Part shown: positions 1 through 55,302 of the stretch, in pieces
Layout: each line of letters opens with the position of its first letter
Numbering within the stretch: the stretch's first letter is position 1
Virus record (IMG/VR): IMGVR_UViG_3300028833_000093
Source of the DNA: an uncultured virus (IMG/VR IMGVR_UViG_3300028833_000093)
Lineage: Duplodnaviria; Heunggongvirae; Uroviricota; Caudoviricetes
Length of the DNA: 55,302 nucleotides
Reading direction: 5' to 3' (one strand)
Program-made: the position numbers and the translations under genes
The notes under the pieces: generated by a model
What the model saw: only the letters and a program-made list of their open reading frames with translations
What the model was told of the DNA's origin: nothing
Databases searched by the model: none

Positions 1-8
1 ATGCTGTA

Positions 9-1085
9 TTGAAGAAAGTAAAAGGTACAGATTCTCGTTTGTTAGACTTCCAATTGTCTATGAAAGAGCATGATGACTTCTTCTTACCTTCATACAATGT
101 GAATAAGACAAAAGCAGTTGACCTTCCAAAATCTTATTTGCCTGTTTGGGAAGATCTAGACTCAATGACCGATGAAGAACGTAAGAAAGCTGATGAAGAT
201 TGTGGTAGAGGATTAATTTTCTTGGATGAGTTGTCTCGTGCAAAACCGCAAGTACAAGACGTTTGTTTGAAACTTGTAGATGAAAGAAAACTTGGTGAAA
301 AATATAAATTAGGTTCAGGTTGGTCAGTAATTGCAGCATCTAACCGTATGGAAGACGATATGGACACTCAACACGATTTGTCATTAGCTCTTGCAAACCG
401 TTTCCGTCAAGTCAACTATTCACCGACTTGTAAATCTTGGAGAAAATGGGCAGATAAACAAGGTTATATGAACAAACACGTTCTTGACTGGTTGGAGCAA
501 AACGAAAAATACTTCTACTACCAAGACAATGACGATACAAAGATTTATGCAACACCTCGTGCATGGGAAGGTGCATGTAAAGCTCTTGCTGATATGAGTT
601 ATACGGCAGACGAGGAAGGATTCGATTTGTTAGCATTACCAGATGACGTGATAATGGGAGAAGTTCAAGACTACGTAGGTTTAACAGCAGCACGTGCATT
701 TATGGATTATGTAAAACTTATGCGTACTATTGATATGGAACAATTGAAATTAGTTCTTACTGATCCGGACAAAGCTCCGCTTCCAAAGAAAGAAGGTAGT
801 ACATATAAATTGGATATCATCTATATTATCACTACTACTATCGTTTCATTCTTAAAAACACAACCAGATCCAAAAACATTTGAAAATATCTGTAAGTATT
901 ATGCAAGAATGAAAGATGAAAGTGCTGCTGGTAAGATGTTCTCAATGATTACTCATAAATTTGAAGAAATTAATAAAGGATTTGGAGAAAGTAATGAACC
1001 CGGCTGGAATGCTGATTACAAACCTGCATTGGATATCTTAATTGCTGCTTATCCTGAGTGGGAAAACGCTAATTTCGATGCATAA
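9..1085 (+). CDS. MoxR-like AAA+ ATPase (5' end probably truncated by the window)
   Basis: Walker B GLIFLDELSRA, sensor-1 IAASNR, ALANRF arginine finger, ATPRAW motif; Walker A not in window. Confidence 0.75.
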   Translation: MKKVKGTDSRLLDFQLSMKEHDDFFLPSYNVNKTKAVDLPKSYLPVWEDLDSMTDEERKKADEDCGRGLIFLDELSRAKPQVQDVCLKLVDERKLGEKYKLGSGWSVIAASNRMEDDMDTQHDLSLALANRFRQVNYSPTCKSWRKWADKQGYMNKHVLDWLEQNEKYFYYQDNDDTKIYATPRAWEGACKALADMSYTADEEGFDLLALPDDVIMGEVQDYVGLTAARAFMDYVKLMRTIDMEQLKLVLTDPDKAPLPKKEGSTYKLDIIYIITTTIVSFLKTQPDPKTFENICKYYARMKDESAAGKMFSMITHKFEEINKGFGESNEPGWNADYKPALDILIAAYPEWENANFDA

Positions 1086-1112
1086 ATAAAGCATTTTATT
1101 GAAAATGTTACA

Positions 1113-1150
1113 GAAAATGAGACAGAAAGTTAATTTTCTGTCTCATTTTT
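1113..1150 (+). terminator. Intrinsic terminator-like hairpin
   Basis: gaaaatgagacagaaa / tttctgtctcattttt inverted repeat after the ATPase stop. Confidence 0.6.
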
Positions 1151-1185
1151 ATATGTTTATGCGATGAAAAAACTAAAATTGAATA

Positions 1186-1380
1186 ATGACAGACCTATTA
1201 CACTCCCTAAGGATAGGTGATGAACTATATAGTCCACTTTGTGGTGATTGCAAAGTAGTTGTCCTTGATAGTGAGGAAATTTTTTGTATAACAGTTCGTA
1301 CTCCTTATGGGACAGATTTTGATTTCGACCGTTTTGGCAGGTATGCAGTAGGGGGTGCACCATTGCTATTTAGAAAGTAA
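1186..1380 (+). CDS. Hypothetical protein
   Basis: 64-aa ORF on the coding strand. Confidence 0.55.
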   Translation: MTDLLHSLRIGDELYSPLCGDCKVVVLDSEEIFCITVRTPYGTDFDFDRFGRYAVGGAPLLFRK

Positions 1381-1470
1381 AAATCAAAATAACTACTATT
1401 GATTATGAAGCTCGGCATGTAAATTGTTGAGCTTTATTTTTTTATTATATACACAAATTAGTATAATAGT

Positions 1471-3105
1471 GTGGGTTGTATTATAAAAAGAATATTACAA
1501 TTTCAGGATTCAGTAGTTTTTGGTCCCGTTAAAATCATAGATAACACCGGAGCTGATGTAACAAATACATGTTTATTCAGTTGGTCTGATGATATGGTAT
1601 GCTGGACAAATTGGGTGAACTACAAAACATACTTGAATTTAGCTAAAAACCTCGAAAGTGATTTCTTCTTAAGAGTATTGGTTATCACAACAGTAAATAG
1701 GGTTTTCATCAATAATATGGAAACCAATTGTTACAGTCTTTGTCTGTATAATCCAAATCCTTTTTTAGAAGATTTATGTAATCAAACACTATTCAATCCT
1801 TATGCCGGTCTGGATTGCGCTTTGCTTTTACAGAACCAACTAGCGAACAGCGTAATCTGTATGCTGGGAATTCCAATCTATTATTTCCGAGTACTTCCAC
1901 AGAAAGATACAGCAGATTACACTTTCAAGGAGTATATCATGCATAATGTTGAAAGCGTAAAGCAGATGAAGATGATGATCCAAGATGGAACAATGCCTTC
2001 TTCAAAACCACAATTCTCTGATTTGGATTTTGATTGGGAAGTAGATTGGGATGTTGAACTGAGTAAGCAACAGTTCGCTCAGGCATTCGGTGATACAGCA
2101 TTTCCAAAACAAAGAGATTTTATTTATGTGCCTATGATGAAACGTATGTGGGAGGTCAACTCTGCATATGACGAGAAGAATGAAGGCTTACTCTGGAGAC
2201 CAACCACATGGAAGCTGGGATTGATTAAATGGAATGAGAAAACCAATGTAGAACAAGGTGATTTTGATGAATATATAGACAAGTTGGTAGTAAATACATA
2301 CGATAATGTATTTGCTGAATTGGAAGAAAACGAACAAACCAGAACAACCGCTACGACACAAGTAGAAAGACCATTGTATACTGCCAATAATCTTGATAAC
2401 GTATTTTTACAAGATGCAATAAGAAAGCAAATGACCAAGAAACTGATAAATATTGCTGAGAAACAATACAATAATGGTTCGATTATTGTGGCAAAAAATA
2501 TTTATGAATTCAAAGATCCTACCGCTCTTATCACCTACCAAAAAGGTTATTGTGGTGAGGATGGTACACTCTCATTTATAATTGACATATCAGAAGTAAA
2601 ACCAATAATCGGAGAGTATAAGCCAATTATTTCTTTCGGTAATATAACTATTGAAACGGATGGGGTATCAGTTAAATTCGGCGATGCTGTTGCGAGATTA
2701 GATAAACAAAAAAATGATACCGGGGAAGTTATTTCTAATGAATATCTTGTAATCTGTAAATGGAATAGAAGAACATTCGTACAAGAAATCATCGCTTATC
2801 CATATACATATCCGGTTGATGTGCCTGTGTATAAATTGAAAGCAGAGATGTATAAGTTTGATTTTGATGTGGTAGAAGAGAACGGCAGTTGTGCTTACAA
2901 TAATGACAATATAACTTCAAAACAGCAAGAAGTAATTGTGATGGGGTATCCTGTAAAACTAACAAATATCAAATTGTTTAACAAATATTTGACTAATGAG
3001 GAAGCTATAAAAGAATCTATTAAGTATACAACCACATGTGCAAGCTGTGTACTGAACGATTTAGCAAGACCATTAGATTACGGAAACGGATATGCAGTTA
3101 AGTAA
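1471..3105 (+). CDS. Putative neck/head-completion protein (T4 gp14-like central region)
   Basis: GIPIYYFRVLP...DYTFKEY and FGDTAFPKQRDFIYVPMMKRMWEV resemble gp14-family motifs; structural context. Confidence 0.5.
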   Translation: MGCIIKRILQFQDSVVFGPVKIIDNTGADVTNTCLFSWSDDMVCWTNWVNYKTYLNLAKNLESDFFLRVLVITTVNRVFINNMETNCYSLCLYNPNPFLEDLCNQTLFNPYAGLDCALLLQNQLANSVICMLGIPIYYFRVLPQKDTADYTFKEYIMHNVESVKQMKMMIQDGTMPSSKPQFSDLDFDWEVDWDVELSKQQFAQAFGDTAFPKQRDFIYVPMMKRMWEVNSAYDEKNEGLLWRPTTWKLGLIKWNEKTNVEQGDFDEYIDKLVVNTYDNVFAELEENEQTRTTATTQVERPLYTANNLDNVFLQDAIRKQMTKKLINIAEKQYNNGSIIVAKNIYEFKDPTALITYQKGYCGEDGTLSFIIDISEVKPIIGEYKPIISFGNITIETDGVSVKFGDAVARLDKQKNDTGEVISNEYLVICKWNRRTFVQEIIAYPYTYPVDVPVYKLKAEMYKFDFDVVEENGSCAYNNDNITSKQQEVIVMGYPVKLTNIKLFNKYLTNEEAIKESIKYTTTCASCVLNDLARPLDYGNGYAVK

Positions 3106-4133
3106 TGAAAGATTTATACGGTTATATTGGTAAAAAGAATAGATGCAAATTGGTATGTCTAGGTGATATACTTGCACACGTAGAAGTGTATGAAGCAGCC
3201 AGACAAGGTAATTGTTTTGATTTTAAACCAATATTCACAGATATTAAACCCATAATAAAAAATGCTGACCTAGCTTTTTGTAACCAAGAATCTATTTTAG
3301 GTGGTGAAAAACTGGGTTTGCATGGCGGCGAGTACAAGAAAATCGGTACAGAAGCAAATCCTATATTCAATTCTCCGTATGAATTGGGTGATGCAGTGAT
3401 TGATTGTGGATTTAATCTTATATCATTAGCAAATAATCATACATTAGATAATGGTGAAGCTGGTGTACGTAATTCGCTTGAATTTTGGAGACAACAATTC
3501 AGACGTGCCTATACATCAGGATCTTGGAATAATGATATTGACAGAAGTTTTATAAGAATACAGTCATGCAACGGTATAAGATTTGCCTTTATAGCATACA
3601 CTGCAAAAACAAATACAATATTACCACCATCTGGAAAAGATTATCTAACAAATATATATTCACCAGAAAAAGCGAAGAGAGATATTGATAGTATAAGAGA
3701 CAAAGTAGATATGATTATAGTATCAATGCATTGGGGAACTGAATATAATTTGGGAAAAATAGATGATAACCAAAAAGAAATTGCTGAGTATCTATCAAGC
3801 CTTGGCGTAAACATAATCATTGGGCATCATCCACATGTCATAGAGCCTATCGAATTTATAAATGATACGCTTGTTATTTATTCATTAGGTAATGGGTTAG
3901 CAAGACAAGATGGTGATGACTTGATGAAACGTATTGGTGCAATGGTAACTGTTGATATAAACAATTCTCGTGAAAAATTAAATATCAAATTAGACAATAT
4001 TGAACTAACCTATATATATTATACAAATAACTATAAAGACTTTAAGATTATTCCATTTTCTCAACTGACTGATAATGAACTGCCAGATTATAAGAAAATA
4101 GAAAACGAATATATGAAATATATCAAAAAATGA
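3105..4133 (+). CDS. CapA/PGA_cap-family metallophosphoesterase
   Basis: GD, NQES, SLANNHTLD, SMHWGTEY, GHHPHVIEP, YSLGN motifs. Confidence 0.9.
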   Translation: MKDLYGYIGKKNRCKLVCLGDILAHVEVYEAARQGNCFDFKPIFTDIKPIIKNADLAFCNQESILGGEKLGLHGGEYKKIGTEANPIFNSPYELGDAVIDCGFNLISLANNHTLDNGEAGVRNSLEFWRQQFRRAYTSGSWNNDIDRSFIRIQSCNGIRFAFIAYTAKTNTILPPSGKDYLTNIYSPEKAKRDIDSIRDKVDMIIVSMHWGTEYNLGKIDDNQKEIAEYLSSLGVNIIIGHHPHVIEPIEFINDTLVIYSLGNGLARQDGDDLMKRIGAMVTVDINNSREKLNIKLDNIELTYIYYTNNYKDFKIIPFSQLTDNELPDYKKIENEYMKYIKK

Positions 4134-5299
4134 AATCACTATTTAACTATATTAACGAAAATACTATACACAAACTTTCAAAATCGGAACGAAAGATATT
4201 ATTGAGTATAGACAGAGATTATAAAGAGTTATATACTGAATATTGGAATAAATGGTATGATAGTGGTGTAACTAATCAACGCAGCGAATTTAAGAAATTT
4301 ATGGATGCTCGTAAAAATGGTGAAAAATACTACCCACAACTACAAATATCATTAGACGCATTGGATAGCAGTTTTCTTAAGAAATGCCGTGTTCTTCGTG
4401 CTAGGTGTACACAGTTTCCATGTTTTCTTAGTAAATATTATATTGGCAAGATTGATGAGATGTATTGTCAAGCTAACTGGGCAGTCAACCCATGCAAAGA
4501 GACGATGAACGAATTCAATCATTTTTTGCATGTTGATATTGATGATGACACTTATAATAGTGCAATGAAAATGCTCAATGATCATCCATGGGAAGATGTA
4601 TCTGATGAACAAACGATGACAGGGGTCGATGTAGTTCCACAATTACAGCAGCATATAGAGAAACTAGGTTACGAATACGATGCAGTTCTTAATGATAATC
4701 TGTTAGCACGTATGAAAGTGATACCGAACAGACCAGAGCTGCAAATAAAAACAAGTGCAAAATATTCAAAAATCGATGTAGGTAGCTTAAAAGTACACGA
4801 AGTAGAAGTACATTGCGGTAGACGTTATTACGGTATGCAACAAGGTTTATATTTGATGTTAGATGGACTACCAGGACGTAACACATTAGATGAAGGTATG
4901 GCAATATACAATTCAATGCATATGAATCCAATGGGCATCAAACCGAATCTGTTCTGGAAAGTAGCAATAAAAATATATATAGCAAAACATATAGATAAAG
5001 ATTTTTGCGATTTATTTGAAGATATTAAATCGTTATGTCCTACAGCGCCAGACAGAGAAATTTTTGAAAACCTGTTACGATTCAAACGAATGCTCAAAGA
5101 CTGTTCATTACCAGGAGGAGACTGTTTAATACAATCTGATTATTTTATAGGTTATCAAATGATAAAGAAAATGGATGAACAATTACGTAAAGATATATTG
5201 CATTATAATATCGGGCCTGCACAGATTGGAGAATTAGATAATATTAAGAAATTTTTTAAGTTGAACAAATTCAAAAAAATATCAAAAGACAATATATAA
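4130..5299 (+). CDS. DUF1704/MATCAP-like (QEGLA-motif) zinc metallopeptidase
   Basis: HEVEVH (HExxxH), downstream DEGMA, YFIGY. Confidence 0.7.
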   Translation: MKSLFNYINENTIHKLSKSERKILLSIDRDYKELYTEYWNKWYDSGVTNQRSEFKKFMDARKNGEKYYPQLQISLDALDSSFLKKCRVLRARCTQFPCFLSKYYIGKIDEMYCQANWAVNPCKETMNEFNHFLHVDIDDDTYNSAMKMLNDHPWEDVSDEQTMTGVDVVPQLQQHIEKLGYEYDAVLNDNLLARMKVIPNRPELQIKTSAKYSKIDVGSLKVHEVEVHCGRRYYGMQQGLYLMLDGLPGRNTLDEGMAIYNSMHMNPMGIKPNLFWKVAIKIYIAKHIDKDFCDLFEDIKSLCPTAPDREIFENLLRFKRMLKDCSLPGGDCLIQSDYFIGYQMIKKMDEQLRKDILHYNIGPAQIGELDNIKKFFKLNKFKKISKDNI

Positions 5300-6459
5300 T
5301 GAAATCATTAAAATCATATATAATAAAAGCAGATTCTAAGCTAAAACTGACTGAAGAACAGAAAAAAACATTGCTTGATTTTGATAGGAAGTATAATAAA
5401 TTAATTATGCTTTTTAGAAACGAACACAATGGAAAAGATATATTGAATTTTAAAGAAGAACGAGATAAGTTTATATCTGAATATAAAGCCGGAAGAAAAT
5501 ACTATCCACTATTAAAATTTAACAAAGACAAAATCAATCCAACTGAGATGAAAAATAAATTTCAGCAGTTATTATTAGAGATTGAGTTGATTGATTTTGA
5601 TTGTATTCTGTTTAAGTATTATAAGCGTTCGATAAATTTCATGATTATGGTGTGTGAGCATCTTGAAAAGAAATATGTAGGACATTATTTCACTGTTACA
5701 TATCCTTCTGAGATTACCAATGAGATTTATCAGGAAGCATTAAATATCATAACACATTATAACTACGAACAAAATGTTACTGATGGTCGAAATAGAGATG
5801 CTGAATATGCGAAAGAAAAAATAGAAGCAGCAGTAAAAGAACTTGGTTATGACTGGGAAGTTAAGATATATGATAACATGGTACCACGTATGAATGTGTT
5901 GCCAAATGGTATTGTTCGTATTAATAAAACTGCAAAATTCAGTGATGTTGATATTGATGGTCTTATAGCACATGAGATTAAAGGTCATGTCGGTCGTAGG
6001 TATTATGGTAAGAAAACAGGATTATACCTGTTTGTACATGGGTTACCAAACAGAAATATATATGATGAAGGCTTGGCAGTATGGAATAGTTTAAATTTAT
6101 GTGAAAAACCAAAACCAAATATATTGTTCAATATTGCTTTAAAATGTTTTATCGCATATAACGCTCAACATTTAGATTTTTATGATTTATTTGAGTTATG
6201 CAAAAAAACGGTTCCTTTTGTTGAAGATAAGAAAATCGTAAGTGCATTATTAAGAAATAAACGCGATGAAGTAGACACTAGTTTACTCGGGGGTGATATT
6301 ACAGATGCATCGTATTTTGTTGGGTATAAATTAATTAATGCGATGAACGATAAAGAGCGAGATGATATTCTAAAATGGAATATCGGTCCAGACCAAATAA
6401 ATGATCTACCTAATATTAAGCGCTTCTTTAATCTAAATAAATTTGAACCGTTGATATGA
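5299..6459 (+). CDS. DUF1704/MATCAP-like zinc metallopeptidase (paralog)
   Basis: HEIKGH, DEGLA, YFVGY; clear paralog of the upstream ORF (GRRYYG, NIGPxQI). Confidence 0.72.
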   Translation: MKSLKSYIIKADSKLKLTEEQKKTLLDFDRKYNKLIMLFRNEHNGKDILNFKEERDKFISEYKAGRKYYPLLKFNKDKINPTEMKNKFQQLLLEIELIDFDCILFKYYKRSINFMIMVCEHLEKKYVGHYFTVTYPSEITNEIYQEALNIITHYNYEQNVTDGRNRDAEYAKEKIEAAVKELGYDWEVKIYDNMVPRMNVLPNGIVRINKTAKFSDVDIDGLIAHEIKGHVGRRYYGKKTGLYLFVHGLPNRNIYDEGLAVWNSLNLCEKPKPNILFNIALKCFIAYNAQHLDFYDLFELCKKTVPFVEDKKIVSALLRNKRDEVDTSLLGGDITDASYFVGYKLINAMNDKERDDILKWNIGPDQINDLPNIKRFFNLNKFEPLI

Positions 6460-7187
6460 TAAGTTTATATGAAAGCATATTAGGTAGTACCAAATCCGGA
6501 AAACGAGCATTGGTAGAACAATGGTGTGTAGAAAACAGACCATTTAATGGACATTATGAGATTACATCAAATAATGAAATAAAATGTACACAAGTAGGTA
6601 ATGCACTCACTATCTCATATGAAGATTATAATGAATTACCAGATTATATACAGTTTGCCGATGATCCTAATCTTGAGGTTATACTCGGAGGAGGTATGTA
6701 TCGTGGACGTCGGGTGGCACCTAAATCGCTCAGAGGACTACCAAAACGTTGTAAAGTTCTTAATATCAATTTGAATGCTCTCGAGCTTCCTGATTTAGAG
6801 ATTACAGTAGATAGTTTAGTAGTTCAAACCAATATAACAAAACTAAATAAATTTGTTGTAAATTTTGAAGGGTATCACTGCAATTTTAGATTAAGAGCTT
6901 TTGAAATTAAATCATTTGATGAAATTACATTAAATGGTGTTAAAATTATCAACATGGTAAATGATTTCAATTGGGGAGATGAGTTTTCTAAACAAGTAGC
7001 AAGAAAAGCAGAAATGAATAAGTATAAAGATCGTTATGAAACACCAATTTCTGATGCAGCGCTTGAAGTAGTAAACACATTCTTCGGTAAACATATCGAC
7101 ATAAAAGATTTACAGGAGATAGACTATACACAGAACTCCAGGTTTGTAAAAAATAACGGTAAATGGTACAGATGTAAGAACTGGTAA
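6456..7187 (+). CDS. Hypothetical protein with YESIL-type N-terminal leader
   Basis: MISLYESILGSTKSGK shared with ORFs at 35031-38003. Confidence 0.7.
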   Translation: MISLYESILGSTKSGKRALVEQWCVENRPFNGHYEITSNNEIKCTQVGNALTISYEDYNELPDYIQFADDPNLEVILGGGMYRGRRVAPKSLRGLPKRCKVLNINLNALELPDLEITVDSLVVQTNITKLNKFVVNFEGYHCNFRLRAFEIKSFDEITLNGVKIINMVNDFNWGDEFSKQVARKAEMNKYKDRYETPISDAALEVVNTFFGKHIDIKDLQEIDYTQNSRFVKNNGKWYRCKNW

Positions 7188-7240
7188 TTAATTGTTGTAG
7201 CAAAAATGTTATTATTTAATTTGTAAAAACTGTTTTAATT

Positions 7241-7477
7241 ATGAAAAGTTTAGTAGAATCTATCAATGAAGGTATTTTTGATTTCTTCAAAATACAAAAA
7301 CAATTTACCGAACTTCAAGCGGATGTTACAGCTAAATATGAAGAGACAAAATCTGAACATGAATTAAAAAGATATGCTGAAGAAGTATTTCCTAAATATA
7401 TAACAAACGAAAAAGCAATATCTTTTAAGGATTGGTGGCCTGATTTTTATAAAGCATTAACAAGATTTAACAAATAA
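7241..7477 (+). CDS. Small hypothetical protein, possible internal head protein
   Basis: N-terminus MKSLVESINE. Confidence 0.65.
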   Translation: MKSLVESINEGIFDFFKIQKQFTELQADVTAKYEETKSEHELKRYAEEVFPKYITNEKAISFKDWWPDFYKALTRFNK

Positions 7478-7489
7478 AAATAGCAATAT

Positions 7490-7729
7490 ATGAAAAACTT
7501 AGTAGATTTTATAAACGAAGGCAATATATCGAACACTGAAAGAAAATATCGTGAGTTCTGCCAAATGTGCTTAGGATATAATGTAAATCTAGAAGAAGTA
7601 AGTGTAAGAAAAACAAGTAAGAACAATTGGGCTGTTTATGTAAATGGTAAACGCAGATTTACAGCTAGCGGCAATATTTTAGACCAAGCTACAGTCGAGA
7701 AATATGGTATTAAATTAAAAGAAGACTAA
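7490..7729 (+). CDS. Small hypothetical protein, possible internal head protein
   Basis: N-terminus MKNLVDFINE. Confidence 0.65.
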   Translation: MKNLVDFINEGNISNTERKYREFCQMCLGYNVNLEEVSVRKTSKNNWAVYVNGKRRFTASGNILDQATVEKYGIKLKED

Positions 7730-7788
7730 GGAGAATTTTCATAGTTTATTTTTTCTTTTTATTATTGAGTAAAATAAGTTTGACTAAA

Positions 7789-9222
7789 ATGGCAAAGAAA
7801 GGTATTATATATGAAACGCTAAATGAAGTAAAGTCAATGGATATCCAAAAAACCAATGACGGTTTTATGCATTTAAGCGGTGTATTTGGTGTTTGTGGTG
7901 TACGTAACAATAACCAACGTGTATATGAGACAGCCAATTATAAGAAAATGGTTGAGTCTATGCAAGAAAGATTGAAGAAAGCTCCTATCCCCGGTGAGTT
8001 GGAACACCCTCAAACAATGAATATCACTACTGAGAATATCTCACACCGTATTGATTCTATTCAAATCGATGAGCAAGGTGTAGTAAGTGGTGAAATCACA
8101 TTGTTAAACACTCCAAAAGGAAAAATCGCTCAAGCAATCGTTGAAGGCGGACTTCCATTGTTTATTTCATCTAGAGCACAAGGTCAAGTAGATCGTAATG
8201 GTAATGTAACACTCGAGATGTTACAAACTTATGATTTAGTTGGTTCACCCGGATTCTCACAAGCTGAATTGCACTTGAATGAAAATCAATGTTATGAGTG
8301 CATTTGTGAAGGTCTAGATTTTATTGGTGACAAAGAGGATTCTGAAGTAAATGAAAATCAAAACAATAACGAAGATATGGACGCTGAACAATTAAAACAA
8401 ATTCAAGAACAACTTGAAGAACTAAAGAGTCAAGTTGAATACTTATCTGAACAAAACAACCTTCTTCAAGAACAAGTTGATGAAAAACAAGATATTGATT
8501 TAGAACAACTTGCCAATGGTATTCAAAGTTGGATTGTAGAACAATATAGTCCAGAGTTACAGAATTGGATTGTTGAAGAGTACTCACAAAAGGTTCAAGA
8601 TTGGGTAGTTGAAAATTACAGTGAAGAAGTACAAAAATGGGTAGTAGAACATTTCGCTCCTGAAGTACAAAACTGGATTGTAGAACACTATTCACCAGAA
8701 GTACAAAACTGGGTAACTGAACAATTTGGTACCGATATGAAGAAGTGGGTTGCAGAAAGTTATTCTGAGAACTTACAAAAATGGTTAACTGAGCACTATG
8801 AGCCAGAATTGAAAAACCAAATTACTGAATCCTTTAAGGCGGAGTTAAACGAAGCAAAGAATTCAAAATTTAATATGATTGATAGCATTCTTGAAATGTT
8901 AGAAAACAAACAAGTTCAAAAACCAGTATATGGTAGAAAAGCTTTGTTAAACGAGAATGCTAACGCACCGAAGTATATTGCTGAGATGCCTGCTGATGTA
9001 AGAGTAAAATATGACTTAGCATCACAAGACATCAAAGAATCAATTGACCGAAAAGCTAAATTGTATGACTGGTCAAAAGAGAATGCAATTGAAAACTTCT
9101 GGGAGAGTATTGATTTTAATGCACAACCTAACGTAAACAACGTAATGGAAGGTCTCGACAAAATCACTGATGAGAGAGAACGTTCTATTCGTGAAAGTAT
9201 TCGTCGTTGGAGAAACCGCTAA
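7789..9222 (+). CDS. Prohead core protease (T4 gp21-like) fused to an acidic coiled-coil/scaffold-like region
   Basis: NNNQRVY, GELEHP (His), LLNTPKGKIA, ISSRAQG (Ser), TYDLVGSPGFSQA; ATG at 7789 taken as start. Confidence 0.85.
   Translation: MAKKGIIYETLNEVKSMDIQKTNDGFMHLSGVFGVCGVRNNNQRVYETANYKKMVESMQERLKKAPIPGELEHPQTMNITTENISHRIDSIQIDEQGVVSGEITLLNTPKGKIAQAIVEGGLPLFISSRAQGQVDRNGNVTLEMLQTYDLVGSPGFSQAELHLNENQCYECICEGLDFIGDKEDSEVNENQNNNEDMDAEQLKQIQEQLEELKSQVEYLSEQNNLLQEQVDEKQDIDLEQLANGIQSWIVEQYSPELQNWIVEEYSQKVQDWVVENYSEEVQKWVVEHFAPEVQNWIVEHYSPEVQNWVTEQFGTDMKKWVAESYSENLQKWLTEHYEPELKNQITESFKAELNEAKNSKFNMIDSILEMLENKQVQKPVYGRKALLNENANAPKYIAEMPADVRVKYDLASQDIKESIDRKAKLYDWSKENAIENFWESIDFNAQPNVNNVMEGLDKITDERERSIRESIRRWRNR
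8521..8808 (+). repeat. 8 x 12-aa (36-nt) tandem repeat in the protease C-terminal region
   Basis: IQSWIVEQYSPE / LQNWIVEEYSQK / VQDWVVENYSEE / VQKWVVEHFAPE ... Confidence 0.85.
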
Positions 9223-9250
9223 TAAAATCTTACTTACTCACAATCAGACA

Positions 9251-9279
9251 AGGTGCAAATTTTTATTTGCACCTTTTTT
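9251..9279 (+). terminator. Intrinsic terminator
   Basis: aggtgcaaat-tttt-atttgcacct followed by a T-tract. Confidence 0.65.
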
Positions 9280-9315
9280 GTTTTTATTATAGTATTTGAA
9301 TTATTAAGCGATGTT

Positions 9316-9597
9316 ATGGAAAAGAGCATTAAAGAACAAATACTTGAGCAACGTGAAATGCTGATTGAAAGCAAGTCTGATGAATTAGCACGAGCTATCA
9401 AGGAAGGACAAGAAATAGATGAAGGATTTTTTACTTCATTATTAGGTGGTCTGGCAGGTGTTACGGCTGGTGCTACCGTAATGAAAGCATTATGTAAAGC
9501 AATCGGTGTGGAGAAAGGTTTGTTATATGACTTTTTAACATCTAAAGTACTTTGTGGTGTAGCAGGAGCAGCAATTGCAAATAATTTAGGAAAATGA
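9316..9597 (+). CDS. Small Gly/Ala-rich, possibly membrane or virion protein
   Basis: ATG at 9316; EIDEGFFTSLLGGLAG hydrophobic segment. Confidence 0.6.
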   Translation: MEKSIKEQILEQREMLIESKSDELARAIKEGQEIDEGFFTSLLGGLAGVTAGATVMKALCKAIGVEKGLLYDFLTSKVLCGVAGAAIANNLGK

Positions 9598-9974
9598 AAT
9601 CATTGTTCGAACATATCACCGAAGCGATAATGAAGTTCGAGAAGAAATTTGAACTCGAATTTACTATCAATAAATCTTTCCATGCCACAGAAAGACAATC
9701 AAGACATGGTGAAGATGAAGAACACTTTATCAGCGACGATGAAATACTCGAAGAAGTAAAGAAAGCTTCAGAAACAATTATTGAAGATATTGTTCAAGAC
9801 AACATCAATATAGGAGACCGATTTATTATACGAGATGCGAATACTGATTTGAATATTGTTTGTCAATTGCATCATGGTACCGCTAAAGATAAATTACGTG
9901 TAGATATCGTTACTTTAATAAGAACCGACAAATTCTGGAATACAAAACAAAACTGGGTAATTGTAATAAGATGA
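9594..9974 (+). CDS. Hypothetical protein
   Basis: N-terminus MKSLFEHITE; coupled to neighbours. Confidence 0.65.
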   Translation: MKSLFEHITEAIMKFEKKFELEFTINKSFHATERQSRHGEDEEHFISDDEILEEVKKASETIIEDIVQDNINIGDRFIIRDANTDLNIVCQLHHGTAKDKLRVDIVTLIRTDKFWNTKQNWVIVIR

Positions 9975-10546
9975 AAGATTTAAGTACATATATTATTGAG
10001 AAATTTACTGTCGCCGGGACAGAGTCGAATAAAATTTTGTTATTCGATGTAGATGATACGCTTATTCGTTCTGATGTGAAAGTATATGTGCGTAAAGATG
10101 GAGAGATTGTGAAGAAATTGTCCAGTACTGAGTTTAACACATACCGATTAAAACCCGGTGAGTACTTCGACTATACCGAGTTTACCGATGAGGATCTATT
10201 GAACAAGAAATCCGTGTTCTTGAAATATTGGGACACATTAAAACGTGAATATGCAAAAGGCACCCATATAGGTATTTTGACCGCCAGAAAACGACAAGAT
10301 ATGTTCTATCGTTTCTTTAAAAATAATGGTATTGATATAAAGCAAGAATTAGTGTTCGCTATCAATGATCCAAAATTGAAATTGCATGGTGATACAATTG
10401 AAGAAAGAAAGGCGGAAGTAATTAAGAGATTAGCAAAATGGGGATATGATACAATTGTGTTCTTTGATGATAATGAAGTAAATTTACAGACGGCAAAAAA
10501 ACTTGAGGACAAGTATGATATAAAAATTCATACGGTCAAAGCTTAG
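9971..10546 (+). CDS. HAD-superfamily phosphatase
   Basis: LFDVDDTL, ILTAR, FFDDN motifs. Confidence 0.8.
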   Translation: MKDLSTYIIEKFTVAGTESNKILLFDVDDTLIRSDVKVYVRKDGEIVKKLSSTEFNTYRLKPGEYFDYTEFTDEDLLNKKSVFLKYWDTLKREYAKGTHIGILTARKRQDMFYRFFKNNGIDIKQELVFAINDPKLKLHGDTIEERKAEVIKRLAKWGYDTIVFFDDNEVNLQTAKKLEDKYDIKIHTVKA

Positions 10547-10564
10547 AAAAATAATTTTTTAAGT

Positions 10565-10603
10565 AATTGCTCAAGTTTCAAAATAGAAATTTGAGCAATT
10601 TTT
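10565..10603 (+). terminator. Intrinsic terminator
   Basis: aattgctcaagtttc / gaaatttgagcaatt plus T-tract. Confidence 0.6.
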
Positions 10604-10732
10604 ATTTTAAGCGGGTTTTATTTGATTTCTGTAGATTTATATAGAAAATACTTTTTAGCTCGTTAGACGCAAAGTAAACCGACAAAACGGACATGTTTTT
10701 ATAGACAGTGTATATAAAAGATTTTTGATATG

Positions 10733-10760
10733 TTAATTTTCAAGAAATCTTTGTTATATT
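10733..10760 (+). promoter_or_regulatory. Putative phage promoter TTAATTT-N15-TATATT
   Basis: Motif recurs with identical spacing at about 10 intergenic sites. Confidence 0.65.
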
Positions 10761-10780
10761 ATATTGTAACTAAAAACAAA

Positions 10781-10927
10781 ATGCTTATGAGATGTGTTAT
10801 TTGCTACAATGAAATTAAAGGCTACGGGAACAATGCTGAACCTATAAAATCAGGCTATTGTTGTGATACATGCAATTATTTATACGTATTACCGAAACGA
10901 TTGCAAATGATGAGAGATAGAAAGTAA
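10781..10927 (+). CDS. Small zinc-ribbon protein
   Basis: CVIC...GNNAEP...CCDTCN. Confidence 0.6.
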   Translation: MLMRCVICYNEIKGYGNNAEPIKSGYCCDTCNYLYVLPKRLQMMRDRK

Positions 10928-10934
10928 TGAACAT

Positions 10935-11008
10935 GCCTCGGTAGCTCAGTTGGATAGAGCAACAGCCTTCTAAGCTGTGGGTCCTGCGTTCGAGTCGCAG
11001 CCGGGGTA
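10935..11008 (+). tRNA. tRNA-Arg(TCT)
   Basis: Cloverleaf; acagc-cttctaa-gctgt. Confidence 0.95.
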
Positions 11009-11024
11009 CTAAAATAAAAAGATT

Positions 11025-11321
11025 ATGCCAAACAAAGATTTTTACAAAGCAAGCGATGTACCGAAGTTTCAACAAGATGTTTGTTTGAAAACTTGTATAT
11101 GCAAAGGCAAATGTATTGAAGAAGGTAAAGACAATCATTGGTTTTTAATGTGCCCTCACTACTTCAATTGGAAGTTAGATGTAAAATCATTCGTTATTGA
11201 CCAATTACAATGGGAACACGAACATCCCGAAGAAGCAGAAGCAAAACACAAAGAATTAGTCGAACGTGCAAAAGCATGGAAGGCTTCACAAAAGAAAACA
11301 AAAACGAAAAAGAAAGATTAA
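11025..11321 (+). CDS. Hypothetical Cys-rich protein
   Basis: 98-aa ORF. Confidence 0.6.
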   Translation: MPNKDFYKASDVPKFQQDVCLKTCICKGKCIEEGKDNHWFLMCPHYFNWKLDVKSFVIDQLQWEHEHPEEAEAKHKELVERAKAWKASQKKTKTKKKD

Positions 11322-11352
11322 CATTTTATAGATATTTCTTATGTTGATTTAT

Positions 11353-11520
11353 ATGAAAACAAAAAACATCAACATAGAAATACTGAAACAAGTTAAAAAG
11401 ATGCAACGCGAAGAGGAAATCCGATTACACGGCAAACAAATCTCGTTCCGTCGTCTGATTACTCAAAATAAAAAGAAATATAATCGGAAAAAGTTAGAAA
11501 AAATCTCAACAGACGATTAA
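11353..11520 (+). CDS. Small basic protein (55 aa), possibly ArfA/BrfA-like
   Basis: MKTKNINIEILKQVKKMQREEEIRLHGKQISFRRLITQNKKKYNRKK; not in the ORF track, translated by hand. Confidence 0.55.
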   Translation: MKTKNINIEILKQVKKMQREEEIRLHGKQISFRRLITQNKKKYNRKKLEKISTDD

Positions 11521-11566
11521 ATTTTTCTAAGTATTTCCTATATTATTCTTGTTGCACTTGAAATAC

Positions 11567-11639
11567 TGGGAGATCGTCTAATCGGTTAGGACGCCAGTCC
11601 GATACACTGGTAATCCGGGTTCAAGTCCCGGCCTCCCAA
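11567..11639 (+). tRNA. tRNA-Ile(GAT), atypical (C33)
   Basis: ccagt-ccgatac-actgg; GGTTCAAGTCC T arm. Confidence 0.7.
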
Positions 11640-11798
11640 CAATAAAAATGATCTTTGACATATTGATATAGGCTAAAAAGAAAAATCTTTTGTTCACTGA
11701 AAAAAGACTGTTCTATTTCATAGAACGAAACTTTTTAAGTGAACGAAAAAATAAATATAGCGTAGTGCTTATGTGAAATAATCATTACGCAAAAAAAT

Positions 11799-11884
11799 GG
11801 CGCTGTGGTGGAATTGGTAGACACGAGGGACTTAAAATCCCTTGCTCAGTGATGAGCGTGCCGGTTCGAGTCCGGCCAGCGCTA
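11799..11884 (+). tRNA. tRNA-Leu(TAA)
   Basis: aggga-cttaaaa-tccct, long variable arm. Confidence 0.95.
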
Positions 11885-11910
11885 CATTTTCCAGGTAACA
11901 CTGGAGGTTA

Positions 11911-11986
11911 CAACTTCAAGCTTTGAATGGACGAAGCGCTGGATTTTACCAGTAGATGCGAGGATCGTTACCTCGGGAGTTGGCCA
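11911..11986 (+). ncRNA. tRNA-like RNA with 6-nt anticodon loop and ATCGTTA T-loop
   Basis: caacttc/ggagttg acceptor + G-CCA; gctt/aagc D stem; gctgg-atttta-ccagt; cgagg-atcgtta-cctcg. Confidence 0.6.
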
Positions 11987-11996
11987 TTTATTATTT

Positions 11997-12068
11997 GCCC
12001 TTTTAGTATAACGGTTATTACACATGATTTGTAATCTTGAGATCTCAGTTCGATTCTGGGAGAGGGCT
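11997..12068 (+). tRNA. tRNA-Thr(TGT)
   Basis: catga-tttgtaa-tcttg. Confidence 0.85.
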
Positions 12069-12338
12069 CAACAGTTGAAGGAAAACAACTTTAAAATAAC
12101 CCATTGGCTGATTAGGAATGGGTACAACAGCACAAAGTCTTTGGGTAGTGTGAAGAGACCAAGAGAGATGAAACACTAGACTCTCAATTATATCGGTCAT
12201 AACGTCAATTCCACCGATAATCAAAATGGAATGGTCGCGGCTGAGCGAGAGAAAGCTGGGTTATATTAGAACTCTCATACTAAAGTTCTTTTCGGTACGA
12301 ACTTATCGTTAGTGGATGATTACCACATGTTTTTATAT

Positions 12339-12409
12339 TGTCCTCTCGTATATCGGTAGTACATCAGATTTTGGTTCTGAGGGGCGAGGTTCGACTCCTC
12401 GGAGGACAA
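12339..12409 (+). tRNA. tRNA-Gln(TTG)
   Basis: tcaga-ttttggt-tctga. Confidence 0.93.
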
Positions 12410-12417
12410 CAATTATT

Positions 12418-12489
12418 GGGGAAGTGGCGTAGCGGTAGCGCAGCGGACTGTTAATCCGTAGGTCGTCGGTTCGAATCCGGCCTTCCCCG
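12418..12489 (+). tRNA. tRNA-Asn(GTT)
   Basis: gcgga-ctgttaa-tccgt. Confidence 0.93.
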
Positions 12490-12594
12490 CACCAAAAATA
12501 GGTTCAAGCTGTACATAGGACCTTCTGGTAATTCTTATCAAAGTTTAGACCAGACGCTTGGGAGCTTATAGTCCTGCGATAGTGCGACTAAATC

Positions 12595-12667
12595 GGGCCG
12601 GGTAGTGTAACGGCTAGCACGTCACATTTGCACTGTGACAGAGGGGTTCGAATCCCACCTGTGTCCA
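12595..12667 (+). tRNA. tRNA-Ala(TGC), degenerate acceptor and T stems
   Basis: tcaca-tttgcac-tgtga; mismatched acceptor stem. Confidence 0.55.
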
Positions 12668-12679
12668 CTTTTTAATATC

Positions 12680-12753
12680 GGGGTCGTAGTTCACCTGGCT
12701 AGAACATCTGCTTTGCAAGCAGGAGGTAGTGAGTTCGAGTCTCACCGGCTCCA
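12680..12753 (+). tRNA. tRNA-Ala(TGC)
   Basis: tctgc-tttgcaa-gcagg; G3:U70. Confidence 0.93.
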
Positions 12754-12797
12754 CAATAAAATTTGCGGCTGGAGATTACGCATCAAAGGTCGCTTTC

Positions 12798-12889
12798 GGA
12801 GGTCTAAGCCTAATTGGTAAGGCAGTAGTCTTGAAAACTACTAGTAATCGTGTAAAAGCGGTGTGTCGGTTCGAGTCCGGCGGCCTCCA
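12798..12889 (+). tRNA. tRNA-Ser(TGA)
   Basis: gtagt-cttgaaa-actac, long variable arm. Confidence 0.92.
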
Positions 12890-12987
12890 CTATTCTCAAA
12901 CCTTGTGGGTGCTAGAAAACACCACATGCAGAAAGTAGAAGAATTTGACGTCACTCTTTGAAATTTGGTTCGTCCCTGAGAATATTT

Positions 12988-13062
12988 CGGGTAGTGGTCC
13001 AGTTGGTCTAAGATGCCTGATTTGGGTTCAGGAGGCCGTGAGTTCGAATCTCGCCTACCCGA
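12988..13062 (+). tRNA. tRNA-Pro(TGG)
   Basis: cctga-tttgggt-tcagg. Confidence 0.92.
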
Positions 13063-13132
13063 CAATAAAAAACTCACAGCGGTCTGTCAATGAGAGTTTC
13101 CATACCGGTTAGGAGACAGAGACCGCAGTTTT

Positions 13133-13216
13133 GGGACAGCGGCGAAGTTGGAGAGTCGCAACGGTCTGTAAAACCGTCGCCTTTCGGCTAAGTAGGTTCG
13201 AATCCTACCTGTCCCA
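13133..13216 (+). tRNA. tRNA-Tyr(GTA)
   Basis: acggt-ctgtaaa-accgt, variable arm. Confidence 0.94.
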
Positions 13217-13301
13217 CGATTGCAATTTGAATAGATAATAGGGATCCAGTCTATTCACACAAGAGCTAATATGCAGGCTTAGAAGATTTAGGCTCTTACA
13301 T

Positions 13302-13378
13302 TGGGTCGTATCCCCTCAAGCTTATACCTTGTAGAAAGGGTAGTCGGTTGCACGTGGGTTCAAATCCCTCCGGCCCAA
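13302..13378 (+). ncRNA. Non-canonical tRNA-like RNA (TAT anticodon, no D-arm)
   Basis: tgggtcg/cggccca acceptor; ccct-caag-cttatac-cttg-tagaa-aggg extended arm; GGTTCAAATCC. Confidence 0.65.
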
Positions 13379-13385
13379 CAATTAT

Positions 13386-13466
13386 TGGTTAGTAGTCAAG
13401 TGGCCAACGACAGCAGACTGTTAATCTGCCCCGAAAGGTTCACAGGTTCGAATCCTGTCTAGCCAG
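13386..13466 (+). tRNA. tRNA-Asn(GTT) with long variable arm
   Basis: gcaga-ctgttaa-tctgc; cc-gaaa-gg variable hairpin. Confidence 0.85.
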
Positions 13467-13598
13467 CAAAAAAATGCATCAAAAAGTTAACACATTACGA
13501 TGAGGGCATTTACCTCTGCAGAAGGTTTAATAATCGGAAATGGTACCTGTTTTATTTAGGAGGTCGGTCAGGTCTAACAAAAACGCAATCTCCAATTT

Positions 13599-13729
13599 TG
13601 CGACGTAGCTCAGTTGGTAGAGCACTTAAAACAAATTCAATCGCTTGTTACGCTAAAAGGCTGTTGTATGATTAGAATTTCATCGGTATGTTAAACCAGT
13701 GGTCGTTGGTTCGAGTCCAGCCGTCGCAG
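13599..13729 (+). ncRNA. tRNA-shaped RNA carrying a permuted Y-RNA-like (Ro60-binding-type) stem, copy 1
   Basis: Canonical acceptor, D and T arms; insert aaattc-aatc-gcttgttac-gctaaaaggc-tgttgtat-gatt-a-gaattt-catc then ggt-atgttaa-acc. Confidence 0.75.
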
Positions 13730-13747
13730 CAAATTATGTCTTAGCTT

Positions 13748-13821
13748 GGGCGCCTAGTATAATTGGTTAGTATTCCAGGATCATTTCTTGGCGGTATGAG
13801 GTTCGAATCCCTTGGAGTCCT
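13748..13821 (+). tRNA. Degenerate tRNA(CAT)
   Basis: ccagg-atcattt-cttgg; weak T stem. Confidence 0.5.
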
Positions 13822-13837
13822 TGTTTAAGACATTCAT

Positions 13838-13969
13838 AGAGAGATAGTTTAATTGGTAAAATGCGAACAAGTATATCCAATCGCTTGTTACGCTAAAATG
13901 GCTGTTGTATGATTAGGATTTCATCGTCATTCCAAGACCGTGTTGTTGGTTCGAGTCCAGCTCTCTCTG
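13838..13969 (+). ncRNA. tRNA-shaped RNA carrying a permuted Y-RNA-like stem, copy 2
   Basis: agagaga/tctctct acceptor; ~48-nt core nearly identical to copy 1 with compensatory atcc/ggat; gtc-attccaa-gac. Confidence 0.75.
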
Positions 13970-13997
13970 CAAAATTATTCGATGTTTGATTAAAATT

Positions 13998-14070
13998 GGT
14001 CCGCTAGCTCAATTGGTAGAGCACCGCCCTTTTAAGGCGGGGGTTCCGGGTTCGATCCCCGGGCGGGCCA
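13998..14070 (+). tRNA. tRNA-Lys(TTT)
   Basis: ccgcc-cttttaa-ggcgg. Confidence 0.95.
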
Positions 14071-14072
14071 CT

Positions 14073-14258
14073 CGCGAATTGGTGTAATAAACATAAGAAC
14101 CTACCGGAAAAGTAACTTCGGTTCTGGTCCTGACTATCCGAAATGGTTGTGTAGTGTACAATACATAGCCCGAGTAGGAAACGGGTTGGTAGTGTGTACG
14201 TACACAGCACGGCACCCTGATATGGTGTTAGTTACGTGGAAGTCGTAGTTCGCAACCA
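14073..14258 (+). ncRNA. tRNA-Ile(GAT)-like RNA with ~120-nt structured D-loop insertion
   Basis: cgcgaat/gttcgca + A-CCA; D stem gtgt(14082)/gcac(14207); gcacc-ctgatat-ggtgt; tacg-tggaagt-cgta. Confidence 0.65.
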
Positions 14259-14265
14259 AAAATTT

Positions 14266-14349
14266 GGCTCCGTGGCGGAATTGGTATACGCGGCAGACTC
14301 AAAATCTGCTCCCAGCAATGGGGTGTGGGTTCGAGTCCCACCGGAGCTA
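14266..14349 (+). tRNA. tRNA-Leu(CAA)
   Basis: gcaga-ctcaaaa-tctgc. Confidence 0.95.
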
Positions 14350-14359
14350 CAATTTATAT

Positions 14360-14432
14360 TGGGGTATAGTTCAGTTGGTAGAATGTTGGTCTCCAAAACC
14401 GAAGATCGTGGGTTCGAGTCCTACTGCCCCTG
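14360..14432 (+). tRNA. tRNA-Trp(CCA)
   Basis: ttggt-ctccaaa-accga. Confidence 0.93.
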
Positions 14433-14498
14433 CTAGGAGAAACAACTTATGGCAGAATCTCGTCAGTTATTGTGTACCTTTTAGGCGAGATTGTGTTT

Positions 14499-14570
14499 GC
14501 CCCGATAGTTCAATGGATAGAACGGATGGCTACGGACCATCTGATACGGGTTCGACTCCTGTTCGGGGTA
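14499..14570 (+). tRNA. tRNA-Arg(ACG)
   Basis: gatgg-ctacgga-ccatc. Confidence 0.93.
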
Positions 14571-14595
14571 CAAAAATAAATAAAAAGTAAAATAT

Positions 14596-14799
14596 ATGTT
14601 TAATTTTAAGTTTAGCTCAAAAACAGCAAAAGTTTTATTTTGGGTAGCCGTATCATTGATTCTTGCTGGTGGTGCAACCGCCGTAGCATACAAATGTGTA
14701 AAGACTGATGCAGATCCTGAAATTCCTGTACAAGTTGTAGTTGATACAACAGCAGTTTTGGATGCAGTGGTTCCAGCTGATACATTAGTACTTGAGTAA
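14596..14799 (+). CDS. Small membrane-anchored protein
   Basis: N-terminal hydrophobic helix VLFWVAVSLILAGGATAVAY. Confidence 0.6.
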   Translation: MFNFKFSSKTAKVLFWVAVSLILAGGATAVAYKCVKTDADPEIPVQVVVDTTAVLDAVVPADTLVLE

Positions 14800-14846
14800 T
14801 TGATACAAGGTTTTGAACGTTGTACCCAGTAAACAACGTCCTTTAT

Positions 14847-14922
14847 GGTGTTCGTGGTGGAGCGGTCTAACACGCCAGATTGTGGTTCTGGTATATCGCA
14901 GGTTCGAATCCTGTCGAACACC
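14847..14922 (+). tRNA. tRNA-His(GTG)
   Basis: ccaga-ttgtggt-tctgg; G-1:C73. Confidence 0.93.
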
Positions 14923-14924
14923 CT

Positions 14925-15000
14925 ATCACCGGGTTCGTAATTGAATCTTAGAACCGTATACTAGTTGAGCTCACAGGGTCGGAGCGTTACCGGCGGTGAT
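14925..15000 (+). ncRNA. tRNA-like RNA lacking a proper anticodon arm (AGCGTTA T-loop)
   Basis: atcaccg/cggtgat; ggttc/gaacc; tcgg-agcgtta-ccgg. Confidence 0.45.
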
Positions 15001-15004
15001 ATTT

Positions 15005-15078
15005 ATCCTGGTAGGCAAATAGGAAAAGCCGATAGATTTAGGATCTATTGTTTGTGGGTTCGACTCCCACCTGGGGTA
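15005..15078 (+). tRNA. tRNA-Leu(TAG) with short variable loop
   Basis: ataga-tttagga-tctat; variable region only ~5 nt. Confidence 0.75.
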
Positions 15079-15108
15079 CAATCAAAAAAGTCTATATCAA
15101 TATAAAAT

Positions 15109-15196
15109 GGAGAGTTACCCAAGTTGGTGAAGGGGGCACATTGCTAACGTGCTAGGTCAGGAAACTGGCGCGGGGGTTCGAGTCCCTCACTCTCCG
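15109..15196 (+). tRNA. tRNA-Ser(GCT)
   Basis: gcaca-ttgctaa-cgtgc, long variable arm. Confidence 0.92.
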
Positions 15197-15229
15197 CAGA
15201 AAAAATAACAAAAATTTTTCAAATATAAG

Positions 15230-15257
15230 TTAATTTTTGAAAACCATTTGTTATATT
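15230..15257 (+). promoter_or_regulatory. Putative phage promoter TTAATTT-N15-TATATT
   Basis: Exact motif; followed by boxA-like gatctttgaaaa at 15278. Confidence 0.65.
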
Positions 15258-15292
15258 GATTGTATAATACGAAACATGATCTTTGAAAATAC

Positions 15293-15623
15293 AATATAAA
15301 GACAAGCTATTGTTCATAGATATCCAGGTAGTTGGTAAGGATTGAAGAATAGAACTTCAAACACTTCGCTAATTTGCTTGAAATAGAGCACATGGAATAT
15401 CGAATTGTTACCGGCGTAACATGAACCGGGAGTCGTAAGGAACATAGCCCGAAGTCAACAAAACGAGAGTTTGACGCAATTAAGCACGTCACCGTACGGA
15501 TAGCACAATTGCCTCTCAATAACGCAAACTGGACAAGTGTAACCAGATAGCTGCCGGATATTAGTCTATTCAATGATATCCGTCTCAGAGCACTTCGGCG
15601 AACCTCTAGACTTGTCTTATATT
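15293..15623 (+). ncRNA. Unassigned ~330-nt structured ncRNA
   Basis: Ends pair (atataaagacaag/cttgtcttatat); inner gatatccaggtagtt/agctgccggatatt; no plus-strand ORF. Confidence 0.6.
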
Positions 15624-15626
15624 TTT

Positions 15627-15700
15627 GCCCCTGTAGGCGAATTGGCTAAGCCGTCACCCTTTCACGGTGAAGATTTCGGGTTCGAACCCCGGCGGGGGTA
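15627..15700 (+). tRNA. tRNA-Glu(TTC)
   Basis: tcacc-ctttcac-ggtga. Confidence 0.93.
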
Positions 15701-15786
15701 CAATACTTTGTCAAATGGTGGTACCCACTCAAAGTGCTGGATCTATGGTGTTCATACCAGTATAAATAAGAAGAACATCTCTCTTT

Positions 15787-15861
15787 GGAGACGTAGTGTA
15801 ATGGCTTAACATACCACCCTGTCACGGTGCGCGAGTGCGGGTTCGAGTCCCGTCGTCTCCG
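15787..15861 (+). tRNA. tRNA-Asp(GTC)
   Basis: cacc-ctgtcac-ggtg. Confidence 0.9.
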
Positions 15862-15884
15862 CAAAAAGAACATTGAAATAAATT

Positions 15885-15958
15885 GGGTCTGTCGTCCAGT
15901 GGTTCAGGACGCTTGCCTTACAAGCAAGAGATCGTTGGTTCGAATCCAACCAGACCCA
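15885..15958 (+). tRNA. tRNA-Val(TAC)
   Basis: cttgc-cttacaa-gcaag. Confidence 0.94.
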
Positions 15959-15960
15959 CT

Positions 15961-16060
15961 TGTGGTGGAGTGAAACGGATATTGAGTTTTGTAACTATCA
16001 CTCAGAAATCATTGGAGGCCCATAACCTCCAGATAGTGGGTTCGACTCCCACGGCCGCAA
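15961..16060 (+). tRNA. tRNA-Met(CAT) with extra hairpin in the D-loop
   Basis: ggagg-cccataa-cctcc; tgagt...actca insertion between D-stem strands gtga/tcat. Confidence 0.75.
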
Positions 16061-16174
16061 CTAAATAACTATTATAAATATATAAGACAATGAAACGAAA
16101 ACATCTTAAGCATATTGATTAAAACTTTGATAGCACTGCATTTTATGCTATCAAGGAGTACACAAAAATAAAAA

Positions 16175-16248
16175 GTCCTCGTAGCATAATTGGAACAGTG
16201 CCTCTGACTTTTAATCAGAAGATGTGGGTTCGAGTCCCAACGGGGACA
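16175..16248 (+). tRNA. tRNA-Lys(TTT)
   Basis: tctga-cttttaa-tcaga. Confidence 0.9.
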
Positions 16249-16255
16249 CTAAAAA

Positions 16256-16328
16256 GGTCTTATAGTTCAATTGGTTAGAATATGTGACTCTTAATCATAG
16301 GATCTCGGTTCGAGTCCGGGTGGGACCA
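16256..16328 (+). tRNA. tRNA-Lys(CTT)
   Basis: tgtga-ctcttaa-tcata. Confidence 0.9.
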
Positions 16329-16358
16329 CAAAAAATGAACATTGAAATAATTAAATAT

Positions 16359-16433
16359 GGAGCGGTAGCGCAGTTGGTCAGTTCGCGGCGGACTGAAAAT
16401 CCGTAGATGGTGGTTCGATTCCACCCCGCTCCA
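16359..16433 (+). tRNA. tRNA-Phe(GAA)
   Basis: gcgga-ctgaaaa-tccgt. Confidence 0.92.
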
Positions 16434-16542
16434 CGTGAAAAGCTGTAGAGTATGATTTGACAGTAGTCCTCTTAATTCAGCAACCTTGTTAGTACTGCAG
16501 TATTAAGAAAACACTAATAAGGACAAAAGGAAACTGGTTATT

Positions 16543-16677
16543 GGCGCAGTGGTGAAATTAAAAAACGTCTTAATCGTCATTTCTGCAAACCACTTGCTAG
16601 CGTTAGATTAGGAATACATCGGAAAACACACATTTTTATGGAAAATGAGATTACAAGTTCGACTCTTGTCTGCGCCA
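16543..16677 (+). ncRNA. tRNA(ATG)-like RNA with a Y-RNA-like stem inserted in the D-loop
   Basis: ggcgcag/ctgcgcc; cattt-ttatgga-aaatg; acaag-ttcgact-cttgt; insert cttaatc-gtcatttct-gc...gc-tagcgtta-gattagg-aatacatcg. Confidence 0.65.
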
Positions 16678-16799
16678 CACATCTTTGCAATTTTGTCTCG
16701 TCCCGACGGGCACAACGGGCGTAAGAAGTTAGCACTACTACATCATCCGGAGAGCGGAGCAAGATATAACTTCGGCAAGTACGTAAAGCTTGCAGCCAT

Positions 16800-16871
16800 G
16801 CCGAGATAGTACAACGGTTAGTACAGTCGTCTCATACGCGATGGATGGTAGTTCGATTCTATCTCTCGGTA
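16800..16871 (+). tRNA. tRNA(CAT), Met or Ile2
   Basis: gtcgt-ctcatac-gcgat. Confidence 0.85.
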
Positions 16872-17073
16872 CAAGAAAAATCTCTTTGCGACTTGCATGA
16901 TACGAGTGTACATGAAACATGCAAGTAAAGAAATCAAAAATGATTATAAATAAGTTAGTGGTGAATTTTATAATAAAAAACAGCAAATGAGAGATTTCGG
17001 GTACGCTATACGCAATGTTACAACGGCGGTTGAACAAGTGCAATGATGAGTTGCAAATCATCTTAGCGAAAAA

Positions 17074-17143
17074 AGATATATAGTGTAATGGGAGCACGCC
17101 TGCGTGAAGACAGGAAGTAGCGGTTCGAATCCCTTATATTCTA
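17074..17143 (+). pseudogene. Degenerate tRNA-like element (GAA-containing 8-nt loop)
   Basis: tagtgtaatgggagcac D arm, cctg-cgtgaaga-cagg, GGTTCGAATCC; poor acceptor and T stems. Confidence 0.45.
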
Positions 17144-17353
17144 CAACAGTTGGAGTTACAATTCCAGTGAAATATGCTCCAAGGTCCTTGACTTACCTGG
17201 AATAAGTGTGAAGGAACAGGTTGGTGGATAATGCGTTGGAAATAGATTTGAGACTATCGAAAACCCTTAAACAAGGCAATCTTAACTACTCATTTCGAGT
17301 TTGCCCACCTCGTGTAAAGTACCGAAAGCAGAGTGCTGTAAGCTTTACAATTT

Positions 17354-17425
17354 GCAGGTATAGCATAGTGGTTAATGCTCCAGTTTGCCATACTGGAGAC
17401 CCGAGTTCGATTCTCGGTACCCGCT
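17354..17425 (+). tRNA. tRNA-Gly(GCC)
   Basis: ccagt-ttgccat-actgg. Confidence 0.9.
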
Positions 17426-17428
17426 CTC

Positions 17429-17503
17429 GCAGCAATGGTGTTCAATGGTTTAGCATATGAGCCCTCCAAGCTCGAGGTGTCGGTTCGAATCCGGTTTGCT
17501 GCA
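17429..17503 (+). tRNA. tRNA-Gly(TCC)
   Basis: tgagc-cctccaa-gctcg (C33). Confidence 0.85.
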
Positions 17504-17563
17504 CTATTCTTTAATTTTTCCACCAATTTACATTTATTATTTAATTTGAGTATGTTATAAAAC

Positions 17564-18232
17564 ATGAAATGGACATTATTGAACATATTGTTGCTAATAA
17601 ATATTTTGGTGTATGGAAGCGGTTACAATGACTGTAGCAATTATTACAATCGCAGTAATAATATACCTACTCAGCAGGAATACCGAAGAATAGGATATAC
17701 TACAAATTATTCAAATGGTAATTTTAACTCATCAGTATATCAAACCAATAGTAATTTCGGTTATACAACACTCCATCGAAACAATTACACTACGGTACAT
17801 ACATATTCCGGCACTTACCAACCAGGAAACACTTCAAGACCGGGAGGTTCAGGGCCAAGAAGAATAACAGTGTACGATGGAAACGACAATTCAAGAGAAA
17901 CACCCGGTGGGGATAGAGATCCAGAAGGAGTATATCAATATGATGAAACGACAGGGATTTGGTACTATTCACCAGACGAAGGACAAACTTGGTATGAATA
18001 TAGACGAGCTTCTGGCTTCTGGGAAATGTTCATCGGTTTGTTTGGTGGGGGATGGGGTAATGACTGGAGATCTGTCAGTCATGAACCAACTGAAAATACC
18101 GAAAAGTGGGCATCAGACCCAGATGATCCATTCTTAACACCGGTAGGAGAATTTCCTATTGGTTTATTACTAATGCTAATGTTTATATACATACTATATC
18201 GAAATAGAACATACAGAAATGAAAAAACCTAA
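17564..18232 (+). CDS. Exported protein with C-terminal PEP-CTERM-like (PVG-TM-basic) sorting signal
   Basis: N-terminal signal peptide; ...DPDDPFLTPVGEFPIGLLLMLMFIYILYRNR. Confidence 0.6.
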   Translation: MKWTLLNILLLINILVYGSGYNDCSNYYNRSNNIPTQQEYRRIGYTTNYSNGNFNSSVYQTNSNFGYTTLHRNNYTTVHTYSGTYQPGNTSRPGGSGPRRITVYDGNDNSRETPGGDRDPEGVYQYDETTGIWYYSPDEGQTWYEYRRASGFWEMFIGLFGGGWGNDWRSVSHEPTENTEKWASDPDDPFLTPVGEFPIGLLLMLMFIYILYRNRTYRNEKT

Positions 18233-18240
18233 ACATAACT

Positions 18241-18897
18241 ATGAAAAAATTTTTAACTATTGCAGCACTTTTGTTTGCTAGTTTATCAATAATAGCTGCA
18301 CCTAAACTACAACCTAAAAAACTAGTTAAAGCTGATACAGACGCAGCAGTATCTATTGTTTACGCTGAAGAAGATGAACCAGGTATTATTGGAATCATCT
18401 GGCAAGGTGACTCAACTCTATCTAAAGCTTATGATATTCAATTGGGTTTGCTTGATACTGCAACTTACAACTATTCACTTATTGCAGATTTAGCATCTTA
18501 CAGTCGTGCATTTGCTATTGATGAGTATGATGGTTATTTTTCTATCTCATCTGATTTAGTATTAGAACATGGCGATAACTATTCAACTATTGGTGATTAT
18601 GGTGCCGATTCTGCTACTATTGCTAAATGGCAAGCTGCATGGGAAGTAAGTGTTAATGAGTCCGACTTCACATTAAAAGCAGGTACTTATGTTATCTTTG
18701 TAGAAGGTATTGATTTAAGTTTTAATACTACCGAAGATTATGATTATGCGGTTGTTGAAATTGTAGATAAAACAACTGACATAACAATAATTTTTGACGA
18801 AATGCCTAAAGCAAAATACTTAGACACAAAAACAAACACATTGTATATTCTTCGTGACGGTAAGAAATATGATGTAATGGGACGTATTGTAAAATAA
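18241..18897 (+). CDS. Secreted protein with Bacteroidales T9SS-type C-terminal domain
   Basis: Signal peptide; C-terminus LYILRDGKKYDVMGRIVK. Confidence 0.65.
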   Translation: MKKFLTIAALLFASLSIIAAPKLQPKKLVKADTDAAVSIVYAEEDEPGIIGIIWQGDSTLSKAYDIQLGLLDTATYNYSLIADLASYSRAFAIDEYDGYFSISSDLVLEHGDNYSTIGDYGADSATIAKWQAAWEVSVNESDFTLKAGTYVIFVEGIDLSFNTTEDYDYAVVEIVDKTTDITIIFDEMPKAKYLDTKTNTLYILRDGKKYDVMGRIVK

Positions 18898-18985
18898 CAT
18901 CAAATTGTGAATGTTTGTGATATAAGGGATGAAATGTTCATTCCTTATTTTTTTATTATATAGGTATAAATAATGATGTTGTGTT

Positions 18986-21727
18986 ATGAAAAAAGTTCTT
19001 CTATTTTTATCTTTTCTCCTAATGAGTATTGGGGTATGCATTGCAGATGAATCTGTAACATTTACAGCTTCAACAGATTATAGTTTAGTACAAAGTGGTA
19101 GTATCACAAAAAACGATATTACGATAACTGGTATTAGTTCGGCTCAATCAACAGATTTTCGAATTTATAAAGGAACAACACTATCAATATCATCAATATA
19201 TACAATTACATCAATTTCGTTTACATTTACTAGCGGAAGTAATAACGGGGGATGGAATGGTAATAGTGCAAATTATTCAGAAACTAATTTATCGACAAAT
19301 CATTGGTCCAAAACAACAACATCAGGTAACTCAGGAAAGCAAGCAAGAATAACAAATGTTGTAATTACATACATTATATCATCAACATATACTGTATTAT
19401 TAAACGATCGAGGAATAATAATAGACAACATAGAACAATCTCAACCGTATGAGGAAGTATCATTACCAGACATTGAAGTATACGATGAATGTGATTTGAA
19501 TGGATGGAAATTTATGGGATGGAGCACAAGTGAAAATATACACACTAGTTTATTTACAGAAAAATTTACTCCCACAAAAGACACAACATTATATGCAATA
19601 TATGGCATTACATCGTCTGCTAATACGGAATTTATTACAGATACATTAGACTATTATAAAATCGGTGTAGATTATGGATTAAATCCAGCTTATAGAAGTT
19701 TTTCTGGTATTAAACAAGCATCATTAGCTGAATATTCAGGTCAAACTGCTGGCGGTACGAACGAATCAGGCCATTCGATACAAATTACCGCATCTAATAG
19801 TATAAGAGGTATTATTTCTACTAATTCAGGTGGATTTTTATATAGTATTAGAGTAAAATGGAATGATGCAACTTATCAAGGAAGAGTGTTGTGGGTTTAT
19901 GAAAGTGATACTGCATTTTCAACTCCCTCTGAGTTATATCAAGGATCAAGAAATCATACAAATATATCTTATAATTCAACAGATGAGGTATTATTAAACG
20001 GAGGAAAATATATCGGAATAAGACCATATCAAAATGCATTATATATAGATACAATATTTATAACATGGCGTACATCAGGATATGAATATTCAGCAAATCC
20101 AAAATGTTTTTCCGTAGATATAGATGTATTAGAATGGTATAAGGATTCAGTGAAGTTTGATGTTGGTAATTTTGATAGTATACATACGTATTATGGAGAG
20201 ATGAATTCTTGCGATAGTATACGTATTGAATTAACAAGAAATGATAGTACATGCATTAGATGGTTTCAAGTACCTATTTTTGCAGGTCAACATACTATAT
20301 TAGATAACTCAAACTGCGATGTAGTTGTGCTTAAAGATTCTATATTGACTATAAATGGTGACATTTCCAATCATAATGTAAAAGTATATGGTGGTGGAAC
20401 GTTGTTAGTTCCTTCTGGTACGACATACACAATAAACTCTCTTGCTTTACGTAAGGCTGATAACACACCGGCATACTTATCGTTATATGGCAATTTGAAT
20501 TTAAGTGGAGATAGTAGTTTGTTCTTGGATATTTATACAGATCCTTCTGATTGGCGTTGGTTAGCATTACCAGAATCATTCAAAGTAAAAGATATTATTA
20601 AATCAAATGGTAAGAGGGCAATATTCGGAACAGACTATCTAATTAAAACTTATGATGGTAACAAACGTTCGATTGAGAAACGAAATGGATGGATCACGGT
20701 AGATGAAAATAAGACATTTGCACCAGGAGAAGGATTCATCTTTGGTATAGCTGGTGATGGAACTATTAAACAAGAGTATCGGTTTAAGTTTGCTAATACA
20801 GCACTGAACAGAGAGAAAGTCGACAAAACACTTTCTTGGGAGACACTTAAAGCATGGGGGTGTACAACGGAAGGTCTAGCTCCTAATCATATAGGATGGA
20901 ATCTTATAGGGAATCCGTATTTTACTTCTATCGAAACTGAAATATATTCACCTATACGTATTGGACATTTGATTAAAGATCCGTCTGGTGATACATGGAA
21001 TGGTAAATGGATAGTGGATCCAGATGAAACAGAAGCAAGACTGAGGTATCGTGTCGTTAAGTGTGCTCCTGAACTAAGCGATGATGGTAGTTATCGTTCT
21101 GAGTTATTAGATGAAATATATTTAGAACCATTTGAATGTTTCTTTGTTCAGCTAGGAGGAAACAACACTAATCCTCAGTCAATAACGCTAGATGCTAATA
21201 AAAGACGCTCTATTGTTTCTCGTTATCATGAAGACTCGGATGAAGAATTATTCCTTCGTGTTTATATAAACGATGCAAAAACTGGAATGTTCATATCAAA
21301 TAAATTTACTGCTGAATATGAGCCAGGAGATGACTTTGAATCAAGAAGACCTATATATCAATCAATAAATGGATATAAACTGCTCTATTCAGCCATCAAT
21401 GACAGTATACTTGAGAATGGAGTACTTATCAATACTCCGGCCGGTCATTTGTATTTAGATCCGAAAGTAAAGACAGACCTATTTGAACAAATCTATGTGC
21501 TTTATAATAATGAATGGTATGACTTGTTACATGGGGATGAATTAGATGTAGAAGGACAGTTCACACTCTTTGGCAAACGAAAGACAGAACAGATTGCTAC
21601 CGGAAATGAAAAGATTATAACCGGTCCTGGTACATACAAGATAATCAAAAATGGCAAACTGTATATCATAAAAAATCGAACAATTTATTCGATATTTGGA
21701 ACAGAAATTTCACATAGAGCAAGATAA
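18986..21727 (+). CDS. Large secreted surface protein (InlB-B/Flg_new-like repeat, T9SS-type CTD)
   Basis: Signal peptide; GWKFMGWST...DTTLYAIY repeat; GWNLIGNPY; KIIKNGKLYIIKNRTIYSIFG. Confidence 0.65.
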   Translation: MKKVLLFLSFLLMSIGVCIADESVTFTASTDYSLVQSGSITKNDITITGISSAQSTDFRIYKGTTLSISSIYTITSISFTFTSGSNNGGWNGNSANYSETNLSTNHWSKTTTSGNSGKQARITNVVITYIISSTYTVLLNDRGIIIDNIEQSQPYEEVSLPDIEVYDECDLNGWKFMGWSTSENIHTSLFTEKFTPTKDTTLYAIYGITSSANTEFITDTLDYYKIGVDYGLNPAYRSFSGIKQASLAEYSGQTAGGTNESGHSIQITASNSIRGIISTNSGGFLYSIRVKWNDATYQGRVLWVYESDTAFSTPSELYQGSRNHTNISYNSTDEVLLNGGKYIGIRPYQNALYIDTIFITWRTSGYEYSANPKCFSVDIDVLEWYKDSVKFDVGNFDSIHTYYGEMNSCDSIRIELTRNDSTCIRWFQVPIFAGQHTILDNSNCDVVVLKDSILTINGDISNHNVKVYGGGTLLVPSGTTYTINSLALRKADNTPAYLSLYGNLNLSGDSSLFLDIYTDPSDWRWLALPESFKVKDIIKSNGKRAIFGTDYLIKTYDGNKRSIEKRNGWITVDENKTFAPGEGFIFGIAGDGTIKQEYRFKFANTALNREKVDKTLSWETLKAWGCTTEGLAPNHIGWNLIGNPYFTSIETEIYSPIRIGHLIKDPSGDTWNGKWIVDPDETEARLRYRVVKCAPELSDDGSYRSELLDEIYLEPFECFFVQLGGNNTNPQSITLDANKRRSIVSRYHEDSDEELFLRVYINDAKTGMFISNKFTAEYEPGDDFESRRPIYQSINGYKLLYSAINDSILENGVLINTPAGHLYLDPKVKTDLFEQIYVLYNNEWYDLLHGDELDVEGQFTLFGKRKTEQIATGNEKIITGPGTYKIIKNGKLYIIKNRTIYSIFGTEISHRAR

Positions 21728-21815
21728 AAATCTTGCTCTTTTTTATGCTTAATTTGGGTTAAAATAATGCCTCTTTTATCTATATTATATTCGTAAAATA
21801 GTTAGTAAAAATTTT

Positions 21816-24122
21816 ATGAAAGTAGAGAAAAGAGATGGTACGATTCAGCCATTTAAGTTTGAAAAAATTGAGGCAGCGGTAACCAAAGTATTCGAGAGCA
21901 AGCCTATATGTGAGCCTGTTCCTGAAGCATTCATTGAACAGCTCCGAGAACACTTCAATACACTCGTTACCAAACAAGATGCCAAAGATCCAAACTATGC
22001 AATGCCAATCGAGGAAATCCAAGACATTATCCGAGATTTCTTGATTAAAAAGAACAAGATTAAGGCAGCTGAGTCATTTATTTTGTACCGTAAAAAAAGA
22101 GAAGAAGTTCGTGAAGGAAAGTCGTGGTTAACCAAAGAGATATTCAGAAAATTAAAAGGTGATGATGTAGAAAATCAGAACGCGAACTTAGATGAAGCAA
22201 GTTTTGGTGGTCGTATGGGAGAGGCAAACCGAGTAGTAACAAAAGATTTTGCCCTGAAACATATTGTATCTAAGATGGCTCGAGATAATCATAATAAGAA
22301 CTTAATTTATATACATGATCTGGATTCCTATGCAGTAGGTATGCATAACTGCCTGACTATTCCATTTGATAAGTTGTTGAGAGATGGGTTTGCAGTGCGT
22401 CAAACGGATGTACGTCATGCCAACTCTATCAATACCGCTATGCAATTGGTAGCCGTTATTTTCCAAGTACAATCATTGCAACAATTCGGGGGTGTATCTG
22501 CAAGTCATTTGGATTGGACGATGGTACCTTATGTGCGTAAATCATTCAACAAGCATTATTGTGATGGATTGAAATATGTAGAAGGACAAGAAAAATTGAT
22601 TTCTATCTACAAAAACCCAACAGCACATCCAATTGAAGAAATTTCTATTGAAGATGGTTGGTACAAGCTCTATCCTAAAGCATATCAATATGCAATGGAC
22701 ATGACTATTAAAGAATGTCATCAGGCGGTAGAAGGTATGTATCATAATTTGAATACATTACAATCACGCTCTGGTAATCAGCTTCCATTCACTTCTATTA
22801 ACTACGGTACCTGCACATTACCAGAAGGTCGTATGGTAATCAAAGAGTTATTAGAGGTGTCCATTGAAGGGTTGGGCAAGTTCGGTCGTACATCGATTTT
22901 CCCTTGTGGTATATTCCAATATATGAAAGGAGTTAATGACAAGCCAGGCACCCCAAATTACGATATGAAATTATTGGCACTCAAGAGCACATCCAAACGC
23001 TTGTACCCGAACTATGCCAATGTAGACTGGTCTGGTAATGCAGGTTATGATGTCAATGATCCAAATACCTACTTTAGCACGATGGGTTGTAGAACTGCTA
23101 ATGGTTTCGACATCAATGGTTTCGGTCAATTGAAAGATGGTCGTGGAAATATCTGTCCGGTAACGGTAATTCTTCCTACTATTGCAATGGAAGTAAAACT
23201 CAAATTGGATAAGCTCGGTGATGTAGAAGACCATTTGACCAAGCATGAGCGTTACATGCACGAGTTCTTAATAAAGTTGGACCAAAAAATATTCGAGGCA
23301 AAAGACATGCTGATTGAACGATTTAACTTTATCGCTTCACAGAGTCCTGCATCAGCTCGTTTCATGTATGAGAATGGAACAATGGCCGGTTATGTACCAG
23401 AAGAAGGAATTATCTCAGCATTGAAACATGGTACACTCTCATTAGGTCAGCTTGGTGTTGCAGAAGCGCTTCAAATTCTTATTGGATGTGACCATACTAC
23501 TGAAGAAGGAATGAAATATGCGAAAGAAATCGAAGCATTGTATAAGAAACGCTGTGCCGAGTTCAAGCAACAATACAAACTCAACTTCGGTGTATACTAC
23601 ACTCCAGCAGAAAATCTTTGCTATACCGCATTCAAGAAGTGGAAAGAGAAATACGGAGATTTTGAAGGTGTTACATACTACTACGACAAAGATGGTCTTC
23701 GTGTAGATAAGTTATATTTCACTAACTCTATGCATGTGCCTGTATATTACGAGCTTTCACCATTCGAGAAGATTGATATTGAAAGTCAACTTACTGGTTA
23801 TTCGAGTGCTGGCTGTATCACATATATTGAAGTAAAGCATGACATCATACATAATATCGAAGCATTGGAAAAGATGGTAGATTATGCAATGGAAAAAGAT
23901 ATTCCTTATTTCGCTATCAACCTACCCAATGATATGTGCAATGACTGTGGATATACTGGCTTGATTGGGCATAACTGTCCAAAGTGCGGTTCTGAAAATA
24001 TTTCTAGACTCCGTCGTGTAACAGGGTATTTGACCGGGGATTACAAGTCCGCATTTAATTTAGGTAAACAAGTAGAAACAGAACAACGTGTTATTCATGG
24101 AAATGAGATAAATTTGGAATGA
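21816..24122 (+). CDS. nrdD: Anaerobic ribonucleoside-triphosphate reductase (class III), with ATP-cone
   Basis: MKVEKRDG ATP cone, IYIHDLD, TMGCRT, TPAENLC, YFTNS, CxxC...CxxC, RRVTGYL glycyl-radical motif. Confidence 0.97.
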   Translation: MKVEKRDGTIQPFKFEKIEAAVTKVFESKPICEPVPEAFIEQLREHFNTLVTKQDAKDPNYAMPIEEIQDIIRDFLIKKNKIKAAESFILYRKKREEVREGKSWLTKEIFRKLKGDDVENQNANLDEASFGGRMGEANRVVTKDFALKHIVSKMARDNHNKNLIYIHDLDSYAVGMHNCLTIPFDKLLRDGFAVRQTDVRHANSINTAMQLVAVIFQVQSLQQFGGVSASHLDWTMVPYVRKSFNKHYCDGLKYVEGQEKLISIYKNPTAHPIEEISIEDGWYKLYPKAYQYAMDMTIKECHQAVEGMYHNLNTLQSRSGNQLPFTSINYGTCTLPEGRMVIKELLEVSIEGLGKFGRTSIFPCGIFQYMKGVNDKPGTPNYDMKLLALKSTSKRLYPNYANVDWSGNAGYDVNDPNTYFSTMGCRTANGFDINGFGQLKDGRGNICPVTVILPTIAMEVKLKLDKLGDVEDHLTKHERYMHEFLIKLDQKIFEAKDMLIERFNFIASQSPASARFMYENGTMAGYVPEEGIISALKHGTLSLGQLGVAEALQILIGCDHTTEEGMKYAKEIEALYKKRCAEFKQQYKLNFGVYYTPAENLCYTAFKKWKEKYGDFEGVTYYYDKDGLRVDKLYFTNSMHVPVYYELSPFEKIDIESQLTGYSSAGCITYIEVKHDIIHNIEALEKMVDYAMEKDIPYFAINLPNDMCNDCGYTGLIGHNCPKCGSENISRLRRVTGYLTGDYKSAFNLGKQVETEQRVIHGNEINLE

Positions 24123-24625
24123 TTATGAGTGATGACTTTAGAGTATTGACAATCACATATCCCGATGTGGAGAATGGTCTGGGATGTAGAGTAACGATTT
24201 GGACATCAGGCTGTTCACATCATTGTCCTGGCTGTCATAATCCACATACTTGGTTGTATGGACAAGGTAAAAAACTAGATGACCCAACTGTAAGACAGAA
24301 AATTTTTGAAGCAGTAGACAAACCATATATAAAAGGTATTACTTTATCAGGAGGAGATCCACTGGACCAATCTTTTTCTGCTTTACAAGAATTAGAAATT
24401 TTTATTGATGATTTCAAAAAAGAATTTCCTGATAAAGACATTTGGGTATTTGCCGGAGATACAATTGAAACATTAGTACAATCTCCCATCAAAAAACGTA
24501 TCCTACAAAAATGTGATGTGCTGGTGGATGGACCGTTTATTCAAGCACAGTACGATCCAGATATTGAATTTAGAGGTAGTAAGAACCAACGAATTATTGA
24601 TTTGAAAAAGTGGTTTGTAAAATAA
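24119..24625 (+). CDS. nrdG: Anaerobic RNR activating protein (radical SAM)
   Basis: GCSHHCPGCHN, LSGGDPL, VDGPF, RGSKNQR. Confidence 0.96.
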   Translation: MIMSDDFRVLTITYPDVENGLGCRVTIWTSGCSHHCPGCHNPHTWLYGQGKKLDDPTVRQKIFEAVDKPYIKGITLSGGDPLDQSFSALQELEIFIDDFKKEFPDKDIWVFAGDTIETLVQSPIKKRILQKCDVLVDGPFIQAQYDPDIEFRGSKNQRIIDLKKWFVK

Positions 24626-24652
24626 CTGCGGGACACAAAGACAAAATTATTG

Positions 24653-24680
24653 TTAATATATATCAATAATTTCATATATT
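24653..24680 (+). promoter_or_regulatory. Putative phage promoter (TTAATAT-N15-TATATT)
   Basis: Variant of the recurring motif, 23 nt upstream of an ATG. Confidence 0.55.
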
Positions 24681-24703
24681 GTTATTAAAATACAAAGTTA
24701 TTT

Positions 24704-25381
24704 ATGACAGAACAAGAACTTATTCAAGAAAACGAAAAACTCAAAGGACGTTTAGCGAAAGCAATTGAGGTATTCAAAGAGCAAAAAGAAAACATTACTA
24801 CATTAACTGAAGAACGCGATAAAGCGAAAGCGGATGCGGATTTTCAAGCAGCAAAGGTACAAAAACTAGAGGAAAAACTTGCAGAGAAATCAGAAAATGA
24901 TGACAAATTTTTTGAGCAAGAAGAAGAAATCGGTAATTTGAATGCTAAAATTGAACAACTTACTGCTGATAATTCTAATTTGAATGACTCATTGAACTAT
25001 GAGATTGGTCAAAAACAAGAATTGCAAGAAGTAGCAGAAAAACAAGCGAAAAATGTGGCTGAACGGGACAGTATTATTGATGAGCTTCGTGAAAAAGTTA
25101 ATTCTCTTTCCACTAAATTAAATCAATGTTCTAACGAGCTTTCTGCCGCTAAAAAAGACTTGGAAGAACTTGAGATTGACTATAATAATTCAGTAGAAGA
25201 ACGAGAAAATATAGAAAAAGAGAACAAAGAACAGCACGAAACTATTGAAAATCTAACAAATGCTTTGGATAAAGTAAATGAATCATTGAACCAAGAAAGA
25301 AAAGAACATCAAGAATTTATTGGTCGTTTGATTGATAAAGAATATGAATTACATACCATGTTGACTACCAACGCCGGTTAG
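24704..25381 (+). CDS. Coiled-coil protein
   Basis: E/K/L heptad-rich, 225 aa. Confidence 0.7.
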   Translation: MTEQELIQENEKLKGRLAKAIEVFKEQKENITTLTEERDKAKADADFQAAKVQKLEEKLAEKSENDDKFFEQEEEIGNLNAKIEQLTADNSNLNDSLNYEIGQKQELQEVAEKQAKNVAERDSIIDELREKVNSLSTKLNQCSNELSAAKKDLEELEIDYNNSVEERENIEKENKEQHETIENLTNALDKVNESLNQERKEHQEFIGRLIDKEYELHTMLTTNAG

Positions 25382-25391
25382 TCAACAGTAT

Positions 25392-25473
25392 ACTCCTGTG
25401 CTGGAATTGGTAGACAGGCTAGATTAAGGATCTAGTGCCGTAAGGCGTGTGGGTTCGAGTCCCACCAGGAGTA
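25392..25473 (+). tRNA. tRNA-Leu(AAG)
   Basis: ctaga-ttaagga-tctag, long variable arm. Confidence 0.92.
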
Positions 25474-25478
25474 CATAC

Positions 25479-25551
25479 GACCATCGGGTCCGGGCGGTTT
25501 AGGCACTTGTCTGCAAAACAAGGTAGCGGGGTTCGACTCCCTGGATGGTCA
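25479..25551 (+). tRNA. tRNA-Cys(GCA)
   Basis: cttgt-ctgcaaa-acaag. Confidence 0.88.
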
Positions 25552-25556
25552 CATAA

Positions 25557-25632
25557 GTCCGTTTCGTCTAATCGGTTAGGACGGCAGATTCTCAATCTGT
25601 AAATCTGGGTTCGAACCCCAGTTCGGGTACCA
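25557..25632 (+). tRNA. tRNA-Glu(CTC)
   Basis: gcaga-ttctcaa-tctgt; encoded CCA. Confidence 0.85.
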
Positions 25633-25651
25633 TTTTTAATTACTAAAAACA

Positions 25652-26053
25652 ATGACACAAGAACAGACACAAGCATTATGGGACGCGATTAAAAGTCCCG
25701 ACAAAGCAGTTATGACATCCATTGGATCTGGTTATACAATTGTAGCCGGAGAGAAAGGATTGACTTATGCACTAGAACATTGTAATGGACGTACATTTTG
25801 TATTAAAACATTAACCCCATACAAAGATTTGCATGAATTTACAAATCATCAAGATGCACATAGCAAGTATATCTGCTTCAAGGATTACCCGACTGGATTA
25901 AAATTACCTATTGAAATAAACAATGATGGTATTTATGTAAAATGGTTTGATGGAATGCAATTTGTGTCTTATAGTGATTTAGCAGAAGGATGCACTTGGC
26001 AAGACGGTTGGCCTTGTGGAATTCTTGGTAAAACAATTGAAACAATTTACTAA
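25652..26053 (+). CDS. Hypothetical protein
   Basis: 133-aa ORF. Confidence 0.65.
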   Translation: MTQEQTQALWDAIKSPDKAVMTSIGSGYTIVAGEKGLTYALEHCNGRTFCIKTLTPYKDLHEFTNHQDAHSKYICFKDYPTGLKLPIEINNDGIYVKWFDGMQFVSYSDLAEGCTWQDGWPCGILGKTIETIY

Positions 26054-26071
26054 AAAAACAAATCAAATAAT

Positions 26072-26272
26072 ATGAAGAATTGGAATTGGAAGCAATGGAC
26101 TGCATTTGGTCTTGTTGCAGCAGTGATTATCGTTGGAGTAATTCTCCATTTAGTTCAACCTCAAGTAACCTATGCATGGCTTGAAATCGTGTCTGCTGGT
26201 ACATTTGTATTGGGTGGTGTTGCTACTTGGTTGTTTATGAAAGGAAAGACTCCGGTACAGATTAACTCATAA
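26072..26272 (+). CDS. Small two-TM membrane protein
   Basis: Two hydrophobic segments. Confidence 0.65.
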   Translation: MKNWNWKQWTAFGLVAAVIIVGVILHLVQPQVTYAWLEIVSAGTFVLGGVATWLFMKGKTPVQINS

Positions 26273-26363
26273 GAATTTTTTGTTCGATAATAGAACACGG
26301 GACTGGGTAAAAATACTCAGTCCTTTTTATATTTTTTATATGTACTTAAATGACAAATAATTT

Positions 26364-26657
26364 ATGACACACAAAGAGTTAAAAAGAGCTAGTTATATTT
26401 ACGCCAAAGAGAAAGCCGGCGTTATTTTGACAGAGAGTGAGCAAGCATTTATTGATGAACACAGAACTGAGTATGAACAATCCGAGATGTATCAAAACAC
26501 CGAAGAGATGACTGATGAGGATGCACAAAAACTGAAAGAACATTTCAAAATTCCGGATGAAGTAGATGCAAAAGAGTTCTTTAAGAAAGTGCGTATCAAT
26601 ATGATCCGAAAGAGATTTGCAAATAAGCTGAAACCGGAGGAACCTGATGATGAATAA
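26364..26657 (+). CDS. Hypothetical protein
   Basis: 97-aa ORF overlapping the next start. Confidence 0.6.
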   Translation: MTHKELKRASYIYAKEKAGVILTESEQAFIDEHRTEYEQSEMYQNTEEMTDEDAQKLKEHFKIPDEVDAKEFFKKVRINMIRKRFANKLKPEEPDDE

Positions 26658-28053
26658 AAAAATCAATATTCTTATAGTACATTACAATACACCTAAACTA
26701 ACCGAGTGTTTGGTGAAAAGCATCAATAAATTTGTTGGTGCTAATTGTACTATTTATATTTTCGACAATAGTGACAAAAATCCGTTCAGATACAAGCAAG
26801 ATAATATTGTCTTGTTTGATAATACACAAGGACAAATCATCAATTTTGAAAACTGGTTGGAACAGTTTACAAAAAAAGGAAATGTTGCAGCAGCGGATGG
26901 TGGGAGAAGAATAAGTGCTAGACATTGTATTTCAGTAGACAAGTGTTTTGACTTAATAAATGATAACTTTATATTATTGGACAGCGATATACTATTAAAA
27001 AAAGACATATCAGTATTATACGATGATAAATATCTGTTTTGTGGTCAGCTAGAAAAAAACTTAAAAAATATAATTCGTCTAACACCGTATCTTTGTTTTA
27101 TAAATGTTAATAAATGCAAAGAATTAAATCTCAGATATTTCGATAAAAATAGAATGCACGGTTTAATAATGGGGAGCGGGAACTGGTACGATACTGGCGC
27201 GGCTTTTTATTTTCATGCAAATAAGTATCCCCACAATTTAATTAAATTAGATGATTATATTGTCCATTATAAAGGAGCTTCATGGGACCATAATTATGTC
27301 AACAATAAAAAAGTGCACGGAGAGTTAACTCCGGACGAATGGATATATAAGCATAGTGATTTATATAAAGACAATCTTAAGACAAAAGTTATATACACAT
27401 GCATAACCGGTGGATATGAGAATATAGTGGATCCGTCTTATGTACAAGATGATTTTGATTATATATGTTTTACTGATAATACAAACCAAAATTCAAAAGT
27501 ATGGCAATTTAGACCTATACCAAGTGAATTACAAAATTTATCCAAAATTAAACAGCAAAGAATAATTAAAATTTGTCCTCATAAATATTTACCTTCACAT
27601 TACAAAGAATCTATATGGGTGGATGGTGCTATAGATATATTGGGAGATATGAATGAATTTATACAAAACTATTGCAATAACCCGAATAAAAGTGTATATA
27701 TCAGAAAACATCCTAAACGGAATTGTCTATATATTGAAGCAAATATATGTATGCGTATGAAGAAAGATACCCCGACAAATATATATCCTCAGATTAAAAA
27801 ATATAGGGCACAAAAATTTCCAGAAAACTCAGGTTTAGTTGAAAGTAATATTATTTACCGGAAACATAATAATTCATATTGTGTTCGATTGATGAATGCA
27901 TGGGCGGATGAGATAAAAAATGGGTCGCATAGAGACCAATTGTCTTTTAATTATTGTCTTTGGAAAATTGGTAATTCGGGATTTCAATATTTAGATACAA
28001 AATTAGTAAACAGCAAATATTTTAAGTGGTATAGTCACCATGATAGAAAATAA
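26647..28053 (+). CDS. Two-domain glycosyltransferase (GT2-like + DUF616/MUCI70-like)
   Basis: IVHYNT...IFDNS, LLDSD; VIYTCITGGYE, ICFTD, SIWVDG, HPKRNCLY, RDQLSF. Confidence 0.8.
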   Translation: MMNKKINILIVHYNTPKLTECLVKSINKFVGANCTIYIFDNSDKNPFRYKQDNIVLFDNTQGQIINFENWLEQFTKKGNVAAADGGRRISARHCISVDKCFDLINDNFILLDSDILLKKDISVLYDDKYLFCGQLEKNLKNIIRLTPYLCFINVNKCKELNLRYFDKNRMHGLIMGSGNWYDTGAAFYFHANKYPHNLIKLDDYIVHYKGASWDHNYVNNKKVHGELTPDEWIYKHSDLYKDNLKTKVIYTCITGGYENIVDPSYVQDDFDYICFTDNTNQNSKVWQFRPIPSELQNLSKIKQQRIIKICPHKYLPSHYKESIWVDGAIDILGDMNEFIQNYCNNPNKSVYIRKHPKRNCLYIEANICMRMKKDTPTNIYPQIKKYRAQKFPENSGLVESNIIYRKHNNSYCVRLMNAWADEIKNGSHRDQLSFNYCLWKIGNSGFQYLDTKLVNSKYFKWYSHHDRK

Positions 28054-28067
28054 AGGATATGTGAATT

Positions 28068-28937
28068 ATGACACCTATATTTAAGCCGGTATTTGATAAA
28101 AATGGTAGTATTGTTAATACCAAAGAATTGAAAGATAAAATGCTGTTGCATTTATCAAAACATGGTATTCGATGCAATCTAAGTAATCCTCAAACAATAC
28201 AAGATAAGTTAAATTATCTATCAATTTATGATGTTAACAATCTAAAGACTCTTTGTGCTGACAAATTACGTGTTCGAGAGTATTGTATTAAAAAATTGGG
28301 TAAAGATATTTGTATACCTCTGATTGCATCTTTTAAGAATACAACTGAAATTAAATGGAAAGAATTACCAAATTCATTTGTTATTAAATGCAATCATGGT
28401 TCAGGTATGAATATAATTGTGAAAGATAAAAATAAAGTAAATGAGATTGAATGTAAACGAAAATTAGAAAAATGGCTCAATACTGATTTTTCTATGCAAA
28501 ACAACTATGAATTACAATATTATAACATACCCAGACGAATAGTTGTTGAAGAGTTGTTAGTAGATGAAAATCAAAAAGATTCTTTATATGATTATAAGTT
28601 TTGGTGTTTTAATGGTGAACCTAAACTATACACTATAAATAATGGACATGGGCATGGAGATATAATGTATTATAGAATGGATGATTCAGAATGTAACTTA
28701 TATGGAGTAAAAGCACATACCGATTATAAAAAACCAAATAATTTTGATTTAATGGTTGAATATACTAAGAAATTGTCATCCGATTTTAAGTTTGTCCGTG
28801 TTGACTTTTATGAAGTGAATGATAAAGTTTACTTGGGTGAGTTAACATTCACTCCAGGAGCAAATATATTTAAGTATAAAAATCCCGAAACAAATAAAAT
28901 GGTGGGAGATATGTTGAAGATTATGATAAAAAAATAA
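28068..28937 (+). CDS. TupA-like ATP-grasp amidoligase
   Basis: ADKLRVREY, FVIKCNHGSG, DYKFWCFNGEP, FVRVDFY, GELTFTPG. Confidence 0.88.
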   Translation: MTPIFKPVFDKNGSIVNTKELKDKMLLHLSKHGIRCNLSNPQTIQDKLNYLSIYDVNNLKTLCADKLRVREYCIKKLGKDICIPLIASFKNTTEIKWKELPNSFVIKCNHGSGMNIIVKDKNKVNEIECKRKLEKWLNTDFSMQNNYELQYYNIPRRIVVEELLVDENQKDSLYDYKFWCFNGEPKLYTINNGHGHGDIMYYRMDDSECNLYGVKAHTDYKKPNNFDLMVEYTKKLSSDFKFVRVDFYEVNDKVYLGELTFTPGANIFKYKNPETNKMVGDMLKIMIKK

Positions 28938-28942
28938 TAATT

Positions 28943-29554
28943 ATGGCAAAAGATTGGACAGGCAATTCACGAGCAGTGTATGGTACGGTAGGTGCAAGCA
29001 ATCACACTGACAAAGAGCGAGAAAAAAACGACTATTACGCAACAAGTCCAAAAGCAATAGAGTGCTTATTGGAAAAAGAGCAGTTTGACCCGAATATTTG
29101 GGAATGCGCTGCAGGAGAAGACCATATCGCTAACGTACTTAGAAAACATGGTTATGTAGTATGGTCTACAGATTTGATTGATAGAACAGGACATACTGAA
29201 GTGCTTGATTTCTTAGAATCGCACAATCATTTCTGGGGAGATATCGTAACAAATCCACCATATAAGTATGCACAAGAATTTGTTGAGCATGCACTTGAGC
29301 TGGTTCAACCAGGGAACAAAGTAGCGATGTATTTGAAGCTTACGTTCTTAGAAGGAAAGAACAGACAGCGTCTGTTCAACCAGAGAAACCTAAAGACTGT
29401 ATATGTGATGGCAGGTAGAATGGGATGTGCCAAGAACGGTGAGTTCTCGAATAAGGAACAGCAAACCGAGTCGGGAGCTGTGGCTTTCGCTTGGTTCGTA
29501 TGGGAGAAAGGTTATAACGGAGACCCAATCATAAAATGGCTTAATACGAAATGA
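28943..29554 (+). CDS. DNA (N6-adenine/N4-cytosine) methyltransferase, phage type
   Basis: DYYATSP, IWECAAG, DIVTNPPY, FAWFVW. Confidence 0.85.
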   Translation: MAKDWTGNSRAVYGTVGASNHTDKEREKNDYYATSPKAIECLLEKEQFDPNIWECAAGEDHIANVLRKHGYVVWSTDLIDRTGHTEVLDFLESHNHFWGDIVTNPPYKYAQEFVEHALELVQPGNKVAMYLKLTFLEGKNRQRLFNQRNLKTVYVMAGRMGCAKNGEFSNKEQQTESGAVAFAWFVWEKGYNGDPIIKWLNTK

Positions 29555-31455
29555 TAAAGAATATAGCAATTGTAGATATTGGGTGGAAACAAATAAATCC
29601 TGAGAATCCAACTGCTGAAGCGCTTGGAGGTTCAGAAACTTGGTTGGTACAGATTTCTAAAGAGTTTTCTTATCGAGGACATGTAGATGTATATTGTAAT
29701 ATTAAGCAAGATTATTATCGGGTCAATGATAATCTTGTGTTTATCAATGCCAATAAGTTTTTACTACACAAAAACCATTATGACTTTATTATTCTCAATA
29801 GGTTCTTCGAGAAAGATGGTATCAATTACATTCGCTATATAAAAGCTAATCAGATGGCAAAGCATGTATATATACAAATGCATGACTTGTCTTTTCTTGT
29901 TGATGACCATCTTTTACCGATTGGGGAAGACGTAAATAAATTCAGCTTAAACGACGATTTCGTGACCGTTGTGACATTAAATGAATGGCACCTTAATAAT
30001 TTGTTATCGCAATATAAATCGCTCGTTAGAAAGCCAATTTATATTCCTAATGGATTAGACTTATCGCTCTTCAAAGAGAATAACGAACCTAGAGACAATC
30101 GTATACTCTGGTCATCATGTGCGGAACGAGGATTAGATATATTGATAAATGACATCTATCCCATTGTAAAAGCACAAATACACGATTTTGGTGTAGATAT
30201 TGCAAGCTACAATGAATACAAAGCAGTAGACACAGATAAAGATGTACAGTATTTAGGTAGATTGTCGAAAGAAGAATTATACAAAGAGCAATCTAAACAC
30301 AAAGTTTGGTTCTATCCAGGTACTTTCGCTGAGACATTCTGTATCACTATGTTGGAGAATATCATCAATGGAGCACAAGTTGTTTCGCCATTCACATACG
30401 GTACAAGAGCTACCATTAAGTATGCGGACTCTATCGGAATGAAAAATAAATTTGAAGGTGAAACTTATAAACAAGCCGTACAAGAAGCAGCAAACAAAAT
30501 CATCGAGATATTAAAAACAGATGGTACAAGACCGAAGATTTATAATGAATATATTGTACCAATGATTAAACGTGAATATCATTGGTGTGGTTCTGTGAAT
30601 ATGTATGAAGGAGATTTCTTTATTAAAAATCATTACGATAAATCAGTCCGGAAGAAGATTCTTATCATGACGATGAGCTGCAATCAACCATTCTTTAAGG
30701 CATTGTTGGGTGCAGTTCGTGACACATGGGGTAAGAAATTATTGCACAATCAGTATAAAGATTGTACTTGGTTCGCATATACCTCATGCGACAAGAAACA
30801 CCCAACTCCGTGTGTAGACTTTGAAGACCATATGGTATATGTGGATTGTGATGACAGTATTTTTAACACCTATGAGAAAACCAAAAAAGCATATAATCTC
30901 ATCAAGAATGTCGGGGTGGAGTTCGATTATGTGGTAAGAACAAACACTTCGGTATATGTAAATATTGATAAGATGATTGAAAAAGTCAATGAAACACCAG
31001 ATGATGCAGTGCTAGGTGGTATGGTGGGTTATTATCACAAATTCCCGGATGGTCATATGCAATTTATGTGGAATATATTAGTCGGTTTGTTCTTTGGCAT
31101 GTCACGAAAATACTTCAATATTGCTATGTCTGCTACTAATAACTACGACACAATACCTACTTCAGATGATGTGATTATCTCTGGTAAATTACACGAGGTA
31201 TTAGGAGAATTAAAATATATATCACCTAATCCAAACTGTCCTACTACTTTCCCGAGATATAAAGCATACTTACCGGGAGATGAAGATGCAAAAAAGATTC
31301 ACACTCTTACCAATACTACTTTCACTGATGACCCACAGTCTGTAAACAATAATGTGGTAGTTCAGATACGAACGCTGTATGGTGATCTACCGGAGCGAGC
31401 AGAGAAAGGACATGAATTGGAACATTTTTATGAATTATATGATGCACAAGATTAA
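29551..31455 (+). CDS. Two-domain glycosyltransferase (GT-B/GT4-like + GT-A-like)
   Basis: LGGSET, SCAERGLD, ETFCITMLE; C-terminal YEKT, FDYVVRTNTS, SDDV. Confidence 0.78.
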   Translation: MIKNIAIVDIGWKQINPENPTAEALGGSETWLVQISKEFSYRGHVDVYCNIKQDYYRVNDNLVFINANKFLLHKNHYDFIILNRFFEKDGINYIRYIKANQMAKHVYIQMHDLSFLVDDHLLPIGEDVNKFSLNDDFVTVVTLNEWHLNNLLSQYKSLVRKPIYIPNGLDLSLFKENNEPRDNRILWSSCAERGLDILINDIYPIVKAQIHDFGVDIASYNEYKAVDTDKDVQYLGRLSKEELYKEQSKHKVWFYPGTFAETFCITMLENIINGAQVVSPFTYGTRATIKYADSIGMKNKFEGETYKQAVQEAANKIIEILKTDGTRPKIYNEYIVPMIKREYHWCGSVNMYEGDFFIKNHYDKSVRKKILIMTMSCNQPFFKALLGAVRDTWGKKLLHNQYKDCTWFAYTSCDKKHPTPCVDFEDHMVYVDCDDSIFNTYEKTKKAYNLIKNVGVEFDYVVRTNTSVYVNIDKMIEKVNETPDDAVLGGMVGYYHKFPDGHMQFMWNILVGLFFGMSRKYFNIAMSATNNYDTIPTSDDVIISGKLHEVLGELKYISPNPNCPTTFPRYKAYLPGDEDAKKIHTLTNTTFTDDPQSVNNNVVVQIRTLYGDLPERAEKGHELEHFYELYDAQD

Positions 31456-31479
31456 TTTCTTGTGCATTTTTCGTATATT
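31452..31479 (+). promoter_or_regulatory. Putative phage promoter TTAATTT-N15-TATATT
   Basis: Exact motif. Confidence 0.62.
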
Positions 31480-31503
31480 GAATTGTAACAACTTACAAAG
31501 CTT

Positions 31504-31767
31504 ATGAAATTAGGAGTTCGCGTTTCAGACATCTACGGCACTGCAAAAATTCAAATCGACGTTGAAAATCCCACCAAGGAGAACATACTCGAAGCTATCG
31601 AAGCGAATTACTCGGAAATTCGCAAACAGATTGATGGTATAATGGGAGGACATATTGTTGTTTGCAAACCAACTCTCACTGAGTACTACGGCGAAGCTGT
31701 TGCAACAGGTTCTATTCTGTACTACGGAATACCTGCCGGACATCGTATCGATCTTAACATGTTATAA
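31504..31767 (+). CDS. Hypothetical protein
   Basis: 87-aa ORF downstream of the promoter motif. Confidence 0.65.
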   Translation: MKLGVRVSDIYGTAKIQIDVENPTKENILEAIEANYSEIRKQIDGIMGGHIVVCKPTLTEYYGEAVATGSILYYGIPAGHRIDLNML

Positions 31768-31810
31768 ATCAACACGTTATAAAAATTATGAAAAAATTTT
31801 TATGATATAG

Positions 31811-31838
31811 TTAATTTCTAAGGAATTTTAATTATATT
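31811..31838 (+). promoter_or_regulatory. Putative promoter for the Y-RNA/Ro60 locus
   Basis: TTAATTT-N15-TATATT; boxA-like gaactttgacat at 31852. Confidence 0.65.
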
Positions 31839-31871
31839 AGTATTGTCTTTTGAACTTTGACATATTATAAC

Positions 31872-32043
31872 GAAAAAGTCAATAGTGTGTGACTGTGTTA
31901 CTTCGATAAACATGAATTGATCTTAAGAAATGTGAAACAAGAACCAGTCCGTCTACTGAATACTACTGGTAACCACCGAACAATCGGCCCCAGTTGTATT
32001 GAAAAGACAAAAACAACACGATCCAGTGTTCTTTGACTTTTTC
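31872..32043 (+). ncRNA. Putative Y RNA 1
   Basis: gaaaaagtcaa/ttgactttttc closing stem; tagtgtg...gttacttcg 5' motif; cagtgttct 3' motif; upstream of Ro60. Confidence 0.6.
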
Positions 32044-32058
32044 TTTTTTGAATATTAA

Positions 32059-32162
32059 AAATACATGGCGACGAGAACGGGTTTCATCGGTTATTTTAAG
32101 TTCGACTCTTAATTTTTCTGCCCTAAGGAAAAAATACACCCTCCTCATTTATTCCTGTATTT
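32059..32162 (+). ncRNA. Putative Y RNA 2 (YrlA-like, with T-arm)
   Basis: aaataca/tgtattt; ggcgacgag...gtttcatcg; ttaag-ttcgact-cttaa T-arm; catttattcc. Confidence 0.65.
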
Positions 32163-32171
32163 GCACTATAT

Positions 32172-32254
32172 ATTACTTGGTGAAGGTATGACATACTTCG
32201 ATAATTACAGTTTTCAATCATCAATAGCTTCTGTCTACCGCTTGTTCCAGTAAT
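32172..32254 (+). ncRNA. Putative Y RNA 3
   Basis: attact/agtaat; ggtgaag-gtatgaca-tacttcg ... tgtctacc-gcttgttcc. Confidence 0.68.
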
Positions 32255-32262
32255 CTAATTTC

Positions 32263-32318
32263 ATCCGGCAAATACGAGTAGACGCTAATCCCCCCCAGTT
32301 CACTTGTATTTACCGGAT
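32263..32318 (+). ncRNA. Long hairpin (Y-like RNA, processing site or attenuator)
   Basis: atccggcaaatacgagt / acttgtatttaccggat with C-rich loop. Confidence 0.4.
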
Positions 32319-32359
32319 ATTTTTATGTTTAACGTAATAAATCAAAAAATCTAAAAACA

Positions 32360-33769
32360 ATGAGTAAAGTAAATCCAACAGTAAAGAATTCTTCAATGGA
32401 GAAGGACATTCGTTTGGCGGGCGGCGCTGGACTTCGTGCCGCAAAACAATCTAACATTCAACAACTTCGTCGTATGACTCTTGCCAACTTGCTTTGGGAG
32501 GATTGTGCATATGTTGACGGAAAGTCTTTGGCAAAAGAAATCGCTCGTTTGATTCCTTTGTGTGCTGCAAAAGATGTAGCTAATTTGGCTCTGGAATGCC
32601 GTTTGGTACAAAAACTCCGTCATACACCTTTGTATATCGCATCTGAGATGTGCAAATATCCCGAGCATCGTGCATTGGTGGGTGATTTACTTCCAAAGAT
32701 AATCACTCGTGCCGATATGATTACCGACTTCTTGGCAATCTATTGGAAAGAGGGTAAGCGTCCACTGGCTAACCAAGCAAAACGCGGTTTGGCTGCTGCA
32801 TTCCATAACTTTGATGAATACCAATTCGCAAAGTACGACCGTGATGCCGAGATTAAACTTCGAGACGTAATGTTCTTGTGTCACCCAAAGGCAACTGATG
32901 AGCAAGAGCAAGAGTTGTTTAACAAAATCGCTGAACGCAATCTTGCTGTTCCTGATACATGGGAGGTTGCACTCTCTGCTGGTGCCGACAAGAAGGAGAC
33001 ATGGACTCGTCTCATCAACACTCACAAGATTGGTGGTATGGCGATGCTTCGTAATATCTCTAATATGATGAAAGCAGATGTAGACCGTAAGGTTATCACA
33101 GAGGGAATCAAAAACCTTCGTGGTGCAATGCTTTTGCCTCTTGACTACTTGAAGGCTGCTCGTATGTGTCCTCAATTTGAGCGTGAAATCGAAGACAAGA
33201 TGCTTGATTCTTACAAGAGTTTACCAAAACTTCCGGGTAAGACATTGTTTATTGTTGACGTTTCTGGTTCAATGGGTTCAGTAACCTCTAGTGGTACTTC
33301 ATTTACTCGTCTTGACCAAGCATGTGCAATGGCAATGTTGGCCGCAAACCAATGCGAAGACTACGAACTTGTTACAACAGCCGGTGATGACTGGGCTAGT
33401 AAGGGAGCACACGAGTGGATTCAATATCCTAAGAAAGGCTTCGGTCTTGCTCAACAAATCTACGATACAAAACGCAATATTGGGGAAGGAGGTATCTTTA
33501 CTCGTCAAGTGCTCGAGTGGTCAAAGAAAAAGTTCGCAGGTGAGGTATTCGACCGTATCATCATCTTCTCTGACTCACAAGACTGTGACCGAGTAGATAA
33601 GACTCCTCATCCATTCGGCATCAACAACTATATCTGTGACGTATCAGCACATCAACATGGTGTAAACTATCGTGGTTGTTGGACTGCTGAAATCAGTGGT
33701 TGGTCAGAGCACTTTATCACATATATTGCTGCTTTGGAAGGTCTTGAGAACACCTTTAACGAAGAGTAA
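32360..33769 (+). CDS. TROVE-domain Ro60/Rsr RNA-binding protein with vWA domain
   Basis: KLRHTP, FDEYQFAKYD, LRDVMFLCHPK, TWEVALSA, GMAMLRNI, MIDAS VDVSGSM, IIFSDSQ. Confidence 0.93.
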   Translation: MSKVNPTVKNSSMEKDIRLAGGAGLRAAKQSNIQQLRRMTLANLLWEDCAYVDGKSLAKEIARLIPLCAAKDVANLALECRLVQKLRHTPLYIASEMCKYPEHRALVGDLLPKIITRADMITDFLAIYWKEGKRPLANQAKRGLAAAFHNFDEYQFAKYDRDAEIKLRDVMFLCHPKATDEQEQELFNKIAERNLAVPDTWEVALSAGADKKETWTRLINTHKIGGMAMLRNISNMMKADVDRKVITEGIKNLRGAMLLPLDYLKAARMCPQFEREIEDKMLDSYKSLPKLPGKTLFIVDVSGSMGSVTSSGTSFTRLDQACAMAMLAANQCEDYELVTTAGDDWASKGAHEWIQYPKKGFGLAQQIYDTKRNIGEGGIFTRQVLEWSKKKFAGEVFDRIIIFSDSQDCDRVDKTPHPFGINNYICDVSAHQHGVNYRGCWTAEISGWSEHFITYIAALEGLENTFNEE

Positions 33770-33789
33770 AATCTTTGTTGGAATATATG

Positions 33790-33823
33790 AAAGACAGATG
33801 CAAATTATTGTGTCTGTCTTTTT
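33790..33823 (+). terminator. Intrinsic terminator
   Basis: aagacagatgcaa / ttgtgtctgtctt plus T-tract. Confidence 0.65.
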
Positions 33824-33873
33824 ATATGGGTTGAGTATTTGATTATTATTTATCATAATGAAAAGTATTGCTT

Positions 33874-34680
33874 ATGAATAATGAAGAATATATAAAGTGG
33901 CAGGACGAAGTTGATATGAATTTTATCCAACGGGTTCAAGCTGAGGTAACCCAATCATGTGCATTGCCTTTCGCAGTACCGCTAGACCGAATTCCTGCAT
34001 TCATTCTTCAAGCCGCCGAGTGGTTCTGGCTGAACTGCGACTGGTGCTCAGAAGAACGTATGTATGTGATTAAGAATGATGAATTCTGTAAAGGCGGTAT
34101 GAACAAAATCGTTACATTACCAAATCGTATCATTGGAGTGCATGGTGTGTATCGTGTACAATCACAAATGCGATATGGGGCAATGGGTGATTTCTCCTTG
34201 GAACGTATGATGATGAGCTCATACTCTCAATTTGGTGGAGTCGGTTCAATCGGAGGTGGAGTCGTACAGGGTAGTCCTGGTATGGCAGGTTATTCGCTTA
34301 CCGATGTCGTTTCAAGCTTATATGAGGTAGATACTTTCAATCAAGTGCTCAACGCACCACTTACATACGATTATAATATCTTGTCGCATAAACTTGTCGT
34401 TTTAGGCGATTTGAAATGGCAAGATGTACTTATCAATTGTTATGTACGCAATAAGATACAAGACTTATACAATTTTTATTATTTCTTTAGATTTGTTGTG
34501 TGCTTGACAAAAATGTCATTAAGCAGAATATACGGAACATTCGAGTTCAAACTTCCTGGTGGGGTTACAATCAACTATTCTACCTTTAGTGATGAGGCAG
34601 ATAAAGAATTAGATGAAATCAAGGAATGGGTACAAAACCACAATGGTGTATCGTACTTCTTCCAACCTAGCACATTATAA
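33874..34680 (+). CDS. Putative neck protein (T4 gp13-like)
   Basis: C-terminal FKLPGGVTINY...EADKEL motif typical of the gp13 family. Confidence 0.65.
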   Translation: MNNEEYIKWQDEVDMNFIQRVQAEVTQSCALPFAVPLDRIPAFILQAAEWFWLNCDWCSEERMYVIKNDEFCKGGMNKIVTLPNRIIGVHGVYRVQSQMRYGAMGDFSLERMMMSSYSQFGGVGSIGGGVVQGSPGMAGYSLTDVVSSLYEVDTFNQVLNAPLTYDYNILSHKLVVLGDLKWQDVLINCYVRNKIQDLYNFYYFFRFVVCLTKMSLSRIYGTFEFKLPGGVTINYSTFSDEADKELDEIKEWVQNHNGVSYFFQPSTL

Positions 34681-34699
34681 ATAAATGAATTACGTATAT

Positions 34700-35038
34700 A
34701 TGAAAACATTAACAGATTATATTGTAGAGCAATCCAAATCTCCATTCGACGAGATTATTGACTATGCATATGAATGGCTTGATTATATGTACAATGAAGG
34801 TGTTGTAGATTATAACGAGAAAGCAATTATGCGTTGGATTCAAAACAAAGAAAAACCCGACTACAAAGATTTTGTAAAAGGTATTCTCGGTGAACTCAAA
34901 GGAATGGGCAAGAAAACTACCGATATGCTCGAGAAATACCTAAAGACCGGTAAAGGAGCACAAGTAGAGAATGCGATTATTACTGCTATCAATAAATTTT
35001 ACAGTGAGTATTCCGAATATTTAGAGAGATATGCGTAA
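34700..35038 (+). CDS. Hypothetical protein with capsid-targeting-like N-terminus
   Basis: MKTLTDYIVE (second ATG). Confidence 0.65.
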   Translation: MKTLTDYIVEQSKSPFDEIIDYAYEWLDYMYNEGVVDYNEKAIMRWIQNKEKPDYKDFVKGILGELKGMGKKTTDMLEKYLKTGKGAQVENAIITAINKFYSEYSEYLERYA

Positions 35039-35468
35039 TCTATATGAGTCCATATTAAAAAGTACTGGTGCTGGAGCGTTTCATTTTACAAATGATATGC
35101 TTGTTAGATTAGGACATAGCAAATCAGGTTTTGGTACACAATTTAATTTGGAGAAAATGAAACGTGATTTTGATATACCTGATATAAAAGAAGACAATGG
35201 AATTATTTGGTATGTTCTTTGTCATGTAAAATCTAACAAAACACACAAAGAAGCACAAAAGGCATTAGTGCATTCGTTTATATGGGATGGACCTGAAGAC
35301 AAATTCTTTAAAGATATGTTTAAAGGTTATTTGTTGAGTCCAGATAAGTTTGATTTCTTTTGTTATACTGAAGACGAAGTTCCAGGAGAAATTTATGTTG
35401 CTACACATGAAAAACAAGGAGGTAAAGGTGGTACTTCTAGAGCATTATTTACAATTAAATTGAAATAA
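35031..35468 (+). CDS. YESIL-leader hypothetical protein
   Basis: MRNLYESILKSTGAG. Confidence 0.7.
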   Translation: MRNLYESILKSTGAGAFHFTNDMLVRLGHSKSGFGTQFNLEKMKRDFDIPDIKEDNGIIWYVLCHVKSNKTHKEAQKALVHSFIWDGPEDKFFKDMFKGYLLSPDKFDFFCYTEDEVPGEIYVATHEKQGGKGGTSRALFTIKLK

Positions 35469-35472
35469 CAAA

Positions 35473-35844
35473 ATGAAAACAATCAAAGAAAGCATATTAA
35501 GTTCTACCAATTCCGGTAAGAATGCCCCGCTTACCGTAGAATACTTGTTGAAGCAAGGATTTTATACCATGGAAACCAATGCCGGTTCTATTGTGTGTAA
35601 AGAGGGTAGATTGACTACTCATGTATTGCATTATAAGACAGCTGGTGGTAAGTTGTATATTTGGATTCGTTTTTATCACAAGAACGAGTTCGTATTGAAA
35701 GTAATACCTACCATTAAAGATTTAGAGCTTATCGAGAAATATTGGAAAGCAAAAGATGACTCAAAGAGAGCTGAGTCCAATAGATTATTACAAGAAATAT
35801 TAGATAAATACGAAGACGCGCCATTTAGAGCATTAGAAGCATGA
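35473..35844 (+). CDS. YESIL-leader hypothetical protein
   Basis: MKTIKESILSSTNSGKNAPLT. Confidence 0.7.
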   Translation: MKTIKESILSSTNSGKNAPLTVEYLLKQGFYTMETNAGSIVCKEGRLTTHVLHYKTAGGKLYIWIRFYHKNEFVLKVIPTIKDLELIEKYWKAKDDSKRAESNRLLQEILDKYEDAPFRALEA

Positions 35845-36266
35845 AAACCCTATACGAATCTATATTATCAAGTACTGGAGCCGGCGCCATAAGCACTCCT
35901 ATCCAATTTACTGAGCTGTATGACGGGCATCAGTTGAAAAAGATTAAGGAAGATTACATAGATTTTTTCAAAAATTATCCTGGCTTCAGTTCAAAAAAAG
36001 TTGGCTATGCTTTTGATGTGTTCGATGCAAGTTGGTTCAGTGGATGTGATTTACAATTCGCGAAGGACGAAATTGTATATGATAAACTTGGAAAACTCAG
36101 ATTAAGCTATCTAAAAAAACAGGATGGTTCTCCAATTCTATTTAAGGTAAAAGTTAGATTAGGAGATGAATGGGGATGGGTATACTATTTATATATGTAT
36201 AGAAATAAAACTTTTACTGATATCTCTGAAGAATTGGAAAATAGACCTGATATTGTAGAACCATGA
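35841..36266 (+). CDS. YESIL-leader hypothetical protein
   Basis: MKTLYESILSSTGAG. Confidence 0.7.
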   Translation: MKTLYESILSSTGAGAISTPIQFTELYDGHQLKKIKEDYIDFFKNYPGFSSKKVGYAFDVFDASWFSGCDLQFAKDEIVYDKLGKLRLSYLKKQDGSPILFKVKVRLGDEWGWVYYLYMYRNKTFTDISEELENRPDIVEP

Positions 36267-36613
36267 AAAGTTTGTACGAGAGCATATTAGCAAGCACTGG
36301 TTCTGGTAAGAATGCAAAACTTACAGAAGAGTATTTTTTAGAGAAAGGATTTCATAGAACACGTGAAAAAGGTGCTTTTGAAATCATTTTACCAGGTGGG
36401 CACTATTATTACATATACACTTGGAAAGATAAGTTCTATGTGAAAATACCCAGAATAGACAGAGGCATTATACAAGACACAAAACATTTTGTCGAAACAT
36501 ATGCTGACTTTGATTTGGTAATGGATTACTGGAATGCTGTCTCAAACAAATTACCATCTAGTACTATAAAACAAAAGAAAGAATTAGTAAAAAATACACT
36601 AGAACGTTTTTAA
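36263..36613 (+). CDS. YESIL-leader hypothetical protein
   Basis: MKSLYESILASTGSGKNAKLT. Confidence 0.7.
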   Translation: MKSLYESILASTGSGKNAKLTEEYFLEKGFHRTREKGAFEIILPGGHYYYIYTWKDKFYVKIPRIDRGIIQDTKHFVETYADFDLVMDYWNAVSNKLPSSTIKQKKELVKNTLERF

Positions 36614-37146
36614 TGATTACCCTATATGAAAGCATATTAGCAAGTGCAAGCGCTGGTAAAGATGAATACATGAAGCGCACTATACCACACAAAAGCAGAA
36701 ATTATAAAGATACTTCTACTTTTGAATGGTTTGAAGTAGATATGGCTATGCAAGAATGGGTGAACATTGTTGATGAATCTAACTTCAGAAGTGTTTTTGA
36801 TAATTCAATATACAAATTAAGAAAGATACGTGGAAAAAGATATACTGATGACGTTGTGTCTGTTGGTATATTCTTTAGAGATGGTTATTTAGAGGTTAGA
36901 ATTTGTCAAACACCAGGACCTAATAAAATCATAAGATTCTCTTGGTATTTTGCAGATGAACCCAAAGGTTATAGTGATAAAATACAAGCAATACGTAACA
37001 ATTGGGATGCAATTGATAAATCAAAGGGAGATAAAAATTCTGCTACAATGTGGAATGACATTTTTTCTACTTATTCAAGAAAAGAAGGTATAGAAAAAAT
37101 GCACAAATTCATGAAAGCATATATAAAATACACACCTAAGCAATGA
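36613..37146 (+). CDS. YESIL-leader hypothetical protein
   Basis: MITLYESILASASAGK. Confidence 0.7.
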   Translation: MITLYESILASASAGKDEYMKRTIPHKSRNYKDTSTFEWFEVDMAMQEWVNIVDESNFRSVFDNSIYKLRKIRGKRYTDDVVSVGIFFRDGYLEVRICQTPGPNKIIRFSWYFADEPKGYSDKIQAIRNNWDAIDKSKGDKNSATMWNDIFSTYSRKEGIEKMHKFMKAYIKYTPKQ

Positions 37147-38003
37147 AATCACTTTACGAAAGCATATTATCAAGCACCAAATCTGGGGCAACCGGCGGTA
37201 TTGTAGACTGGTGGGAAACATTGCAAGATTCTAAAGATAAAGGAAATTACCGAGTAGAAAATATCAATGGTAAGTTCTTTATTGTAATAGACGATTTTGA
37301 AAAACAGCCCAAACAAGGAGTCGTGGAACTCAAAAAACGAGATGTAGAAACAATGCCAAAGCAATTGTCTGGTATATATTACACATACTATAACACCAAA
37401 GATGGTAAAGGAATACTAAGACCTGTTAATTTGCATTTTATTCACTGTCCTAATACAACGATTGATTTGAGTCATTGGGATATGTCATTAGGACCAATTG
37501 GCAGACTAGACCTACATGTGTTGATTATGTTTAGCTCACCAGGGGTTGAATTAGTAGGACTTCCTAAATATGCTTCTGAATTTAATGTGCAATTATCACA
37601 TTGTACCGATATAAAAACAATACAAAACATCAATGCACCGAATGGAGAGATTGAATTTGGATATGATAATGAATATACTTCAATAGATTATAAAGATATT
37701 AAAAATTGTACACTTAGAGAGTTATTTGTAAATAAAGCAAATATTATTCGTTCTACTATTTCTCTTAAACACCATGATCCAGCTGTAGAATTCTATAAAA
37801 AGATAAGAGGTAAATTCGTAATCGATCCACAATATGCAGAGTGTATTCAAGATTTGTTAAAAAACAATACAATTGGAATGCTTCGTTACCAATATTCAAA
37901 ATCATTAGATGACAAAAAAATGCGTGGATATGATGGTATGAAATTAGAACCATATGAAGTTGGTTATGGTACGAAAACTTATGCAATCGTACCTATAAAA
38001 TAA
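37143..38003 (+). CDS. YESIL-leader hypothetical protein
   Basis: MKSLYESILSSTKSG. Confidence 0.7.
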   Translation: MKSLYESILSSTKSGATGGIVDWWETLQDSKDKGNYRVENINGKFFIVIDDFEKQPKQGVVELKKRDVETMPKQLSGIYYTYYNTKDGKGILRPVNLHFIHCPNTTIDLSHWDMSLGPIGRLDLHVLIMFSSPGVELVGLPKYASEFNVQLSHCTDIKTIQNINAPNGEIEFGYDNEYTSIDYKDIKNCTLRELFVNKANIIRSTISLKHHDPAVEFYKKIRGKFVIDPQYAECIQDLLKNNTIGMLRYQYSKSLDDKKMRGYDGMKLEPYEVGYGTKTYAIVPIK

Positions 38004-38021
38004 AAACAATGAATATAAACT

Positions 38022-38471
38022 ATGTTAGAAAATCCTTTATTGATAAATAAATCCGAAATCAAAAGCGAAGTGCTAAATGAGAAGGTTGTCAATTTACTAG
38101 ACAAAACCTTTAGAATTCCACCAGAGTTTGATTACAATGTAGTCGAAATCACTAAAGACTATATTGCTCGAATGGACTTATTATCATATCAATTATATGG
38201 AACCAATAAATATCAAGATGTTCTTTGTAAGTTAAATGGCATATCTAATCCGTTTGAGTTAAATGAAGGAGATATCATTATTTGTCCGGATGTGGCAGAT
38301 ATCTCATATTTTTATTACTTGGAAAATCCTGATGAACGTGATCCTGAAGCAGAAGGAACAGCCAAACGTCCTAAAGCAAAAGGGAAGAAAGAAAAACGCA
38401 AACCGAATGAAGCAGTCATCGGAGATAAACGTTTCAAAATTGACCAAACCAGAAAAGTAATTGTATACTAA
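38022..38471 (+). CDS. Baseplate wedge LysM-like protein (gp53-like)
   Basis: RMDLLSYQLYG...VLCKLNGISNPFELNEGDIIICP. Confidence 0.75.
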   Translation: MLENPLLINKSEIKSEVLNEKVVNLLDKTFRIPPEFDYNVVEITKDYIARMDLLSYQLYGTNKYQDVLCKLNGISNPFELNEGDIIICPDVADISYFYYLENPDERDPEAEGTAKRPKAKGKKEKRKPNEAVIGDKRFKIDQTRKVIVY

Positions 38472-39847
38472 TGGCGCAAATCACAGTAAAATACGACCCG
38501 ACACTAGAAATCGAAGAGATTGAGGAACCTATGTACGCCACCTCTGAAGATGAATGTGAAGAGGATAGACCTGCCGAAGTACAACAGACAAAAATGACAG
38601 GTATTTTGTCACCATTGATTAAAGTAAACAATATACTTATTTTATGGGACAAAGTATCAAGATTTGAGCTGTCCTCTACAAAATTTTTACCAGAACTATC
38701 ATTCACATTCAAAGATGATTTAGGCTTTACTAAATCTCTCGACCAACCAGGAAACGATAATTTGGTTCTTGTGCAAATACTTCCTCCTTTTGAGAATGCG
38801 TACAAGAAAATAAATCTTCGCTTCTTTATTGATGATGTGCGTATATCTGGTGAAAATGTTACAATCATAGCAAAATATAATGTACCAGGACTATACCAAG
38901 ATAAAATTGAATCTCTTGGTAAAATGACTACTTATGACTTCCTAGATAAAGTAGCAAAAGATTGTGAGTTGGGTCTTGCCTCAAATCTAGATGGTACGGA
39001 GGATGAACGCTATATATATCTACGAAACAGCAATTATTTGAAAACAATTGCCAACCAAATTCGTATATCAGGCAAAGAAGATTGTGTGTTGGACACGTGG
39101 ATAGACTTTCATAATTATATCATTCTTTGTGATATGATAGAACGATATAATGCGATTGAAAGCGAGATTAAAGTATGGACGGCTCCTGCTTCGTTTGTTG
39201 ATATCAATAATGATGCGCAAGAAATAGAAGCGAAAGAGGAGGATGCCATTCTTTCTAATGCGATTGGTGTACGTAATACCCAATTATATATTACTGATTA
39301 TACCGTCAATAACGCCGCCGGTAAAAACTTAAAAACGGGTACAGACAAAGTAGTACAATCATATTATATAGATAAATTTGAACCTTCATCCGTACTGATA
39401 CAAGACGGCGATGTGAAAAAAGACACCTTTGTAAAAACAATATACACCGGAGAGATATTTGGCGATTACGATTACTTCACAAGCGAACTTTGCCGTACGG
39501 CATTCCTCCAAAAAATAAATACCAATACAATAGAGGTAGCGCTAAACACACCATTGCTCGGTCTTGAAAGAGGAGGAAAAGTCAATGTCGAATGGTATGA
39601 AAGCAATGCAATCGCTACAGTTATCAAGAACGAACATGAAATTGAAACAAATGTACCCGATGAAGAAGATGACGGAACCAACGAAGATCCTGAGATGATG
39701 ACATTAAATAAACAGGTATCGGGTCAATACTTTATTATTGGTACAAGAATAAAATTTGCAGGATTTGAAGAAGGTTGGAAATATATCTTAACCTTAACAA
39801 GGCCAACAGACCAAGTAAATACATATTTAGGAGACGAGAATGAGTAA
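38471..39847 (+). CDS. Putative baseplate hub protein
   Basis: Follows gp53-like gene; C-terminal LERGGKVNV...VSGQYFIIG...LTLTR typical of hub/gpD-like proteins. Confidence 0.55.
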   Translation: MAQITVKYDPTLEIEEIEEPMYATSEDECEEDRPAEVQQTKMTGILSPLIKVNNILILWDKVSRFELSSTKFLPELSFTFKDDLGFTKSLDQPGNDNLVLVQILPPFENAYKKINLRFFIDDVRISGENVTIIAKYNVPGLYQDKIESLGKMTTYDFLDKVAKDCELGLASNLDGTEDERYIYLRNSNYLKTIANQIRISGKEDCVLDTWIDFHNYIILCDMIERYNAIESEIKVWTAPASFVDINNDAQEIEAKEEDAILSNAIGVRNTQLYITDYTVNNAAGKNLKTGTDKVVQSYYIDKFEPSSVLIQDGDVKKDTFVKTIYTGEIFGDYDYFTSELCRTAFLQKINTNTIEVALNTPLLGLERGGKVNVEWYESNAIATVIKNEHEIETNVPDEEDDGTNEDPEMMTLNKQVSGQYFIIGTRIKFAGFEEGWKYILTLTRPTDQVNTYLGDENE

Positions 39848-41540
39848 GTTTTTCTATAGTTATACGGATTTTATAAGAGATAGAATCAATTTTAAAAGAG
39901 TTGATACCAGCGGACCTAACAGATTTGATAATCCCGCTGCCCTTTATTATAAGATTGTTTTCTATTTCAGCGATGAAAACGGGCTTTTGGGTATAAACAA
40001 TGTTACTGTAAATAATACTGATGCATCCGTTAAAGCAGCAGTAAATGTAACCGCTCCGTTCAATGGAGGTGTAGAGGATCCATCATCCGCCAAGAATAAT
40101 ATCTTTAGAAATACTGCATATAACTATTTATTGCTCAATGATGAAATAGAACGCGCAGAATATCTCAAACGATTTTTGATGCTGTTATCTGATATAAGTG
40201 CCGACTCTCCATGGTACTTTCAAGAGATAGGCGGACTCGATGCTGCGCTTGAAAGAAAAGTATTCTCTGATGGTGAGTTGAAGATTGAAGATAAACCTAG
40301 ACAAATCACTATCAAGTGCTTAAACGACTCTTATGACAATCGTATTGGTACTTTGCTTGATTTGTATCGTGCTGCTTGTTTCTCATATCAGAACAAGAAA
40401 GAGATAGTACCAGCTAACCTTCGTAAGTTCAATATGGGTATACTTGTGTTTAATGCACCGATACGTGGTAAGGGTGGTAAATCCGGAGATCCAAACAATC
40501 TTATTTTAATACCCGACTCCCAAGTGAATTTCTATATACCTAGCTGTAAATTGATTGAACTGCGAAATTGCGAATTCGATTACAACTCAGCCAAATCGGC
40601 ATTCGGAACATTAAATACAACACAAGAAGTGTTTTCTCCTGAATATACTATCACTATCAATTTTGATGATTGTTATGAAAGCCGTTATAATGAGATAGCA
40701 CAAATGGTGGTAACAGACTTCATCAATATTGATATAAGAAAGGAACGTCTTGGAGGTTTTTATGATGATATTGATGAGTTCGGTGTAAATCCATTTGGTA
40801 ATGAAAACGGAAAATTGAATTATGTCGATGACTCTAAAGATTTTTGGGTAAATAAAACATTACAAACAGGTACAGTTCCGGATGGAATAGACCAAGTGTA
40901 TAAAACACATATCGTTTCTGATAATATAAAAAGCGATAACACAGAACTTAATAATGCGCAAGAAATTGCTAATGGAAGTGGGCTTACTTCTGGTCTCAGT
41001 ACAAACAATATAAGAAATATATCTACAAATGTAAATAGCTTAACAGGTAATTTAGGAGGATCTTTAGGTTCTGCAGCAGATGCCATAAATCAAACCGGAA
41101 GAATTGTACAAGCATTATCAAATCCTAAAAATATAATAGAAAATACCGGTAAAAACCTAATGAATTCTGGTAAGTCTGAATTGAAAAAACAAGTAGACAA
41201 ATTATATATTGGCAATCTGGGTGGACAATCTATTCGAGAAGTGTTATCACAAACCAACAGAGTAGTTAGTGGTGATATAACACCTATTGTAGGTTTTATA
41301 AAAAACCAACAGAGTGGACAATCAAGTTCAAGCTCATTACCGGGTTATTCCACCTCTAGTACAACCAGTTCAGAAAATAAAGATAATGAGTTGAATAAAG
41401 ACTTGCCAGGTTATCCAGGAGAAAGAATTGATAATGAACAGATAAAAGGAATCCTACCTGACCATTTAGGATGGCAAAAACAAAGAACCGAGTTCTTAGC
41501 AAAAATGAACCAAGCTAAGTCATTGAGAAACAACATATAA
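39840..41540 (+). CDS. Putative baseplate/tail-tube-initiator structural protein
   Basis: Position between hub and sheath; function inferred from context only. Confidence 0.4.
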   Translation: MSKFFYSYTDFIRDRINFKRVDTSGPNRFDNPAALYYKIVFYFSDENGLLGINNVTVNNTDASVKAAVNVTAPFNGGVEDPSSAKNNIFRNTAYNYLLLNDEIERAEYLKRFLMLLSDISADSPWYFQEIGGLDAALERKVFSDGELKIEDKPRQITIKCLNDSYDNRIGTLLDLYRAACFSYQNKKEIVPANLRKFNMGILVFNAPIRGKGGKSGDPNNLILIPDSQVNFYIPSCKLIELRNCEFDYNSAKSAFGTLNTTQEVFSPEYTITINFDDCYESRYNEIAQMVVTDFINIDIRKERLGGFYDDIDEFGVNPFGNENGKLNYVDDSKDFWVNKTLQTGTVPDGIDQVYKTHIVSDNIKSDNTELNNAQEIANGSGLTSGLSTNNIRNISTNVNSLTGNLGGSLGSAADAINQTGRIVQALSNPKNIIENTGKNLMNSGKSELKKQVDKLYIGNLGGQSIREVLSQTNRVVSGDITPIVGFIKNQQSGQSSSSSLPGYSTSSTTSSENKDNELNKDLPGYPGERIDNEQIKGILPDHLGWQKQRTEFLAKMNQAKSLRNNI

Positions 41541-41653
41541 AAAATTTTTAAATATTCTGTAAATCGCTCCTAACGTATTGGTTAGCAAGACCATTTTATT
41601 GTTGGGAGCGATTTCTTTATTATTGTATTAGAAAAAATAACAAATAAAAGAAT

Positions 41654-44575
41654 ATGAGCTTACCAAATTATTTAGCAAAAATCAAATCAAGCGGTATTTA
41701 TCGTTTCGTTTGGGATAAGTCTGAGATTGCTGGTGTGCCTGCTGAAATCTTACGTTTGGTCGTAGGTTATTCAGAGAAGGGTCCGTTCAATACTCCGATT
41801 TATATTCAATCAGATACCGAGTTCAAAGCTATCTTTGGTGATATTAGCAAGAAATTGGAGAAGAGAGGTATCTTCTTCCATCGTATGGCATTACAATGTC
41901 TTGCAAAAGGTCCTATCATCGCATTGAACTTAAAGAAATTCGACAAGGAAACAGTTGACGCTTGTTCATTTAACGTAGCAGATACAACCATAGATCTTAC
42001 TGGTGTATCAGTTGAGTCTATTTACGACACCACTCGTTTCTGGAAATTAGACCCAGAGGCTATCTTACCTGCTACCGCTGGTTCAGTTACAGCAAATAAA
42101 ACTAAGTATATCTCTATTACTTCTGCCGATTCCAAGGAGACTTCTTGCTCTATCTTTATCCGTGGTTTCAAGCCAACTGGATATGATGTAACAGTAACAA
42201 ACTGGTTCTCATCACAAGGACAAGAGGTTCCGGATTACTTTGTAGATGGTGATAAAGATTATTCATCATTGCTTATCTCTGACTTCTGGGCTGAGATTTA
42301 TGTATTCCGTGGTGAATTTACCCCTGCATTGTGCGCTTCTGATCCATTGAATAAATACTTTGATGTTATCGGTGGTAAACCTCAATTAAAAGAGTACATT
42401 GTAAATGGGTTCGGAGAGAAAATTGATACACTTGCTGCATTAGCTTCCGACGACGCATCTAACTTTGTCAATTCTTACAGCGGATGCTTGCTTCCTTACT
42501 TCCAATCACAAACTGGTTCTTATGTATCTCTTGACCTTGTATTCAATTCTGACAATGGTCTTCATAAGATGATGATGAACTTGAACAGCGATTTGTTGTA
42601 TAACGGGGATGTTAAAATCAATGAGTTGGTTACAACAGGTTGGACTTCAGATAATGCATTCGGAGTTAAGTTAAAACAAACCGAAGAGGTATATCAATCT
42701 ACTACAGCAGTTAAGAATACTGTTGATGATGAAGGTGTAACAATCGTTCTTAATAAAACTTATAATTTCGCATATTCAGCAACACCTGGTAAAGAGGCAA
42801 CTGCATTCGACCCAGACTTTATTAAATATGTCGGCGGCGCTGCAGCAGAAGGTGAGACTGATGATTATGTAAAATATATCAGCGGTTTACCATATAAGTT
42901 CGTTGAAGAAAAAGAAATCACAATCGATGAGGTTGCATTAAGAGCACAAGTATATGAAGCCGTTGATGAAGAATATCTCGGAGCAGGTCATGTTGCAGTA
43001 TATAATGACGAAACATATATTGAAACTGCCACAGAAGGTGTTTATACAAAATCTGAATTACCATTAGTTGACCTCGTTACATTACCTGTAACATTAGATG
43101 ATGATACAACATATTATCGTTTCGAAGGTGTAGATGGTGATTACAAAGCATACTTCGCTGCAAATCCTGACCATATGCTTGCAGATAATATCTATGTAAA
43201 AGCAGATGGAACTGTTTATATTAAATCTGAAGGTTCAGGTTCAGGTTCAGGTTCAGGTTCTGGAGAAGGTGGTGATGGATACACACAAATCGAAGGTGCT
43301 GTAGCAGGTGCCGAAATTGATGGTAAAGACAAAGGAGCACTTGATTTTGTAGCTGTTGGATTAGTAAATGGCGAAAGAGTAATTTACGATGGAGCATTCT
43401 ACACAATTACTGACGTTACTGCTGACTTCTTGAAACTTTCCGATTTTGAAGGCAATGAAGTAACAGTATCAAGAAAAGCTACCGTTAAGAAATGCAACCA
43501 TTCTGCATCTATCACTGACTACCAACTTAAACCATTCTACTTCGAGGGTTATGAATATTCACATCCTGCACCTGAAAATAATGGTTTGAAAGATTGGAAC
43601 AAACTTCAATGGCATAAGTTCATTCTTTCTACATTGTTCTACTACGACGGTTTGAGAATTGGTTTGACTAGTAGAAACGATATCGACTATAGATATGTAA
43701 TTGATACATTCGAAGGTCTTGTAGATACTGAGGAACATAAAGAATTGGCTCTTATCTGTAAACAAAAAGATAACGCAGTTGGTTTCTTGAACTTCCCAGC
43801 AATGAAGACATTCAAGAATTGTGAGTATTCAAGCTTTACTGATGACCAAGGTAAATTACAAGTGAAGTATATTGCTGAAGGAGCAAACAAGAAGAAACAA
43901 CCTGCACTATTGTTCTCACTCGTTTCTGAAATGAATGGTGGTAGTTATGTTTCTTATAACACTCCGCTCACATTCTCTGATGGAACTGTTAAGACAAGCG
44001 TTCCTGCTGCTGCTCTTGTATCGAATAACTTTATGGAGAAGTATGAAAGCCGTCAACCATACTATATCGTAGCTGGTCCTACATACGGTAGAATGATCTA
44101 CTCTGGTTTGGTTGGTCCTGAGTTCAACTTCACAAGAGCTGATCTTGACATTCTTGAACCAATGGGTGTTAACTGTATGGTTTACGTACCAAGACTCGGT
44201 ACTTACATCAACTCTAACCAAACAGCTAAACAAAATCCTGTAACTGCACTTTCTAAATTGCACGTTCGTGAGTTGGTTATCTACTTACAAGACGAGATTG
44301 AGAAATTGTTACAAGATTACCAATGGGAGTTCAATACACCATATCTTCGTGACTTGGTTAAAGCGAAAGCTGATACTATTTGCGAAAGAGTAAAGAACAA
44401 TGGTGGATTGTACGAATACTTGAATGTCTGCGACGAATCTAACAACACAGACGATGTAATCAATAACGAGATGTTCGTTCTTTCAACATCAATCGAACCA
44501 GGAATGGGTTGTGGTAAGATGGTGCAAGAATTAACAATATATAGAAAAGGCGGAATGCAAGCTCTTATCAAATAA
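41654..44575 (+). CDS. Contractile tail sheath protein
   Basis: VVGYSEKGPFNTP; C-terminal ALSKLHVRELVIYL, QWEFNT, VCDESNNTDDVINN. Confidence 0.92.
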   Translation: MSLPNYLAKIKSSGIYRFVWDKSEIAGVPAEILRLVVGYSEKGPFNTPIYIQSDTEFKAIFGDISKKLEKRGIFFHRMALQCLAKGPIIALNLKKFDKETVDACSFNVADTTIDLTGVSVESIYDTTRFWKLDPEAILPATAGSVTANKTKYISITSADSKETSCSIFIRGFKPTGYDVTVTNWFSSQGQEVPDYFVDGDKDYSSLLISDFWAEIYVFRGEFTPALCASDPLNKYFDVIGGKPQLKEYIVNGFGEKIDTLAALASDDASNFVNSYSGCLLPYFQSQTGSYVSLDLVFNSDNGLHKMMMNLNSDLLYNGDVKINELVTTGWTSDNAFGVKLKQTEEVYQSTTAVKNTVDDEGVTIVLNKTYNFAYSATPGKEATAFDPDFIKYVGGAAAEGETDDYVKYISGLPYKFVEEKEITIDEVALRAQVYEAVDEEYLGAGHVAVYNDETYIETATEGVYTKSELPLVDLVTLPVTLDDDTTYYRFEGVDGDYKAYFAANPDHMLADNIYVKADGTVYIKSEGSGSGSGSGSGEGGDGYTQIEGAVAGAEIDGKDKGALDFVAVGLVNGERVIYDGAFYTITDVTADFLKLSDFEGNEVTVSRKATVKKCNHSASITDYQLKPFYFEGYEYSHPAPENNGLKDWNKLQWHKFILSTLFYYDGLRIGLTSRNDIDYRYVIDTFEGLVDTEEHKELALICKQKDNAVGFLNFPAMKTFKNCEYSSFTDDQGKLQVKYIAEGANKKKQPALLFSLVSEMNGGSYVSYNTPLTFSDGTVKTSVPAAALVSNNFMEKYESRQPYYIVAGPTYGRMIYSGLVGPEFNFTRADLDILEPMGVNCMVYVPRLGTYINSNQTAKQNPVTALSKLHVRELVIYLQDEIEKLLQDYQWEFNTPYLRDLVKAKADTICERVKNNGGLYEYLNVCDESNNTDDVINNEMFVLSTSIEPGMGCGKMVQELTIYRKGGMQALIK

Positions 44576-44599
44576 GTTGAATTACATCTTATAAAAATT

Positions 44600-44632
44600 G
44601 AAAGCGGTTGTTTCGACAATCGCTTTCTTTTT
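44600..44632 (+). terminator. Intrinsic terminator
   Basis: gaaagcggttgt-ttcg-acaatcgctttc plus T-tract. Confidence 0.75.
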
Positions 44633-44745
44633 ACGTATATGCGATTATTTTCTTTTTCCTAATGGTTTAATCATTTAATATACGAGCGTGCGCTATACGT
44701 CAAGTAAACCGCCCTATACGTTATTTTAGAAATCAATTATCCAAG

Positions 44746-44773
44746 TTAATTTTTTGTAATAAATACATATATT
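44746..44773 (+). promoter_or_regulatory. Putative phage promoter TTAATTT-N15-TATATT
   Basis: Exact motif 7 nt upstream of ATG 44781 (possibly leaderless). Confidence 0.6.
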
Positions 44774-44780
44774 AGTTTAT

Positions 44781-45356
44781 ATGAAAAAGATAAAAGAAAT
44801 TTGGGAAGAAATATCTGATTTCTTCGTGTATACTATTTGGGACAATCTCAAAACAGCATGGTATAACTTAAAATGGTTTTTTCATAATATCAAAGTGTTC
44901 TGGAAAACACTTTGGGAATACCGAGATTGGGATTATGCTTATTTGATTGATGTAAATACCGTCTGTCTTACCCAACTTGCTAATCGTATTGAGAAAGGTT
45001 TTGAAGATAAACGTTCTTCTTCTAAAAAGGTAGCAAAAATTCGTGAATTGATTGCTTTATTGAATAGAGATGTTGAAGACGAATACTTAACAAAATACGA
45101 AGAACAAGTAGCAAAAGGTGAAATTACATATAAAGAGGTATTTGAACAAGCAGACATCGAAAAACGAAAGAATGCAAAAGCAATGTTCCAAATCATTTTA
45201 GGACAAGACCCAAAGAAATTCGATGAAAAATACCGAAAAGCATTAGAGAAGTTCAAAACAGAACATCCGGAAATTGATACTACTAAAATGAATGACAATT
45301 ACGACACCTGGGTGCAAATATTCGACGGTTCAGGTATAGAAAGTTGGTGGGAATGA
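44781..45356 (+). CDS. Hypothetical phage protein
   Basis: 191 aa; WEYRDWDY and C-terminal WWE. Confidence 0.7.
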   Translation: MKKIKEIWEEISDFFVYTIWDNLKTAWYNLKWFFHNIKVFWKTLWEYRDWDYAYLIDVNTVCLTQLANRIEKGFEDKRSSSKKVAKIRELIALLNRDVEDEYLTKYEEQVAKGEITYKEVFEQADIEKRKNAKAMFQIILGQDPKKFDEKYRKALEKFKTEHPEIDTTKMNDNYDTWVQIFDGSGIESWWE

Positions 45357-45415
45357 TTAATTCTCACCAATTTTTTTGTATATTACTATGTAATAATTTT
45401 AATAGATGTGTAATT

Positions 45416-45601
45416 ATGACTTATTTAGATTTAACACCCGGAGAATTAGACCGACTGTCTGAATTCCATAAAGAACACCCAAAAAACGCCTTACGTGTAT
45501 ATTCAGATGAGGTAATAAGCTTTGAAGGAAAAACTTATCGTAAACGCGTAACCGATCTTTGTGGTCATGAAACAGATATTGCTGACCCGACATTTGACTA
45601 A
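45416..45601 (+). CDS. Hypothetical protein
   Basis: Start taken at MTYLDL downstream of promoter motif 45357-45384. Confidence 0.55.
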   Translation: MTYLDLTPGELDRLSEFHKEHPKNALRVYSDEVISFEGKTYRKRVTDLCGHETDIADPTFD

Positions 45602-46164
45602 TGAAAATAATCTTCTTAGATATTGACGGTGTATTAAATCACGAAGAATGGTATACATCCGGTAGAGCGCATGAGGCATATGAAGCTACGGGAAAAACAG
45701 ATAATAAAGCATACAATTTCGACCCGGATTCTTGGAAGTGGATTCAAAAACTTATTGATGAAACCGGTGCAAAAATTGTGCTTTCATCTTCATGGCGTTG
45801 GTATGACTTACAAGCAACCATTGAAGAATATAAAAATACTGCATTTAAGCCGATTATTGACAATCTTGTGGGTGTTACACCTGGAACAATGAGTCGTAAT
45901 AGAGGACAAGAAATAAATCGGTTTTTTGATATTGTAAATGGAAATATCACACAAAATCTTCCACAAGCTATTGAATGGCTGAAACAACACCCACTTGAAA
46001 CATTGAGTGCAACCGGTGAAAAGATTGACCAATATGTTATCTTTGATGATAATGCCGATATGACAAAAGAGCAAAAGAAACATTTAGTACAAGTAGATAG
46101 TTGGGTAGGAATACAAGAAAAAGATTATATAAAAGCTAAAAAGATATTAAATAATGAAGACTAA
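45601..46164 (+). CDS. HAD-domain protein (Swiss-Army-Knife RNA-repair HAD type)
   Basis: IFLDIDGVLN, IVLSSSWR, RGQEI, YVIFDD. Confidence 0.8.
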   Translation: MKIIFLDIDGVLNHEEWYTSGRAHEAYEATGKTDNKAYNFDPDSWKWIQKLIDETGAKIVLSSSWRWYDLQATIEEYKNTAFKPIIDNLVGVTPGTMSRNRGQEINRFFDIVNGNITQNLPQAIEWLKQHPLETLSATGEKIDQYVIFDDNADMTKEQKKHLVQVDSWVGIQEKDYIKAKKILNNED

Positions 46165-47041
46165 CAAAATTATCGTTTTACAAGGTTGTCCTTGTTCGGG
46201 AAAATCAACTTACGCACAAAACGTAAAAGATGAGCATACTGTTGTAGTAAACTTAGATACCATCCGAATTGAGTTGGGTGGGGGTAAATTTTCTTTTAAC
46301 AATGAGGACAAAGCATTAGCTATAGAAGAGAAAATGATTCGAGATGCAATCGCTAACGGACAAGATGCAATGATTGATGCTACAAACCTAAATCCGAAAA
46401 AGATTGCAAAATGGAAAGAATTGGCAGAAGAGTTAGATTGTCCGATTGAGTTTAAGATGTTCTATATACCTTTCGCGGAAGCAATGAAACGAAGCAAAGC
46501 TCGTAAAGATGCTGGCGGATTGTATATTGACAAGAAAACTATGACTGGTTTTTACAAGCGCTATTTTCCAGAAGAATTCAAAGATGAGTTAACCGATAAG
46601 CGAGTTATTCGTGAACCTAATGGAGCTCTTCCTAATTGTGTGATTTGTGATTTAGATGCAACACTCGCATTGCACCAAGGTCGTGAACCATTTGATTGGT
46701 CTTTAATTGAAACAGATAAGATTGATACTCGTCTAAGATATTTATTGAATTGTTTTATGGCGGATGGAATTCCTGTAATGTTTGTTACAGGTCGCAATAA
46801 CTCAGCACGTCAAGCTACACTAGATTGGTTGAATAAAAATCTAATGTTCAAAGAGTGGAAGTTATTCACTCGAGATGACCGAGACTTTTCACACGGTGAT
46901 GATTACAAAGAGAAAGTATATCACGAACAGATTGAAGGTAAATACAATGTGCTTTGTGTATTCGAAGACAGCAACAAATGTGTAAAACGTTGGAGAGAAC
47001 TTGGATTACTCACATGTCAAGTGGAAAATAACGATTACTAA
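46154..47041 (+). CDS. pseT: Polynucleotide 5'-kinase/3'-phosphatase (T4 PseT-like)
   Basis: P-loop GCPCSGKST, IDATNL; HAD ICDLDATL, VTGR, FED, WRELGL. Confidence 0.85.
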   Translation: MKTNKIIVLQGCPCSGKSTYAQNVKDEHTVVVNLDTIRIELGGGKFSFNNEDKALAIEEKMIRDAIANGQDAMIDATNLNPKKIAKWKELAEELDCPIEFKMFYIPFAEAMKRSKARKDAGGLYIDKKTMTGFYKRYFPEEFKDELTDKRVIREPNGALPNCVICDLDATLALHQGREPFDWSLIETDKIDTRLRYLLNCFMADGIPVMFVTGRNNSARQATLDWLNKNLMFKEWKLFTRDDRDFSHGDDYKEKVYHEQIEGKYNVLCVFEDSNKCVKRWRELGLLTCQVENNDY

Positions 47042-47091
47042 ATAACACAAACAAATTTACTATATTATATTATAACTAAAATTTGAAATAT

Positions 47092-47589
47092 ATGGCGACA
47101 AAAGAAGAAATCTTGACATTATTAAAAAAGAATGTAATTTCTATTGATGAAGCAGTAGAAATGCTCAATAAGTTGGGAGAAAAACCTTTAGAAGATGTAC
47201 CATCAAATACAAGTAATGAATTTAGTTATGAAGAGAAGGTAGAGCAAATGGTCAAAGAAACTGTCGATGACATTGATTTTGAGCATGTGTTTAAGATTAT
47301 GCAAGAGATGGGGTGGGAATATACAGACTCAAACTTTGCCACGCATCCTGTAACTCGAGAAGAAGTTCGTAAAACAATGGAAAATTGTGTACGAGATGCC
47401 ATCAATCATATGGTAAAGAACTGGGAAGAAGATGATTACAGAGGTGCAACTGTTGGTACGGGTGGATTTGAAGCTCATGCTTGGGTAGATGAAGGAGATA
47501 CAGGTATTCAGGTAGAGTTGAAGTTTGTCCCAGAAGTAGGTTATGGTGGTGACATGGAATTCGATTATTTAGTATCAAATAAGCAATAA
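47092..47589 (+). CDS. Hypothetical protein
   Basis: ORF; ATG at 47092 taken as start. Confidence 0.65.
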   Translation: MATKEEILTLLKKNVISIDEAVEMLNKLGEKPLEDVPSNTSNEFSYEEKVEQMVKETVDDIDFEHVFKIMQEMGWEYTDSNFATHPVTREEVRKTMENCVRDAINHMVKNWEEDDYRGATVGTGGFEAHAWVDEGDTGIQVELKFVPEVGYGGDMEFDYLVSNKQ

Positions 47590-47593
47590 TACA

Positions 47594-48277
47594 ATGGCTG
47601 AGCAAGAAGAACAACCGAAGAAAGAACGAGTACTGATTGGCATTACTACCGCTGAGACTGTAGCGCATGAGGTGATGCAGTCAATATACAATCTCGATAT
47701 ACCGGAGAATGTTGAAGTGGTATTGCGTATTATTCATGCATATAATGTAGCAGATGGTCGCAATCATCTAGCAAATATCATGTTTGCTGAGAACTGCGAT
47801 TATTTATTCTTTGTAGATAATGATGTGATACTACCGAAGAATGCATTGGTAGACCTGTATAACATGAAGTGGTATTTCTCAGTCGGCACATATCCTAGAA
47901 AAGAAGAGGACACCATTAAAAATCCTAATCCATATACTACTTTATATTGGCACGAGGAAGCAAACAAAGAATGCTATTGCCCGAAGTTTTTACCTATCTC
48001 TCAATTGCATGCCGGTTATATCACTCCAGTAGACTGCTGTGGACTTGGGTGTGCATTGATTAAGAAAGAGTTGTTCCAAATGATTGAACAACCCTGGTTC
48101 TTCTTTGCACATGAAGGAGCACCGGCAGCAGGTAACAGTGATGCCTATTGTATTGGTGAAGACATGTGGTTCTGTCGTAAATGTATACAAAAAGGTGTAC
48201 AGATTTGGGCTCATGGATCAGTGCTTTGTGGACATATCGGCAAGTATGTATACCATTTTCCTGAAAAGAAAGATTAA
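47594..48277 (+). CDS. GT-A fold glycosyltransferase-like protein
   Basis: GRNHL, YLFFVDNDV, GLGCALIK, PWF, GEDMWFC, CGHIG. Confidence 0.75.
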   Translation: MAEQEEQPKKERVLIGITTAETVAHEVMQSIYNLDIPENVEVVLRIIHAYNVADGRNHLANIMFAENCDYLFFVDNDVILPKNALVDLYNMKWYFSVGTYPRKEEDTIKNPNPYTTLYWHEEANKECYCPKFLPISQLHAGYITPVDCCGLGCALIKKELFQMIEQPWFFFAHEGAPAAGNSDAYCIGEDMWFCRKCIQKGVQIWAHGSVLCGHIGKYVYHFPEKKD

Positions 48278-48308
48278 TTTTTGAAATGTATTTGCTATTT
48301 TACCATAT

Positions 48309-48794
48309 ATGAATATAAATAATGTGTTATATAAAGTAAAAAGGTTTTTTGTAAACTTGTACGTAGTTCCCAGAAATTACGTACTCTGTTTACGTTATCC
48401 TTGGTTGGCAATCAATAGCGGTGTATATCCTTGGGAAGATGGATATTACTACGAGACATGGTTAGATTGTATGCCGTGTGGTTGGAAGAAACGCTTCGGT
48501 ATGAATTTAGTACACGACATCGACAGGTTCTTAAAAGAGCACGATATCAAAGATTATCACATCGACCAAGTGAAAGAAAAATGGGGAGAGCTTTGTTGGT
48601 ATGATAACGGTCCAAAAGAATTGCATGAAATTATAGAACGATATGAATATATTTCTTATAACACATGTATAGTTTGTGGTAAAGACGCAAGTTATATCTC
48701 ACAAGGTTGGATTAGTCCTTATTGTAATGACTGTGTAAATGAGATAGAAAAACACAAACCTCATGTCAAATTCAAACTGATGAAGAAATGGTAG
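48309..48794 (+). CDS. Hypothetical phage protein
   Basis: QVKEKWGELCWY...CIVCG...CNDC motif common in phage hypotheticals. Confidence 0.7.
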   Translation: MNINNVLYKVKRFFVNLYVVPRNYVLCLRYPWLAINSGVYPWEDGYYYETWLDCMPCGWKKRFGMNLVHDIDRFLKEHDIKDYHIDQVKEKWGELCWYDNGPKELHEIIERYEYISYNTCIVCGKDASYISQGWISPYCNDCVNEIEKHKPHVKFKLMKKW

Positions 48795-49105
48795 AAAGCT
48801 ACGAGAAAATAAAAGAGATTTCAAAACAATATAATGTGCCGGGTCGTATTAACTTATACACTCGGTCTAACCAATGTGAGACAGTGCTCGATTTGGTAGG
48901 TTATGTAATTCACGAAGATTATTCAGCAGAAAATGAATTCAACTATCAAATCGGTGCAAGTTATCCTTATGGTCTAGATGGAGAGAAAGATAATTATGTA
49001 GCAATTGACTTTTCAGAAGGACCCAAATTACATCTCGGTGACACAATAGGACGAATGAAAATTATTGAGATTTGTCCTCCGCTTATAGTATGTACTAAAA
49101 ATTAA
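48788..49105 (+). CDS. Hypothetical protein
   Basis: Coupled ORF. Confidence 0.6.
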   Translation: MVESYEKIKEISKQYNVPGRINLYTRSNQCETVLDLVGYVIHEDYSAENEFNYQIGASYPYGLDGEKDNYVAIDFSEGPKLHLGDTIGRMKIIEICPPLIVCTKN

Positions 49106-49111
49106 ATCATT

Positions 49112-49336
49112 ATGTGGATTAAATTCAAAAACAATGTGACAGTAAACATGAATGCTGTCATAAAATTCGAGAAAACCCAATTCGCTAGTGGAATTATATT
49201 TTACTGCAATGGATTAGGTTTTACACTACGATTTGAAAACCCTAAATTCAGAGATGACGCCTATGATGCAATCAACAAAGCGATTATCGAACGAGACGAC
49301 TTTGTAGATATTGATATAACAGCAATAACAGATTAA
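49112..49336 (+). CDS. Hypothetical protein
   Basis: Packed ORF. Confidence 0.6.
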   Translation: MWIKFKNNVTVNMNAVIKFEKTQFASGIIFYCNGLGFTLRFENPKFRDDAYDAINKAIIERDDFVDIDITAITD

Positions 49337-49341
49337 AAATT

Positions 49342-49635
49342 ATGAAAGAAGAGATTGAAAACTACCTTATTGAATGCGGATTTACACAACAATCTGATGA
49401 CGTGTATACTAAACAGCTAAAACGTCAGGTCGGGGAGATGGTTGTTAATGGAGAACATAAAATCCAAGTAGAAACACTAGAATTCTATATTCAGTATATC
49501 GGTGAGTGCTGGGAAGGTAATTCTGAGACAGATAATCATCCTCTTACACAATGGAAGTTGATTATTCAGGATGAAGACCACGGCGATTTCTTGGTACATG
49601 ATGCAGCAGAATTCAAAGAGATATTTACAAAATAA
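49342..49635 (+). CDS. Hypothetical protein
   Basis: Packed ORF. Confidence 0.6.
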   Translation: MKEEIENYLIECGFTQQSDDVYTKQLKRQVGEMVVNGEHKIQVETLEFYIQYIGECWEGNSETDNHPLTQWKLIIQDEDHGDFLVHDAAEFKEIFTK

Positions 49636-49646
49636 ACAAAAGTATT

Positions 49647-49901
49647 ATGAAGAGAGACGATTACTTAAAAACCAAAAATATTTTCAAAGAAATGGATATA
49701 TTGGAAAAGGACATTAACCGTATAAATTATGTGTTCACTAATAGTGATGCAAATATACATACATTCGAGATCTATCACAACTCTAAAATTCATATTACTA
49801 ATGATGAATTGAGATTTATTTTGAAAAATCGAAATGATAGAAAAGAACAGTTAGAAAAAGACTTAAAATTCATATTACAAACAATAGAAAAGAACAGTTA
49901 G
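49647..49901 (+). CDS. Hypothetical protein
   Basis: Packed ORF. Confidence 0.55.
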   Translation: MKRDDYLKTKNIFKEMDILEKDINRINYVFTNSDANIHTFEIYHNSKIHITNDELRFILKNRNDRKEQLEKDLKFILQTIEKNS

Positions 49902-49923
49902 AAAAAATTTAACAGCTATAATT

Positions 49924-50325
49924 ATGAACACAGAGCTTAAAAACAAATGGACCGAGATGGTGTCCGATGAAGAGCTGAATATCACCGCTGAGTGGTTATA
50001 CACATTGCTTAATCCAACAGACAAGAAAGAATTCTTCAAGATTGTTGGGGTTATTGTTGAACGACATATGCCTAAAGATGAGGAGAATGGTTATACGATT
50101 TCAAATGGAAACCAAACATGGACCACTTCATATCGTACTCAATTCAAGATGACTGCTGTAGAGTACTTGATTGAGTTTGAGAAAGATAATAGTTCATCCA
50201 TAAACACATACCCTATTACATATCCGATTAATACTCCCGATCCAATACCTTGGAATCCTGCTCAACCGGTTACAACACCTTGGAACCCCGGAATTTTTTA
50301 TTGTACTACTACATCAACAAAGTAA
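49924..50325 (+). CDS. Hypothetical protein with Pro/Thr-rich tail
   Basis: Packed ORF. Confidence 0.6.
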   Translation: MNTELKNKWTEMVSDEELNITAEWLYTLLNPTDKKEFFKIVGVIVERHMPKDEENGYTISNGNQTWTTSYRTQFKMTAVEYLIEFEKDNSSSINTYPITYPINTPDPIPWNPAQPVTTPWNPGIFYCTTTSTK

Positions 50326-50330
50326 AATTT

Positions 50331-50525
50331 ATGAATATAGATTACCCAAAAACAAAACAACTGAGTGATGGAGAGCAATTTGTGGAGATATTCAAGCAGT
50401 TGGTACAAGACAAAGTAAAAGCAGTTAAACATAATGCTTTGGGTGTACAAACGATATACTTCAAAGATGGAATTCAATGTGGGGGTATGTGGCTTTGGAA
50501 ACAAGCGGGATTAGATATTAAATAA
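50331..50525 (+). CDS. Hypothetical protein
   Basis: Start at MNIDYPK. Confidence 0.55.
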   Translation: MNIDYPKTKQLSDGEQFVEIFKQLVQDKVKAVKHNALGVQTIYFKDGIQCGGMWLWKQAGLDIK

Positions 50526-50536
50526 TATTTTTTACA

Positions 50537-51574
50537 ATGAAGTACAATGTAATAGGTGATATACATGGTAGAACTTGTTGGAAAGATTTAGTAATCTCGG
50601 ATGGAGTAAATATCTTTGTCGGAGATTACTTTTCTCCATATAACAAGGAGTACGATTATGAACATTGTAAGAAAAACTTCTTAGAGATTATCGAATATAA
50701 GAAACAACACCCTGAAACCGTATTGCTTATTGGTAATCATGATGAAGAGTGTTGGCACTTTGCTGAGTTTACAGAAGGATGTGTTCGTGTAAATCATCTC
50801 GAAGAAAGCAAACAAAAAATACACGACTTGTTTGAAGAAAACAAACAGTACTTTCAAATGGCTTATTCAGCTGGTAATCAATGCCTTATAACACATGCAG
50901 GGGTTAGCGCTATTTGGTTGTGGCGTGTGTATAACCAATTGATATACAATATGGATGCATGGAGTTTACCAATGGATTACCATCGTATGGATTATAAAGA
51001 AGCGAACAAGTTTAAGTTATTTCAATCTGCTTATATTGACCGAGAAAAATATTTCGAAAGTTTAATAGAAAAACAAAATAAAACACTTGACCCCGATCTA
51101 AGAGAAATATTAGGAAGAAAATACAAAGAAGACGAAAATGTGCTTGCATATTGGAAAGGAAATTGGTGGATGCCTAAGTATAAGCCTGGAACAAACGAGC
51201 TTATCCGAAAGAATGGTTATATCAAATTTGAGAAATGGCAAATCACTCCGGATAAGGTAGCACATATTGTCAATCTGCTTTGGCATAGAAACCCATTGAT
51301 GTTCACTTGGGAAAACAATGCAGACAGAAATGACTATTGGGGTAATTCAATTGCTCAATCTCCTATTTGGATTAGACCGCCAGAAGTGTTTGAAGCAAAC
51401 ATATTCAAAGGTACACAATATAGACAAGTCGTAGGTCATACACGCTGGTGGGAAGATGGAGGAATACATACCGAGTCGTGGTCTCAAGATGAACGAGAAA
51501 TCAAAGAGATTATATTTACAGATTGTCTTGAAAAAGTAAAGCAATCGTTCACATTTGAAGTCGAAGAAAATTGA
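50537..51574 (+). CDS. Calcineurin-like metallophosphoesterase
   Basis: GDIHG, GDYF, GNHD, THAG, GHT. Confidence 0.88.
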   Translation: MKYNVIGDIHGRTCWKDLVISDGVNIFVGDYFSPYNKEYDYEHCKKNFLEIIEYKKQHPETVLLIGNHDEECWHFAEFTEGCVRVNHLEESKQKIHDLFEENKQYFQMAYSAGNQCLITHAGVSAIWLWRVYNQLIYNMDAWSLPMDYHRMDYKEANKFKLFQSAYIDREKYFESLIEKQNKTLDPDLREILGRKYKEDENVLAYWKGNWWMPKYKPGTNELIRKNGYIKFEKWQITPDKVAHIVNLLWHRNPLMFTWENNADRNDYWGNSIAQSPIWIRPPEVFEANIFKGTQYRQVVGHTRWWEDGGIHTESWSQDEREIKEIIFTDCLEKVKQSFTFEVEEN

Positions 51575-51662
51575 TTTTTTCTTCGGCTTTTTAGTTAATT
51601 TTACCCTACTTTTCACTATGTTATATTGTAACTAATTGTTTAACCCTTAAAAAATTTACAAT

Positions 51663-51929
51663 ATGTGGTTTCCTGACCAAAAACTCGACATCGCTAAAAA
51701 TCGTTTCAAAGTTAACGACAAAGTAATCTACGTAGACAAAGACGGCGGAGAGCATACCGCTACCGTTCTGGACGTAAGTTTCAAAAGTCTAATGTCTGGT
51801 TATAGCTATGCAATTGAGCTGGACGAACCTTACAACGGCATGACAAAATACATGACTTCCGAGGCTCGTATTGCTGGTAAGGTAAAAGCTGTTAAGAAAG
51901 AGCGTAAATCTAAAAAAGCTGAGGCATGA
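51663..51929 (+). CDS. Small SH3/KOW-like protein
   Basis: FKVNDKVIY; follows promoter variant 51595-51622. Confidence 0.6.
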   Translation: MWFPDQKLDIAKNRFKVNDKVIYVDKDGGEHTATVLDVSFKSLMSGYSYAIELDEPYNGMTKYMTSEARIAGKVKAVKKERKSKKAEA

Positions 51930-52030
51930 TTGGATTGGAAGAAATGATTGCTTGTTTAGGAATTTCACTAATATATGCGATGCTGGTACTATTCTGTGTC
52001 GGAATCGCTTTAATCGCGTTTAATATATGA
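51926..52030 (+). CDS. Putative 34-aa membrane peptide
   Basis: MIGLEEMIACLGISLIYAMLVLFCVGIALIAFNI; ATGA overlaps at both ends. Confidence 0.45.
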   Translation: MIGLEEMIACLGISLIYAMLVLFCVGIALIAFNI

Positions 52031-53910
52031 CAGATTTAGAATTATACAATGCCGCAAAAGAGGCTTACTACAACGGAACACCAATTATGACCGATTATGA
52101 GTTCGATGAGCTGGAAAAAAAACTAGGCTTAGAGAACAAGTCGTATGTCGGCGCAAAACATAACCCTTCATATACCGTACAGCACCCATTTATCATGGGT
52201 TCTCTTTCTAAGGTTCAAATCAAAAAGAACAATGATGGTTCTATTCCTTGGGAGATGTACTATAAAGATGTTCTATCTTATATCTGGCGGTATTCTCCAA
52301 ACACATGTATTCTTGTTACTCCTAAATTTGACGGTTGCTCGTTTGAGACGGTAGTTAAAAACGGTGAGATTATTTCGATTTCTACCCGTGGTGATGGCAA
52401 TTGGGGTAAAGACATCAAAGCACATCTCGAACGTAAGTTTACAAAAGAGCATACTTCACTAGATTGTGATTATTACGTTCTCCGAGGTGAGGTTCTTATT
52501 GATAAGACCGTATTTGCTGAAAAATATTCTGATTTTGTCAATCCACGTTCATTCGTTTCTGGTTTGCTCAACCGCGATTATGATGCAAATGATTCCGAAT
52601 TACAAGCAATGCTTGATGACTTGTCCATTGTTATTTACGATACAAGATTTTTTGAGTATGGCGAGTGGAGAGATTATGATTGGACTGATTATATTGGTAA
52701 GATGAATAACCTGCCTGAGTTCTATCATATATACCCTAAGATGAATGAGGCGACGTTTGAGCACATATACAATATATATTCTGAATACCGTGAGAAATGT
52801 CCGTTTGCATTGGATGGTATCGTTATGAAACCGACTGCTGGAAATCGTATCAGCGACCTTGGCGAAGCACGTCCGAAAGACTGCATAGCTATCAAGTTTA
52901 TACCAATGCTCGAGGAAACGGAAGTAGTTGATATCGAATGGGGTACCGGAAAAACCAACGAACTTCGTCCTGTAATTATTGTAAACCCAGTAATAATGGA
53001 CGGAAAACAAATAACTCGTGCATCGGCTCACAACTACGGTTATATGCTTGATAAGAAAATCTCGATTGGTACGAAGGTAATTCTTTCGCTTGCCGGTGAT
53101 ATTATCCCGTTTATTTATAAAGTAACGGATACGAGCGCATTCGATGAGAACAAAATGAATATACCTGTTGATGTACATACATACGTTGATGGTGTACACT
53201 TGAACCGAGTATATACATTTGAAGAAATGCGAGAGCTCAAATTTATTCAATCAGCGGAGGCGTTGGGAATTCCTAATATCGGTCCTGCTGCGGCAAAAAC
53301 GATATATGATTATTTGGTTATTCAATCTGCTCCTGATGATTTTTTAGGAATTGAAGGCAAACCGGTACCAAATAACATTCTTTGTTGTACAGGTGCTGAT
53401 ATCAATAATGCTCTTGGTGGTAAGACGGGTGCATCGGCAATGAAAGCATTTGAGGAGTATAAAAAGAATCTTACATTAAGCGATATCATTATAAGCTGTA
53501 CCTTTGAAAGCTGTGGTAAGAAAATCGCAGATGCAATTCAGAATTATCTGTTGCTTGGAGAAGAAAACTTCGAGCATTTGGCAGAAAAAGCTTGGTCATG
53601 GTGCAAAAACGAGAAATCAAAAGAAAGACAGACTCTTAATAATGTACTTGAACACTGTGGTAAGACTTTGGATATCTTTAAACAAGAATTACAGTATATC
53701 AATGAGACAAAACGAGACCAAATCCCTGTAATTCTAACCGGCGAACCGAATAATTACCCGACAAAGGACGCATTCCTTCGTGAACATCCGGAATATCGTA
53801 TGACTGGTTCGTGGAAAGAAGTAAAGATTGTATTTACTAACTCACTGGACAGCAATACCGGTAAGATGAAGAAAGCTCGTGAGAAAGGAATTGAAATTAG
53901 ACTGTACTAA
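52027..53910 (+). CDS. ligA: NAD-dependent DNA ligase
   Basis: AYYNGTPIMTDYEFD (domain Ia), MGSLSK, PKFDG, STRGDG, RGEV, NPRS, LDGIV, RASAHN, GDIIP; BRCT-like end. Confidence 0.92.
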   Translation: MTDLELYNAAKEAYYNGTPIMTDYEFDELEKKLGLENKSYVGAKHNPSYTVQHPFIMGSLSKVQIKKNNDGSIPWEMYYKDVLSYIWRYSPNTCILVTPKFDGCSFETVVKNGEIISISTRGDGNWGKDIKAHLERKFTKEHTSLDCDYYVLRGEVLIDKTVFAEKYSDFVNPRSFVSGLLNRDYDANDSELQAMLDDLSIVIYDTRFFEYGEWRDYDWTDYIGKMNNLPEFYHIYPKMNEATFEHIYNIYSEYREKCPFALDGIVMKPTAGNRISDLGEARPKDCIAIKFIPMLEETEVVDIEWGTGKTNELRPVIIVNPVIMDGKQITRASAHNYGYMLDKKISIGTKVILSLAGDIIPFIYKVTDTSAFDENKMNIPVDVHTYVDGVHLNRVYTFEEMRELKFIQSAEALGIPNIGPAAAKTIYDYLVIQSAPDDFLGIEGKPVPNNILCCTGADINNALGGKTGASAMKAFEEYKKNLTLSDIIISCTFESCGKKIADAIQNYLLLGEENFEHLAEKAWSWCKNEKSKERQTLNNVLEHCGKTLDIFKQELQYINETKRDQIPVILTGEPNNYPTKDAFLREHPEYRMTGSWKEVKIVFTNSLDSNTGKMKKAREKGIEIRLY

Positions 53911-53913
53911 TAT

Positions 53914-54498
53914 ATGAGTAAAGTAGAGATAATAAATACAAACAAGAATAAAAAACACAAATGCGTATTATGTGCTGTAGATAACGAGAGAGGAAGAGAA
54001 ATTGCAAAAAACATGCTTAAATGGTTATCTCCTCTTTATGAAGTACATGTAGTATGGCACGACGGAACACAATATGAATATCCAGGATTGAAATATTTAC
54101 AGGAGCTGTGTATCAATTCTAATGAACCGTGTTTGTACTTGCATACACGTGGAGCATTTAATTATTACAGAAACACAACACCATATACACATAAGATGTG
54201 GCAAGATGAGTTTGGTCATAAATCTAAAATATATTTTGACTTAGTTAATACAGATGTACCAACCGTTGCTTGTCCGTTTACCGGAGTGAATAAGCATACG
54301 TGGTATAATGGATTCGTAGCAAATCCGGCTGCGATGAAAAAAATACCAACCATTGAACCAAGTACAAATAGAATGGTTTATGAAATGTTATTCAAAGGTT
54401 CTGAAGTAAATGTTCGTGGTGTAATATATAATAGAATTGATGATTACGGGAGCAGTTTAAACCCTGTAAGAATGTATATGAGATTAAAGTATAAGTAA
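53914..54498 (+). CDS. Hypothetical protein (possible glycosyltransferase-related, YLHTRG motif)
   Basis: YEYPGLK...LYLHTRG. Confidence 0.55.
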   Translation: MSKVEIINTNKNKKHKCVLCAVDNERGREIAKNMLKWLSPLYEVHVVWHDGTQYEYPGLKYLQELCINSNEPCLYLHTRGAFNYYRNTTPYTHKMWQDEFGHKSKIYFDLVNTDVPTVACPFTGVNKHTWYNGFVANPAAMKKIPTIEPSTNRMVYEMLFKGSEVNVRGVIYNRIDDYGSSLNPVRMYMRLKYK

Positions 54499-54499
54499 T

Positions 54500-55066
54500 A
54501 TGAGCAAAGTGAGAGAGGGAAAAGTCAGTATTGAGCGTTATAAGAAAGAATGTGAGATCTGGCTTAAAGAACATAACAAATATCTTGATGAACTCGCTGC
54601 AATCAATGTAGCGGAAAACAAAGAGGTAGATGCAATGCCTGGAAGTATTCATCGAGACCGTTGGGATTTGTATTGTGAAAATCATTTTGACAAAGTGCAA
54701 TCGGCAGAACAAGCCAGAAAAGCGCTTAAAGAGAAATATGGTAATTATTCTAGTTTTTATGCTTGTCCTTATTACTGTGTGATTACAAAAGTGGAAGACC
54801 TTGAAAAAGTTGTACCAAAAACAGAGAATAATTACAAGTACTGGAAAGAAAATATTGAGAAATGGCATGGTAAGATGATGCAATCTTCTTATCGTAAAGG
54901 AAGATGGGGTAGATTTATTGGTCTTGCATTCTTCTTAGATGAGGTGTATTTCTTATTTAAGAATCCAAAAACTGGTGAAGAATTTATTGATTTATCAGTT
55001 GAACCATACAATAAATGGGACCATCGTGACTGGCGAATTGTAGAAAATGGAAAAGATTATTTGTAG
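54500..55066 (+). CDS. Hypothetical protein
   Basis: 188-aa ORF. Confidence 0.65.
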   Translation: MSKVREGKVSIERYKKECEIWLKEHNKYLDELAAINVAENKEVDAMPGSIHRDRWDLYCENHFDKVQSAEQARKALKEKYGNYSSFYACPYYCVITKVEDLEKVVPKTENNYKYWKENIEKWHGKMMQSSYRKGRWGRFIGLAFFLDEVYFLFKNPKTGEEFIDLSVEPYNKWDHRDWRIVENGKDYL

Positions 55067-55069
55067 TAT

Positions 55070-55302
55070 ATGGGATTACAACGAAGATATAAAATACTTT
55101 TTACACAAGAAACTATTACTGATGAAGGTGCTGTTGTAAAAGAAAAAGCACCAATTCAAGGACAAATTTGTGTTCCAGAAGAAGAATTTCAACGTTCATT
55201 GATGCCAGAAACATTGATTTCTGAAATTATGATAGAAAAATTATGTCTTGGATTGAAACAAGAAATAAAAAATCCTAATCATCAATTAGATAATGAAAAA
55301 CA
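55070..55302 (+). CDS. Hypothetical protein, runs off the window end
   Basis: MGLQRRYKILFTQETITDEG..., open to the end. Confidence 0.55.
   Translation, partial: MGLQRRYKILFTQETITDEGAVVKEKAPIQGQICVPEEEFQRSLMPETLISEIMIEKLCLGLKQEIKNPNHQLDNEK

What the first reader, a model, noticed from the sequence alone, without database searches (positions are those of the whole stretch)
14073..14258. tRNA-Ile(GAT)-like gene with a ~120-nt multi-hairpin insertion in the D-loop
Seen: acceptor with encoded CCA, a well-formed anticodon arm and a variant T-loop (TGGAAGT). The D-stem strands (14082-85, 14207-10) are separated by 121 nt with a ctacc/ggtag closing helix, UUCG and GAAA tetraloops, a tagcccg/cgggttg stem and the palindrome tgtgtacgtacaca. 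The insert is too short for a typical group I intron and not at the bacterial intron position. Inference: a tRNA scaffold displaying an aptamer/ribozyme-like domain, or a new intron type. tRNA finders would probably miss it.
Basis: partly seen in the sequence, partly recalled or inferred. Interest (0 to 1): 0.72.

Follow-up and report, generated by a model that had tools for sequence, protein, structure and literature searches.

The report
Self-pairing tRNA mimic in jumbo phages
Several giant gut phages carry a small RNA gene that keeps the end of a start-codon tRNA but has lost a fixed anticodon and gained an extra folded arm tipped with a self-complementary loop, so it probably works as a two-headed tRNA look-alike and not as an isoleucine tRNA or an intron.

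Summary
The anatomy is real, the label is wrong. 14073-14258 is one of 8 distinct members of an RNA family found only in jumbo-phage tRNA arrays and missed by ARAGORN and Rfam. D-stem and the helix closing the 95-140-nt D-loop domain covary. The anticodon loop is not conserved (GAT only here; a normal tRNA-Ile lies at 11567), so it is not an Ile tRNA. The acceptor end has the initiator-tRNA marks C1·A72, G2-C71, C3-G70, A73 and encoded CCA (8 of 8), the T-loop is UGGAAGU, and every copy starts 2-3 nt behind another tRNA. No insert-free allele was found and no excision restores a canonical tRNA, so an intron is unlikely. New here: the domain's apical loop holds a self-complementary hexamer in 8 of 8 members, in five different sequences, the signature of kissing-loop homodimers. 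Best reading: an unspliced, non-decoding, dimerising mimic of the initiator-tRNA acceptor arm, perhaps a decoy for host tRNA-end enzymes (role inferred, untested). Against: single-sequence folding does not favour this fold, the window's hexamer is weak, few members, expression only hinted. Not seen in my literature searches or among this scan's earlier findings.

The parts
13998..14070 (+). upstream tRNA-Lys(TTT); the element always follows a tRNA, whose identity varies (Lys, Val, Met, Gln, Gln, Asp, Pro, Ala)
14071..14072 (+). 2-nt spacer; T at -1 in 8 of 8 members, able to pair with A73
14073..14079 (+). acceptor 5' strand, C1 mismatched to A72, initiator-tRNA-like
14082..14085 (+). D-stem 5' strand; two compensatory changes in L139
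14086..14100 (+). conserved A-rich single-stranded linker at the start of the D-loop domain (type A members)
14101..14107 (+). P1 5' strand (closing helix of the domain), followed by an invariant run of four A at 14108-14111
14112..14125 (+). variable side element (UUCG remnant here; absent, a plain hairpin or a second palindrome-loop hairpin in others)
14129..14132 (+). P2 5' strand; first three pairs kept in 8 of 8, third pair U-G / A-U / U-A
14145..14170 (+). P3 hairpin, 9-bp stem, 8-nt loop 14154-14161
14155..14160 (+). self-complementary hexamer TGTACA, proposed kissing loop; other members GTGCAC, GCATGC, CGCGCG, ACGCGT
14182..14192 (+). P2 3' strand (14182-85) and P1 3' strand (14186-92), with the GGTTG motif seen in 8 of 8
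14194..14205 (+). second palindrome, 12 nt, in the 6 type A members (two versions, both palindromic)
14207..14210 (+). D-stem 3' strand
14212..14228 (+). anticodon-like arm; stem covaries, loop not conserved (CAT somewhere in the arm in 6 of 8, not in this copy)
14233..14247 (+). T-arm, 4 bp (5 if it borrows G14248), loop TGGAAGT
14248..14258 (+). acceptor 3' strand, A72, A73 and encoded CCA

Best explanation
A non-decoding RNA derived from an initiator tRNA gene. It is transcribed with the phage tRNA array and cut out of it (inferred: 3' trimming of the tRNA 2-3 nt upstream and/or RNase P; its CCA is encoded). It is not spliced. It keeps an initiator-type acceptor/T half almost unchanged, lets the anticodon loop drift, and replaces the D-loop GG and the T-loop UUC elbow by a 95-140-nt arm (P1, A-rich junction, P2, P3) that ends in a palindromic loop. 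Two molecules pair loop to loop (kissing complex or extended duplex) and so show two CCA ends. The most likely use is as a bivalent decoy or ligand for a host protein that reads the acceptor arm and CCA end of tRNA and ignores the anticodon, for example a tRNA-end-attacking defence enzyme or an initiator-tRNA enzyme. Shown: family, frame, covariation, position, palindromes. Inferred: processing, dimerisation. Conjecture: the decoy role (about 0.3 on its own).
For: 8 distinct members from 10 public records plus the window, 66-91% identical, all with the domain. Covariation: 8 pairs with double changes, 98.1% of cells paired, 0 of 500 shuffles as high, slid controls 22-48% (6 pairs in the 6 type A members). 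C1·A72, G2-C71, C3-G70, A73 in 8 of 8 and G4-C69 in 7 of 8 are the formyltransferase identity set (PMC9976931, passage); an initiator-type tRNA in related phage locus L146 has the same five acceptor pairs. Anticodon loops differ. Palindromic hexamer in the P3 loop in 8 of 8, five sequences, central dinucleotide TA, GC, AT or CG; a strict hairpin (stem of 7 or more, one purine 3' of the hexamer) in 7 of 8 against 3-13 of 1000 shuffles each; a random loop of that size holds a palindrome 4-9% of the time. Adjacent loop positions that covary cannot pair within one molecule, the argument used for OLE and GOLLD (10.1101/2024.12.08.627333, passage). Gap to the upstream tRNA 2-3 nt in 8 of 8 against 1 of 73 tRNA-tRNA gaps; CCA encoded in 8 of 8 against 4 of 89 tRNAs. 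A close relative lies unbroken across 14071-14192 in contigs of 2 of 4 RNA runs laid. Cas12a3 reads T-arm, acceptor stem and CCA without needing the loops (PMC12851939, passages), showing that such targets exist.
Against: Single-sequence ensembles give the D-stem probability 0.00-0.05 in all 8 and P1/P2 about 0 in 7 of 8; in the window, L123 and partly L133 the hexamer is predicted paired inside the molecule, and the comparative fold of the window copy is -43.5 against -58.4 kcal/mol free. The window's hexamer is the weakest (-4.8 kcal/mol, four A-U pairs), and HIV DIS mutants with more than one A-U pair work poorly (PMC5874298, passage). The strict palindrome test was defined after seeing the data; with the looser rule shuffles pass 6-24% of the time and L133 fails. 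Only 8 related sequences, so changes are few events. Four of them were found with a T-arm pattern, so T-arm invariance is partly built in. R11:Y24, a further initiator mark, is absent. RNA evidence is contigs of one study, cannot exclude DNA, and stops at 14192. No partner protein is identified; the GNAT toxins first said to target initiator tRNA act on elongation in vivo (PMC9177977, passages).
Confidence: 0.5

Rival explanations
1. Monomeric tRNA mimic: same unspliced RNA, but the P3 loop docks inside the molecule (on the 12-nt palindrome next to the D-stem) or binds a protein; no dimer.
For: Minimum-energy folds pair the hexamer with the second palindrome in the window and L123; alternating purine-pyrimidine words cross-pair through G-U in all type A members.
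Against: L119 and L120 lack the second palindrome yet keep a perfect hexamer, unpaired with probability 0.96-0.97; internal docking would not need perfect self-complementarity in five different hexamers.
Confidence: 0.2
2. A divergent but working initiator tRNA with a protective D-loop domain; the window copy has drifted or reads AUC as a start.
For: Initiator acceptor marks in 8 of 8 and CAT in the arm of 6 of 8; the array holds an initiator-like gene with a 35-nt D-loop at 15961-16063.
Against: The CAT lies in loops of unlike size (4-9 nt by the folds), in L120 inside the stem; 2 of 8 have none; no D-loop GG, no T-loop TTC (32 of 32 array tRNAs have both); 3' strand one nt short.
Confidence: 0.1
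3. A new kind of D-loop intron removed by phage or host enzymes, leaving a tRNA.
For: Lak phages have tRNA introns (PMC6784885, passages); the window encodes polynucleotide kinase and RNA-repair-type phosphatase domains at 45601-47041.
Against: 0 of 10 records with this T-arm lack the insert; 0 of 70 in-silico excisions give a D-loop with GG or a default ARAGORN call, 10 calls only at a lowered threshold; no bulge-helix-bulge in the window or L139 and none at a common place in the others; the 14 Lak introns with coordinates in Table S6 start at 37-41; none of the 15 listed joints in RNA contigs skips the insert, 8 more were not shown.
Confidence: 0.08
4. A Y RNA-like tether for the phage's Ro60/TROVE protein.
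For: The window encodes a TROVE protein at 32360-33769; phage Y RNAs have tRNA-like domains and a 5' motif that the first bases partly resemble (PMC4201824, passages).
Against: GNCGAAN0-1G absent in 8 of 8; TROVE gene is 18 kb away; no TROVE in the 3 other viral records, all partial; no YrlA model hit on any member; D-anticodon-T order with open CCA end, unlike YrlA.
Confidence: 0.06
5. A selfish palindromic DNA element lodged in the D-loop of a decaying tRNA pseudogene.
For: Such elements were noted in other genomes of this scan (unchecked note e1-836587); the distribution is patchy.
Against: The insert is single-copy and always inside the same frame (window, G001, G002, G003); the frame is more conserved than the insert and covaries.
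Confidence: 0.04

Closest known systems
Bacterial initiator tRNA (tRNA-fMet)
   Same: C1·A72 mismatch, G2-C71, C3-G70, G4-C69, A73, CCA; same acceptor pairs as an initiator-type tRNA in L146.
   Different: No conserved CAU loop, no R11:Y24, no D-loop GG, T-loop UGGAAGU, one nt short, 95-140-nt D-loop domain.
YrlA / Yrn1 bacterial and phage Y RNAs
   Same: tRNA-derived non-coding RNA with a tRNA-like module plus a second module; occurs in phages (PMC4201824, passages).
   Different: No Ro60 motif, not next to the TROVE gene, unpermuted topology with a true CCA end, non-canonical elbow.
GOLLD and ROOL RNAs
   Same: Function-unknown phage RNAs in tRNA arrays that self-associate through symmetric kissing loops, with conserved A runs (10.1101/2024.12.08.627333 and PMC12990946, passages).
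   Different: Those are 500-800 nt, are not built on a tRNA frame, and are in Rfam; no Rfam model hits this family.
Retroviral DIS kissing hairpin
   Same: Palindromic hexamer flanked by purines in a hairpin loop; L123 has the same hexamer as one DIS type (PMC5874298, passage).
   Different: Analogy only; here the hexamer is often AU-rich and sits in a tRNA mimic.
Lak phage tRNA introns
   Same: Long insertions in tRNA genes of gut megaphages; one carrier (G001) looks Lak-like.
   Different: Lak introns start at positions 37-41 and some have intron-free alleles; this domain is in the D-loop, has no empty allele, and was not found in Lak-A1 or Lak-B5.
tmRNA
   Same: tRNA-like acceptor and T half with encoded CCA around a larger domain (recalled; PMC4201824 passage).
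   Different: No G3-U70, domain in the D-loop and not in the anticodon position, too short, no ARAGORN or Rfam tmRNA hit.

Membership tests
tRNA-Ile(GAT) | GAU anticodon in a 7-nt loop, conserved among homologues | tested here: not met
   in register only in the window copy, 1 of 8
canonical tRNA | D-loop G18G19 and T-loop UUC elbow | tested here: not met
   T-loop TGGAAGT in 8 of 8; 32 of 32 array tRNAs have TTC and GG
canonical tRNA | cloverleaf stems (acceptor, D, anticodon, T) and CCA | tested here: met
   covariation in D and anticodon stems, acceptor and T stems paired but nearly invariant; 3' strand one nt short
initiator tRNA-fMet | C1·A72, G2-C71, C3-G70, G4-C69, A73 | tested here: met
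   8 of 8; G4-U69 in L120
initiator tRNA-fMet | CAU anticodon loop and R11:Y24 | tested here: not met
   CAT in the arm of 6 of 8 but in unlike loops; position 11 is a pyrimidine in 8 of 8
initiator tRNA-fMet | methionylation and formylation | not testable with these tools
   needs in vitro charging
tRNA intron (group I, BHB or Lak type) | insert-free allele, or excision that restores a canonical tRNA | tested here: not met
   0 of 10 records; 0 of 70 excisions
tRNA intron (group I, BHB or Lak type) | group I core or bulge-helix-bulge at the junctions | tested here: not met
   no Rfam group I hit on any member; no BHB in the window or at a common place
tRNA intron (group I, BHB or Lak type) | spliced RNA in vivo | tested here: inconclusive
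   RNA contigs cross the 5' junction only; no listed joint skips the insert
Y RNA (YrlA) | GNCGAAN0-1G Ro60 motif | tested here: not met
   0 of 8
Y RNA (YrlA) | gene adjacent to Ro60/TROVE | tested here: not met
   18 kb away in the window; none in 3 partial records
GOLLD / ROOL | match to the Rfam models, length above 500 nt | tested here: not met
   members are 161-206 nt
symmetric kissing-loop dimer (works-like) | palindromic loop kept through sequence change, including adjacent central bases | tested here: met
   five hexamers, four central dinucleotides, 8 of 8
symmetric kissing-loop dimer (works-like) | dimer observed | not testable with these tools
   needs native gel, mass photometry or cryo-EM
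tmRNA | G3-U70 and tag reading frame | tested here: not met
   C3-G70 in 8 of 8; no tmRNA call

The most novel reading that the evidence does not exclude
A new class of phage anti-defence RNA: a tRNA-derived homodimer (or, through its second palindrome, a higher oligomer) that displays several initiator-type acceptor-CCA ends to soak up or inhibit a host immune enzyme that attacks tRNA 3' ends, passed between unrelated jumbo phages as a module docked behind any tRNA gene.
Probability: 0.2. Interest if true: 0.88.

Novelty: new variant of a known kind. Interest (0 to 1): 0.66.

Why it matters
Phage tRNA arrays are read as supplies of decoding tRNAs; this family shows they also hide tRNA-shaped RNAs that standard finders miss and that are selected for their acceptor end and for self-pairing, not for decoding. 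If it dimerises it would be a small (160-205 nt) natural RNA homodimer built on a tRNA frame, easy to test and to solve. If it is a decoy it would be an RNA answer to defences that cut or block the CCA end, which variant phage tRNAs cannot readily escape (PMC12851939, passage). Its invariant top half is a ready bait for finding the host partner.

Tried and rejected
Anticodon-arm pattern in viral contigs: 118 loci, none a homologue by its flanks. A pattern with one N too many gave 1 chance hit. 5'-end patterns: 3 of 6 and 3 of 4 viral hits and 2 of 2 genome hits were chance (the fourth hit is the contig of L123). T-arm pattern in GTDB genomes: 0. BLAST of three members against 50,697 GenBank phage records: no homologue (one search found only ordinary tRNAs). 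Model R1 on 8 GenBank huge, Lak, PAU and PTm1 genomes: one partial hit at E 0.42 in Lak-B5, not inspected, taken as chance. R1 on 23 viral records: only the 3 known carriers; 13 of the 15 prohead-protease relatives were searched whole, mostly fragments, with 0 hits, including complete G006. Neighbour gene 17564-18232 had no relatives. No whole genome is held for the window. No Rfam hit near the TROVE gene. Promoter and terminator scan at chance level. Group I short-motif check was uninformative.

Full report
Setting. The window is part of a large tailed phage: tail sheath, baseplate wedge, prohead protease, NrdD, polynucleotide kinase, NAD ligase and a TROVE protein. Its sheath is about 30% identical to those of huge phages, Lak, PAU and PTm1; a Bacteroidota host is only an inference from that. 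ARAGORN finds 32 tRNAs, 29 of them in 10935-17504, including an ordinary tRNA-Ile(GAT) at 11567-11640. Neither ARAGORN nor Rfam calls 14073-14258.

Observation. All stated elements are at the stated places; the D-stem strands are 121 nt apart. The region folds better than 196 of 200 shuffles. After the T-loop there are 15 nt, one fewer than in a canonical tRNA, so acceptor and T stems share one G.

Family. Pattern scans found the element in 3 IMG/VR records and 7 of 7 metagenome hits; with the window these are 8 distinct sequences of 161-206 nt, 66-91% identical. All lie in phage-like tRNA arrays. None was found in GTDB genomes or GenBank phages. A covariance model of the six type A members picks up the two type B members at 64 bits and no ordinary tRNA at E<=1. 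It finds nothing in 20 other viral records, among them a complete 197-kb relative whose sheath is 60% identical to the window's, whereas carrier G001 has a 30% identical sheath with an in-frame TAG. The gene is therefore patchy and has probably moved between distant jumbo phages (inference).

tRNA frame. On the model alignment of all 8, 98.1% of cells pair, 8 pairs show double changes, 0 of 500 shuffles reach this and slid controls give 22-48% (the alignment is fitted to the structure, and the unfitted type A alignment gives 97.6% and 6 pairs). The D-stem changes at two pairs in L139, which links the two halves across the domain. The last 27 nt are identical in 7 of 8 and differ once in L120; four members were selected by this arm, but the 3 found through the 5' end have it too. 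The anticodon stem covaries while its loop differs in sequence and size; GAT is in register only in the window, CAT occurs in the arm of 6 of 8. C1·A72, G2-C71, C3-G70 and A73 hold in 8 of 8 and G4-C69 in 7: these are the formyltransferase identity elements (PMC9976931, passages). An initiator-type tRNA in L146 has the same five acceptor pairs. R11:Y24 is missing. The T-loop lacks TTC and the D-loop GG is gone, while 32 of 32 array tRNAs have both; UGGAA still fits the general T-loop fold (consensus recalled, no call). I read this as descent from an initiator tRNA with loss of decoding.

Position. The element starts 2-3 nt after the discriminator of a tRNA in 8 of 8 cases, behind seven different tRNA types, against 1 of 73 tRNA-tRNA gaps in the same loci; it encodes CCA in 8 of 8 against 4 of 89 tRNAs (the script misplaced the discriminator for the window's tRNA-Lys, where direct reading gives 2 nt, and 6 of the 89 look misplaced too). 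This suggests that it relies on the neighbour for 5' maturation and avoids CCA addition (inference).

The domain. Anchored comparison gives a common core in both types: P1 (5 of 5 pairs in six members, 4 of 5 in two), an invariant run of four A, an optional side element of 4-53 nt, P2 (first three pairs in 8 of 8, third pair U-G, A-U or U-A) and a hairpin P3. The interior sequence is otherwise variable, which argues against an aptamer or ribozyme core. The P3 loop holds a perfect palindromic hexamer in all 8: TGTACA (window, L119, L120), GTGCAC, GCATGC, CGCGCG (two), ACGCGT; L120 has a second such hairpin (CTGCAG) whose L119 counterpart keeps a 4-nt core. Seven of 8 have a 7-10-bp stem and one purine 3' of the hexamer, against 3-13 of 1000 shuffles; this rule was set after seeing the data, and under a looser rule shuffles pass 6-24%. 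The two central, adjacent bases occur as TA, GC, AT and CG; adjacent bases cannot pair within a strand, and the same reasoning supports intermolecular kissing loops in OLE and GOLLD (10.1101/2024.12.08.627333, passages). The 12-nt palindrome beside the D-stem also stays palindromic in its two versions, a single event and weak evidence.

Results against. Unconstrained ensembles give the D-stem at most 0.05 in all members and P1/P2 about 0 in seven; in the window and L123 the hexamer is predicted paired internally, and the comparative fold of the window copy costs 15 kcal/mol. The window's hexamer is the weakest (-4.8 kcal/mol); in HIV DIS such AU-rich loops work poorly (PMC5874298, passages). 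The fold thus rests on covariation among few related sequences and would need tertiary or protein help.

Intron, mobile element, Y RNA. No record with this T-arm lacks the insert; none of 70 in-silico excisions gives a D-loop GG or a default ARAGORN call; no shared bulge-helix-bulge exists. Lak introns with coordinates start at 37-41 (PMC6784885, passages and Table S6 rows). The insert is single-copy in the window and in G001-G003. The Ro60 motif is absent in 8 of 8, the TROVE gene is 18 kb off, and three partial carriers lack TROVE.

Expression. Of 22 RNA runs listed I laid 4. Two bovine gut runs of one study hold a relative unbroken over 14071-14192 with 5 differences: a 3208-nt contig at depth 158 and a 210-nt contig at depth 2.6. 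None of the 15 listed joints skips the insert (8 not shown). Contigs cannot show strand or ends, DNA cannot be excluded, and the 3' junction is not bridged. This is a hint of an unspliced transcript, no more.

Mechanism. Shown: a conserved, covarying tRNA-like frame with initiator acceptor marks, no fixed anticodon, a retained domain and a palindromic loop. Inferred: release from the array transcript, no splicing, loop-loop dimerisation. Conjectured: a bivalent decoy for a host enzyme that reads acceptor arm and CCA. Such enzymes exist in anti-phage defence (Cas12a3: PMC12851939, passages), but none is tied to these phages, and the GNAT toxins once assigned to initiator tRNA act on elongation in vivo (PMC9177977, passages).

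Novelty. No Rfam 15 family matches any member. Ten full-text searches listed no paper on such an RNA; a 2026 review of RNA oligomers lists no tRNA-framed homodimer in its table (PMC12990946, passages), and a preprint on short RNA assemblies treats other families (10.64898/2026.07.01.735769, first fifth of the text). Subscription papers and the supplementary motif lists of phage RNA surveys were not seen and could hold it. This scan's index has no look-alike. Verdict: a real, apparently undescribed phage tRNA-mimic family; new variant of a known kind; interest 0.66.

Noticed in passing
window 15961-16063: Initiator-like tRNA(CAT) with a 35-nt D-loop holding a hairpin, weak acceptor stem, again 2 nt behind a tRNA (Val); missed by ARAGORN; its D-arm start matches the normal initiator-type tRNA in L146. 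Possible parallel or intermediate case.
   Followed up: partly
window about 16542-16680: Third tRNA-like gene with a roughly 80-nt D-loop insert, canonical T-loop, ATG in the anticodon loop; an RNA-run contig covers 16540-16678 unbroken. No homologue in the loci held.
   Followed up: partly
window 13600-13733 and 13838-13969: Two tRNA-like genes sharing a ~50-nt insert in the anticodon arm; 122-125-nt tRNA hits of like size sit upstream of the element in L136 and L137. Candidates for Lak-type introns.
   Followed up: partly
window about 15336-15610: Non-coding stretch with by far the deepest contig cover in three of four RNA runs (up to 2764) and many variants; no Rfam hit, no homologue in the loci held. 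Probably an abundant undescribed RNA, perhaps two modules.
   Followed up: partly
window 13302-13378: tRNA-like gene with TAT in the anticodon loop and an odd D/variable region; relatives in L120, L137, L153 with other loops.
   Followed up: partly
window 12189-12335 and 12892-12937: Intergenic elements of the tRNA array conserved in L137 (82%) and in L134, L136, L137 (86-98%), no Rfam name.
   Followed up: no
L123 1045-1219 (-) and L133 26-506: A 175-nt minimal RNase P RNA-like hit just downstream of the element in L123, and a tmRNA-like hit in L133, both below gathering score.
   Followed up: no
window 32360-33769: TROVE/Ro60-like gene with no Rfam Y RNA within 31400-34000.
   Followed up: partly
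window 3105-6459: PGA_cap gene followed by two tandem MATCAP-like peptidase genes, unusual cargo for a phage.
   Followed up: no
L139 4439-4518: tRNA with CTA anticodon (amber suppressor-like) in a carrier's array, hinting at TAG recoding.
   Followed up: no

Follow-up and report, generated by a model that had tools for sequence, protein, structure and literature searches.

A tRNA scaffold carrying a putative Ro60-docking stem in its D loop in an uncultured myophage

Introduction

The stretch of DNA analysed here (the window; 55,302 nucleotides from an uncultured virus, IMG/VR IMGVR_UViG_3300028833_000093) contains an array of 32 tRNAs according to ARAGORN. It also contains, at 16543-16680 on the plus strand, a unit (unit C) in which a full tRNA scaffold in native order holds a Y RNA-like module in its D loop. 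Is this unit the gene of a tRNA with an intron, of a decoding tRNA with an additional branch, or of a Y RNA that has kept the shape of a tRNA?

Y RNAs bind the Ro60 orthologue Rsr via a stem of this kind (PMC4201824). According to Chen et al. 2014 (PMC4201824), a YrlA RNA is defined by its GNCGAAN0-1G motif, by a tRNA domain that is permuted and by lying close to rsr, and the list in that paper comprises 22 phages, none of them from Bacteroidetes. A phage Ro60 binds its own Y-like RNAs and the host PNPase (PMC12135203), TROVE proteins with tRNA-like partners occur in some jumbo phages (PMC7824862), and the TROVE gene of phage crAss001 is an early gene (PMC8375218, PMC10136315). The effector of YrlA is described as unknown, with RNA degradation or repair favoured (preprint 10.1101/312249), and the purpose and tRNA origin of the tRNA-like half of bacterial Y RNAs are stated as open (PMC4201824; 10.1101/312249).

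Architecture of unit C

All arms of a tRNA are found in unit C. The acceptor stem (16543-16549/16670-16676) forms seven of seven pairs, the D stem (16552-16554/16627-16629) has three pairs in a Leu-type D arm, and the five-pair anticodon stem (16631-16635/16643-16647) closes a 7-nt loop with ATG at 16638-16640. The T arm spans 16653-16669, A73 is located at 16677, and CCA is not encoded. Positions 17 and 18 of the D loop are separated by the insert of 61 nt (16560-16620, with limits that may be off by a few bases), leaving G18 and G19 at 16621-16622 just behind it. A preliminary description of this DNA had reported an intact acceptor, anticodon arm and T arm and a module inside the D loop of a tRNA with an ATG anticodon, and all of these are present in the sequence.

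The insert is composed of an A-rich linker, an eight-pair outer stem (16568-16575/16606-16613), a 7x5 internal loop, a bulged-U helix, a closing hairpin and a conserved unpaired tail (16614-16620). In the inner helix, two outer pairs (16583-16584/16599-16600), which have a probability of only ~0.36, are followed by the bulged U at 16598 and by four further pairs (16585-16588/16594-16597). The insert is predicted to be an Rsr-docking stem. ARAGORN misses unit C and calls tRNA-His(atg) after in silico removal of the insert. Compared with shuffled sequences, the unit as a whole folds with only a slightly better energy (z -2.0, 8/200), and no promoter-like site stood out near it.

The window contains rsr, linear Y-like RNAs and two sister units

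The window has a G+C content of 35.5% and carries genes of large myophages, including those for tail sheath, prohead protease, anaerobic ribonucleotide reductase and NAD ligase. Its best DNA matches are to sheep-gut runs, from which it may derive, and the host probably belongs to the Bacteroidales, judging from relatives such as crAss001. The predicted partner of unit C is encoded by rsr at 32360-33769 on the plus strand, a 469-aa Ro60/TROVE orthologue (TROVE-vWA; Pfam TROVE, E 2.8e-13). Among solved structures, this protein best matches phage Ro60 (9L5Y/9KOP), which it covers full-length (residues 24-460, E 8e-13), and it is 69% identical to Gp96, the TROVE protein of the Bacteroides phage crAss001.

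Three candidate RNAs are located upstream of rsr, all on the plus strand. The first, directly upstream at 32172-32256, is predicted to be a linear Y-like RNA with a terminal bulged-U stem; its 3' internal-loop strand is the same as in the sister units A and B described below, and its folding energy is no better than that of shuffles. The second predicted linear Y-like RNA lies at 31875-31962, and the weakest of the three candidates, at 32060-32128, has the 5' module strand followed by a T-arm hairpin, with no clear 3' strand. An Rfam scan upstream of rsr in the window returned nothing useful. As context only, RNA end-healing genes are found at 45601-47041 on the plus strand and encode a HAD_SAK_2 phosphatase (45601-46164) and a polynucleotide kinase/phosphatase (46154-47041).

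Two sister units precede unit C on the same strand. Unit A (13599-13732) has a tRNA-Asn-like scaffold (GTT, U1-A72, G73) with the module at 13627-13684, and is related to a unit of the crAss-like locus L028 (blastn E 2e-11). Unit B (13838-13971) has a tRNA scaffold with a TCC anticodon, a non-Gly acceptor end and the module at 13866-13925. In both, the module is located in the anticodon stem, between positions 28 and 29, and the anticodon loops (GTT, TCC) are kept.

Several other stretches near these units look structured. Positions 15300-15625 comprise ~320 bases with complementary ends and no Rfam match, possibly another structured RNA; a sequence similar to it (~91% identity) reaches a contig depth of 3541 in a sheep-gut RNA library and is thus very abundant there. 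At 15961-16062, ARAGORN missed an initiator-tRNA-like gene (CAT) with a ~30-base D-loop hairpin unrelated to the Y module. ARAGORN also gives no call for an odd tRNA-like unit at 13300-13381 (TAT loop, rearranged D arm), or for a longer structured-looking unit between tRNAs at 14060-14260.

Unit C belongs to the module family as a divergent copy

The preliminary description had aligned a core of unit C with the two RNAs at 13.6 and 13.8 kb. A pattern of this core occurs three times in the window, exactly at the three units. Global alignment of the inserts against 5000 dinucleotide shuffles supports the likeness in both comparisons: the score of C with A was matched by 12/5000 shuffles and that of C with B by 0/5000.

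Two profiles, both home-made and with allowed element lengths that were fixed after the inserts had been seen, recover unit C. In the profile built only from 11 linear RNAs beside chromosomal rsr genes, C scores 30.2, a value reached by 0/1000 shuffles, and ranks first of 813 anchored candidates on both window strands, followed by B (28.5), A (24.3) and the next candidate (15.0). In the pair-and-position profile from 26 non-window phage modules, C scores 23.5 against -22.8 +/- 5.9 for shuffles (0/400 as high). The covariance models give C scores that are not significant, 12.6 bits for the crAss-only model (E 1.3 in the window) and 10.7 bits for the broader model R2 (E 4.9 in the window), while R2 gives 26.5 bits (E 0.0014) for unit A and 20.1 bits (E 0.039) for unit B.

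On the basis of the profile tests and the shared insertion site, we regard the homology of unit C with the Y-like module family as established, with C as a divergent copy. Because the covariance models miss significance for it, C ranks as the copy that has diverged furthest, and it may be in decay.

The module recurs in tRNAs of crAss-like and other phages

The family was found via the Rsr protein, relatives of which are held by 47 viral loci. Behind rsr in the crAss-like loci the module is repeated in three forms: free, embedded in a tRNA's anticodon stem, or embedded in its D loop. The covariance model finds tRNA-embedded units in 46/47 crAss-like loci, which are one closely related group. 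In these homologues the distance behind rsr is mostly 0.1-1 kb, in some up to 6.8 kb. The RNA cassette matches 24 of 50,697 phage records, and these are the same 24 that have Rsr at 60-80% identity; the co-occurrence of cassette and Rsr in crAss-like phages represents one inherited cassette, not independent events.

The family alignment (MAFFT) contains 22 non-redundant modules from 15 of the 47 loci. The modules share a nine-pair stem and an internal loop, followed by two pairs, a bulged U that never varies and three further pairs, and 94% of 304 alignment cells are paired. Covariation is 0.625 against 0.189 in shuffled and at most 0.144 in slid controls, a value from 22 modules that their relatedness can inflate. 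The bulged U of the predicted structure is found in 26/26 aligned modules, flanked on both sides by covarying pairs, and is present in C. Unit C is collinear with the D-loop homologues along its whole length in the alignment, and several of them start like C. The earlier view of a portable module at different positions of a tRNA is upheld, since the same stem occurs free in linear RNAs, in the anticodon stem and at two D-loop sites.

In crAss001 (NC_049977.1, locus L119), at least two tRNA-embedded and further free modules lie behind the TROVE gene at 96197-96725, all of them unannotated, with the embedded units at 96.2-96.6 kb; a band-7/SPFH gene lies ~1.6 kb from this array.

The D-loop and anticodon-stem forms are also found by pattern and model searches in non-crAss phages (G003, G006-G010, G411), and tRNA arrays of jumbo phages contain both. 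A TROVE/Rsr gene is present in G003 (98% complete) and G007; none was found in the other five of these seven records (G006, G008, G009, G010 and G411, 14-83% complete), of which G006 has the same RNAs as G003. In G003, a 376-kb phage, additional free module halves lie beside two embedded units in the array at 322-362 kb (L136-L137).

Searches with exact sequence were largely blind to the family. Exact patterns from the three window copies gave 0 and 6 viral matches, none in a tRNA, an exact-pattern scan of metagenomes gave 60 matches, 0/60 with a tRNA, and a pattern from the 3' half of unit C gave none. In blastn of C and of A and B together against phages, only chance or ordinary tRNA-Asn matches were returned. 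The module is present in 0/23 called tRNAs of a related myophage (L048/G001, 38% complete), which does have rsr and, upstream, a linear candidate. In crAssphage cr53_1, where TROVE is also absent, model R2 finds no closed-loop form, a weak control of one genome. In a later RNA-pattern scan, 103/109 matches lay outside tRNA scaffolds; two of the remaining six (L244 and L295) were considered as closed-loop tRNAs and rejected, being junctions between tandem YrlA-ordered units.

The repeated modules raise the possibility that unit C is a by-product of recombination among them, or a decaying copy, and that only the linear RNAs adjacent to rsr matter. Chimeras and deletions at the shared tail do occur. 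At ~5060-5230 of L014, an anticodon-stem-type 5' half and a D-loop-type 3' half are fused at the module tail, and the crAss-like locus L010 (3880-4100) has kept rsr and lost both embedded units; these structures reflect either recombination between repeats or assembly collapse. In addition, C is the copy that diverges most. Against a by-product, the D-loop form is kept at the same insertion site in crAss-like and jumbo phages with compensatory changes, and every stem is kept in C. Moreover, a pig-gut DNA contig of 1072 nt aligns with the window only over 16540-16678 (5 substitutions, 2 gaps), and this relative keeps the whole of unit C including the insert while the flanks change. We therefore consider a by-product improbable.

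Linear and YrlA-ordered relatives flank chromosomal rsr genes

Among 401 genomes of the order to which G005 belongs, 6 contain Rsr at E 1e-20 or better. The linear module is found in 5/6 of these chromosomal rsr loci, with its strands at the RNA ends and a variable payload between them, and the rsr genes flanked by it are as distant as 37-40% identity. The Bacteroidales-type loci concerned (L221-L224, L122) contain two to four linear Y-like RNAs each, with differing payloads, and just some of these RNAs attain so much as a weak Rfam score. Two payloads are tRNA folds in YrlA order, which score 29.3 and 34.9 bits with Rfam YrlA (gathering score 69), and one YrlA-ordered unit precedes what reads as an rtcB-like reading frame. 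At the place of the GNCGAAN0-1G motif, the chromosomal Bacteroidales units have GCCGTAG or GCTGAAG. Model R2 found no closed-loop form in the five rsr-bearing chromosomes (150 candidates scored in each).

Two further phages, found by RNA pattern alone, contain tandem YrlA-ordered units with 33.6-39.6 bits, and divergent TROVE genes lie within ~2 kb of both arrays. The arrays are located beside these genes at L295 555-1200 and L244 850-1290 (minus strand, reverse-complement count). After the conserved tail, where YrlA has its variable arm, their units possess a short hairpin whose loop resembles that of an anticodon arm. Where two tandem units meet, the sequence reads like unit A. Such a resemblance offers a simple route from the YrlA order to the closed-loop form, which may have arisen by duplication and then trimming.

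These loci also bear on whether the module docks a different protein or a small molecule, its link to rsr being genomic hitch-hiking. The motif of the module differs from the published Rsr motif, TROVE was not found in the five incomplete records, and the band-7/SPFH gene near the crAss001 array recalls the band-7-associated tRNA-like RNA reported in 10.1101/312249. On the other side, the module flanks chromosomal rsr genes at 37-40% identity and the divergent TROVE genes of two phages, and it takes the place of the Rsr stem in the YrlA-ordered RNAs. Another ligand thus appears the least probable of the explanations considered here.

Relation of unit C to known Y RNAs and tRNA-like RNAs

By definition, unit C is not a YrlA, because it has the native tRNA order, a free acceptor end, an anticodon loop and a degenerate motif. 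YrlA (RF02553; PMC4201824; 10.1101/312249) resembles it in the long stem, which has an internal loop and a bulge and is joined to a tRNA fold, in the link to rsr and possibly in the YUAY-like tail. As described in these sources, YrlA builds the Ro stem from both RNA ends, places the T arm before the D arm, closes the acceptor with a loop and has no anticodon loop. In unit C, by contrast, the ends do not pair into a Ro stem, the stem instead branching off inside the D loop and ending in a hairpin loop; the tRNA domain is not permuted, with an open acceptor and a 7-nt anticodon loop. The strict GNCGAAN0-1G motif is absent from units A, B and C, with AGCGTTAG at the equivalent place in C. Unit C is on the same strand as rsr but 15.7 kb away, against ~4 kb for YrlA. 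At E up to 10, A, B and C have no match to Rfam YrlA (RF02553, threshold 69 bits), whereas the related linear RNAs score 29-40 bits.

Two general features of a Y RNA are found in unit C. It is predicted to have the long stem with internal loop and bulged-pyrimidine helix, and the same genome encodes a Ro60 orthologue (the 469-aa protein of 32360-33769). At the YUAY position after the stem it reads ATAC, the consensus of the family being TTAC. Part for part, units A and B correspond to circularly permuted versions of the YrlA order of the Bacteroidales and phage arrays, and unit C likewise reads as a closed-loop permutation of YrlA, which most likely works like one.

Other known RNAs share single traits. 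Yrn1 of Deinococcus radiodurans (PMC4201824) is a Y RNA with a tRNA-like part in native D-anticodon-T order, so a tRNA fold offers more than one point of attachment for the Ro stem; in Yrn1, as described there, this stem is at the acceptor position and the D arm is incomplete, whereas unit C has an intact acceptor and the stem elsewhere. The Ro60 of Thermus phage phiLo, with Yrl1 and Yrl2 (PMC12135203; 9KOP, 9L5Y), is likewise a phage Ro60 with its own Y-like RNAs, but these are described as plain 5'-3' stems bearing a CGAA motif upstream of the gene, and the available text of that paper describes no tRNA scaffold. The RNA known as b7a-tRNA (band-7-associated; 10.1101/312249) is a predicted tRNA-like RNA of RNA-repair loci, occasionally beside Rsr. 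According to the description in the preprint, on which this comparison is based, it strongly resembles an authentic tRNA; the available part does not mention an inserted Ro stem.

In the literature consulted, we found no account of a Ro stem in a native-order tRNA or of Y RNAs of crAss-like phages, and a tRNA-like RNA of repair loci may overlap with the present one. Such an RNA was reportedly described in repair loci by Burroughs and Aravind in 2016. In the available part of preprint 10.64898/2026.09.22.753630, neither TROVE nor Y RNA is mentioned.

The insert is very unlikely to be an intron

Removal of the inserts from A and B gives perfect anticodon stems, and ARAGORN then calls Asn and Gly; together with the His call for C, this first suggested a small intron. 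The insert would then be a tiny intron, self-cleaving or removed by an enzyme, and the spliced product a working tRNA-His(AUG). In line with such a reading, each of the inserts of A, B and C ends just before a G, and the phage encodes RNA end-healing enzymes.

Intron-containing tRNA genes with archaeal bulge-helix-bulge introns or group I/II introns are known, and unit C resembles them in having an otherwise complete tRNA that is broken up by an insert at a non-canonical position. It differs in several respects. By inspection, no bulge-helix-bulge or other splice motif is present at the junctions, and no Rfam intron (group I/II) or ribozyme matches. The stretch from module to tRNA varies from 0 to ~8 bases among homologues, and many of their anticodon loops have 5, 6, 8 or 9 bases, so excision would often give no tRNA. 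Since the module also exists as free linear RNAs and sits in several tRNA sites, with variable junctions and loops, the small-intron reading was dropped, and we give it very little probability.

Assembled RNA-library contigs contain the unspliced form. One of them, 781 nt long and from a sheep-gut RNA library, covers 16344-16900 unspliced and with no differences, and unit A is likewise covered in both RNA runs of the same single sample; the libraries may contain DNA, so coverage is no proof of transcription. None of 15 listed joints (of 32) lies at the predicted sites, although contigs cannot show absence and those of a long-insert library would miss a 75-nt tRNA. One joint, 13626-13692, was considered as splicing and rejected: seven other letters lie between, it also occurs in DNA runs, and it stems from another organism's tRNA.

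The anticodon slot varies and decoding is unlikely

Loops and triplets were surveyed in 84 distinct rows (35 anticodon-stem, 39 early-D-loop and 10 late-D-loop; the parse is doubtful for two rows of the late and one of the early D-loop type). Among the early-D-loop rows, 35/39 have a 7-nt loop, with 12 different triplets, and 4/39 an 8-nt loop. One acceptor sequence carries five triplets (GTA, GGT, AGG, TGG, TGT). The most frequent triplet in the 35 anticodon-stem rows is TTT (10), and 15 of these rows lack a 7-nt loop. The triplet of unit C thus reads as a variable slot, and the loop around it mostly retains the geometry of an anticodon loop. Homologues with an identical acceptor stem differ freely in this triplet, so ATG is not conserved as a signal. 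The D-loop homologues nearest to unit C have TTG or GAA in place of ATG.

The G-1:C73 pair is the identity pair of tRNA-His. Unit C has no such pair, with T at -1 and A at 73. The variable slot argues against both decoding and an intron, and with the missing His identity bases it makes decoding unlikely. The preliminary description had proposed a non-decoding role from the rarity of A34 His anticodons in bacteria; such a role is supported for a different reason, the variable triplet, and A34 is not exceptional in these phages (Leu-AAG at 25392-25474 of the window; Thr-AGT at 18243-18316 of the relative L048).

Unit C could nevertheless be a charged, decoding tRNA with a protective Ro60 handle, its A34 reading the frequent CAU codon (CAT 126 versus CAC 45 in 20 window genes). 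It has the seven-pair acceptor and a 7-nt loop with U33 and G37, such loops are kept in 35/39 D-loop-type rows, and both the anticodon and the acceptor end of unit A are of the Asn type. These features have to be set against the absent His pair, the ordinary tRNA-His(GTG) already present at 14848 and the change of anticodons on constant acceptors; moreover, a 61-nt branch with a protein ring at the elbow would hardly fit the ribosome. A decoding role is accordingly improbable, to about the same degree as the by-product. The anticodon-like loop may still be recognised by something, for example by anticodon nucleases. Anticodon nucleases prefer Lys-UUU and similar tRNAs.

Discussion

Unit C is probably a non-decoding, Rsr-bound Y-like RNA of a Bacteroidales-type myophage. 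It would consist of a complete tRNA body with a Ro60(Rsr)-docking stem grafted in the D loop as a closed-loop branch. The sequences themselves establish how the unit is built, that its stem is homologous to that of the Y-like RNAs next to rsr and covaries, that the anticodon is variable and that the phage encodes a full-length Rsr. Such an RNA would be transcribed with the tRNA array and trimmed like a tRNA, and would keep its tRNA elbow, with G18 G19 and the T loop intact. The ring of the phage Rsr would clamp the bulged helix, as in known Y RNAs (PMC4201824; PMC12135203). To the tRNA-handling proteins of host or phage, the Rsr particle would then offer the shape of a whole tRNA, its acceptor end free and its anticodon loop exchangeable. 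A portable Y-stem in a complete tRNA, together with a phage Ro60, thus probably ties the Ro60 ring to a tRNA look-alike.

For the function of an Rsr-bound unit C, two possibilities can be considered. Within a phage set for tRNA protection and RNA repair, the RNA may act as a bait or adaptor that attracts anticodon nucleases of the host or keeps hold of nicked tRNA-like substrates to be healed and ligated; this function is plausible, though its probability stays below even. Somewhat less probable is a classical Y-RNA role, gating Rsr or tethering it to PNPase, in which the tRNA body would be a nuclease-resistant carrier.

YrlA-type Y RNAs and phage Ro60 with its own Y-like RNAs were already known, and the Ro stem in a native-order tRNA appears to be new. 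The family is a natural series in which the Ro stem is constant while its attachment point and the anticodon vary, so the two functions can be separated. In crAss001, a cultured human-gut phage with a cultured host, the RNAs are unannotated behind an early-expressed TROVE gene, which makes their binding, processing, charging and any anti-defence role directly testable. ARAGORN and Rfam miss these RNAs, and phage tRNA arrays consequently hide a class of genes.

More tentatively, Bacteroidales gut phages including crAss001 may build a panel of Ro60 particles by moving one docking stem around a complete tRNA, from the anticodon stem to two D-loop sites and the classical permuted form, with the anticodon loop swapped under selection. 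Against host defences that cut tRNA, such particles might act as armoured tRNA decoys or as sensors. They might at the same time be living intermediates, in which case the variable arm of YrlA would be a relic anticodon arm, and tandem duplication would interconvert Y RNAs and tRNAs.
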